In this document: one piece after another, positions 1-32,000 of the stretch
How the letters are laid out: every line of letters starts with the position of its first letter
Numbering within the stretch: the stretch's first letter is position 1
DNA from: Candidatus Pacearchaeota archaeon
GTDB taxonomy: Archaea; Nanobdellota; Nanobdellia; Pacearchaeales; GW2011-AR1
Direction: 5' to 3'
Assembly (NCBI GenBank): GCA_018304985.1
Contig: JAGVWP010000041.1
Coordinates: 5,642 to 37,641 of the forward strand
Length of the DNA: 32,000 nucleotides
Notes under the pieces: generated by a model
What the model saw: only the letters and a program-made list of their open reading frames with translations
Database searches by the model: none
What the model was told of the DNA's origin: nothing
Position numbers and translations under genes: made by a program

Positions 1-1407
1 CCTACAGATGGAATTGTTATAAAAGGAGCGAGCGCTGTTGATGAGAGTATGATTTCTGGAGAGAGTATGCCTGTTGAAAAAAAAGTAAATGATTCTGTTG
101 TTGGAGCAACAATAAATCAGGATGGTATTTTATATGTTAAGGCCACGAAAATTGGCAAGGACACTTTTTTAGCCCATATTATTGAGCTTGTTGAAGAAGC
201 GCAAGGAACTAAAGTGCCAATTCAGAAAACAGCTGATTTTGTTACAAGTATTTTTGTCCCAGCAATTCTTGTTGTGGCTTTGCTTACATTTATTGGATGG
301 TGGTATTTTTCAGGCGATTTAAGCAGGTCAATAGGTGTGGCAGTCACGGTTTTAGTAATTGCATGCCCGTGTGCATTAGGATTAGCAGTGCCTATTGCCT
401 TAACTGTTGGAAGTGGAATGGGAGCTAAAAAAGGAATTTTAATCAGAAAAGGAGAAGCAATACAAACAATGAAAGAGATAAAAATTATTGTTTTTGACAA
501 AACAGGAACAATAACAAAAGGAAAACCAGAAGTTACAGATATTAAAAGTAATGTTAAAGAAAATTATTTATTGGAAATTGCATCAAGCCTGGAAAACCTA
601 AGTGAGCATCCTATTGCTAAAGCAATTGTTCAAAGGGCTGAAAAAGAAGGAATAAAAAAATACAAGCAAGTTAAAGCATTCAAAATTTTAAGAGGAAGAG
701 GTGTTGAAGGGTATATTGGAAATAAAGAGATAATTATTGGAAACCAGACTTTAATGAAAGAAAGACGAGTTTCATTAAAAAATTGGGAAGAGATAATTGA
801 CAAGTATGAATCTAAAGGAAGAACAACTATGATTGTAAGTGAAGCAGGAAAGGTTCTTGGCATTGTTGCTGTTGCAGATGCTGTAAAAGAAGATTCTGTC
901 AAGGCAATTTCTTTGTTAAATGCACAAGGTTACAAGACAATAATGATAACTGGAGACAATCAGAAAACAGCTGAGGCAATTGCGCAAGAAGTTGGAATTA
1001 AAGAAGTAATTGCAAATGTTCTACCAGAAGATAAGGCTAAAAAAGTTGAACAGTTACAAAGACGCGGAATGGTTGCATTTATAGGAGATGGAATAAATGA
1101 TGCTCCGGCATTAAAGCAGAGCAATGTAGGGATTGCAATGGGAACTGGAACAGATATTGCAATTGAAGCAGGAGATATTGTTTTAACTCATGGAAATTTA
1201 ATTGGAGTTGTAAGAGCAATTAACCTAAGCAAGGTTACATTTAAAAAAATAAAACAGAATTTATTCTGGGCTTTTGCATATAATGTTATTGCTATTCCTG
1301 TTGCAATTGCAGGTTTATTACATCCAATTATTGCAGAGGCTGCAATGGCTGCATCTTCTATAACAGTTGTAAGCAATGCTAATTTATTAAGACGAAAGAG
1401 GATTTAG
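1..1407 (+). CDS. copA: P1B-type heavy-metal (Cu+-type) transporting ATPase, C-terminal ~470 aa; 5' end outside window
   Basis: Frame 1 is open from nt 1 ([25 protein letters not shown], actuator-domain motif). Contains CPC membrane metal site (ACPCALGLA), DKTGT phosphorylation site, SEHPIA (HP motif of Cu-ATPases) and [10 protein letters not shown] hinge. Confidence 0.9.
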
Positions 1408-1852
1408 TTATTATCTTGGCCTTATATTTTTTTAAGAAAGTTAATATTTCTTCCTTAAAATCGTCAAAATCCTGAAGCTTCTCAATATTTTCAAACACTC
1501 TTTCATTATCAACTTCCCCGTATTTATGAACAAGAACATTCCTAAAACCCTTCAGGTTTCTTAAGATATCTTTCATTTTTTCTGAAATAATATCTTTTTC
1601 TTTTAATTTTTTAAAAAGCATATCTTCATCATAAGGTATTCCTAACTTTAAATTTGAAACAATGATATTGCATACATCGATAACTACTTCTATTGACACT
1701 TGCAAAAGTCTTTCAGATGCTCTTTTTTTCTCTATTGACCCAATATACTCATTAAAATCATCTATTTTTATCTCATTTAATTCTTCTAAATAGCTATCTA
1801 ATTCATCCAGCTTAGATATTATCTTTTCTTTGTCTAAAGTTCTGTTTTTCAT
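1379..1852 (-). CDS. hepT: HepT-like HEPN toxin (DUF86 family)
   Basis: 157-aa ORF with the R-x4-H HEPN motif in context [13 protein letters not shown]. Overlaps the upstream nucleotidyltransferase ORF by 4 nt (ATGA-type coupling). 3' end overlaps the copA 3' end convergently. Confidence 0.75.
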
Positions 1853-2319
1853 TTTTCAATTGATTTAAGATAAGTATAATATATTTTTTTGTAATATTCA
1901 AACTCTTTTATTGTGGAAAAAGCTAATCCATATAATTTATCTTCATCTTTACAAAACAGAATTTTCCCTTCTTTTAAAACCCTTATTCTTATATACATAG
2001 GAAGCTGCTGGAATAGACTTACATCAAATTTTCTTGAAAATAAAGAAGCGTATTTTATTTTTTTCCTTGACATCTCTAAATTAGAATACTTTTTATCTAA
2101 AACAATGCATAAGTCAATGTCTCTGCTGTACTTCTTATTATGTATATATGAACCGAAAACAAACACAGTTATAATTTCATTGTCTTTTTCTATTTCTTTA
2201 ATTATTTCTTTTGGCAATAATTTTTTATTTATATTATACATATTAATAACAGGCAAGTTTAGTTTATATAACTTTTTAAAGAAGTTTATCAAGAAGAAAA
2301 ATAGCTCTAACTTAGCCAT
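1849..2319 (-). CDS. mntA: MNT-type nucleotidyltransferase antitoxin (minimal NTase)
   Basis: NTase signature VFVFGSYIHNKKYSRDIDLCIV (GS...D.D). Forms an operon with the DUF86 ORF. The true start may be the internal ATG at 2241 (MYNINKK...), because the first 26 codons are low-complexity. Confidence 0.7.
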   Translation of the reverse strand: MAKLELFFFLINFFKKLYKLNLPVINMYNINKKLLPKEIIKEIEKDNEIITVFVFGSYIHNKKYSRDIDLCIVLDKKYSNLEMSRKKIKYASLFSRKFDVSLFQQLPMYIRIRVLKEGKILFCKDEDKLYGLAFSTIKEFEYYKKIYYTYLKSIEK

Positions 2320-2468
2320 TAAAAATATGTCCTAAGGATGCTTTCTTTCCTTAGGATTCTTAATTGTAGGATATATGGGGTTCTAAAAATTGTGCAAAAT
2401 ATTAGGATAAGCTTTAAAAGTCATAAGTTTATTATTATTATTTTAGGATTATTAATAATAATCTTAAT

Positions 2469-2539
2469 GGGCTTGTAAGCTAGCGGTAAACTGACTCGTT
2501 TACACCAAGGAAGGGGAGGTTCAACTCCTCCATGGACCA
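2469..2539 (+). other. tRNA-like fragment: canonical T-arm plus 3' acceptor strand, with no matching 5' acceptor, D-arm or anticodon arm
   Basis: GGAGG-TTCAACT-CCTCC (2515-2531) is a textbook T-arm, followed by ATGGACC-A. No complementary GGTCCAT lies upstream. The upstream hairpin GTAAAC-TGACTC-GTTTAC (2486-2503) has a 6-nt loop, so it is not an anticodon arm. Confidence 0.35.
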
Positions 2540-2674
2540 TATTATTAATAATAAAATGAATGAAGAAGAGCTATACAAACTTGAAGTTGAGCTTATTAAA
2601 AAACATCATTCTATATTAGGAAAAGTTAAACCGCGATCAATTAAACTTGCATAAAAAAACAGAACCAAAGTTAA

Positions 2675-2866
2675 TTATTGATTAGGATATAATTCTACTT
2701 TCATTTTGAGTAATTCTTCAACTGTCCTGAAATCCTTTTTTAATGTTAATTTATGTATGAGGTCATTAATCACATGTAATTTCATTTCACTATATATTTC
2801 AAAGAATCCTTTTTGTTGTTTCATTTTGTTAGTATCAACGAAGTCCCATCCCTCATGCAGTGACAT
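2675..2866 (-). CDS. hypothetical small protein (63 aa)
   Basis: ORF only. It is preceded on the same strand by a ~50-codon overlapping ORF (ATG at 2995). No recognisable motif. Confidence 0.3.
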   Translation of the reverse strand: MSLHEGWDFVDTNKMKQQKGFFEIYSEMKLHVINDLIHKLTLKKDFRTVEELLKMKVELYPNQ

Positions 2867-3036
2867 TTAACCTCGCGAAATTTTAACCTCTCATGTAATA
2901 AGGCTCCAGCATCAAGAATAATATTCACGATTTTATCCAACTCAACTTTTGACGGATTTTTCTTTTCTGTTTTGATGGTTAAAATCATTTTCATAATAAA
3001 ATAAAAAGATTCTTCTATAAATATGTATCCCAGAAA

Positions 3037-4236
3037 TTAAGCTATTTCCTTTAAGAATTCCCAAATATATTTACCTTTTCTCTCTCCTTTAAGTCCAATA
3101 GTTATTGTTTTACATTTATACTCTTGAGAGAAAAACTTTAAACTGCTATTATCTGCATTTTGAAAATTATACTTCACTTCAATAGCATATAATTCTTTAT
3201 TCTTTATTATAAAATCAACTTCTTGTTTGTTCGTAGTTCTCCAAAAGTTTATTTTTTTGTTTAACTTCATTAACTCTAAAAAAACAAATGTTTCAAATAC
3301 ATTTCCAAGTATCACCTTAGGAAATTCTTTTAGCCATAAAAGATGCATCATCCCCGTATCTAAAAAGAAAATTTTAGGATTTTTTGAAAGTTCGCTTCTT
3401 AAATTCCTATGGAAAGGTGTTATTCTCTTTATTATAAAAGTATTTTCTAACAAGTCCAGATATTCCAAAACTGTCTCTCTATTAATCTTTAGAGTATTTG
3501 ATATTTCTAGGACATTGATAAGTTGACCGGATTGAGAAGCTAAAATTTCAAGAAGCTTATTAAATGAAGATATGTTTCTTATATTTCCTATATCTCTTAT
3601 ATCTTTTCTTACATAAGTGCTAATTATTTGTGAAAGATAAGTCTGTTTTTTTTCCTCTGAATTTTCTAGAACAATTTTTGGATAACCCCCAAATTTTATA
3701 TATTCTTCTGCTAATTCAATCAATTCTGTATTTATCGCATCTGTATTTTCCTTACTTATCTTATAATTCTTTCCCCTAAATATCAGAAATTCTTCAAAGC
3801 TTAGGGAATAAACTTCAAAATTAATAGTTCTTCCTACAAGGCTTTCCTTAAACTTCTTTTTTATCTCAAATGTTGAAGAACCAGAAACTAACAGTTTTAT
3901 ATTGGGGTAATGGTCATGCATAATTTTTAAGAATTTTGTAGGATCTTCCATATATTGAATTTCGTCTATTAACAAGAAAATTTTTTGATTTTCTTCAGCT
4001 CCTTTTTGTATCAAATATTTAAAAACACTCTCTGCCCCTTGATTGCACAGTTCCAGAAGATTTGGCATTTCCAAATCAAAATAAAATGTATTCTTCTTCA
4101 AATAATGCTCTATCAAATATCTTAGCAAGGATGTTTTGCCAACTTGTCTTGATCCATAGATTACTATTATTTCTTTTGATTCGAGATATTTTACTATCTC
4201 TTCTATAATCTTCCTTTTGTATATCTTTTCTTCCAT
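3037..4236 (-). CDS. AAA+ ATPase of the archaeal ATPase / DUF4143 family
   Basis: Walker A GSRQVGKTSLL and Walker B FLLIDEIQY. The C-terminal region (EVDFII...YAIEVKY) is typical of the DUF4143 nuclease-like fold. Start placed at MEEKIYKRK (4236), with a TTTATAAA box ~44 nt upstream on the minus strand (4280-4287). The ORF track extends to 4359. Confidence 0.75.
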   Translation of the reverse strand: MEEKIYKRKIIEEIVKYLESKEIIVIYGSRQVGKTSLLRYLIEHYLKKNTFYFDLEMPNLLELCNQGAESVFKYLIQKGAEENQKIFLLIDEIQYMEDPTKFLKIMHDHYPNIKLLVSGSSTFEIKKKFKESLVGRTINFEVYSLSFEEFLIFRGKNYKISKENTDAINTELIELAEEYIKFGGYPKIVLENSEEKKQTYLSQIISTYVRKDIRDIGNIRNISSFNKLLEILASQSGQLINVLEISNTLKINRETVLEYLDLLENTFIIKRITPFHRNLRSELSKNPKIFFLDTGMMHLLWLKEFPKVILGNVFETFVFLELMKLNKKINFWRTTNKQEVDFIIKNKELYAIEVKYNFQNADNSSLKFFSQEYKCKTITIGLKGERKGKYIWEFLKEIA

Positions 4237-4463
4237 TTTGATTATATATTTTGTATACCATAATATACATAATATTAGGTTTATAAATCTTTCTATCTGA
4301 TTGAATTTAAAGAAAGTATATCCTTTTAGATATAATCTTTTACACCGAGTATTCTTCATTTTTATTCTTAATAAGCCATTTTTAATGAACCATTGAAAAA
4401 TGGTAATTGAAAAATATCTCTGAAAAATATGATTTTCTCTTCGGAAGAAAAATTATCACAGAA

Positions 4464-4495
4464 ATATTTAAATACTTTATATTTTTAAAATAAAC
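4464..4495 (+). promoter_or_regulatory. candidate archaeal TATA boxes upstream of the nrdR operon
   Basis: ATATTTAAATAC (4464-4475) and TTTTTAAAATAAA (4483-4495) resemble the TTTAAAA/TTTATAA boxes seen before other genes in this window. Confidence 0.4.
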
Positions 4496-4501
4496 TATTG
4501 G

Positions 4502-4548
4502 CTACAATGGAAAGTAGCTATTAAAAGATGAGGTACAATAGGTTGTAT
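4502..4548. promoter_or_regulatory. two candidate NrdR boxes (imperfect 16-bp palindromes, centres 31 bp apart)
   Basis: CTACAATGGAAAGTAG (4502-4517) and GTACAATAGGTTGTAT (4533-4548, core TACAA-TAGG-TTGTA). They sit immediately downstream of the TATA candidates and ~180-225 nt upstream of the nrdR ATG. Confidence 0.45.
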
Positions 4549-4727
4549 GTGTGGGATATTGTATTTAGTTGAATGATATCATTGAAATCAAATAATATTT
4601 AAAAACTTAAAATGAGAGTGTTTAATGCTTATAATAAAGAGGTAGATCATAAGGTAAATTTTATGATAAAAATCTTGGCTATTACAAGGAGATGTCATAA
4701 GAAGAACCTAGGTTCTTTTTATTAAAG

Positions 4728-5162
4728 ATGAGGTGTTTGTATTGTCAGCATCCAGAGACAAAGGTGACTGACAAACGCGAATCAGCTGAAGGCACTAGAA
4801 GAAGGCGTGAATGCTTAAAGTGTGGCAAGAGATTCACAACATATGAGAATGTTAAGGAAATTGAGAGATTTGTTGTTAAAAAAGATGGAAGAAGGGAGCC
4901 GTTTAACAGGGATAAAGTTTTCCTTGGAATAATCAAGGCCTGTGAAAAACGTGATGTAAGCCATGAAAAAATTGAGAGTATTGTAAAGGAATTTGAAGAA
5001 AAAATACAAAATCAAAAAGAGATTCCAACTAAAAAAATAGGTGAATTTGTTATGAATAAATTAAAAAAAATTGATAAAGTTGCATATATCAGGTTTGCAA
5101 GTGTTTACAAAGATTTTGAAGATGTAAGTGATTTTAAGAATATAATGAGGGAGGTGAAATAA
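4728..5162 (+). CDS. nrdR: NrdR transcriptional repressor (zinc ribbon + ATP-cone)
   Basis: N-terminus MRCLYCQHPETKVTDKRESAEGTRRRRECLKCGKRFTTYE matches the NrdR Zn-ribbon signature (C-x2-C ... RRRR.C..C..RFTT.E), followed by an ATP-cone (VVKKDGRREPFNRDK...). Stop lies 1 nt before the RNR ATG. Confidence 0.9.
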   Translation: MRCLYCQHPETKVTDKRESAEGTRRRRECLKCGKRFTTYENVKEIERFVVKKDGRREPFNRDKVFLGIIKACEKRDVSHEKIESIVKEFEEKIQNQKEIPTKKIGEFVMNKLKKIDKVAYIRFASVYKDFEDVSDFKNIMREVK

Positions 5163-5163
5163 A

Positions 5164-7392
5164 ATGGTTTATGCTTATGTTCCAACTGAAAAAGACAGAG
5201 AAGAGTTTTATAATAATATATCAAAGCTGCCTGCTCAAGAGGTTAGAATCAGGAAAAGATTAATGGATCCTGATTTTCCAAGATTTGAATTAAATCCAAA
5301 ATTTGTTGAAAAATATTCTGAAGTAACTCCTCCTTTTGGATTTAATGGTTTGGGCGAATTAACTTATATGAGAACATATTCTAGAATTAAGCCAAACGGC
5401 GAAAACGAGCAATGGCATGAAACTATAGCTCGTGTTGTTGAAGGTACTTATAATCTTCAGAAAAGGAGAATTCTTGATCTTGGAAAAGAATGGAGAGATC
5501 ATCAAGGCCAGAAAAGCGCTCAAGAAATGTATGATCGAATGTTTAATATGAAATTTCTTCCTCCTGGAAGAGGTTTGTGGGCGATGGGGAGTGAAATAAC
5601 TGAAAAAAAAGGTGTTTATGCAGCATTAAATAATTGCGCTTTTGTTTCCACAAAAAATCTATCTGGTGACCTTGAGAAACCATTTACATTTTTAATGGAT
5701 GCTTCAATGGTCGGTGTTGGTGTTGGATTTGATACGAAAGGAGCTGGACAAATTATTATAAGATCTCCAGATAGGGAAAGACAAAAAGAAATTTACAGAA
5801 TTCCCGATACAAGAGAAGGATGGGTTAAAAGCGTTGGAATACTTTTAAGAAGTTATTTTCTTGGAGAACCTGATGTAGAATTTATTTATGATGATATTAG
5901 GCCTGCCGGCAAACCAATTAAAACTTTTGGTGGAAAGGCTTCTGGACCAGAACCCTTAATGGAATTACATGAAACATTGAAAAAAACATTGGAATCCAGA
6001 ATAAGCATGCCGATTTCTGAAAGAGATATTGTGGATATTCAAAATTTAATTGGAAAAGCGGTTGTAGCCGGAAATGTCAGAAGAACTGCAGAAATTGCGT
6101 TTGGTGATCCACAGTCTGAAGAATTTATGGATTTAAAAAATTATAAAGTAAATCCTGAAAGAGTAAGTTGGGGATGGGCAAGCAATAATTCTATATTTGC
6201 TGAATTAGGAATGGATTATACTCAAGTTGCAGAAAGAACAAGAATTAATGGAGAGCCCGGATATGTTTGGCTTCATAATATTAGAAATTTTGGGAGAATG
6301 AAAGATGGATTTAATCCGGATGCAGATCCTAAGGCTGATGGAACTAATCCTTGTGTAGAACAATCTTTAGAAAGTTATGAACTCTGCTGTCTTGTAGAAA
6401 ATTTTCCGACAAGACATTTAACTTTAGATGATTATCTTAGAACGCAAAAATTTTCTTATTTGTATGCTAAAACAGTAACCCTGCCGCAAACTCACTGGCA
6501 TGAAACAAATGATGTCATGGCAAGAAACAGGCGTATTGGTTCATCTAATTCAGGTCTTGTGATATTTAGAGAAGAAAGAGGCATTGACAAAACAATTGAG
6601 TGGCTTGATGCAGGTTTTAAAGAAATTGCTCGTTGGGATAAAATATACAGCGATTGGTTAGCGGTTCCAAAATCAATTAAGACAACTTCTGTAAAACCTT
6701 CTGGAAGTGTAAGCTTGCTTCCTGGAGTAACTCCTGGAGCTCACTGGCCTCAATCAAAAGAGTACATAAGAAGAATAAGAGTAGCAAAAAATAGTCCGCT
6801 TATTGAAAGAGTTTCTAATTCAGGATATCATGTTGAAGAAGATGTTGTAGATAAAAGCAGCATGGTTGTTGAAGTTCCGGTAAGGGTCAAGGAAAATATA
6901 AGAACTCAAGATCAAGTTTCAATGTGGGAAAAACTTGAATTCGCTGCATTATTGCAAGAACATTGGGCAGATAATCAAGTAAGTGTAACAGTTACTTTTG
7001 ATCCTGAAAAAGAAGGGCATCAAATTAAATATGCTCTTGATCACTTTCAATACAATCTTAAAGGAGTTAGTTTCTTGCCGAATGTTAGCAAAGGTTCATA
7101 TCCTCAAATGCCGTATGAAACTATAACTCCAGAAGAATTTGATAGAAGATCGGCTAATTTAAAGCCTCTTGATTTTAGAGGGATTAAAGGAGAGGTTGCT
7201 GATGTTGAAAAATATTGTGATGGAGAAGCATGCGCTGTTTTGCCTAATCCTGGAGGAGATAATGGAAGTAACACTGAAAAAAATGTTACTTTACCAATAG
7301 TAATTTCTCAACCTGATAAGGAACCTATCAAAGTTTATTTGCAGCCTGCTGGAGAGCCTGGTTGCGATACTGAATCTTGTAAAACGGATTAA
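5164..7392 (+). CDS. nrdJ: class II (adenosylcobalamin-type) ribonucleotide reductase, RTPR-like
   Basis: 742 aa. Active-site loop GTNPCVEQSLESYELCCLVENF (NPC.E...C.L pattern). C-terminal redox pair C-x4-C (GCDTESCKTD) four residues from the end, as in monomeric RTPR. No glycyl-radical motif and no nrdB partner. GGAGGTGA RBS upstream. Confidence 0.75.
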   Translation: MVYAYVPTEKDREEFYNNISKLPAQEVRIRKRLMDPDFPRFELNPKFVEKYSEVTPPFGFNGLGELTYMRTYSRIKPNGENEQWHETIARVVEGTYNLQKRRILDLGKEWRDHQGQKSAQEMYDRMFNMKFLPPGRGLWAMGSEITEKKGVYAALNNCAFVSTKNLSGDLEKPFTFLMDASMVGVGVGFDTKGAGQIIIRSPDRERQKEIYRIPDTREGWVKSVGILLRSYFLGEPDVEFIYDDIRPAGKPIKTFGGKASGPEPLMELHETLKKTLESRISMPISERDIVDIQNLIGKAVVAGNVRRTAEIAFGDPQSEEFMDLKNYKVNPERVSWGWASNNSIFAELGMDYTQVAERTRINGEPGYVWLHNIRNFGRMKDGFNPDADPKADGTNPCVEQSLESYELCCLVENFPTRHLTLDDYLRTQKFSYLYAKTVTLPQTHWHETNDVMARNRRIGSSNSGLVIFREERGIDKTIEWLDAGFKEIARWDKIYSDWLAVPKSIKTTSVKPSGSVSLLPGVTPGAHWPQSKEYIRRIRVAKNSPLIERVSNSGYHVEEDVVDKSSMVVEVPVRVKENIRTQDQVSMWEKLEFAALLQEHWADNQVSVTVTFDPEKEGHQIKYALDHFQYNLKGVSFLPNVSKGSYPQMPYETITPEEFDRRSANLKPLDFRGIKGEVADVEKYCDGEACAVLPNPGGDNGSNTEKNVTLPIVISQPDKEPIKVYLQPAGEPGCDTESCKTD

Positions 7393-7400
7393 TTTTAACA

Positions 7401-7829
7401 ATGAAACTTAAAATAAAAAAATTATATGATCAAGCAATTCTTCCTAGTTATGCTCATGAAGGAGATGCTGGAATGGATTTATTCTCTGCCCATGATTATG
7501 TATTAGCTCCTGGAGACAGAACTCTTGTTGAAACAGGCATATCTGTAGAAGTTCCTGAAGGATATGAATTGCAGATAAGGCCAAGGTCAGGACTTGCATT
7601 AAAACACGGGTTAAGTATTGTTAATTCTCCTGGGACAATTGATTCAGGTTATAGAGGGCAAGTTGGAGTAATTTTAATTAATCATGGACAAGAAGTTTAT
7701 GAAGTTAGAACCGGAGATAAAATAGCCCAAGGAGTAATGAGCAAGATTGAAAGAGTTGTTATTGAAGAGGTTGAGGAATTATCTGATACCTCAAGAGGAA
7801 CTGGCGGATTTGGAAGCACCGGGGAATAA
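7401..7829 (+). CDS. dut: dUTP diphosphatase (trimeric dUTPase family)
   Basis: Motifs AGMDL, RPRSGLALKHG, GTIDSGYRGQVGVIL and C-terminal RGTGGFGSTG. Confidence 0.9.
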   Translation: MKLKIKKLYDQAILPSYAHEGDAGMDLFSAHDYVLAPGDRTLVETGISVEVPEGYELQIRPRSGLALKHGLSIVNSPGTIDSGYRGQVGVILINHGQEVYEVRTGDKIAQGVMSKIERVVIEEVEELSDTSRGTGGFGSTGE

Positions 7830-7874
7830 TTAATTTATTTATTAAAACTTATTTTAAAATTAATATGAATAAAA

Positions 7875-8153
7875 ATGGATGATTATAAATCAATAGCTAC
7901 TTTAATGAAAGATAAAAATGCTGTTGCTGGGCTTAAGAGGTATATGAAAGAAGATAGGGTTGTTATGCTTATGCATCAGTCATTGACAGATCAGCTTGGA
8001 AATCCGGCAAAAGGATATTATTGGGCTGTAAAAATTCCAATATATCATCAGGATCTTTTAAAGATTAAAATTTCGGACTGTGAAAAATTGAATGTTCCGG
8101 GATTTGAAGATTTGGAATTATATGCTTTAAATGGAAATGGAAGGAAAAATTAA
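7875..8153 (+). CDS. hypothetical protein (92 aa)
   Basis: ORF only, same strand, just after dut. No recognisable motif. Confidence 0.4.
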   Translation: MDDYKSIATLMKDKNAVAGLKRYMKEDRVVMLMHQSLTDQLGNPAKGYYWAVKIPIYHQDLLKIKISDCEKLNVPGFEDLELYALNGNGRKN

Positions 8154-8257
8154 GTTTTCTGTGAATCTCCTTATGGCAAGACCATAAAGCATCCAAAAAT
8201 TATCTAAACTTAATATTTAATTTTATTATTTATTCGAAAACATACAATATTAAATAA

Positions 8258-8300
8258 TAAAAGACAACCAATGTTTTTCTTTATCAAACTTTCCTTTTAT
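8258..8300 (+). repeat. motif-1 copy B (hairpin element AAAGACAACCAATGTTTTTCTTTATCAAACTTTCCTTTT)
   Basis: Aligns with copies at 12272, 16882, 17667(-), 20411 and 27041. This copy is not attached to an ORF stop. Confidence 0.6.
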
Positions 8301-8436
8301 TAGGAAAAATTTAGCCTTATTTACATTCATTAATATTTAATCTATAACAGAACTAATCTTGATTATTTTATATTTTTGCTTATGGATTTATCCTTAAGGC
8401 AAGATCTTAGAGTATTATGAATCATAAAATAATGTA

Positions 8437-8511
8437 TGGACCCAGGGGGATTCGAACCCCCGACACCTGGCTTAAAAGGCCAGTGCTCTAACCAGGCTGA
8501 GCTATGGGTCC
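8437..8511 (-). tRNA. tRNA-Lys (anticodon UUU)
   Basis: The reverse complement folds as a canonical cloverleaf: acceptor GGACCCA/TGGGTCC, D-arm GCTC-AGCCTGGTTA-GAGC, anticodon arm CTGGC-CTTTTAA-GCCAG, T-arm GGGGG-TTCGAAT-CCCCC, discriminator A. No intron and no encoded CCA. Confidence 0.95.
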
Positions 8512-8534
8512 AATAGCTCAAAAAAGAATATAAT

Positions 8535-8542
8535 GTTTTTAA
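8535..8542 (-). promoter_or_regulatory. TATA box for tRNA-Lys
   Basis: Minus-strand TTTAAAAA ends 24 nt upstream of the tRNA 5' end. Confidence 0.5.
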
Positions 8543-8646
8543 AGTATTCTAAAAAATGAATATTTAAAATCTATTAATTAATAACATTCCTATTTTTCCC
8601 AACTCTTCAATAGCAGTAAGCATATTCCGATTTTCCCTTTAAAAAC

Positions 8647-8660
8647 CGAAAGGTTTAAAA
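8647..8660 (+). promoter_or_regulatory. candidate BRE/TATA for rpoH-rpoB
   Basis: CGAAAGG-TTTAAAA, the same architecture as AAGATTTAAAAAC before rps12 and aEF-2. It implies a ~95-nt leader. Confidence 0.4.
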
Positions 8661-8782
8661 GCCATCTTTTGATAATCTTTAGTATTACGAAGTTGTAAAT
8701 GTGATTGCAATAATACCCAATATTATCCGTCGTCCATTGATCCAATTAAAACAACCTAAATATTTTCATACAAGCCTAAGCT

Positions 8783-8995
8783 ATGCATATTCTCCAGCCA
8801 AAACATTCAAAAATAAGCAAAAAAGAAGAAGATGAGCTGCTCGTCAAGCTAAATATTTCTAAAACACAATTACCGAAGATAAAATCAACAGATCCCGCTC
8901 TTCCTCAAGACATAAATATTGGGGATATAATCAAAATTGAAAGAAAATCACTTGATGGAGAGAAGATTTTCTTTTACTACAGGGTTGTTATTTAA
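8783..8995 (+). CDS. rpoH: DNA-directed RNA polymerase subunit H (Rpb5 C-terminal homologue)
   Basis: HILQPKHSKISKKEEDELL...LPKIKSTDPALP...GDIIKIERKS...YYRVV matches the RpoH pattern. Stop lies 3 nt before rpoB. Confidence 0.9.
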   Translation: MHILQPKHSKISKKEEDELLVKLNISKTQLPKIKSTDPALPQDINIGDIIKIERKSLDGEKIFFYYRVVI

Positions 8996-8998
8996 TAA

Positions 8999-11900
8999 AT
9001 GGGCAGAGGATTAAAACTTAAGTTAAACTTTGATGATCATGTTGTTATTCAGAAATATCTTTCAGAAAATTCTTTAGTTGAATCAAACCTTACATCTTTT
9101 AATAATTTTGTGGAAAGAAGAATGCAGGAAATTGTTGATGAAATATCAGAGAACATTGAGCAAGACGAGGTTGAAATAAAACTTGGGAAGATTAATATTC
9201 AGAAGCCGAATGTTGTCGAGTCTGACGGATCAACAACTTCGATAACTCCTGCTGAAGCAAGAATAAGAAACTTGACTTACTCTGCGCCTTTATTTTTGGA
9301 AATTTCTATAAAACAGGATGGGCAGGTCGAAAATCAGGAAGTTGAAATAGGAAGAATACCAATAATGGTAAAAAGCAAACCGTGCAACCTTCTAGGCATG
9401 TCTAAGGAAGAGCTTGAAAGCAATTACATGGATCCGGAAGATCCTGGCGGTTATTTTATTGTCAATGGAAATGAAAGAATTATGATAATGACTGAAGACT
9501 TAGCTGCAAATCAGCCATTTATTGAAAATATCAAAGGCAAGCTAACTCTAAGATTATTTTCATCAAGAGGAGCTTACAGAATACCAATAACCATCACTGA
9601 ATCAAATGAAGGAATAATTGAAGTTTCTTTTTCAAGATTCAAGAACATTCCTGCAATTGTTTTAATGAAAGCATTAGGAATGCTTAAAGAATCAGATATT
9701 GCAAAAAATATTGACAAAGAAACTGACAGTGTTATTGTAAACCTTTATGAATATGCAAAAGTGTCATCAAGCGAAGAAGCAATGATGATGATTGCTGAGA
9801 AAACAAGTGTTCAGGGAACAAAAAAAGAGATCCTTGACAGAATAAAACAAAGGCTAGATTCATATTTATTGCCTCATATAGGATTAAAAAAAGAAAAAAG
9901 AGTCGACAAGGCAATTACGCTATGCAAATTAATAAAGCAATTTTTAATATTTAAGGAAAATCCAAATCTTAAAGTTGACAAGGACCATTATGCAAATAAA
10001 AGAGTAAGATTGTCAGGAGACTTGCTTGCTGATTTATTCAGAGTAAATTTAAATATTCTTGTAAGAGATATAAAATACTCTCTTCAAAAAACATTAAAAA
10101 GAAAAAAATTCTATAGCATCAAGACAATCGCAAAATCCACTTTATTCTCTCACAGGATAAAATCAGCAATTGCAACAGGAAGCTGGATTGGAGAGAAAAA
10201 AGGAATAACCCAGAATATGGACAAGACTAATCATCTTTCTATTATTTCTCAATTGCAAAAAGTATCAAGCACTTTGCCAGGAGAACAGACAAATTTCATG
10301 GCAAGAACACTACATCCGACACATTTTGGAAGGTTCTGCCCTGTTGAAACCCCTGAAGGAACAGAAATTGGATTGAGAAAAAACTTATCAATTATGGCAA
10401 GAATTTCCTCCCGTTTAGTTATGGATGAAGAAAATATTGTTAAAGAGCTTGAAAAATCAGGATTAAACAAGGAAAACGGAGGACTTGATGTATTCTTTAA
10501 CGGAATGTTTATTGGCGGAGTTAGTAATTATAAAAAATTTATTTCAGAAATAAGGGAAAAAAGAAGGCAACAGAGACTTCCTGAAGAATTGAGCATAAGA
10601 CATAATAAAGAATTAGATATTATTGTTATCTACGGAGATACTGGAAGAGTGTTGAGGCCCCTGATAGTTGTTGATAATGGAATAGCAAGATTAACAGATG
10701 AACATATAGAAAAAATTAAAAAAGACGAGATGAAATGGGGGGATTTAATAAAACAAGGAATAGTAGAATATCTTGATGCTTCTGAAGAGGAAAATGCTTT
10801 TATTGCATTGAATAATTCAGAGTTAATAGCTGAACATACCCATATGGAAATTGACCGGGTTGCATTTTTGGGGCCTATAACCAGTTTGGTAAGTTTTGGA
10901 AATCATGACCAATCTTCCAGATTAATAAGAGGAAGCAAGACGCAAAAGCAGGGCCTTGGATTATATTCTGCAAATTATCTTGTAAGAATTGATACAGATG
11001 TAAGCCTTCTGCACTATCCACAACAGCCAATTGTAAGAAGTTTTGTTTACGATGCAATGAATGTTTATCCTTCTGGTCAAAATGTTGTTGTTGCAGTCAT
11101 GACTTATGAAGGATATAATATGGAAGATGCAATTGTTGTCAATAAATCAAGCGTCGACAGAGGATTTGGAAGAAGCACTTTTTTCAGACCTTATACAAGT
11201 GTTGAATTAAATTATGCCGGAGGATTAGCTGATGAAATATTAATTCCAACAAAAGATATTGCAGGATATAGAACAGAGGATTCTTACAGATATCTTGAAG
11301 ATGATGGAATTGTTTATCCTGAAGCAAATCTTAAAGCAGGAGAAGTAGTAATTGGAAAAGTTTCTCCTCCAAAATTCTTGTCTGAAGCAAAAGATATTAA
11401 TATCCGAGCTAAAAAAGAAAGCAGCTCTGTTATAAGGCAGGAAGAGAAAGGAATTATTGACGGAGTTTTCATAACTCTTGATGAAGAGGGAAATAAAATT
11501 GTACAAGTAAGAACAAGAGATCCCAGAATACCAGAACTTGGGGACAAGTTTTCAACAGCTCACGGACAGAAAGGAGTTATTGGAGCTATTGTGCCTGAAG
11601 AAAATATTCCATTTACTTCAAGAGGAATAAGGCCTGATGTTATTTTCAATCCGCATGGCATTCCTGGAAGAATGACTGTAGGATATTTGCTTGAATTAAT
11701 GACTGGCAAGATTGGATGTTTGAAAGGAGAAATAATGAATGGAACTTCTTTTGAGAAAATTGAGGTAAATAAGCTTGAAAACGAATTGAAAGGTTTAGGA
11801 TTCAGGTATGATGGAAAAGAAACAATGTATAATGGCATAACAGGCAGGATGATGGAAGCTAAAATTTACATTGGCGATATGTATTATATGAAACTAAAAT

Positions 11901-12274
11901 ACATGGTAAGCAATAAAATGCATGCTCGCGCATCTGGAAAAGTTGCACTTCTTACAAGACAGCCTATTGAGGGAAGATCAAGAGGAGGAGCATTAAGATT
12001 GGGGGAAATGGAGCAGCAGGCATTGGTTGCTCACGGAGCTTCATTGCTATTAAAGGAAAGATACGATTCTGATAAAGTTGTAATTCATATTTGCTCAAAG
12101 TGCGGAGCTTTGGGAGTTAAGGACACATTAAGGAATAAAACTTACTGTCCTGTGTGCAATTCAACAGAGATTGAAGATGTTGAAGTTTCATATGCATTTA
12201 AATTACTTGCGGAGGAATTACTCGGATTGCATATAGCAACAGGATTTGAGCTGAAAAACAAGTATGAAGAGTAA
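8999..12274 (+). CDS. rpoB: DNA-directed RNA polymerase subunit B (unsplit)
   Basis: 1091 aa with motifs GYFIVNGNERI, ETPEGTEIGLRKNL, HGQKGV, GEMEQQALVAHGAS and a C-terminal Zn ribbon CSKCG...CPVC. Confidence 0.97.
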   Translation: MGRGLKLKLNFDDHVVIQKYLSENSLVESNLTSFNNFVERRMQEIVDEISENIEQDEVEIKLGKINIQKPNVVESDGSTTSITPAEARIRNLTYSAPLFLEISIKQDGQVENQEVEIGRIPIMVKSKPCNLLGMSKEELESNYMDPEDPGGYFIVNGNERIMIMTEDLAANQPFIENIKGKLTLRLFSSRGAYRIPITITESNEGIIEVSFSRFKNIPAIVLMKALGMLKESDIAKNIDKETDSVIVNLYEYAKVSSSEEAMMMIAEKTSVQGTKKEILDRIKQRLDSYLLPHIGLKKEKRVDKAITLCKLIKQFLIFKENPNLKVDKDHYANKRVRLSGDLLADLFRVNLNILVRDIKYSLQKTLKRKKFYSIKTIAKSTLFSHRIKSAIATGSWIGEKKGITQNMDKTNHLSIISQLQKVSSTLPGEQTNFMARTLHPTHFGRFCPVETPEGTEIGLRKNLSIMARISSRLVMDEENIVKELEKSGLNKENGGLDVFFNGMFIGGVSNYKKFISEIREKRRQQRLPEELSIRHNKELDIIVIYGDTGRVLRPLIVVDNGIARLTDEHIEKIKKDEMKWGDLIKQGIVEYLDASEEENAFIALNNSELIAEHTHMEIDRVAFLGPITSLVSFGNHDQSSRLIRGSKTQKQGLGLYSANYLVRIDTDVSLLHYPQQPIVRSFVYDAMNVYPSGQNVVVAVMTYEGYNMEDAIVVNKSSVDRGFGRSTFFRPYTSVELNYAGGLADEILIPTKDIAGYRTEDSYRYLEDDGIVYPEANLKAGEVVIGKVSPPKFLSEAKDINIRAKKESSSVIRQEEKGIIDGVFITLDEEGNKIVQVRTRDPRIPELGDKFSTAHGQKGVIGAIVPEENIPFTSRGIRPDVIFNPHGIPGRMTVGYLLELMTGKIGCLKGEIMNGTSFEKIEVNKLENELKGLGFRYDGKETMYNGITGRMMEAKIYIGDMYYMKLKYMVSNKMHARASGKVALLTRQPIEGRSRGGALRLGEMEQQALVAHGASLLLKERYDSDKVVIHICSKCGALGVKDTLRNKTYCPVCNSTEIEDVEVSYAFKLLAEELLGLHIATGFELKNKYEE

Positions 12275-12310
12275 AAGACACCAATGGTTTCTTTTACGAA
12301 GCTTCCTTTT
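12272..12310 (+). repeat. motif-1 copy C, starting at the rpoB stop codon
   Basis: TAAAAGACACCAATGGTTTCTTTTACGAAGCTTCCTTTT. Confidence 0.6.
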
Positions 12311-12315
12311 GGGGG

Positions 12316-12338
12316 ACGTCTCCTACAGGGAGACATCA
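12316..12338 (+). other. GC-rich hairpin in the rpoB 3' region
   Basis: GACGTCTCC-TACAG-GGAGACATC (9 bp, 1 mismatch). Part of the direct repeat GGAC(G/A)TCTCCTACA(G/A)GGA at 12314-12331 and 12355-12372. Confidence 0.5.
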
Positions 12339-12734
12339 ACCCCTCCTTTTAAGAGGACATCTCCTACAAGGAAAAATAAATAAATAAAAATAAAAAATGA
12401 AACAAAGAAAAACAAGTGAAGAAGATAGATTAAAAGATGCTTTAGATATAGAAATGTTCATAAGAGGAGAAGAAATAGATGGAATTGGAGATATATCAAC
12501 AAGACCTATAATTCCCGTAATTGATTCAGCATACTTAGCAACAAGAGGATGTCAAGCAGAAGTAACTTAGAAGGGAAAATATTTTGGTAAATAATAGGAA
12601 AAAAACAAAATGAAAAAATCTACTAAAGAAAATAAGTTGGAATTAAGTTTAATGGGAATTACTTTTATCTCTGCTTTAATATGTGATGTTAATTTTAATA
12701 TACAATATAAATAAAAAAATAAGAAAAAAATAAA

Positions 12735-15700
12735 ATGATAATAGTAAAAAAACAAATAAAAGCATTGAAATTTAGCCTGCTTAGCCCGGAGAAGATTAAA
12801 AAAATTTCATGCGCCAAGATAATCACTCCAGAACTTTATGATATGGACGGATATCCAGTTGATGGAGGCTTGATGGATTTAAGGCTTGGTGCCATAGATC
12901 CTGGAGTAAAATGCAGAACCTGCGGAGGAAGATTAAAAGAATGTCTAGGACATCCTGGAAGCATTGAATTTGCAAGGCCTGTTGTGCATGTAAAATATGT
13001 CCCGATAGTTTATACATTTTTAAGAAGTTTTTGCAATAACTGCGGAAGAATACTTTTAGATGAGGAAAATATAAAGAAATTAAGCCCTGCGCAAAGAATG
13101 AAAAAATCAAAAGATGCTAAGAAATGCCCTTACTGCCAGACTGTTCAGGAAAAAATCAGAATTGAAAAGCCAACATCATTCATGCTTGGAAAGAAAAGAA
13201 TTTTCCCGCCGGAAATAAGGGCAATTTTAGAAAAAATAACTGATGATGACTGCAGATTAATAGGAGTAAACCCAGAAACATTTAGGCCAGAATGGGGAAT
13301 TTTAACAGTTCTTTTAGTCCCTCCAGTAACTGTAAGACCAAGTATTACTTTAGAATCTGGAGAAAGAAGTGAAGATGACCTAACCCACAAGCTTGGAGAT
13401 ATAATAAGATCAAATCAAAGACTTTGGGAAAATTTGAATGCAGGAGCTCCAGAAGTTATTATTGATGATTTATGGGATTTGCTTCAATATCATGTTACAA
13501 CATTTTTTGACAATACAATTTCAAGAATTCCTCCTGCAAGGCACAGAAGCGGACAGCCATTAAAGACAATTACTGAAAGAATCAAAGGAAAAGAAGGAAG
13601 AATAAGGCATAACCTTGCTGGAAAAAGAGTTAATTTCTCATCAAGAACTGTAATTTCTCCTGATCCGTCTTTGCAAATAAATGAGGTTGGGATTCCTTAT
13701 GAGATTGCAGAAGTTCTTACAGTTAATGAAGAAGTTACTACACTTAATATGGAATATTTAAAAAAATTAATAATGGCAGATCATTATCCTGGAGCAAATT
13801 ATATTATAAGGCCTGATGGAAGAAGAAAGAAAATATCTCCTGAACTTAAAAAAGAAATAATTGAAGAGTTAAAACCAGGCTACTTTGTTGAAAGACATTT
13901 GCAAGACGGAGATATTGTATTATTTAACAGGCATCCGAGCCTTCACAGAGGAAGTTTAATGGCTCATTATGTAAAAGTTCTTCCTTACAGAACATTCAGG
14001 CTTCATCCGGCTGTTGTATTTCCGTATAACGCTGATTTTGACGGAGATGAAATGAATGTCCACGTACCTCAAACTGAAGAAGCAAGGGCAGAAGCAAGAA
14101 TTCTTTTAGATGTAAGCAAAAATTTAATGAGTCCGAAAAATAACACATCCCTAATAGGAACAATTACAGATGCTGTTACAGGAAATTATCTTCTGGGGTT
14201 AGCTGAAGTGACAAAGGCAGAAGCGCAGCAGCTTCTTTTTAATGCAGGAATTATCTTAAAACAGGATAAGAAAACCTTTAATGGTAAGGATGTATTTTTG
14301 GAAATTCTGCCACCAATCAGCAAGTCTCTTGCACAGGAAATTGAGAAAAAAGACCTAACACATGAATATACATTTGGAGTTGAAAATGAAAAAATTACAA
14401 AGCAGGTGGATAAAGAAATTGGAAGAGAAGAGACCATAAATGCGATTAAAAAAGCATTTACTCTTGGAACTAATTATCTTTCAAGAAGAGGATACACTAT
14501 TTCTCTTGAAGATATTAATGTTAATGAGAAAACGAAAAAGATAACACAGGATATTATAAAAGATGGTGAAGATAAAACAAAAGAAGTAATTGATTCTTAT
14601 AATAATGGATCTCTTGAAATTATCCCCGGCAAAACACTTGATGAATCACGGGAAATAAAAATACTTCAGACACTTAATGAAGTAAGAACAAAAATCGGTA
14701 AGGCTGTAAAAACAGAATTCCCTGAAGACAATCCTGTGAACCATATGATTATGTCGGGAGCTGGAGGAAATATCCTGAATATCACACAAATTGCCTGTTC
14801 AGTAGGGCAGAAATCTTTATGGTCTCAAAGAGTTAATTTTGGTTATAGTGAAAGGACATTATCATCATTCAAGCAGCATGATCTCTCTCCTAAAGCACAT
14901 GGATTTGTTTATTCTTCTTATATGAACGGCCTTCAGCCTCAGGAATTTTTCTTTGATGCAATTTCGGGAAGAGATGGATTAATGGATACTGCTTTAAGAA
15001 CTCCTAAATCCGGATATTTATACAGAAGATTGGCTAATGCCCTGCAAGACTTGAGAATTGAATATGATGGAACTGTAAGAGATGCTGTTGGGCAGATAAT
15101 TCAATTTAAATACGGAGATGATGGAATTGATGTTGCAGGAGCTCATTTTAATAAACAGGTTTCTCCTGGAGAGGCAATTGGAATTGTTACTGCGCAAAGT
15201 TTTGGAGAACCATCAACACAAATGGTATTGAATGTATTTCATTTTGCAGGAGTTCAGGAAATGCAGGTTACTTTAGGACTCCCAAGGCTTATAGAAATAT
15301 TTGATGCAAGAAAAATACCAACAACGCCTGCAATGGAAATTCATCTTGACAAGGATTTTAATGATGAGAAAGATGCAAAGGTTCTAGCAGAAAAAATAAA
15401 AGAAGCCAAGCTTAAAGAAATATTGTCTGAAGCAAAAATAAATTTCTCAGACAAAAAAATTGAATTTATTATTGACAATAAAGCGATAAAACACATACAT
15501 ATGTCAATAAACACTGTTGCTGAAAAAATTTCCGGGAAGGGCAAAATAAATGTTAAAAATGATTCTATAATCCTAAGTGTTCCAGATCTTGGATTTAAAG
15601 AAATTTACAAGCTCAAAGAAAAATTAAAGGAGAGCATAATTTCAGGAGTAAAGGGAATAAGGCAGGTTTTAATTGTAAAAAGAGAGAAAGGTTATGTAAT

Positions 15701-16211
15701 ACTTACAGCTGGATCAAATTTAGCAGAAATAATAAAAATCAAGGGAGTTAATCCTGAAAGAACAATTACAAATGATATTTATGAGATGGCAAATGTTTTT
15801 GGAATTGAATCTGCAAGGCAGGTTATTATGAATGAAATAAGGAAAGTTCTTGGATCACAGGGATTGGATATTGATGAAAGGCATTTAAAACTTGTAGCAG
15901 ATGCAATGACAATTGACGGAGAAATCAGAGGCATGACGAGAATGGGAATCATTGCAAGAAAAAGCAGTATTCTAGCCAAAGCAAGTTTTGAAACTCCTAT
16001 AAAACATTTTGTTAATGCTACAATTAAAGGAGGAAAGGACGAATTATTAAGTGTTATTGAAAATATCATTCTTAACCAGCCTGTTCCTGTTGGTACAGGG
16101 CTTCCTGGATTAATGGTTAAAATTACAGGCCCTTTAGTGAGGGAAAAAGGCAGGAAAACTGGGAAAAGGGAAAATAAAAACAATGAATATATAAATATAC
16201 CAAACATTTAA
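12735..16211 (+). CDS. rpoA: DNA-directed RNA polymerase subunit A, with A' and A'' parts fused in one ORF
   Basis: 1158 aa. N-terminal Zn site CRTCGGRLKECLGHPG, catalytic NADFDGDEMN, bridge helix GRDGLMDTALRTPKSGYLYRRL, then in the same frame the A''-type trigger loop AQSFGEPSTQMVLNVFHFAGV and GLPRLIEIFDAR. Confidence 0.95.
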   Translation: MIIVKKQIKALKFSLLSPEKIKKISCAKIITPELYDMDGYPVDGGLMDLRLGAIDPGVKCRTCGGRLKECLGHPGSIEFARPVVHVKYVPIVYTFLRSFCNNCGRILLDEENIKKLSPAQRMKKSKDAKKCPYCQTVQEKIRIEKPTSFMLGKKRIFPPEIRAILEKITDDDCRLIGVNPETFRPEWGILTVLLVPPVTVRPSITLESGERSEDDLTHKLGDIIRSNQRLWENLNAGAPEVIIDDLWDLLQYHVTTFFDNTISRIPPARHRSGQPLKTITERIKGKEGRIRHNLAGKRVNFSSRTVISPDPSLQINEVGIPYEIAEVLTVNEEVTTLNMEYLKKLIMADHYPGANYIIRPDGRRKKISPELKKEIIEELKPGYFVERHLQDGDIVLFNRHPSLHRGSLMAHYVKVLPYRTFRLHPAVVFPYNADFDGDEMNVHVPQTEEARAEARILLDVSKNLMSPKNNTSLIGTITDAVTGNYLLGLAEVTKAEAQQLLFNAGIILKQDKKTFNGKDVFLEILPPISKSLAQEIEKKDLTHEYTFGVENEKITKQVDKEIGREETINAIKKAFTLGTNYLSRRGYTISLEDINVNEKTKKITQDIIKDGEDKTKEVIDSYNNGSLEIIPGKTLDESREIKILQTLNEVRTKIGKAVKTEFPEDNPVNHMIMSGAGGNILNITQIACSVGQKSLWSQRVNFGYSERTLSSFKQHDLSPKAHGFVYSSYMNGLQPQEFFFDAISGRDGLMDTALRTPKSGYLYRRLANALQDLRIEYDGTVRDAVGQIIQFKYGDDGIDVAGAHFNKQVSPGEAIGIVTAQSFGEPSTQMVLNVFHFAGVQEMQVTLGLPRLIEIFDARKIPTTPAMEIHLDKDFNDEKDAKVLAEKIKEAKLKEILSEAKINFSDKKIEFIIDNKAIKHIHMSINTVAEKISGKGKINVKNDSIILSVPDLGFKEIYKLKEKLKESIISGVKGIRQVLIVKREKGYVILTAGSNLAEIIKIKGVNPERTITNDIYEMANVFGIESARQVIMNEIRKVLGSQGLDIDERHLKLVADAMTIDGEIRGMTRMGIIARKSSILAKASFETPIKHFVNATIKGGKDELLSVIENIILNQPVPVGTGLPGLMVKITGPLVREKGRKTGKRENKNNEYINIPNI

Positions 16212-16314
16212 AATAAACTTAACCAACTTTAAAAGTAAATCAATCTTAACTTAATAATGTCAAGTAGGATAAATGTAAAAATTATGGAAAAATATAGTAG
16301 TGATTCAAGAACCA

Positions 16315-16343
16315 TTTTGAAACTACACAACACTAAATTTCTC
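16315..16343 (+). repeat. element-2 copy (divergent)
   Basis: TTTTGAAACTACACAACACTAAATTTCTC. Its 3' part forms the hairpin TAAATTTCTC-TTTTAT-GAGAAATTTA (16334-16359). The reverse complement of 23984-24002 matches 16323-16343 with a 2-nt indel. Confidence 0.45.
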
Positions 16344-16466
16344 TTTTATGAGAAATTTAACTTTATTTATTAGTTAGTTTAGTTAAGTTAAACATATAAT
16401 TGATAAGCAATACTCGATAACACATAAAAATTTAAATTAATAAGATATAATAAGATAGAGTAAAAA

Positions 16467-16883
16467 ATGATTAAGACAATAGATATGAAGGTGATGAGAT
16501 ACATAAACTTATTCTCGAGAATAAGCGGGATAACCCCGAAGCACTGCTTTATTTATAATTCCACTGCCATATTTACCGTGCCTGAAAATAAATTGTCAAT
16601 GGCAATTGGAGATAATGGAAAAAATATAAAGCATATGAGCGAGATTATCCAGAAAAAGGTCAAGGTTGTTCTTATACCTAAAGATGTAAGTGATGCTGAA
16701 AAGTTTATTTCTACAATAATTTATCCCACTCAGATTAAAAGCGTTGAGATTAATGGAAATCAGCTTATTATTAATGCAGGACAGCAGAATAAGGCGATGT
16801 TAATCGGCAGAAACAAGTCGAGGCTTGAAGAGATAAGGAAAATAATCAAGGATTATTTTGGAAAGGAAGTCAAAATTGTTTAA
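16467..16883 (+). CDS. nusA: archaeal NusA-like termination factor (two KH domains)
   Basis: 138 aa. MRYINLFSRISGITPKHCF... and the GxxG-like loops IGDNGKNIKHM and IGRNKSRLEEI fit the archaeal NusA KH-KH pattern. Canonical position after rpoA. Confidence 0.8.
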   Translation: MIKTIDMKVMRYINLFSRISGITPKHCFIYNSTAIFTVPENKLSMAIGDNGKNIKHMSEIIQKKVKVVLIPKDVSDAEKFISTIIYPTQIKSVEINGNQLIINAGQQNKAMLIGRNKSRLEEIRKIIKDYFGKEVKIV

Positions 16884-16925
16884 TAATAAAGACAACCAAG
16901 GTTTTCTTTATGAAACTTTCCTTTT
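16882..16925 (+). repeat. motif-1 copy D; left arm of the inverted pair flanking the Skp-like ORF
   Basis: AATAATAAAGACAACCAAGGTTTTCTTTATGAAACTTTCCTTTT overlaps the nusA stop codon. 41/44 identical to the reverse complement of 17667-17710. Confidence 0.8.
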
Positions 16926-17016
16926 AAATTTTGATTTAATTATAAAGTGGTGGGAAAATTATTTATACTCATTCATATATATTACCTAATTTTTTAAGAT
17001 AAAAAAGAACAAAATA

Positions 17017-17454
17017 ATGAACTCAAAAAAATCGCTGACAAATATTTTAACTGCTAGCGCGGTAGGAATTGGTTCTGTTTTTGGAATTTATCCAAGTGTT
17101 TCTTTTGATGACTACAGGCCAAGAATTGAATTTGACAATATGGGAAAAGCTGAAGCGGTGACTCGTTACGGAGTTGAAAAAAAAGATGCGAAATATGCAA
17201 ACCCCGCATACATAGAATACAGCAAAGCGTTAACTGAGAGTAAGTATTACAAAGAATTGATAAAATTGAAAGAAAATGACACTAGAAGAGATAGAGTTTT
17301 AAGCCAATTGCTAACTAGTGTTAATAAGGCCTTGGCAGAATCTGCCGCAAAAGGCGGATATGACATCGTAGTTGACAAAGGTGATAAGGGATCAGATAAA
17401 TATACAGACATAACTGCAAAAGTCATAAAGAAACTGCAGGAGAACGAGAAATAA
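17017..17454 (+). CDS. Skp/OmpH-like secreted chaperone candidate
   Basis: 145 aa with N-terminal hydrophobic segment ILTASAVGIGSVFGIY. RIEFDNMGKAEAV and the C-terminal VNKALAESAAKGGYDIVVDKGD...YTDITAKVIKKL parallel E. coli Skp (KIAIVNMGSLF... and VKSVANSQDIDLVVDANAV...DITADVLKQV). Motif recall only. Confidence 0.5.
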   Translation: MNSKKSLTNILTASAVGIGSVFGIYPSVSFDDYRPRIEFDNMGKAEAVTRYGVEKKDAKYANPAYIEYSKALTESKYYKELIKLKENDTRRDRVLSQLLTSVNKALAESAAKGGYDIVVDKGDKGSDKYTDITAKVIKKLQENEK

Positions 17455-17666
17455 AAATAGTTTAGATTAAAAAATAAAAATAATAGCTTGTTCTGCCGAT
17501 TTTGTTCTGGAAATCAGGCATACAAGTTACTCTTGTTTGCTTCATCAACTCAGTACTCGTTGATTATGCAGTTATTTAGTAATTTGAAACTAACAAACCT
17601 GATAGTCTATAAATTAAAATCAGCTAAATTAAATAAATGTTAAACCAGGTTAAATTTTTTATTTAA

Positions 17667-17710
17667 GGAAGGAAAGTTTGATAAAGAAAACCTTGGTTGT
17701 CTTTATTATT
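17667..17710 (-). repeat. motif-1 copy E (inverted); right arm of the pair flanking the Skp-like ORF
   Basis: Reverse complement is AATAATAAAGACAACCAAGGTTTTCTTTATCAAACTTTCCTTCC. Confidence 0.8.
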
Positions 17711-17728
17711 GTATACTTTTCAAACTTA

Positions 17729-17765
17729 ATTTTTGATATCATACCATATCCTTGCCTCATTTTAA
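17729..17765 (+). repeat. element-2 copy
   Basis: TTTTTGATATCATACCATATCCTTGCCTCATTTTAAT. Confidence 0.5.
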
Positions 17766-17829
17766 TGTATAAGCCACCGATATTTTGCCAATTAACAACT
17801 CAGATTCTGTAAGGTTAAAAAGTGATGGC

Positions 17830-17943
17830 TTTTTAAGGCTTAATCCACTTAAATATAGTCGTTTTAGAAGCTCAATTTTTATGCTAATAAATTTACTAAA
17901 AAATTAAAATTTCTATTTTTAAGGCTTAATTTACTTAAATTTA
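17830..17943. repeat. two ~27-nt direct repeats TTTTTAAGGCTTAAT(C/T)(C/T)ACTTAAAT, 86 nt apart
   Basis: Copies at 17830-17856 and 17916-17943, in the 3' spacer of the secretin-like gene. Confidence 0.7.
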
Positions 17944-18036
17944 ATACTTTCATCAGTTTCATCATTACAAAATATCACCCGTAGAGTTAACAGAACCACA
18001 ACTCAATACTTTAATATTATATAAATTATATAAGAT

Positions 18037-19473
18037 TTATTGTCTTTTTAGCCTTTTGAAAAATCCTTTATTTTCACTTTTTTCTTGTTTAACTGGTTGA
18101 ATATTTAACTCTTCAATTAAAGGTTCTTGTATTCTTTCCTGCATTCCAACAGAATCTTGCCTATCTATATCGTGAACTTCCATGAAATACAGCAGTTCAG
18201 AAGTATTTTTCTCAATTTCTCTCGATGTTGTAGCGCTTTTAATCAAAGGAATTTTATTCAATCCGGGAATGCCTCTGTTAACGGATTTATATCGGGTGTT
18301 TGTTGATGTTCCTATAAGATAGGTTGCCCCATTTTGCAAACAAAATTCAGATGTAAGATTTGCTTCTCTAAACACAGGCACTTGTTCTTTGCCTACTAAG
18401 GCAATTGATTCGCCTGATTTTGCTTCAAGTAATTTTATTGTTGTAAAACCCTTTTCATTTGCGAAGGGAGATAATTTTAATTGCGGGCCGACTTCCCGGT
18501 ATTGCGTTCCTATAACAATTGCTGCTGCAGGAGTTAAAGAGGTTTGTTGGTATGGCACGGCATTAATATTTCTAAATTCTGCAGTTGTTCCATTTGAAAC
18601 AATAACATCTGTATCAGATAAGGTTTCTGTTCTTCCATGGCTGTCAAGGAATTTTATCGCGCCCTCATATGTCCACTTGTTAGGCGCTCTTCCCAAAATT
18701 GTAAAATTTCCGTTTCCATCTTTGTTGAGAAATGGATTAACAGAAATACCTGTTGTTAATGGATTGCCTTGAGGGTTGCTTGGCAACAACAAGCTAAAAG
18801 CACTCATGCCATTTTTCAAAATTTTCAAGGCCATATCTCTATCATAAGTATTATCATTAAAATATTCCACTATTTTTAGCCTTATCCTTATTTGTTTAGG
18901 TTCTATATCAAAATTATTAATTAATCTTGAAATTAAGCCAAAATTTTCCCCGAATTTAACATCCTGCCCCCGAAATAACAGCATATTTTGTGAAGGATAA
19001 GGAGTTATTTCAACATCCGGGGCTGGCGGGAGGTATTTAGCAAGAATAGCTGCAATATCTGGAGCAGCATTTCTGCAGCGATATGAAATTAAAACATCGC
19101 CCTTGCCATCGTTATTTCCGTCTAAATCAATATAATTCGCATTAATCTCTGGTATAAAAAATGCTCCATTGTTTTTTGCCTCCGGTGTTTCTCCCTGAAG
19201 ATATGCCCTGTTATTTGCAATTGTATATGGATGGGAAGTTGCATGCCTTGATTCATCATTATGGAGTTTTTGAGACGCCTCATTCATCGCTGGAGGCTCT
19301 AAATTCAAGTTTTCATCATTTCTTAAAACTTCATGAACCGGATCATTTAATGCGCTGCTTAAATACTTAACTTCATCTTTTAGATTTCTAAAAGTCGCGC
19401 AACCTGCAAAAGTGTAAATCATCAAGCCAGCCAATCCTGTTGAAATACCTTTTTTAACTCGGCCTGTTATCAT
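18037..19473 (-). CDS. secretin-family (GspD/PilQ/CpaC-like) lipoprotein candidate
   Basis: 478 aa. N-terminal hydrophobic stretch ends in the lipobox-like TFAGC. FDIEPKQIRIRLKIVEY matches the LD..QV.IE..IVEV boundary motif. C-terminal blocks IKFLDSHGRTETLSDTDVIVSNGTTAEFRNINAVPY, YREVGPQLKLSPF, VPVFREANLTSEFCLQNGATYLIG and NRGIPGLNKIPLIKS...NTSELLYFMEV follow the order of secretin-domain blocks. Confidence 0.65.
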   Translation of the reverse strand: MITGRVKKGISTGLAGLMIYTFAGCATFRNLKDEVKYLSSALNDPVHEVLRNDENLNLEPPAMNEASQKLHNDESRHATSHPYTIANNRAYLQGETPEAKNNGAFFIPEINANYIDLDGNNDGKGDVLISYRCRNAAPDIAAILAKYLPPAPDVEITPYPSQNMLLFRGQDVKFGENFGLISRLINNFDIEPKQIRIRLKIVEYFNDNTYDRDMALKILKNGMSAFSLLLPSNPQGNPLTTGISVNPFLNKDGNGNFTILGRAPNKWTYEGAIKFLDSHGRTETLSDTDVIVSNGTTAEFRNINAVPYQQTSLTPAAAIVIGTQYREVGPQLKLSPFANEKGFTTIKLLEAKSGESIALVGKEQVPVFREANLTSEFCLQNGATYLIGTSTNTRYKSVNRGIPGLNKIPLIKSATTSREIEKNTSELLYFMEVHDIDRQDSVGMQERIQEPLIEELNIQPVKQEKSENKGFFKRLKRQ

Positions 19474-19527
19474 TTTTATTTAATGAATCTTTTATCTTTA
19501 GTGTTATCATTTTTCAGAGGCACTTGG

Positions 19528-19536
19528 TATTTAAAC
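19528..19536 (-). promoter_or_regulatory. candidate TATA box for the secretin-like gene
   Basis: Minus-strand GTTTAAATA lies ~55-60 nt upstream of the ATG at 19473. Confidence 0.3.
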
Positions 19537-19762
19537 ACTTATAGGCATAAAAATATGCTTTTCAGTGAGGTATATTTTGTTATTGAAAATCAATGAAAAC
19601 AAAAAGTATATTGTGGGAAGTATATATTGGGAAGCATATTATCATTAATATACAACTTAAAAATATTGAAAGATAACTAAATATTATTCTAGAAAGGAGT
19701 CAGGATTGTTTAGAAAATTCTTTTAGGTAATTTATATATGGTTAGATAATTAAATTAATATA

Positions 19763-19798
19763 TTCTGAAAATATTGCAATAATTTTACCTGACTTATT
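19763..19798 (+). repeat. element-2 copy
   Basis: TTCTGAAAATATTGCAATAATTTTACCTGACTTATT. Confidence 0.6.
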
Positions 19799-19852
19799 CA
19801 ATGTATTATGTAAGTTTAATTAGTTAATCAATAAGTATCAGCTACTTACCCT

Positions 19853-19889
19853 AATAAATCAGGCAAAGGTATGGGGTGATATCAGAAAT
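19853..19889 (-). repeat. element-2 copy, inverted relative to 19763-19798
   Basis: Reverse complement is ATTTCTGATATCACCCCATACCTTTGCCTGATTTATT. Its CCTGA(C/T)TTATT arm is complementary to the arm at 19786-19798. Confidence 0.6.
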
Positions 19890-19950
19890 TAATTTTAAAA
19901 ATATTATAATAATTTCTTTATGATATTACACTCGCAAAAACTTCAGCACA

Positions 19951-19960
19951 AGATTTAAAA
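19951..19960 (+). promoter_or_regulatory. BRE/TATA of rps12 (AGATTTAAAA)
   Basis: The TATA box ends 24 nt before the ATG at 19984, consistent with a leaderless or near-leaderless transcript. Confidence 0.55.
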
Positions 19961-19983
19961 ACCATCCTCAATTGTGTAGAATT

Positions 19984-20406
19984 ATGGGGTTAATGAATGC
20001 TAGAAAAATCATAAAGAAAAGCAATAAATTTAGATGGAGAGAGCATAAATATAAATCCAGAATGCTTAATCTTTATGCTAAAGCAGATCCTTTAGAAGGA
20101 GCTAGCCAAGCCAAAGGATTAGTAATTGAAAAAGTCCAAAAAGAAGCAAAACAACCAAATTCTGCGATGAGAAAATGTTGCAAAGTGCAGCTGACTAAAA
20201 ACGCCAAGACAGTTACTGCATTTATTCCTGGCAATTTAGCGCAGAGATTTATTGATGAGCATGATGAAGTTGTAATAGAAAGAATTGGCGGAAAGCAGGG
20301 AAGAACAAAAGGAGATATTCCGGGAGTCAGATTTCAAGTTATAAAAGTAAATGACCAACCTTTAAGACTATTAGTTAAAGGGAAGATAGAAAAGGGAAGA
20401 AGATAA
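19984..20406 (+). CDS. rps12: 30S ribosomal protein S12
   Basis: [45 protein letters not shown]...[27 protein letters not shown] is the archaeal S12 pattern. Start placed at the first ATG; the ORF track starts at a TTG at 19972. Confidence 0.93.
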
Positions 20407-20410
20407 AAAT

Positions 20411-20450
20411 AAAAAGAACCTACGGTTCTCTTTATGAACTCTCCCTTGAG
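20411..20450 (+). repeat. motif-1 copy F, just after the rps12 stop
   Basis: AAAAAGAACCTACGGTTCTCTTTATGAACTCTCCCTTGAG, with the perfect hairpin AGAACC-TAC-GGTTCT. Confidence 0.6.
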
Positions 20451-20652
20451 AAAAATAAAAAAACGAAAAATAAATATTCAAATGAGACATATCAGAGAAA
20501 TTACTCATGAATATGAAACAGCATTTAAAGGATATATTGAAGGCAAATCAATATTTTATATTGATAGGAAAGAAAATAAAGCAATGGAAAGGGCTTCAGA
20601 ATATGAGGAGTATATGAGATCATTAAATAATAATACAAAAGACGAATATTAA
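20434..20652 (+). CDS. hypothetical 72-aa protein between rps12 and rps7
   Basis: ORF only. Its ATG lies inside motif-1 copy F (alternative ATG at 20482), and its stop lies 1 nt before the rps7 ATG. Confidence 0.35.
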   Translation: MNSPLRKIKKRKINIQMRHIREITHEYETAFKGYIEGKSIFYIDRKENKAMERASEYEEYMRSLNNNTKDEY

Positions 20653-20653
20653 A

Positions 20654-21286
20654 ATGGAACAAACACATGAACAAACTGAAAAACAAGACAAAGAAAAAAT
20701 GATGGTATTTGACCTATATGATATAAACGAAGTTTCGGTTAATGATGCTGGCTTGAAAAATATAATTAATCTTGATTTCAAGCTTGTTATCAAGTCAAGA
20801 GGAAAAATAAGAGAAAGATTTGGAAAAACAAAAGTTAATATTATTGAGAGACTTATTAATTATATTGCAGTTCCTGGCCACAGAGGAAAAAAGCATAAAG
20901 TAATTACAAGCTGGGCAAGCGGAAAATATAATTCAAATACAGATATTGTTCTTGCAGCATTTAAAATAATTAACGAGAAAACAAAACAAAATCCTATACA
21001 GGTTTTAGTTAATGCTATTGAAAAAGGATCACCAAGAGATGAAGTTACAATGATTCAGTATGGAGGAGCAAGATATCCGCAAGCTGTTGACTGCTCGCCA
21101 CATAGAAGAGTATCACTTGCAATAAGAAATATTGTTCATGGCGCGCAGGACAAGGCATTTAACAAGAAAAAAAAGTTTTCTCAGACACTTGCAGAAGAGA
21201 TAATTGCAACTGCAAACAGCTCGGGAGACAGCTTTGCATATTCAAAAAAGAACGATCTTGAAAAGCAGGCTGACGGGGCGAGATAA
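20654..21286 (+). CDS. rps7: 30S ribosomal protein S7
   Basis: IIERLINYI..PGHRGKK, NPIQVLVNAIEKGSPRDEVT.IQYGGARYPQAVD.SP.RRV.LAIRNI and a C-terminal KK.DLEKQA matching the archaeal S7 pattern. Confidence 0.93.
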   Translation: MEQTHEQTEKQDKEKMMVFDLYDINEVSVNDAGLKNIINLDFKLVIKSRGKIRERFGKTKVNIIERLINYIAVPGHRGKKHKVITSWASGKYNSNTDIVLAAFKIINEKTKQNPIQVLVNAIEKGSPRDEVTMIQYGGARYPQAVDCSPHRRVSLAIRNIVHGAQDKAFNKKKKFSQTLAEEIIATANSSGDSFAYSKKNDLEKQADGAR

Positions 21287-21304
21287 AAAATCTGAAAAAG
21301 TTTA

Positions 21305-21399
21305 ACTTAATCGTGGGGAGTTAATCCTTATGATTAAGTATCTCGTGGGGTCCTCGAACCTTAGGTTCAAGTCTCCAAAATCTCATCGACGCTGAGATT
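21305..21399. other. relatively GC-rich structured spacer between convergent rps7 and HEPN genes (ncRNA or terminator candidate)
   Basis: Stem ACTTAATC/GATTAAGT (21305-21312 / 21332-21339). Duplicated TCGTGGGG (21311, 21343). GAACC-TTA-GGTTC (21355-21367, motif-1-like). AATCTCA-TCGACGC-TGAGATT (21379-21399). Confidence 0.35.
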
Positions 21400-21438
21400 C
21401 AGGGAGTACTTAACTTCTTATTTTTGCAGAGTTTAACA

Positions 21439-21930
21439 TTAACTCACCAACTTCACAAAATTATCCCTAGCAGAATTAACTTTTTCATTACTTAATTCAC
21501 TTATTAATAACTTCATTTTAACTAAAAAATCTTCGGTTTTTAAGATCATTTCATTGCATGATTCTTTAGTTACCTTAACTATTTGCTGAGTTTCTACATA
21601 ATATTGTTTGTCTATTCTTTCTTCTTTAGCCCAAGAAATTATTTTTACTAGTCCTTTATTTTCAGATAATTTATCAAATAGAATTATTGATGCAGAATGA
21701 TTCTCAGATTTAATTCCAATTTTGAATAATAAAGATAGTAATGAATTATACATACAATAATAAGCTTCAGAAGTGGAATTCTCGTAAAGTTGGCTCTGAA
21801 ATAATATCTTTGCCGATTTAAGACAGTTATCTGCTTTAATCAGATAGGAAGATTTCATCTCTTCTGAAGATTCGACAAGTTCAATTACTCCTTTTCTTTT
21901 AAGCTTCTTTAAAAAATTCAACTCTTTCAT
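21439..21930 (-). CDS. HEPN-domain protein (putative toxin of an MNT-HEPN pair)
   Basis: 163-aa helical ORF, 32-nt overlap with the upstream NTase gene. The region KSAKILFQSQLYENSTSEAYYCMYNSLLSLLFKIGIKSENHS resembles PF05168-type HEPN proteins. Confidence 0.55.
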   Translation of the reverse strand: MKELNFLKKLKRKGVIELVESSEEMKSSYLIKADNCLKSAKILFQSQLYENSTSEAYYCMYNSLLSLLFKIGIKSENHSASIILFDKLSENKGLVKIISWAKEERIDKQYYVETQQIVKVTKESCNEMILKTEDFLVKMKLLISELSNEKVNSARDNFVKLVS

Positions 21931-22468
21931 AAAAATCCTCCAACCCTCTTATAATTATATGATTCTTTATAATTTCTTTAATTAATAAAGATTTAGTATC
22001 AAATTTCCCTATTTTAATACTCAATTTAGAATTTATATCTTTCACGCTATTTTTTATATTATTATCATTAGTTTCTAAATAAATATCAATATCACTTTCC
22101 TTCTTTGGAACTCCTTTAGCATAACTTCCAAATAAGATTATCATTCCTTTTGAGAAATCTTTTTTAATATCCTCTAAAATTATGGATAATTCTGGATGTT
22201 TTTTCAATAGACTATTTAATTTGTGAATTTCAGCAGAATAAATATAATTTTTAGATTTTAAATTATTTTTAATAAAAAATATTTTATTTTTACCTTCTTT
22301 CTTATAATCTAAGACATTCTCCTTTAATAATTCATTAATTTTTCTTAGGATTGTGGAGTGGGATTCATTGAGAGTTCTTGCTATCTCTCTTAGATGAGAT
22401 TTATTCTTTAACAAAACCAATATTATTTCTAATTCTAAATTGTTCTTATTTTGAACCATATGTATCAT
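21899..22468 (-). CDS. winged-helix HTH fused to a minimal nucleotidyltransferase (MNT-type antitoxin)
   Basis: N-terminal ArsR-like wHTH (SHLREIARTLNESHSTILRKINELLKENVL) followed by the NTase signature MIILFGSYAKGVPKKESDIDIYL. Confidence 0.7.
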   Translation of the reverse strand: MIHMVQNKNNLELEIILVLLKNKSHLREIARTLNESHSTILRKINELLKENVLDYKKEGKNKIFFIKNNLKSKNYIYSAEIHKLNSLLKKHPELSIILEDIKKDFSKGMIILFGSYAKGVPKKESDIDIYLETNDNNIKNSVKDINSKLSIKIGKFDTKSLLIKEIIKNHIIIRGLEDFYERVEFFKEA

Positions 22469-22566
22469 TTATGAACCAACACTATATAAATCTTTCTTAT
22501 TCAATTTAGGAAAACTCGTGGTGGCGTTTAACTAAATTATTTATACTTCCTCTTCTTATATTTTTA

Positions 22567-23073
22567 ATGAAAAACTCTAAAAAACAAATGTTCCAAAAAG
22601 CAACATTTGCCGGAGGTTGCTTCTGGGGAATGGAATACCAATTTCAAAAATTAAATGGAATTGTGCAAACAAGGGTTGGATATACTGGAGGAAAAACAAA
22701 AAATCCAACTTACGAGCAGGTTTGTTCAGATAAATCCGGGCATGCTGAAGCCGTGGAGGTTACGTTTGATTCAGAAAAAATAAGTTATGAAAAACTGCTT
22801 GAAGTTTTCTGGAAAAGCCATGATCCGACAACAATGAACATGCAGTGGCCAGATATTGGCTCGCAGTATAGAAGCGCAATATTTTATCATAATATTGAAC
22901 AGAAAAAAGCTGCTGAGAAATCACTTAAGGAGATTCAGAAAAAGATTACTAAAAAGATAGTTACTGAAATAACAAAGGCCAGTGAATTTTATGCTGCTGA
23001 AGAGCATCATCAGGATTATGTTAAAAATCATGGCGTTGGAAGCTGTCATATTGCCAGGAATCCTTATCTTTAA
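22567..23073 (+). CDS. msrA: peptide-methionine (S)-S-oxide reductase
   Basis: Active-site motif GGCFWGMEY, plus GYTGG...NPTYEQVCS..SGHAEAV.V.FD and HDPTT. Confidence 0.93.
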   Translation: MKNSKKQMFQKATFAGGCFWGMEYQFQKLNGIVQTRVGYTGGKTKNPTYEQVCSDKSGHAEAVEVTFDSEKISYEKLLEVFWKSHDPTTMNMQWPDIGSQYRSAIFYHNIEQKKAAEKSLKEIQKKITKKIVTEITKASEFYAAEEHHQDYVKNHGVGSCHIARNPYL

Positions 23074-23117
23074 TCAGTTATATAAATATTTAAATACCAA
23101 TTTTAATTATAATATTT

Positions 23118-23903
23118 ATGAGTGTTATTTTAGTTTGCCCACAAAAGGAACAAAAAGAAACTTCTTCTGATTTTATAATGAGATTAGCCCATACAGCTTA
23201 CAGAGGCAAAGATCAAGAAAGAGGACTGGCTAAATTAACGCTAATGCTTATGGCTTTAGAAGAACTAGATGATCCTAATCCTTCAGATGAAAGAAATTAT
23301 GTCAAGGGCGTTAAAAGAGGTTTAGCAGTTTATAATCTTTCTGAAAGTGTTTTTAGAGATTTAGAATTAAATCCTTATGGAGAATCTCCTTCATTAGTAA
23401 ATCGTTTTTCAGTGATGGATTCATTTGCAGTATTTGGAAAATTAAAGCCCTCTAATTTTTATGCCGGAGCAATTCTTGATTTTTTTCAAGACAAACCATC
23501 AAAAACTACTACATTTGCACAATATACTTCAAGAAAAAGTGTTAGAGAATTAGCTTCTGAAGTATTTGGATTTAAAAATGTAAATGGAAAACCAGCTTAT
23601 ATTGGAAAGGGTTTTAGTAATGAAAGAATAGATTTAGAAAAATATGGGGAACCAAAAAATATTAATGCTATTGTGGCAAGAGGAGAAATCTTGTTTCGTA
23701 GAAGTAGAACACAAAATGAAGTAACAAAAGGATTAATGAATTTAGTTAGCCAGTATGATGATTTTAGCCCTGAAAGATATGCTCTAATGACCTATGATTT
23801 TGAAATTGATTTTCCTATTGATGGAAGTGAAAAATTTCATAAAGGATTTGATAAAGTTATAAAACGAGTATATTCTACATTTGAAGTAAAGAAGGCTGCT
23901 TAG
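23118..23903 (+). CDS. hypothetical protein (261 aa), no recognisable family
   Basis: Long ORF with window-typical codon usage. No TM segment and no motif I can place. An alternative start is M21. Confidence 0.5.
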   Translation: MSVILVCPQKEQKETSSDFIMRLAHTAYRGKDQERGLAKLTLMLMALEELDDPNPSDERNYVKGVKRGLAVYNLSESVFRDLELNPYGESPSLVNRFSVMDSFAVFGKLKPSNFYAGAILDFFQDKPSKTTTFAQYTSRKSVRELASEVFGFKNVNGKPAYIGKGFSNERIDLEKYGEPKNINAIVARGEILFRRSRTQNEVTKGLMNLVSQYDDFSPERYALMTYDFEIDFPIDGSEKFHKGFDKVIKRVYSTFEVKKAA

Positions 23904-23908
23904 TTTTA

Positions 23909-23935
23909 TTCTGAAAATATATAGAACTGACAATT
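23909..23935 (+). repeat. element-2 partial copy directly after the stop of the 23118 ORF
   Basis: TTCTGAAAATATATAGAACTGACAATT. Confidence 0.4.
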
Positions 23936-24015
23936 AAACTAGAGTAGCTTAAGATGTTAAAATAGGTTTAAATTTATCTAAATGAGAAATTTAGTGTTGT
24001 AGAGATTCAAAATTG

Positions 24016-24050
24016 TTTTGAAAACATACCATATTTCTACCTGATTTATT
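24016..24050 (+). repeat. element-2 copy
   Basis: TTTTGAAAACATACCATATTTCTACCTGATTTATT. Confidence 0.6.
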
Positions 24051-24130
24051 GGAGTAAGTTCCTAGTTTTAGTTTAATTTTAATTTTAATTTAATATCTAG
24101 AAAAATAGTTTTTATTAAACAAAACAATAA

Positions 24131-24139
24131 GATTTAAAA
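24131..24139 (+). promoter_or_regulatory. candidate BRE/TATA of aEF-2 (AAGATTTAAAAAC)
   Basis: Nearly identical to the rps12 promoter box. It implies a ~95-nt leader. An alternative proximal box ATTATAAATAA lies at 24232-24241. Confidence 0.4.
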
Positions 24140-24256
24140 ACTATTTTTCTTACAAGTTATAATATAGATGGCTTAAGTTAAGTTATAACTATTAAACTGA
24201 GATTATGTTATCTTATCATATTATAGAATAAATTATAAATAAGAGAGTAATAAAAA

Positions 24257-27040
24257 ATGGCACAAGAAGAAAAAAAAGCACAAAAGATTGAAAGGCTGAC
24301 TAATAACCAAGAAACTATCAGAAATATCTGCACATCTGCGCATATACACCATGGAAAATGCATTAGCGGAGACTCAAGAGTTATGCTATCAGATGGCAGC
24401 GCAATAACTGCCAGAGAGGTATATGAAGAAGTTGCAAAAAATGGCAAGAGATATGAGGATAATGAAGAACATACAGTATTCATACCTAGAGACAAAATAA
24501 CTATATTCTCCTTAAATAAAGAAACTGGGAGCATTGAAAAGAAGCTTGTTCAGTATGTCTGGAGGCTTAAAGGTGGCAATACAATAAAAACAACTTTAAG
24601 AAATGGATTTGAAATATCAACAACGCCAGAACATAAGTATATAATTTTTGAAAGTATGAAATTCACTGAAAAACCTGCCTGTGAATTAAAAATTAATGAT
24701 TTAATAGTTTGTGCAAGGAATATTGACTTCTTTTGGAAAGAAAAAAAAGCTAATAAAGAATATTATAATTATAATAAAATCGAAATTGATAATGGAAATG
24801 GTCAAAAGTTAATTCAATTATTAAAGAATCCTTATAATGATCTAGCATTTGTTGAAGTTAAAAAAATAGAAGCAGGTTTTGAAGAGGTTGTTTATGATTT
24901 TACAATTCCTGAAACACATAATTTCATTGCAGAAGGAATGGTTATATGCAATACAGCCTTCACAGACAATCTATTGGCAGCTGCAGGAATGATGGCTGCA
25001 AAATCAGCCGGAGATTTAGAAGCTGGAATGGCAACATGGCAGCATTCAGATGAGCAGGAAAGATTAATGACTGTTGATGCTGCAAATGTTTCAATGGTTC
25101 ATGATTTTCACGGCAAGGAATATTTAATTAATTTAATTGACACTCCTGGACATGTTGATTTTTCTGGAAATGTAACAAGAGCTATGAGAGCTATTGATGG
25201 CACGATTGTTTTAGTCTGCGCAAGCGAAGGAATCATGCCACAAACAGAAACTGTTTTAAAACAGGCATTAAGAGAAAGAGTTAAGCCAATTTTATTTATT
25301 AACAAAGTTGACAGGCTGATTAAAGAGCTGAAAATGACTCCTGAGCAAATGCAGGAAAGATTTATCAAGATTTACAAAGATTTTAATAAATTAATTGAGA
25401 GAATTGCAGAGCCTGAATACAAGGAAAAATGGCAGGTTGATATTAATGAAGGAAGTGTTGCTTTTGGAAGCGCCAGAGATAATTGGGCATTATCACTTCC
25501 GTTTATGAAAAAAAAGGGAGTTACTTTCAAAAATATCTTTGAATTATACAGTATGGATGAAGAGCAAAGAAAAGAATGGACATGGAAAAATGCCCCTTTA
25601 TTCGAAGTAATTTTAGATATGAGCATCAAGCATCTTCCAAACCCAATTGAAGCTCAGAAATACAGAATTCCAAAAATCTGGCATGGAGATTTAGAAAGTG
25701 AATTCGGAAAGAGTTTGCTTAATTGCGATCCAAAAGGAGAATTAGCATTTATAATTACAAGAATTGTTATTGATCCAAGATCTGGGAAAGAAATTTCAGC
25801 AGGAAGATTATTTTCAGGCAGTTTAGAACCGGGAATGGAAGTTTATCTTAATAATGAGAAAAAAAATCAAAGAGTTCAGCAGGTTCTTGTTTATAATGGA
25901 ATAAAACCGGAGCAGGTTGAACATATTCCTGCTGGAAATGTTCTTGCAATTGCAGGAATTGTTGGAGATGTTGGAGAAACAATAACCTTGAAACCAGAAA
26001 CACCTTTTGAAGAAATTAAGCATATTTTTGAGCCAGTTATTACAAAAGCTATTGAGCCGAAGAAAATGGTTGATTTGCCAAAGCTTGTAGAAGTTTTAAG
26101 AAAAGTTGTAAAAGAAGATCCAAGCCTAAAAGTTGAAATTAATGAGGAAACAGGAGAGAATCTTGTTTCAGGAATGGGAGAACTGCATTTAGAAATTATT
26201 GAAAACAGAATAACAACTGAAAAAGGGCTGGAGATTAAAACTTCTCCTCCGATTGTAGTTTACAGAGAGACGGTTGTAAGAAAATCCAAGGTTCAGGAAG
26301 GAAAATCTCCCAACAAACATAATTCTTTTTTCATAACTGTTGAGCCTTTAGAAGATGAAGTTTATGATGCAATTAAGAAAGGAGAAATTTCAGAAAGAAG
26401 ATATAAGAAAAGAGATGACACAATGTTCAAAAAATTATCTGAATTGGGCATTTCAAACGATGAGATAAGAAATGTCAGAGATGTTTACAAAGGATGTGTT
26501 TTTTTAGATGACACAAGGGGAGAAGTGCATATGATTGAAGTAATTGACTTGGTTTTAGATGCTTTTGAGCAGGTTATTGATGCAGGGCCTTTAGCAAGAG
26601 AGCCGTGCATGAAAATGAAACTAAGGCTTGCGGATATAAAACTTCACGAAGATGCAATTCATAGAGGGCCTGCGCAGGTTTATCCTGCAATAAGAGATTC
26701 TATTTCAAGCGCTATGAGAGATGCTGCAATTTCGCTTTTTGAGCCACTGCAAGTTCATTTAATTGAAGCGCCTTCAGAATACATGAGCACTGTTACTAAA
26801 TTAGTTTCAAGCAAGAGGGGGCAGTTAATTGATGTTCAGCAGGATGAAGTTGGAGTTAAAGTAACTGCAAAACTGCCTGTAGCTGAAATGTTAGGATGGA
26901 GCAGTGATTTAAGATCAGCAACAGAAGGACGAGGTGTTTCAAGTTTAGAAGACCAAAGCTTTGAAAAAATGCCAACTGAATTGCAATCAGAAGCTGTGAG
27001 AAAAATCAGAAACAGAAAAGGATTGGCGGAGAATCAATAA
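24257..27040 (+). CDS. fusA: translation elongation factor aEF-2, precursor containing one intein
   Basis: IRNI...AHIHHGK | intein | TAFTDNLLAAAG restores the G1 P-loop. Also DTPGHVDF, NKVDR and the diphthamide-loop motif HEDAIHRGPAQ. 927 aa minus 198 aa gives ~729 aa, the normal aEF-2 size. Confidence 0.95.
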   Translation: MAQEEKKAQKIERLTNNQETIRNICTSAHIHHGKCISGDSRVMLSDGSAITAREVYEEVAKNGKRYEDNEEHTVFIPRDKITIFSLNKETGSIEKKLVQYVWRLKGGNTIKTTLRNGFEISTTPEHKYIIFESMKFTEKPACELKINDLIVCARNIDFFWKEKKANKEYYNYNKIEIDNGNGQKLIQLLKNPYNDLAFVEVKKIEAGFEEVVYDFTIPETHNFIAEGMVICNTAFTDNLLAAAGMMAAKSAGDLEAGMATWQHSDEQERLMTVDAANVSMVHDFHGKEYLINLIDTPGHVDFSGNVTRAMRAIDGTIVLVCASEGIMPQTETVLKQALRERVKPILFINKVDRLIKELKMTPEQMQERFIKIYKDFNKLIERIAEPEYKEKWQVDINEGSVAFGSARDNWALSLPFMKKKGVTFKNIFELYSMDEEQRKEWTWKNAPLFEVILDMSIKHLPNPIEAQKYRIPKIWHGDLESEFGKSLLNCDPKGELAFIITRIVIDPRSGKEISAGRLFSGSLEPGMEVYLNNEKKNQRVQQVLVYNGIKPEQVEHIPAGNVLAIAGIVGDVGETITLKPETPFEEIKHIFEPVITKAIEPKKMVDLPKLVEVLRKVVKEDPSLKVEINEETGENLVSGMGELHLEIIENRITTEKGLEIKTSPPIVVYRETVVRKSKVQEGKSPNKHNSFFITVEPLEDEVYDAIKKGEISERRYKKRDDTMFKKLSELGISNDEIRNVRDVYKGCVFLDDTRGEVHMIEVIDLVLDAFEQVIDAGPLAREPCMKMKLRLADIKLHEDAIHRGPAQVYPAIRDSISSAMRDAAISLFEPLQVHLIEAPSEYMSTVTKLVSSKRGQLIDVQQDEVGVKVTAKLPVAEMLGWSSDLRSATEGRGVSSLEDQSFEKMPTELQSEAVRKIRNRKGLAENQ
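24359..24952 (+). mobile_element. mini-intein (198 aa) in the aEF-2 P-loop
   Basis: Block A CISGDSRVMLSDG, block B GFEISTTPEHKYII (T..H), block F VVYDFTIPETHNFIAEG, block G MVICN followed by +1 Thr. No LAGLIDADG or HNH endonuclease motifs in the ~80-aa linker. Confidence 0.85.
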
Positions 27041-27080
27041 TAAAAGACACCTAAGGTTTCTTTTATGAATCTTCCTCTTA
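27041..27080 (+). repeat. motif-1 copy G, directly after the aEF-2 stop
   Basis: TAAAAGACACCTAAGGTTTCTTTTATGAATCTTCCTCTTAA. Confidence 0.6.
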
Positions 27081-27187
27081 AAATATCAATGGTTCTTCTT
27101 ATGGCATCTCCTTTTAGAATGCCATAGTTCTCAAAAAATACAAAATCTATAGATTTAAATAGTAGCATTATTCTGAAAATAAATAAA

Positions 27188-27721
27188 ATGGCATTAAAAG
27201 ATAAATTAAAAAGAAATGCTGGAATAATTGCTGTAGTAACAGCAGGAATTACATATTCTCTTGGAACTTCTGCAATTTCTACTTATAATTCTTACTTAAA
27301 ACACAATTATCCGGTAAGGTATGAGTTAAAACAGGTTGAAAGAGGAATTAACAATCTTGAGTCGCAGAAAAATTATTTTGAAAGTGAGATGGGACTTAAT
27401 AATCCTCAGAATATATTAGATTATATTGCTGATGCTCCTCAAAGAATGATTAGAGGTATTAGAAAAGGAACTATAGATGTAATGAAAAGTACAATAGATA
27501 TTTTAATAGAACCAGAACAAAAAAAACTTCCTAAAGTAATGGGTGAAGCTCTTTTGCTTCCGATAAAAAATGTTGCATCTGTAGTAGGGGCTGATGATAA
27601 AAATTCTGTTGAAGAGGTTATTGCCTATTCCTTAATAATAGGAGAGGCCAACAGAGAAATAGGGGAGTTAAAAGAAAAACAAAGAGAATTAGAATCAAGA
27701 GTTCGTCTTGAGAATCAATAG
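27188..27721 (+). CDS. membrane-anchored coiled-coil protein, function unknown
   Basis: N-terminal TM/signal anchor GIIAVVTAGITYSLGTSAIS and a C-terminal heptad-like region. TATA-like ATAGATTTAAATAG ~40 nt upstream. Confidence 0.55.
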   Translation: MALKDKLKRNAGIIAVVTAGITYSLGTSAISTYNSYLKHNYPVRYELKQVERGINNLESQKNYFESEMGLNNPQNILDYIADAPQRMIRGIRKGTIDVMKSTIDILIEPEQKKLPKVMGEALLLPIKNVASVVGADDKNSVEEVIAYSLIIGEANREIGELKEKQRELESRVRLENQ

Positions 27722-28052
27722 TTTTAAAAAGTACATTCTTTCTAAAAATTAATGAAAATACTAAACATACCTTTATCCGATATTATTAATAAGATAAGAG
27801 AAACTGAAGAGCAAGTAGAATTAACTGCTGATTTAAAAAGAACATGCCACTTGGCCATATGATTGGCAATTTAATTCAAGATTTGATGAATGAAACTTTT
27901 AGAAATTATGAATTTAATCCTAATTTAGAAGTGTTTCCTACAACTCAAGATGGCTTATTGGGTTATACTAAGATGATGAAAGTAATGTTTGAAGAAGTTG
28001 TTAATAATCAGTAAACCAACAATTATATAAACTTAAAATTTCTTTATTAGAT

Positions 28053-28289
28053 ATGAAATTAACAGTAATTATCAAGAAAGGTGAGAAGCAATATGTAGCA
28101 TTATGCCCTGAATTAGATGTTGTCAGCCAGGGATATAGTGTTGAAGAAGCATTGGCTAATTTAAAAGAAGCTATAGAGCTGCATATAGATGTTATGGGTT
28201 TGCCTGAAGAAATAAGTGATGAAGATTTGATAATAACAACTATTAATATTTCTGATGCTAATGCAAAAACTTCCGAGATTGTCAGGTAA
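28053..28289 (+). CDS. hicB: HicB-like antitoxin (UPF0150 fold)
   Basis: MKLTVIIKKGEKQYVALCPELDVVSQGYSVEEALANLKEAIELHI is the typical HicB N-terminal domain pattern. Overlaps the downstream hicA. Confidence 0.75.
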   Translation: MKLTVIIKKGEKQYVALCPELDVVSQGYSVEEALANLKEAIELHIDVMGLPEEISDEDLIITTINISDANAKTSEIVR

Positions 28290-28497
28290 AGAGTTGATAA
28301 AAATTATTTCTAAATTAGGTTTTAAGACAATCAGACAGAGAGGAAGCCATGTTTTTATGGCTAAAGAGACTGATAAAGAAAAGATTACAACTGTTGTTCC
28401 ATTACATAATGAAATAGACAGAGGAACATTATTGGAAATAATAAGGCAGATTAAATTAACAAAAGAGCAGTTTTTAGAGCTGGTGGATAATCAGTAA
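28255..28497 (+). CDS. hicA: HicA-like mRNA interferase toxin
   Basis: LSGKELIKIISKLGFKTIRQRGSHVFM...VPLHNEIDRGTLLEIIRQ matches the HicA/YcfA signature, including the catalytic-region GSH. Confidence 0.8.
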   Translation: MLMQKLPRLSGKELIKIISKLGFKTIRQRGSHVFMAKETDKEKITTVVPLHNEIDRGTLLEIIRQIKLTKEQFLELVDNQ

Positions 28498-28532
28498 TTC
28501 TGAAAATATTACAATATATCCTAAGTTATATT
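28498..28532 (+). repeat. element-2 copy starting immediately after the hicA stop
   Basis: TTCTGAAAATATTACAATATATCCTAAGTTATATT. Confidence 0.5.
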
Positions 28533-28678
28533 CAGTATTAATGATGAAGCCTATAAAATACTTCATTTTATTCATCAAGTTTAAGTAGCACTATTGGACT
28601 ATCAAATTATAGTGATGAAAAATGGATATTTCAATTTAGTATAATAAGATTTATATATTGCAATAGATATTTTCCAAT

Positions 28679-29356
28679 ATGAAATATAACAAAATAATTG
28701 TTTCAGTTTTGTTTTTATTTTTAATTGTCTTTCTTGTGTCTAGTGTTATTGCTATTTCCATCTCTAGCTCTCCAAAGATAATAAAAACTTATCCAAGAGA
28801 TAATTCAAATGATGTTATTTCTGAAAAAGAATTTAAAATAAGATTCAGAGAATCTAATCCTATTGCTGTTGAGTTGCATTATAAAAATATTTTGGATAAT
28901 GAGTATATTGTTGAGGCATTTAATTTAAGCGATATTGTTGAATGCCAGCATAAAACAAATAATGAAGAGGTGTGGGAGTGTGATAAACAAGCAAATGTAA
29001 ACGATGGAGAAATAGAATTTTTCTTTAAAGTAAAAAATTCTATTAATGAAATTAATTCCGAAGTATCAAGAGCGAGGTTTGATTCAATTACCCCTAATTT
29101 ATCAGTTGCTTCTCCGGAAGCTGATGATGTTCTTAGTGATTTTTTTATTTTTTCGGGAAGTGTGGATGAGAAATCAAAAGTCTGGTATGAAATGGATAAT
29201 GAGAAAAAGCACAGAATATGCTCAAAATGTAACTATTTTGACAAAGAAATTAGAATTCCAAGCGGAGAATCCAGGGGAATTCACAGAATAAATATATTTG
29301 CAAAAGATGAAGCTGGAAATGTTGCTAAGGAGACGAGAAGGATTTTTATAATATAA
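28679..29356 (+). CDS. secreted or anchored protein with N-terminal Ig-like (SbsA/Big_5-like) segment
   Basis: Signal/anchor IIVSVLFLFLIVFLVSSVIA. SPKIIKTYPRDNSNDVISEKEFKIRFRESNP resembles the start of bacterial Ig-like domains. Several Cys pairs. Confidence 0.55.
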   Translation: MKYNKIIVSVLFLFLIVFLVSSVIAISISSSPKIIKTYPRDNSNDVISEKEFKIRFRESNPIAVELHYKNILDNEYIVEAFNLSDIVECQHKTNNEEVWECDKQANVNDGEIEFFFKVKNSINEINSEVSRARFDSITPNLSVASPEADDVLSDFFIFSGSVDEKSKVWYEMDNEKKHRICSKCNYFDKEIRIPSGESRGIHRINIFAKDEAGNVAKETRRIFII

Positions 29357-29437
29357 TTATTAACTTAAACAGCTGATAAATCATTTTAAATTTTTTACAT
29401 AAAAAAATTTAGTATTGCAATATTTTCAGAAAATATA

Positions 29438-29474
29438 TTTTGATAATATACCATATTTTTCCCTGATTTTTTAT
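29438..29474 (+). repeat. element-2 copy, with an abutting inverted partial copy at 29411-29431
   Basis: TTTTGATAATATACCATATTTTTCCCTGATTTTTTAT. The reverse complement of 29411-29431 is TTCTGAAAATATTGCAATACT. Confidence 0.6.
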
Positions 29475-29530
29475 TAATATTTGCTTATTTTAAATTATCC
29501 TTAAAAAACTTAAAAAATTAAATCGCAACA

Positions 29531-29538
29531 TTTATAAA
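29531..29538 (+). promoter_or_regulatory. TATA box of aEF-1alpha (TTTATAAA)
   Basis: Part of a ~40-nt module shared with the promoter region at 31878-31915. The leader carries the hairpin GAACCTTT-GAA-AAAGGTTC (29572-29590). Confidence 0.5.
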
Positions 29539-29612
29539 CCCAAAATTTATTCAAGTTATACTGATTATTATGAACCTTTGAAAAAGGTTCCCAAAATCAT
29601 ATAAAAATTAAA

Positions 29613-30899
29613 ATGGCAAAACAAAAACCAATTATGAATGTTGTGTTCGTCGGGCACGTTGATGCAGGAAAATCAACAACTATAGGCAGGCTTATGTATG
29701 ATACAGGCAAGCTTCCTGAACAGGAACTTGTGAAATTAAAAGCAGAGGCTCAGAAACACGGAAAAGCTGGATTTGAATTTGCCTATGTTATGGATAAATT
29801 CAAGGAAGAAAGAGAAAGAGGAGTTACAATTGATCTTTCTTATCAGAAAATACTTACACAGAAATTTGAAGTTACAATTATTGATGCTCCCGGACACAAG
29901 GATTTTGTAAAAAATATGATTACTGGCGCAAGCCAGGCAGATTGCGCATTCCTTGTTGTTGCTGCAAAATCTGGAGTAGAACCACAAACAAAAGAGCATT
30001 TATGGCTGTTAAAAACAATGGGTGTTGGACAATTGCATGTAATAATCAACAAAATGGATGATGTTGGCTATAAAGAAGAAAGATTCAACCAGGTTAAAGC
30101 AGATGTTACTAATGAATTAAAATCAGTTGGATATAAAGCAGATGATGTTACTTTCCTGGCTATTTCAGCTATTAACGGAGAGAATGTTGCAAAGAAATCT
30201 GACAAAATGGCTTGGTATAAAGGGCCAACTGTTGTTGAAGACTTTGATAATTTCAAAGAGCCTGAAAAACCAACAAATCTTCCATTAAGAATGCCTATTC
30301 AAGATGTTTATGAAATTACTGGAATAGGAACAGTACCTGTTGGAAAAATTGAAACGGGAATAATGAAAGTTGGACAGAAAATCATAGTATTGCCTGGAAG
30401 AAGCGGAAAAGGAGTTCTTGGAGAGGTTAGGACTGTTGAAGCTCACCACGAGCAACTGCCGCAGGGAGAGGCAGGAGATAATGTTGGAGTTAATCTTAGA
30501 GGAATTGGAAAGAAAGATGTAGCAAGAGGAGATGTAATTTGCGACGCTGCTAAGCCTGCAACAATTGCAGAAGAATTTACAGCAAAGATTGCAGTTATTA
30601 ATCACCCAACTGTTATTGCTAAAGGGTATACTCCGGTATTCCACGTTCATACAGCGCAGGTTCCTTGCCAGTTTGTTGAAATAATTGAAAAATATGATCC
30701 TAAAACAGGAGAAGTTGCTCAGAAAAATCCTGACTTTATCAAGAATGGAGATGTTGCAAAAGTAAGAATCAAGCCAATAGGAAACCTTGTTCTTGAAAAA
30801 CAGGCAGACAATCCTCATATGGCAAGATTTGCAATAAGAGATGCTGGAGCGACTGTTGCAGCTGGAGTTTGCATAGAACTTACTGCAAAGAAAATTTAA
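29613..30899 (+). CDS. tuf: translation elongation factor aEF-1alpha
   Basis: GHVDAGKST, DAPGHKDF, NKMD and SAINGEN G-motifs. 428 aa. Confidence 0.97.
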   Translation: MAKQKPIMNVVFVGHVDAGKSTTIGRLMYDTGKLPEQELVKLKAEAQKHGKAGFEFAYVMDKFKEERERGVTIDLSYQKILTQKFEVTIIDAPGHKDFVKNMITGASQADCAFLVVAAKSGVEPQTKEHLWLLKTMGVGQLHVIINKMDDVGYKEERFNQVKADVTNELKSVGYKADDVTFLAISAINGENVAKKSDKMAWYKGPTVVEDFDNFKEPEKPTNLPLRMPIQDVYEITGIGTVPVGKIETGIMKVGQKIIVLPGRSGKGVLGEVRTVEAHHEQLPQGEAGDNVGVNLRGIGKKDVARGDVICDAAKPATIAEEFTAKIAVINHPTVIAKGYTPVFHVHTAQVPCQFVEIIEKYDPKTGEVAQKNPDFIKNGDVAKVRIKPIGNLVLEKQADNPHMARFAIRDAGATVAAGVCIELTAKKI

Positions 30900-30944
30900 A
30901 TTTTCTTTATTCTATTTAAATAAAAATATTAGAATTATTATAAA

Positions 30945-31130
30945 ATGAAAAGATATTATCAAAAAATTCATGAACATTTAGAAGCGATGCGTGAAGTAGC
31001 TGGCGAATATGTTCCTAAAGAGAGAACTCTTGTAGATACTAATGATGATTCTCTACATAATCCATTACTTGGAGAACTTCACTATAGACATAGAACACAG
31101 CAAAAATATGTGCCTATTAAGTCTGAATAG
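30945..31130 (+). CDS. hypothetical small protein (61 aa)
   Basis: ORF only. Confidence 0.3.
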   Translation: MKRYYQKIHEHLEAMREVAGEYVPKERTLVDTNDDSLHNPLLGELHYRHRTQQKYVPIKSE

Positions 31131-31203
31131 TTAGTTTTTTTATCTCTTATATTTCATTATAATAATGCTTAAGTATTTACAAAACTATTATATCTTGATT
31201 AAA

Positions 31204-31419
31204 ATGTTAGCTGAAAATCAAAGTTTAGATATAATGGTTGATGCGCTAAACTTAGTTAAAATTATTTCAAATAAACATCCTAATAGAGTAAAATATAGGA
31301 GAGCGCTTATGGATGAAGCTGGAGAAATTGCTGAAAGGAATAAAAGAGGCACTATAATTAAGTCAGATGTAACAAGCGCTGAAGAGTATATTAAATCACA
31401 AGGTTCTTATAATGCCTAA
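31204..31419 (+). CDS. hypothetical small protein (71 aa), paralogue of 31502..31729
   Basis: Shares the C-terminal pattern EA.E.AER...R.I.......A..YIK with the next ORF. Start moved to MLAENQ; the ORF track starts at 31165. Confidence 0.4.
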   Translation: MLAENQSLDIMVDALNLVKIISNKHPNRVKYRRALMDEAGEIAERNKRGTIIKSDVTSAEEYIKSQGSYNA

Positions 31420-31501
31420 TAATTTCATATCTCTATATATTTTGGAGAATAATAATGCTTATATAAAACTTATTCTTAAATAATTATATAAAAGAGGCAG
31501 A

Positions 31502-31729
31502 ATGAATAGTCAAAAAGAGGGTTTGATACATTTAATATTTGAATTTAAAGCTCTTGAAAGAATTAAAGGTGTGAAAGATGTGGGATATCAGGAGCTTGTT
31601 CAAAGAGAAGCTCAAGAATTTGCTGAAAGAGATGGAAGCAGGTATATACTTGAAGAGCATATTGTTAGGGCTAAAAAATATATTAAAGAAAATCATTTAT
31701 ATCCTTATAATAAAGAATCAAAGAATTAA
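31502..31729 (+). CDS. hypothetical small protein (75 aa), paralogue of 31204..31419
   Basis: See the previous feature. AAGAGG RBS-like sequence 5 nt upstream. The shared upstream string ATAATAATGCTTA precedes both genes. Confidence 0.45.
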   Translation: MNSQKEGLIHLIFEFKALERIKGVKDVGYQELVQREAQEFAERDGSRYILEEHIVRAKKYIKENHLYPYNKESKN

Positions 31730-31740
31730 TTATCTTAAAT

Positions 31741-31773
31741 AAAGTAACATACTATAATTTTGCCTGATTTATT
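31741..31773 (+). repeat. element-2 copy
   Basis: AAAGTAACATACTATAATTTTGCCTGATTTATT. Confidence 0.5.
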
Positions 31774-31926
31774 AGATGAAAGTGACTGTTGACTATGGCT
31801 TAAATCAATTAGTTTATGAATATTCTAATTTTTCTATAAGTTATATATTATCATTTATATAAAACTCATTATAAAAATATTTATAAATAACCAATTTATT
31901 CAAGTATGATTATAAAAGAGGTAAAA

Positions 31927-32000
31927 ATGGCGGTAACTAAAGCGCAGATTGAAGAGGATTTAAAAAATAGCGGAGATTTTGTGAAGATTGACCATTTAAA
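31927..32000 (+). CDS. 5' end of an unidentified ORF (MAVTKAQIEEDLKNSGDFVKIDHL...), continues beyond the window
   Basis: GAGGT RBS 6 nt upstream and TTTATAAATAA box ~40 nt upstream. The N-terminus does not read as rps10. Confidence 0.4.
   Translation, partial: MAVTKAQIEEDLKNSGDFVKIDHL

Follow-up and report, generated by a model that had tools for sequence, protein, structure and literature searches.

Secretins and Skp are hallmarks of the Gram-negative bacterial envelope, and the locus described here raises the question of why genes resembling both lie side by side among the core transcription and translation genes of an archaeon, and whether the inverted repeats bracketing one of them had any part in bringing them there. 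The window, a 32,000-nt stretch of a contig from a tiny Candidatus Pacearchaeota (DPANN) archaeon of groundwater, carries the archaeal gene blocks rpoH-rpoB-rpoA-nusA and rps12-rps7-EF-2 on either side of the pair. The upstream block ends with an archaeal nusA of 138 aa (16467-16883, + strand; TIGR01952 nusA_arch, 66.9 bits, and a KH_2 match), a gene order shared by relatives, and the downstream block opens with rps12 (19972-20406, + strand; PF00164, 136.9 bits). In L123, a relative without the pair, this junction is empty and rps12 follows nusA immediately.

The first gene of the pair is a 145-aa ORF (17017-17454, + strand) in which the preliminary description had recognised short Skp-like peptides, all of them present in the sequence. 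Its product, which we term mini-Skp, consists of an N-terminal hydrophobic export segment followed by a Skp body with a short helical hairpin. Against PF03938 (OmpH) it scores 31.5 bits (E 2.5e-7), 0.9 bits short of the cut-off of 32.4 and over residues 85-140 only, and 13 of the 15 family members match the same model (E<0.01). Searched against the PDB as a single sequence mini-Skp gave no significant match (E 0.95); the family profile retrieved OmpH and Skp structures at 7.7e-6 and 0.02-0.03, respectively, with the C-terminal half of these structures matched well and the N-terminal strand weakly. The AlphaFold2 (AF2) monomer is predicted with pLDDT values of 82-95 over residues 57-145 and has helices at 68-81 and 91-113 only. 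Skp/OmpH structures make up all of the top nine fold matches to this model, at a weak Foldseek E value (0.03); they include 1u2m_A (probability 1.00, TM 0.69 normalised to target length, rmsd 3.2 Å over 80 columns) and 8gl8 (SkpA). The proposed Skp/OmpH relationship is supported by sequence profile and fold, as is the correspondence of the C-terminal part (residues 85-140), seen in both the Pfam and the PDB alignments. The segment RIEFDNMGKAEAV (residues ~35-47), previously taken for the first strand of the Skp body, is absent from most homologues and modelled with pLDDT <50; profile alignment and AF2 model place that strand at residues 62-66 (PAYIEY). One further candidate homologue (P0040, 1103 aa) was left out as a chance match to its repeated GGYDIIIDG motif.

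Every family member carries a basic-plus-hydrophobic N-terminal segment, which suggests an extracytoplasmic location; five of the 15 homologues have RRxF Tat-type signal motifs and one matches PF10518. Profile positions 46-73 align with OmpH residues 9-35 and positions 60-124 with OmpH residues 83-145, leaving OmpH residues ~36-82 without a counterpart, so that the helical arms are shorter by about 48 residues. Long tentacle helices of the kind that surround a client cavity are accordingly seen neither in the profile alignment nor in the AF2 model. Profile and model together support mini-Skp as a genuine, truncated Skp/OmpH homologue that has kept the body fold, and which is probably a trimer. 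Since arms of this length appear unable to surround a complete secretin subunit, the classical Skp cavity mechanism is doubtful. The gene has a candidate promoter of its own in AAGTGGTGGGAAAATTATTTATA (16946-16970, + strand), a BRE/TATA-like block ~50-70 nt ahead of the ATG of which 23/23 bases are the same in L001 despite diverged flanks. Near-identity with L001 is also found over ~75 nt of 3′ flank (17455-17530, + strand) and ends near 17530, marking a possible 3′ UTR or terminator.

The convergent neighbour (18037-19473, - strand, 478 aa) had been called secretin-like, and its position, orientation and assignment were all confirmed. PF00263 matches at 68.3 bits against a cut-off of 27.5, the family profile reaches PilQ/GspD structure chains at 1e-14, and secretins account for all of the top 40 PDB fold matches (E 6e-14 to 3e-8) to a model that is itself of only moderate quality (mean pLDDT 57.6, core ~70). 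By profile and modelled fold the protein is a clear secretin homologue: a lipoprotein-type signal (…FAGC25) precedes one putative N-type domain, and the secretin domain makes up the C-terminal part. The lipobox residue Cys25 is invariant in 17 homologues, the Secretin_N match lies below its cut-off (E 0.017), and the model contains one beta-alpha-beta-beta-alpha unit at 126-206 while the N-terminal ~78-100 residues are unmodelled. The family is isolated, with 23 close members followed by a gap to E 1e-4. Its genes are neighboured by RNA polymerase, nusA and ribosomal genes or by unrelated metabolic genes. We saw no adjacent secretion ATPase, platform or pilin genes, and nothing near the pair that would encode a Bam-type partner or parts of a type II secretion or type IV pilus system; only L136 has a DUF87 ATPase, 2 kb away. 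To our knowledge no outer membrane has been recognised in these archaea. Our literature search found no paper describing archaeal secretins, those of DPANN or Pacearchaeota included, and nothing relevant on OmpH in DPANN. Secretins have been treated as a diderm component that is absent from monoderms, and no secretin has been described for archaeal type IV filament systems (PMC6668835). The 3′ flank of the secretin gene also holds two 52-nt direct repeats (17830-17967, unstranded), 73 % identical and containing the near-palindrome TTAAGGCTTAA, which were found by repeat search; this stretch has no counterpart in L001.

The suggestion that the two genes form a module was upheld by their linkage across relatives. 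They are adjacent in eight Pacearchaeota lineages, and in six of these (the window lineage, L001, L011, L012, L019 and L020) the nusA-rps12 junction is the site; four of the six show both flanks, L019 the nusA side only and L020 only rps7. At this junction the secretins diverge to 40-46 % identity, and in the closest case, L001, the Skp-like protein is 92-93 % and the secretin 87 % identical to that of the window. At other loci the pair is convergent in L138 and divergent in L140. A ninth genome (GCA_038869895.1) has the Skp-like gene after nusA and the secretin on a separate contig, and three lineages have a secretin without an adjacent Skp-like gene. Judged by the family HMM, neither the ORF of 137 aa that neighbours the secretin in L014 nor the small ORFs of L136 and L137 are Skp-like; in these last two lineages the secretin is followed by a protein combining a TM segment with a coiled coil. 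The pair is vertically inherited within the core RNA-polymerase/ribosomal cluster.

Such tight linkage also bears on what mini-Skp does. Instead of a transient chaperone it could be a lasting component of the secretin machine, structural or pilotin-like, that caps the cell-proximal side for docking, an option that we rate as rather improbable: the shortened arms would be too short for a client cavity, and SkpA, one of the fold matches, is a Skp homologue fixed in the type 9 secretion translocon. A permanent subunit sits less easily with genes that form separate transcription units, whether convergent or divergent, and with the three lineages in which the secretin lacks an adjacent Skp-like gene.

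The Skp-like gene was noted at the outset because of the 44-nt arms on its two sides (16882-16925 and 17667-17710), which are indeed inverted copies with three differences (41/44). Our repeat search extended them to 52 nt (16872-16923 and 17669-17720) at 90 % complementarity, where none is expected by chance, and within them 30 nt form a core shared exactly by both arms, a match seen in none of 100 shuffles. An inverted repeat of this quality is what favours the earlier proposal that the arms terminate a mobile cassette by which the Skp-like gene, or the pair, was brought in, a reading that is already contradicted by the comparison with relatives and that we hold to be the least probable of all. 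The arms bracket the Skp-like gene only, one of two linked genes, leaving the secretin gene outside. The same arrangement occurs in L001, the nearest relative with the pair, without the right arm and with a homologous, diverged copy at the left-arm position; L023 has two copies in direct orientation, and among more distant genomes L011, L012, L019 and L020 carry the pair without any copy. The empty junction of L123, where a single copy had been envisaged as a sign of past insertion, contains none. Nor is there a transposase or integrase among the window ORFs, a GC anomaly in a region of even GC content, or a match to the repeat core in viral contigs, while the same sequence recurs at more than 100 unrelated sites. 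The repeats are therefore not cassette ends; each arm belongs to a dispersed element.

This element is ~40-57 nt long: an imperfect palindrome, or hairpin, leads into a T-rich tail. A 22-nt core was found in 111 metagenome stretches, and the exact-copy set (n=114) joins these 111 loci with the window; as the scan was not exhaustive, and did not take in the window's own contig, these counts are lower bounds (one of the loci, L005, is from a JGI metagenome). The left arm (16878-16934, + strand; covariance model (CM) R1, 72.3 bits), which carries the exact 30-nt core, begins at the three in-frame TAA codons that end nusA (16881-16889), confirming the reported overlap with the nusA stop, and forms the hairpin AAAGACAACC/GGTTTTCTTT followed by TTTATGAAACTTTCCTTTT. 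A second perfect copy, the right arm (17658-17714, - strand; CM R1, 69.2 bits), runs in the direction of the secretin gene, the stop of which is 316 nt upstream. The inversion thus reflects no more than gene direction: the + strand copy trails nusA, and the - strand copy is oriented like the convergent secretin gene.

Within the window the element stands directly after the stops of four co-oriented genes, nusA and three others that are followed by variant copies: rpoB (12263-12320, + strand, CM 49.6 bits), rps12 (20401-20458, + strand, CM 64.4 bits, stem AGAACC/GGTTCT) and EF-2 (27032-27089, + strand, CM 64.0 bits). In L001 it likewise follows the rps12 and nusA stops, and in 18 exact copies overall a long co-oriented ORF ends at or near the element. 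A further copy (8250-8307, + strand, CM 63.6 bits) separates an unnamed ORF of 92 aa, whose stop it follows at a distance of ~100 nt, from a convergent tRNA-Lys. The stem co-varies, with 88.7 % of cells paired and 20 double-change cells, a value that none of 500 shuffles reached. In position and structure, as a hairpin with a T-rich tract after co-oriented stops, the element is terminator-like.

Read in the opposite sense, the same copies look like promoters, since 79 of the 114 then have, just downstream, either an ATG at 3-4 nt or the 5′ end of a tRNA at 2-6 nt. In 57-60 exact copies GTCTT is followed after 3-4 nt by the ATG of a long ORF, with the TATA-like TTTGATAAA at -30 to -22 from that ATG, and at the 22 copies preceding tRNAs the spacing is similar. 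Twenty-three different housekeeping gene families are preceded in this way, and in the larger families ~40 nt remain near-invariant across lineages whose downstream orthologues fall to 38-57 % identity. The sole start-type copy in the window is a weak, diverged one (4675-4726, - strand, CM 29 bits, E 9e-4), the reverse complement of which ends 1 nt before the ATG of nrdR (4728). We are led to regard the element as a punctuation signal found all over such genomes; its palindrome could equally be a protein-binding site. The literature search returned nothing relevant on the element sequence or on DPANN leaderless, promoter or tRNA signals.

The two usages leave two readings of the arms. They might be outward-firing promoters, the left directed on the - strand into the 3′ end of nusA and the right on the + strand toward the 3′ end of the secretin gene, whose products would be antisense or non-coding RNAs modulating the expression of both. 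The BRE/TATA-like character and fixed spacing of the reversed element argue for this, as do the range of housekeeping families behind it, variant copies in front of nusA and EF-2 in L123, and the right arm itself, which on the + strand is a perfect match to the promoter-like consensus GGAAAGTTTGATAAAGAAAACCTTGGTTGTCTTTAT. The family as a whole has its TATA-like box ~26 nt upstream of a start; both arms and the copy at 8250-8307, however, lead into ATT and no gene, and downstream of none of the three is the sequence conserved. A 34-codon frame that could be opened from the ATT at 17708 after the right arm was rejected as a gene, having no ATG and nothing conserved after the other two copies. 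Rfam searches, covering the window at the gathering threshold and 16860-18060 at E≤1, returned nothing but the tRNA-Lys, and ARAGORN placed no tRNA near the repeats; a sigma-70 promoter/terminator scan, based on a model not applicable to archaea, gave background level. The copies after rpoB, rps12 and EF-2 also tell against the promoter reading, their TATA part being degraded while hairpin and T-rich tail are kept, and there is no obvious use in firing back into essential genes. We therefore consider outward promoters unlikely. The preliminary suggestion of paired terminators stands in so far as the arms are oriented like the copies after the rpoB, rps12 and EF-2 stops, and is weakened by the promoter-like placement of the reversed element at most other sites.

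Two inverted copies on one transcript will pair, and both the minimum-free-energy and the centroid fold of 16860-17730 hold a long-range stem between the arms (z = -6.1). Conceivably this stem forms in a nusA read-through transcript, looping out the Skp-like mRNA and controlling its processing or translation, yet pairing follows automatically from any two inverted copies of a dispersed element. The stem is missing in L001 and L023 despite the same genes, and a conserved promoter-like block separates the left arm from the ORF; we judge such a role very improbable.

The reading that we prefer, with a probability of roughly 0.65, is that a conserved envelope module of an exported mini-Skp and a lipoprotein secretin sits beside arms that are copies of a dispersed gene-end element and say nothing of the module's history. 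The pair would be a two-gene envelope module within the otherwise universal nusA-rps12 junction of a Pacearchaeota archaeon. Both proteins would be exported across the cytoplasmic membrane, where we infer that secretin subunits fresh from export are held or docked by mini-Skp, probably a trimer; the lipid-anchored secretin would then form a gated, multimeric channel on the outside of that membrane. Both arms most likely mark transcript ends and, with the conserved promoter block of the Skp-like gene, would insulate that gene.

The broader claim that a DPANN lineage builds a bacterial-type secretin outside its cytoplasmic membrane with the aid of a dedicated mini-Skp is tentative, and we place it somewhat below even odds. 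If true, either these archaea would have an outer envelope layer, so far undescribed, for which a gated pore is required, or the symbiont would place the pore in its host's envelope; secretins would then extend beyond diderm bacteria and their phages. The pair offers a testable handle on the envelope of uncultured, probably symbiotic archaea and on their exchange of material with partners, while a near-invariant 40-nt element whose orientation tells gene starts from gene ends may serve as a key for annotating DPANN transcription units.

Among known systems, the reversed element recalls Nanoarchaeum equitans, in which consensus promoters at a fixed distance give rise to leaderless tRNAs. The fixed 2-6 nt to tRNA 5′ ends and 3-4 nt to ATGs are alike, but here ~40 nt are near-invariant and the other sense of the element trails stop codons. 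With intrinsic terminators and REP-like hairpins it shares a short co-varying hairpin and a T-rich tail after stops, and it differs from them in its second, promoter-like usage; archaeal termination is known to depend on oligo-T rather than on hairpins. Mini-Skp resembles Skp/OmpH (PF03938; E. coli Skp 1SG2 and 1U2M, OmpH 9YJU and 9NHX) as a small exported protein with a body modelled as strand, helical hairpin, strand and C-terminal helix, and its C-terminal motif GYD-VV....DIT..VI..L aligns with both. It is distinguished by its archaeal origin, a mature part of only ~95-120 residues that lacks the ~48 arm residues, the Tat-type signals of some members and a Pfam score that narrowly misses the gathering cut-off. 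SkpA of the type 9 secretion extended translocon (8GL8) provides a parallel for a Skp fold tied to a dedicated channel and serving dedicated secretion rather than general outer-membrane protein biogenesis, although it is bacterial, has full-length arms and partners SprA, which is not a secretin. The 478-aa protein shares with GspD, PilQ, InvG and phage pIV a secretin domain above cut-off, the fold and a putative N-type ring domain, and departs from them in its archaeal host, its isolated family and its want of an adjacent ATPase, platform or pilin. Closest in kind are BfpB and HxcQ, which are lipoprotein secretins, the 478-aa protein likewise having an N-terminal lipobox cysteine.

Both ORFs of the pair were confirmed, the small one at 17017-17454 on the forward strand (145 amino acids, with the peptides quoted for it in the preliminary description) and its convergent neighbour at 18037-19473 on the reverse strand (478 amino acids). 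The neighbour, previously called secretin-like, is a clear secretin by Pfam (68.3 bits; cut-off 27.5), by the profile of its 17-member family against PilQ and GspD structures (1e-14) and by fold, the 40 best PDB matches of a model of moderate quality (core pLDDT ~70) all being secretins (best E 6e-14). The family is isolated: it comprises 23 proteins of 319-508 amino acids at E≤1e-57, and the nearest match beyond them lies at 1e-4. A lipobox-like cysteine (…AGC, …SGC, …TGC) is invariant in the family and the secretin is therefore predicted to be a lipoprotein. The 3′ flank of the gene carries two 52-nt direct repeats (17830-17881 and 17916-17967, 73% identical), each with the near-palindrome TTAAGGCTTAA; the whole ~330-nt stretch containing them is missing from L001, the closest relative with the same gene pair.

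Sequence profile and fold matches both identify the small protein as a truncated homologue of Skp/OmpH. Pfam OmpH aligns to residues 85-140 (E 2.5e-7, 31.5 bits, 0.9 bits below the curated cut-off) and PF03938 was matched individually by 13 of 15 family members. When 1.84 billion cluster representatives were searched exhaustively, 12 matched and no bacterial Skp was among them: 11 relatives (77-147 amino acids, ten of them 120-147) and entry P0040, rejected as a chance match. Profile searching added only a few further members labelled Pacearchaeota or Nanoarchaeota, one already carrying the NCBI name 'OmpH family outer membrane protein'. The family profile matched the solved OmpH chains 9YJU, 9NHX and 9YJT at 8e-6 to 3e-5; its matches to E. 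coli Skp (1U2M, 1SG2) were weaker, at 0.02-0.03. In the profile alignment an N-terminal segment (NPAYIEY..SKYYKEL) pairs weakly with the opening strand of OmpH and the beginning of its helix and a C-terminal segment pairs well over the remainder, whereas OmpH residues ~36-82 have no counterpart in the archaeal family. AlphaFold2, run on a 14-sequence alignment, modelled residues 57-145 at pLDDT 82-95 (strand 63-66, helices 68-81 and 91-113, strand 117-120, helix 133-143), and the best nine PDB fold matches were Skp/OmpH without exception, including the T9SS-associated SkpA, at modest E-values (best 0.03). The N-terminal motif first taken for the first body strand (residues 35-47) is not that strand; it is not conserved and falls in a low-confidence part of the model. 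Every family member has an export-type hydrophobic segment at the N-terminus, with RRxF Tat-like motifs in five. A BRE/TATA-like block 5′ of the gene (16946-16970) is identical in L001 and is probably the gene's own; ~75 nt of 3′ flank are also conserved.

The proposed two-gene module recurs across relatives, mostly at the nusA-rps12 site. The order nusA, Skp-like gene, convergent secretin, rps12 is also found in L001, L011/L018 and L012 (secretin identity to the window 87%, 44% and 46%), and the adjacent pair occurs in L019 (41%) and L020 (40%), on contigs showing one flank only, nusA and rps7 respectively. L138 has the pair away from this site, again convergent, and L140 has it at a further locus in divergent orientation, while in GCA_038869895.1 the Skp-like gene still follows nusA and the secretin lies on a separate contig. 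At L123 (RpoB 67% identical) only a 43-nt spacer separates nusA from rps12; this junction is an empty site. L136 and L137 have no Skp-like gene within 5 kb of the secretin, which is followed by a 380-396-amino-acid protein with a transmembrane segment and long coiled coil that may be an alternative partner. This protein (L136 6417-7607, L137 6372-7514) is encoded on the secretin strand, with its transmembrane segment N-terminal and a conserved C-terminal domain. A genome-collection scan found the secretin family in six records only, representing five distinct lineages, as one record duplicates the L001 contig in a bin labelled Woesearchaeota; four are labelled Pacearchaeota, one Woesearchaeota and one Paceibacterota, the last with a locus of the same archaeal gene order.

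Judged by its genes the window is archaeal: it holds rpoH, rpoB, unsplit rpoA, archaeal-type nusA, rps12, rps7, EF-2 and EF-1alpha, and GC content is even along the region. NCBI entry J4466_05705 (Candidatus Pacearchaeota bin) has the same sequence as the 145-amino-acid protein, which occurs on 24 or more contigs of several assemblies and so is not a chimera. RNA polymerase subunit A (12735-16211), split into A′ and A″ in most archaea, is one 1158-amino-acid ORF with Rpb1 domains 1-5, as in L001, L011 and L012. EF-2 (24257-27040) has 927 amino acids versus 729 in relatives and contains an intein (precomputed Pfam match Intein_splicing). A bacterial-type NrdR repressor (zinc ribbon and ATP-cone; 4728-5162) lies directly upstream of a ribonucleotide reductase gene. 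Two HEPN/HepT and nucleotidyltransferase (MNT) toxin-antitoxin-like pairs are present (1379-2319 and 21439-22468), the second right after rps7 and missing in L001.

The inverted repeat flanking the Skp-like gene is real, the 44-nt arms first described (16882-16925 and 17667-17710) differing at three positions. A repeat search extended them to 52 nt (16872-16923 and 17669-17720; complementarity 90%), with an exact 30-nt core matched in 0 of 100 shuffles. The left arm begins at the nusA stop, with three in-frame TAA codons at 16881-16889. Cassette-like acquisition had been suggested, but comparison of the loci shows that the arms do not mark the ends of a cassette. L001 has the same genes without the right arm and a diverged copy at the left-arm position; the spacer between the Skp-like gene and the secretin measures 254 nt there and 583 nt in the window. 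In L023, whose Skp-like protein is 86% identical, one copy follows nusA and another, 128 nt beyond the stop of the Skp-like gene, points the same way; L011, L012, L014, L019-L021, L136 and L137 have no copies, and neither does the L123 empty site.

Both arms are, by sequence, members of a dispersed element family. Exact matches to the 22-nt arm core stand in 111 metagenome stretches, which come from many contigs, these and the following counts being lower bounds from a scan that missed the window's own contig, and ~40 nt around it are near-invariant. In the reverse sense the element reads AAAGGAAAGTTT(G/C)ATAAAGAAAACCTTGGTTGTCTTTAT and combines a purine-rich block with a TATA-like box ending 20 nt before an ATG. 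A long-ORF ATG lies 3-4 nt downstream of 57 exact-core copies and a tRNA 5′ end 2-6 nt downstream of 22; 18 more are stop-type, lying at or close to the end of a long ORF of the same orientation, and 17 were unclassified. The ATG-type copies precede 23 housekeeping families, and the element is fixed although orthologues in the larger families diverge to 38-57% identity. In this use it resembles a promoter placed at a fixed distance ahead of leaderless mRNAs. The element before housekeeping ATGs (L025-L135; window 4675-4726) contains an imperfect palindrome. At L032, L043, L050, L067, L092, L101 and L116 partial copies (…CCAAGGTTTTCTTTATCAAACTTTCCTTTTAAGAG, period ~35 nt) are repeated in tandem, in up to ~6 units, upstream of full copies; at other loci a second motif, CTCAAGGCTGAT, lies between copies. 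The tRNA-type copies, which end before the mature 5′ end, include L027, L038, L040, L041, L060, L064, L069, L071, L072 and L073, with several more missed by ARAGORN. Their spacing suggests that these tRNAs are transcribed with little or no leader, as is reportedly the case in Nanoarchaeum equitans, which is without RNase P.

Within the window a covariance model located copies immediately behind the stop codons of rpoB, nusA (the left arm), rps12 and EF-2, ~100 nt past a 92-amino-acid ORF, at the right arm in the sense of the secretin gene, and, weakly and in start orientation, before nrdR (4675-4726). An unnamed ORF of 72-79 amino acids between rps12 and rps7 (window 20434-20652, L001 13295-13700, L123 8370-8597) has its ATG in the window within the copy trailing rps12. 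Stop-trailing variants have a degraded TATA part and keep the T-rich tail and a 10-bp hairpin with compensatory changes. Over 30 sequences 88.7% of the alignment cells of the stem were paired, 20 cells had changed on both sides, and 0 of 500 shuffles attained the observed value, though the alignment was fitted to the model and a palindromic protein-binding site would yield the same signal.

The Skp-like gene sits between the end of nusA and that of the convergent secretin, and the arms look inverted because each trails one of these genes in the sense of the copies after rpoB, rps12 and EF-2. We infer that the arms act as transcript-end punctuation. The earlier suggestion of paired terminators stands as to orientation, but the majority use of the element elsewhere is promoter-like. 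That use fits the main alternative, an unlikely one, in which the arms are outward-facing promoters, and so does the right arm's perfect match to the consensus; both arms are followed by ATT, not ATG, however, and nothing downstream of them is conserved.

In the best-supported model both proteins would be exported, the mini-Skp chaperoning or docking the secretin, which, lipid-anchored, would assemble into a multimeric channel. A classical Skp cavity is disfavoured because the mini-Skp arms are short. Such short helical arms are compatible with a structural role, by analogy with SkpA, the Skp-fold relative that plays a structural part in the T9SS translocon, a less likely reading. In the papers searched, no account turned up of archaeal secretins, OmpH in DPANN or the element, and a comprehensive type IV filament study regards secretins as a component of diderms that monoderms lack (PMC6668835). 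As both proteins belong to known superfamilies, what is new is a variant in an unexpected domain of life and not a new kind of protein.

What the first reader, a model, noticed from the sequence alone, without database searches (positions are those of the whole stretch)
18037..19473. Secretin-family lipoprotein encoded inside an archaeal core gene cluster
Seen: the 478-aa minus-strand ORF has a hydrophobic N-terminus ending in a lipobox-like FAGC. It has an N-domain-like segment (RCRNAAPDIAAILAKYL...NMLLFRG...LISRLINNFD) and the boundary motif FDIEPKQIRIRLKIVEY. Its C-terminal third follows the order of secretin-domain blocks, ending in NRGIPGLNKIPLIKS...SELLYFMEV (compare the bacterial GIP.L..IP.LG.LF....ELLIFITP signature). 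Established: secretins (GspD, PilQ, CpaC/RcpA, InvG, phage pIV) are multimeric outer-membrane channels of diderm bacteria. Archaea normally have one membrane and are not known to use secretins. Context: the gene sits between nusA and rps12 of an unmistakably archaeal operon and shares its AT-rich codon usage and the same intergenic repeat modules, so a bacterial mis-binning artefact is unlikely. Inference: either a horizontally acquired channel repurposed by an episymbiotic archaeon (for example to perforate or dock onto a host envelope), or evidence of an unrecognised outer compartment. No cognate pilus or T2SS ATPase is in this window.
Basis: partly seen in the sequence, partly recalled or inferred. 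Interest (0 to 1): 0.85.

Follow-up and report, generated by a model that had tools for sequence, protein, structure and literature searches.

The report
Secretin channel gene in DPANN archaea
A small symbiotic-type archaeon (Pacearchaeota) carries a true, well-conserved homologue of the bacterial outer-membrane "secretin" pore next to a Skp-like chaperone gene, inside its RNA-polymerase/ribosomal gene cluster. Archaea are not known to use secretins, so this points to an undescribed envelope or cell-to-cell channel.

Summary
The 478-aa minus-strand ORF (18037-19473) passes the Pfam Secretin threshold (68.3 bits; cut-off 27.5). A family profile aligns to solved PilQ and GspD from the last N-domain to the C-terminus. 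All 40 significant Foldseek hits of its AlphaFold model are secretins.

It is not an assembly or binning artefact:
- GC and codon usage match the neighbouring genes.
- An independent assembly is colinear across both junctions.
- The insertion nusA-[Skp-like gene > < secretin]-rps12 recurs in six species-level Pacearchaeota/Woesearchaeota lineages, whose secretins are 40-87% identical to this one.

The family has about 35 sequences at the clustering levels searched. It is monophyletic, on a long branch, and was found only in archaeal contexts wherever context could be read. It has an invariant lipobox cysteine and is under purifying selection (dN/dS 0.21).

It encodes an exported Skp/OmpH-like protein that accompanies the secretin in those six lineages.

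No pilus, T2SS or phage assembly gene lies within about 10 kb in any locus. No paper in the searchable library describes archaeal secretin homologues.

Best reading: a self-piloting lipoprotein secretin forming a gated multimeric surface channel. Which lipid layer it inserts into is unresolved.

The parts
18037..19473 (-). Secretin-family gene: 478 aa plus the stop codon at 18037-18039.
   Evidence: ORF. Pfam Secretin 68.3 bits against GA 27.5. PDB profile hits to PilQ, GspD, pIV and RcpA. Foldseek top 40 hits are all secretins. dN/dS 0.21 against the 87%-identical orthologue.
19399..19473 (-). Signal peptide ending in the lipobox FAG-C (aa 1-25). The Cys25 codon is at 19399-19401.
   Evidence: The sequence shows a basic n-region, a hydrophobic h-region, then [G/A/S]-C. 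Cys25 is invariant in 22 homologues. SignalP/LipoP was not run.
19099..19398 (-). Linker and N-terminal region (aa 26-125). It holds conserved short motifs (HEVFRxDExKN; NxRAY) but is modelled with low confidence.
   Evidence: Invariant R51, N57, R89 and P97. pLDDT is below 50 for aa 1-78.
18904..19098 (-). Single N3-like (ring-building) domain, aa 126-190.
   Evidence: The model shows beta-alpha-beta-beta-alpha with pLDDT 68-84. The PDB profile alignment starts in the last N-domain of PilQ and GspD. Pfam Secretin_N scores only 15.8 bits, below threshold.
18175..18894 (-). Secretin C-domain, aa 194-433. It comprises the first barrel strand (QIRIRLKIVEYF), a roughly 70-aa lip-region insert (aa 208-280), the gate and inner-barrel blocks, and the RGIPGLNKIPLI ... 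ELLYFMEV motif.
   Evidence: Pfam PF00263 covers aa 276-433. Residue-level alignment to PilQ. Long beta-strands at 281-436 in the model. Conserved blocks across the family.
18040..18153 (-). Variable, charged C-terminal tail (aa 441-478). No S-domain (pilotin-binding) similarity was found.
   Evidence: Unaligned and variable in the family alignment. pLDDT below 50.
17017..17454 (+). Skp/OmpH-like exported protein (145 aa), convergent with the secretin gene.
   Evidence: Pfam OmpH 31.5 bits (GA 32.4), E 2.5e-7. The distant orthologue in L001 also hits OmpH at 24.2 bits. The five best PDB hits of the family profile are all Skp/OmpH (E 7e-4 to 0.02, C-terminal 57 aa only). It is adjacent and convergent to the secretin in six lineages. 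Signal peptides are Sec-type or Tat-type (RRDFLK/RRDFMK). dN/dS 0.12.
19528..19535 (-). TATA-like octamer (TTTAAATA on the minus strand), about 55 nt upstream of the secretin ATG. It is a candidate archaeal promoter element.
   Evidence: Read directly from the sequence. Inference only, not tested.
17669..17720 (-). Copy of the genome's post-gene hairpin module (AATAAAGACAACCAAGGTTTTCTTTAT), in minus orientation about 320 nt downstream of the secretin stop. It is a possible 3' end or terminator of the secretin transcript.
   Evidence: 52-nt inverted repeat, 90% complementary, with the copy just after nusA at 16872-16923. The same hairpin folds in copies after rpoB, nusA and EF-2.
16467..16883 (+). 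Archaeal NusA (KH-only), the left boundary of the conserved insertion.
   Evidence: KH_2 and KH_5 domains. Synteny.
19972..20406 (+). Ribosomal protein S12, the right boundary of the conserved insertion.
   Evidence: Ribosom_S12_S23 at 136.9 bits. Synteny.

Best explanation
The ORF encodes a genuine, functional member of the secretin superfamily that has become a resident, vertically inherited gene of one Pacearchaeota (DPANN) lineage.

Shown:
- It has a signal peptide with an invariant lipobox cysteine.
- It has one divergent N3-like domain and a complete secretin C-domain.
- It has no detected N0 domain and no S-domain similarity.
- It is under purifying selection.
- It is always paired, tail to tail, with a gene for an exported Skp/OmpH-like protein.

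Inferred mechanism:
1. The pre-protein is exported by Sec.
2. It is lipid-anchored at Cys25 by the archaeal lipoprotein pathway (AliA/AliB-type).
3. The Skp-like chaperone keeps it assembly-competent outside the cytoplasmic membrane.
4. It then self-assembles, without BAM or a pilotin, into a 12-15-mer gated double beta-barrel. This would resemble bacterial self-piloting 'liposecretins' and the BAM-independent PulD.
5. The ring forms a large gated conduit at the cell surface.

Where the barrel sits is not resolved. The two leading options are the membrane of a partner (host) cell at the contact site, and a so-far unseen outer layer of the archaeon itself. I weight these two about equally.

The confidence of 0.6 applies to the whole statement including the inferred channel mechanism. 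The identification as a native, selected archaeal secretin homologue alone I put at about 0.95.
For: Identity:
- Pfam Secretin 68.3 bits against 27.5; 22 of 22 family members hit it.
- The profile aligns with PilQ and GspD over N3 plus the secretin domain, including the IPxLxxIP and ELLxF blocks.
- Foldseek's top 40 hits are all secretins.

Resident and functional:
- Codon usage and GC match native genes.
- dN/dS is 0.21 for the secretin and 0.12 for the Skp-like gene.
- The nusA-[skp-like > < secretin]-rps12 arrangement occurs in six species-level lineages.
- The family is monophyletic with no bacterial sequence inside it.
- There is a sharp score gap, 223-639 bits within the family against at most 118 bits for all other secretins.
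- Members are named Pacearchaeota or Woesearchaeota by depositors. Their contigs carry archaeal markers: RpoH, Kae1 and GatD.

Lipoprotein:
- Cys25 is invariant.
- Lipobox proteins and AliA are reported as prevalent in DPANN (PMC12462473).

Chaperone:
- OmpH/Skp similarity comes from three sources.
- The Skp-like proteins carry Sec or Tat signal peptides.

Self-assembly is plausible:
- PulD inserts into liposomes without BAM (PMC4604470).

Precedent for a secretin-like barrel at a DPANN-host interface:
- Cryo-ET shows a 21-nm barrel 'reminiscent of secretin' in the envelope of a DPANN cell (PMC11329633). That is a different lineage, and no protein was assigned to it.
Against: - No multimer, membrane location or substrate has been shown. 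Every step after 'it is a secretin homologue under selection' is inference.
- No type IV pilus, T2SS, T3SS or phage assembly ATPase, pilin or platform gene lies within about 10 kb in any of roughly 10 distinct loci.
- No N0 domain was detected, so there is no known way to couple the ring to a membrane platform.
- The Skp similarity is weak. It covers only the C-terminal ~57 aa, is just below Pfam's cut-off, and the AF2 model is unusable at pLDDT 52.6.
- The AF2 monomer of the secretin has mean pLDDT 57, and the lip region (aa 208-280) is unmodelled. The presence of a membrane-inserting belt is therefore untested.
- Pacearchaeota have never been imaged, so nothing is known about their envelope.
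- Three subfamily loci lack the Skp-like neighbour.
Confidence: 0.6

Rival explanations
1. Classical role in the archaeon's own envelope. These Pacearchaeota would have a second, outer lipid layer or a tight pseudo-periplasm. The secretin would be the exit portal for an archaeal type IV filament or for secreted proteins, as PilQ and GspD are in diderm bacteria. The motor genes would be encoded elsewhere in the genome.
For: - A soluble exported Skp-like chaperone only makes sense in a confined extracytoplasmic compartment.
- In bacterial liposecretins the lipid anchor and the barrel sit in the same outer membrane (established knowledge: HxcQ, BfpB).
- In a sister subfamily, the secretin is followed co-directionally by a membrane-anchored protein with a roughly 200-aa coiled coil and an FG-GAP-like C-terminus. 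That protein could span a wide periplasm-like gap.
- Double-membraned archaea exist, for example Ignicoccus (PMC6349945).
Against: - No BamA, Lpt, Lol or Tol-type gene and no pilus gene is seen near any family member.
- No double membrane has been reported for this lineage.
- No N0 domain is present to dock on a platform.
- Whole genomes could not be searched with the tools available here.
Confidence: 0.3
2. Contact-dependent channel in the partner cell. The lipid-anchored N-terminus would stay on the archaeon while the beta-barrel end inserts spontaneously into the membrane of the attached host. For a bacterial host this would be the outer membrane. The result would be a gated conduit for taking up metabolites, lipids, DNA or proteins.
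For: - DPANN are typically obligate ectosymbionts with reduced genomes, and Pacearchaeota abundance correlates with bacterial communities (PMC6349945).
- Secretins such as PulD insert into protein-free liposomes without BAM (PMC4604470).
- A linker of roughly 100 aa after the lipid anchor would allow the barrel to reach away from the cell.
- No own-envelope partner genes are linked to it.
- A secretin-like barrel has been seen at a DPANN-host contact by cryo-ET (PMC11329633).
Against: - This is purely inferential.
- No host is known for this lineage.
- In the cryo-ET case the barrel is 21 nm wide, sits in the DPANN envelope, and has no assigned protein.
- A freely diffusible Skp-like chaperone is hard to reconcile with an open extracellular site.
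Confidence: 0.3
3. Assembly or binning artefact, or a recent and functionless bacterial or phage insertion. This would include a filamentous-phage pIV gene on a provirus.
For: - Secretins are otherwise bacterial or phage proteins.
- PHROG 'protein IV of M13' is hit at 50 bits.
- One homologue's contig is labelled 'Paceibacterota bacterium' by its depositor.
- The synonymous divergence of the secretin/Skp module against L007 (dS 0.28-0.36) is lower than that of flanking core genes (0.74-1.9). This could mean more recent exchange.
Against: - Colinearity with an independent assembly holds across both junctions.
- The same insertion occurs in six lineages down to 40% identity.
- Codon usage is native.
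- dN/dS is 0.21.
- No family member occurs in 2.9 million IMG/VR viral contigs.
- No phage genes are adjacent.
- The 'Paceibacterota' contig carries archaeal RpoH, RpoB, RpoA, EF-2 and EF-1alpha.
- The pIV hit is weaker than the PilQ and GspD hits.
Confidence: 0.03
4. An exapted secretin fold with a non-channel role. Examples would be a surface-anchored ring used as an adhesin or scaffold, or a pore placed in the archaeon's own cytoplasmic membrane from outside.
For: - It is a divergent long-branch family with a family-specific roughly 70-aa insert in the lip region and conserved N-terminal motifs that have no bacterial counterpart.
- No partner machinery is linked to it.
Against: - All canonical secretin-domain blocks, including the gate region and the IPxLxxIP / ELLxF motifs, remain conserved. 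This argues that the barrel and gate architecture is retained.
- Secretins mislocalised in a cytoplasmic membrane are toxic in bacteria (established knowledge: the PulD/Psp response).
Confidence: 0.12

Closest known systems
Self-piloting lipoprotein secretins ('liposecretins') of bacteria: HxcQ (Pseudomonas T2SS), BfpB and TcpC (type IVb pili)
   Same: - N-terminal lipobox cysteine on the secretin itself.
- No S-domain, so no separate pilotin-binding tail.
- Short N-terminal module.
- BfpB (PDB 9u5s) is among the Foldseek hits at E 1.2e-13.
   Different: - The bacterial proteins sit in a true outer membrane.
- They are encoded in operons with pilus or T2SS ATPases, platforms and pilins.
- Here the host is an archaeon, no such genes are linked, and the neighbour is a Skp-like gene.
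PilQ (type IVa pilus/competence secretin) and GspD (T2SS secretin)
   Same: - These give the best sequence matches: PDB 9sh1 and 4av2 PilQ at E ~1e-15, 5wq7 GspD at 1.7e-14, and NCBIfam PilQ and GspD partial hits.
- The alignment spans the last N-domain, the barrel, the gate and the C-terminal motif.
   Different: - Scores fall far below the NCBIfam family cut-offs: 53.7 against 284 for PilQ, and 45 against 351 for GspD.
- No N0, N1, N2, AMIN or STN domains are present.
- It is 478 aa, against 600-760 aa for these proteins.
Filamentous-phage pIV
   Same: - A minimal secretin (N0 plus N3 plus the secretin domain) of about 400 aa.
- Hit by PHROG 1012 and PDB 7ofh.
   Different: - No phage context.
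- No Zot/pI-type ATPase nearby in this lineage.
- Absent from IMG/VR.
- The lip region is about 70 aa, against about 36 aa in phage secretins (PMC8563730).
Mitochondrial T2SS secretin (GspD) of some protists
   Same: This is the precedent for secretin-family proteins operating outside Bacteria (PMC8134430, listed).
   Different: - The mitochondrial system retains other T2SS core genes (GspE/F/G).
- It sits in an organelle with a bacterial-type outer membrane.
Skp/OmpH periplasmic chaperone (for the neighbour gene)
   Same: - Exported, small (about 120 aa mature).
- The C-terminal 'GYD(I/L)VV(D/E)K ... DIT..VI' block aligns with Skp and OmpH.
   Different: - Only the C-terminal third matches.
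- It falls below the Pfam cut-off by 0.9 bit.
- In bacteria skp sits next to bamA and lpxD, not next to a secretin.
- A trimeric jellyfish fold has not been shown.

Membership tests
Secretin superfamily (PF00263; GspD/PilQ/InvG/pIV/RcpA) | C-terminal secretin domain scoring above the curated threshold | tested here: met
   68.3 bits against GA 27.5, covering profile positions 2-165 of 169. All 22 family members hit it.
Secretin superfamily | Conserved blocks of the barrel and gate, and the C-terminal (G)IPxLxxIPxxG ... ELLxFxxP motif | tested here: met
   RGIPxLNKIP and (S/Q)(E/Q)LLYF(I/M)E are conserved family-wide and align to the PilQ VPLLGDIPVIG ... ELLIFITP. The final Pro is replaced by Glu/Ala.
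Secretin superfamily | Protomer fold (long antiparallel beta-sheets of the outer and inner barrels) | tested here: met
   The top 40 Foldseek PDB hits are all secretins (E 6.7e-15 to 9.8e-10, probability 1.0). TM-scores are low (0.2-0.3) because the monomer model has mean pLDDT 57.
Secretin superfamily | At least one N-domain (Secretin_N / N3 ring-building motif) preceding the barrel | tested here: inconclusive
   Pfam Secretin_N scores 15.8 bits, below GA 28.2, and no member hits it at E <= 0.01. However, the profile alignment to PilQ and GspD starts in N3, and the model has beta-alpha-beta-beta-alpha at aa 126-190.
Secretin superfamily | N0 (TonB-dependent-receptor-plug-like) domain that couples the ring to the inner-membrane platform | tested here: not met
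   No Pfam or NCBIfam match and no PDB alignment lies N-terminal to profile position ~110. Some Tad and T4b secretins also lack N0 (established knowledge), so N0 is not universal in the family.
Secretin superfamily | Export signal | tested here: met
   A basic and hydrophobic N-terminus ends in [G/A/S]-Cys, with the Cys invariant. Judged by inspection only; SignalP/LipoP was not available.
Secretin superfamily | Homo-oligomer of 12-15 subunits forming a gated channel | not testable with these tools
   Only monomer AF2 was available.
Secretin superfamily | Resides in the outer membrane of a diderm cell | not testable with these tools
   The organism is an uncultured archaeon whose envelope is unknown.
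T2SS / T4P / T3SS / Tad / filamentous-phage export systems (as a system) | Genetic linkage to a secretion ATPase, platform protein and pilins, or to phage pI | tested here: not met
   None occurs in the 32-kb window or within +/-8-10 kb in about 10 distinct loci. A DUF87/HerA-like ATPase lies two genes downstream in one sister subfamily only.
Skp/OmpH (PF03938), for ORF 17017-17454 | Match to the OmpH profile above the curated threshold | tested here: inconclusive
   31.5 bits against GA 32.4, C-terminal part only. The L001 orthologue scores 24.2 bits. The PDB top 5 hits are all Skp/OmpH at E 7e-4 to 0.02. The database's precomputed Pfam annotation lists PF03938 for P0026-P0028.
Skp/OmpH | Exported (signal peptide) | tested here: met
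   Sec-type hydrophobic N-terminus in the window copy. Twin-arginine RRDF(L/M)K signals in L021 and L011. Judged by inspection.
Skp/OmpH | Trimeric beta-barrel body with alpha-helical tentacles | tested here: inconclusive
   The AF2 model has mean pLDDT 52.6 from a shallow alignment. It was not searched further.

The most novel reading that the evidence does not exclude
A clade of DPANN archaea uses a bacterial-type secretin, chaperoned by an exported Skp-like protein, to build a large gated pore in a second lipid bilayer. That bilayer would be either the membrane of the host cell it sits on, giving an inter-domain or inter-cell conduit, or a previously unrecognised archaeal outer membrane. 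Either case would be the first functional secretin in Archaea and a molecular handle on how ultrasmall episymbionts breach or bridge envelopes.
Probability: 0.45. Interest if true: 0.92.

Novelty: new variant of a known kind. Interest (0 to 1): 0.75.

Why it matters
Secretins are textbook markers of the diderm bacterial envelope, and archaeal type IV filament systems are defined as lacking them.

A conserved, selected secretin plus a Skp-like gene in Pacearchaeota therefore suggests one of two things:
- these uncultured archaea have an envelope compartment nobody has seen; or
- they have turned a self-inserting bacterial pore into a tool for host contact.

How DPANN and CPR episymbionts exchange material with hosts is a long-standing open question. 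This family offers a concrete, expressible protein to test. It could be used for multimerisation assays, liposome insertion, cryo-EM, and immunolabelling in groundwater enrichments. It is also an example of a bacterial envelope module being fixed inside the most conserved archaeal gene cluster.

Tried and rejected
1. Chimeric contig or mis-binning: rejected. Evidence is colinearity with L007, synteny in six lineages, and native codon usage.
2. Phage or provirus origin: no family member in IMG/VR and no phage genes nearby.
3. Identifying a bacterial donor:
   - An NJ tree of 149 representatives puts the family on a long isolated branch with no sister group.
   - The nearest HMM neighbours are a mix. 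P0046 and P0048 are themselves in archaeal contexts, while P0053 and P0180 are bacterial.
   - P0046 is an orphan.
4. A bacterial 'Skp-like plus short secretin' operon as the source (L019): the upstream 164-aa ORF is not significantly Skp-like (hhalign probability 3%).
5. Structure of the Skp-like protein: the AF2 model is too poor to use.
6. Looking for pilins or ATPases in the window's small ORFs: only HicAB-like and unknown proteins were found.
7. Literature: six searches found no description of archaeal or DPANN secretin homologues. Apparent hits in nanohaloarchaea papers were the word 'secreting'.
8. The low dS of the module against its flanks might indicate recent exchange. Nucleotide identity is similar across the region (82-91%), so I leave it as an unexplained observation.
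Full report
**1. What is there**

It matches Pfam Secretin (PF00263) at E 7.8e-19 and 68.3 bits, against a gathering score of 27.5. The match spans aa 276-433 and nearly the whole profile, positions 2-165 of 169.

NCBIfam gives only partial, far sub-threshold hits to PilQ, GspD, SctC and MshL. The protein is therefore a secretin, but not a member of any curated functional subfamily.

A profile of 22 homologues hits 20 solved secretins. PilQ 9sh1 scores E 2.4e-15 and GspD 5wq7 scores 1.7e-14; pIV and RcpA are also hit. The residue-level alignment runs from the last N-domain through the barrel to the IPxLxxIP / ELLxF motif.

The AlphaFold2 monomer has mean pLDDT 57. The N3-like unit (aa 126-190) and the long strands of aa 281-436 reach 65-84. 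Its 40 best Foldseek PDB matches are all secretins at probability 1.00, and the next hit has E 0.03.

Pfam Secretin_N is sub-threshold at 15.8 bits, and none of the 22 members hits it at E <= 0.01. The N-domain is therefore divergent, and I found no N0 domain. The C-terminal 38 aa are variable and charged, with no S-domain similarity.

**2. The signal and lipobox**

The N-terminus has a basic stretch, then a hydrophobic stretch, and ends in FAG-C. The cysteine is invariant in all 22 aligned homologues, and position -1 is always G, A or S. I could not run SignalP or LipoP.

Lipobox proteins are reported to be prevalent in DPANN, and a lipidation enzyme family (AliA, arCOG02177) is present there (PMC12462473). 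A lipid anchor is therefore biologically plausible in this host.

**3. It is archaeal and native, not an artefact**

The window carries these genes:
- Rpb2-type RpoB (8999-12274)
- a single-ORF Rpb1-type RpoA (12735-16211)
- KH-only NusA
- S12 and S7
- an intein-containing EF-2
- EF-1alpha

The exact Skp-like neighbour protein is deposited as J4466_05705 from 'Candidatus Pacearchaeota archaeon'.

The secretin gene has GC 0.36 and GC3 0.26. Its synonymous-codon usage correlates at 0.91 with the rest of the window, like rpoB, S12 and EF-2.

The genome's own intergenic modules flank it. One is a conserved hairpin module found right after rpoB, nusA and EF-2. It recurs in minus orientation about 320 nt downstream of the secretin stop. 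Other modules upstream of S12 recur before EF-2 and EF-1alpha.

An independent MAG contig (JACPLR010000005.1, locus L007) is colinear over window 8559-17529 and 18043-21301 at 82-88% nucleotide identity.

**4. A conserved archaeal family and a conserved insertion**

The 5.8-billion-protein search returned 23 close relatives at 34-100% identity. Where named, they are Pacearchaeota, and the next hits are only at E ~1e-4.

The exhaustive representative search shows 19 representatives at 223-639 bits. Scores then drop sharply to at most 118 bits for the remaining ~14,600 secretins.

In an NJ tree of 149 representatives, the 35 family members are monophyletic on a long branch, with no outsider inside.

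GTDB species representatives carrying the gene are all labelled Pacearchaeota or Woesearchaeota, with one exception. That one is labelled 'Paceibacterota bacterium', but its 389-kb contig carries RpoH, RpoB, RpoA, NusA, S12, S7, EF-2 and EF-1alpha. Other member contigs carry archaeal Kae1 and GatD.

The arrangement nusA - [Skp-like >] [< secretin] - rps12 is present in six lineages:
- the window
- L007/L008 (87% identity)
- L020 (46%; two extra genes inserted)
- L001/L009/L026 (44%)
- L010/L021 (41%; nusA side)
- L011/L022 (40%; rps12 side)

An insertion into the most conserved archaeal gene cluster that persists to 40% protein identity indicates old, vertical inheritance.

Against L007, dN/dS is 0.21 for the secretin and 0.12 for the Skp-like gene. 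No member was found in IMG/VR.

**5.

ORF 17017-17454 (+), 145 aa, is convergent with the secretin.

The evidence for Skp/OmpH similarity is consistent but weak, and limited to the C-terminal ~57 aa:
- It hits Pfam OmpH at 31.5 bits, 0.9 bit below the cut-off (E 2.5e-7).
- Its 31%-identical orthologue in L001 hits OmpH independently at 24.2 bits.
- A family profile's five best PDB hits are all Skp/OmpH proteins, at E 7e-4 to 0.02.
- NCBIfam gives Skp at E 8.7e-4.

The family is exported. The window copy has a Sec-type signal, and the copies in L021 and L011 have twin-arginine RRDF(L/M)K signals.

AF2 on the shallow permitted alignment gave pLDDT 52.6, which is unusable. I call this protein 'Skp-like' and do not file it as a Skp family member.

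**6. What is not there**

No secretion or pilus ATPase, platform protein, pilin, pilotin, BamA, Lpt or Lol gene occurs in the window. None occurs within 8-10 kb of the secretin in the roughly 10 distinct loci examined.

Two sister subfamilies sit elsewhere in the genome.
- One lies between a ferredoxin gene and two unknown genes, in a contig that also has bacterial-type GroES/GroEL.
- The other is followed co-directionally by a protein of 380-396 aa. That protein has an N-terminal membrane anchor, a coiled coil of about 200 aa and an FG-GAP-like 'DFNGDGxxDL' C-terminus. Nearby are a DUF87/HerA-like ATPase and several lipobox-bearing DUF4056 paralogues.

**7. Mechanism**

Shown: this is a complete secretin domain with gate and barrel blocks, under purifying selection, with an invariant lipobox cysteine, co-inherited with an exported Skp-like protein.

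Inferred sequence of events:
1. Sec export.
2. Lipid anchoring at Cys25.
3. Chaperoning by the Skp-like protein.
4. BAM- and pilotin-independent self-assembly into a gated 12-15-mer.

Step 4 follows the behaviour of PulD, which inserts into liposomes without any assembly machinery (PMC4604470). It also follows bacterial liposecretins such as HxcQ and BfpB (my own knowledge). BfpB is among the fold hits.

The location of the barrel is unresolved. I see two roughly equal options.
- (a) The membrane of an attached partner cell. This is consistent with the DPANN lifestyle, with the reported correlation of Pacearchaeota with bacterial communities (PMC6349945), with the absence of linked own-envelope machinery, and with the linker of about 100 aa after the anchor.
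- (b) An own outer layer or confined pseudo-periplasm. This is consistent with a soluble periplasm-type chaperone and with the long coiled-coil partner seen in the sister subfamily.

A 21-nm 'secretin-like' barrel has been seen by cryo-ET in the envelope of another DPANN (ARM-1), docking a host nanotube. No protein was assigned to it (PMC11329633). This is a lead, not evidence for this family.

**8. Comparison with known systems, and novelty**

The family works most like a minimal, self-piloting liposecretin. By sequence it is closest to PilQ and GspD, but it fails their family thresholds by a wide margin. It lacks N0 and lacks the linked machinery that defines T2SS, T4P, T3SS, Tad and phage export systems.

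Secretins outside Bacteria are so far known from mitochondria of some protists, where other T2SS genes are retained (PMC8134430).

Six full-text searches found no description of archaeal secretin homologues. A 2026 survey of archaeal type IV filament machineries mentions secretin only in the context of the bacterial PilY.

The proteins are in public databases as 'hypothetical protein' with an automatic PF00263 tag. The sequences are therefore not new, but the recognition of a conserved archaeal secretin/Skp-like module appears to be.

I rate it a new variant of a known kind. Interest is 0.75: high surprise for envelope and DPANN specialists and directly testable, but with no functional evidence yet.

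**9. Caveats**

- The NJ tree is crude and cannot identify a donor.
- Two more distant short secretins (P0046, which also has a lipobox, and P0048) also sit in archaeal contexts. They do not group with this family and look like separate, sporadic acquisitions.
- The module's synonymous divergence against L007 (dS 0.28-0.36) is lower than that of the flanking core genes (0.74-1.9). I cannot explain this.
- Whole genomes could not be scanned, so 'no partner machinery' applies only to about 10 kb on each side.

Noticed in passing
window 12261-12310, 16872-16923, 27030-27079 (+); 17669-17720 (-); related, partial copies near 8275-8312 and 4683-4719: A family of ~50-nt intergenic modules (AATAAAAGACAACCAAGGTTTTCTTTATGAAACTTTCCTTTT) begins at or just after the stop codons of rpoB, nusA and EF-2. 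In the four full copies folded (after rpoB, nusA and EF-2, and the minus-strand copy at 17669-17720) the same small hairpin forms, followed by a T/C-rich tail; the partial copy near 8275-8312 folds differently. Copies also occur at several sites in the related genome L007. It is probably a terminator or RNA-processing element, or a MITE-like repeat.
   Followed up: partly
window 17530-18042: The spacer between the Skp-like and secretin genes is about 330 nt longer than in the 87%-identical relative L007. The extra DNA holds the inverted hairpin-module copy and a 52-nt direct repeat pair (17830-17881 and 17916-17967). It looks like a small repeat insertion.
   Followed up: partly
window 17017-19473 compared with L007: Synonymous divergence of the secretin (dS 0.36) and Skp-like gene (0.28) is 2-5 times lower than that of flanking nusA, S12 and rpoA (0.74-1.9), although amino-acid divergence is higher. 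Possible causes are more recent recombinational exchange of the module, or different codon constraints.
   Followed up: no
window 24257-27040: The EF-2 gene carries an intein (Intein_splicing, aa 45-232). The orthologues in L001 and L007 are 729 aa and lack it.
   Followed up: no
window 12735-16211 and 8999-12274: RpoA is encoded as one 1158-aa ORF with Rpb1 domains 1-5, rather than split into A' and A''. RpoB is also unsplit. The same holds in all related loci, at 1145-1167 aa.
   Followed up: no
window 1379-2319, 21439-22468, 28053-28497: Three small toxin-antitoxin-like pairs are present: HepT/MNT, HEPN/nucleotidyltransferase, and a HicB/HicA-like pair read from the sequence. The middle pair has very low GC (0.22-0.27) and is inserted between S7 and msrA.
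   Followed up: no
L004 9417-13524; L006 6372-7514 and 9407-12622; L023: In a sister secretin subfamily, the secretin is followed co-directionally by a 380-396-aa protein. That protein has a membrane anchor, a ~200-aa coiled coil and an FG-GAP-like 'DFNGDGxxDL' end. A DUF87/HerA-like ATPase and two or three lipobox-bearing DUF4056 paralogues follow. These are candidate partner proteins of archaeal secretins.
   Followed up: partly
L014 5898-6992; L015 192-1328 / L016 2149-3285: Two other short secretins (364 and 378 aa) lie in archaeal contexts. One sits next to L21e, RpoF, S13, S4, S11 and RpoD; the other is near RpoN and SecDF. The 364-aa one has an LTGC lipobox. They do not group with the Pacearchaeota family, and P0046 is an orphan. 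Secretin acquisition by DPANN-like archaea may have happened more than once.
   Followed up: partly
L012 4740-6616; L004 14368-14619; window 4728-5162: Several bacterial-type genes occur in these archaeal contigs: GroES/GroEL (789 bits to the GroEL equivalog), CsrA and NrdR. This suggests substantial bacterial gene influx into this lineage.
   Followed up: no
alignment A1, C-termini of P0005, P0021, P0022: Three distant family members end in a similar '(S)LLL(K/P)' C-terminal tetrapeptide after an otherwise unalignable tail. It may be a sorting or recognition motif.
   Followed up: no
window 20434-20652: A 72-aa ORF with no family match sits between rps12 and rps7 and is conserved in L007.
   Followed up: no
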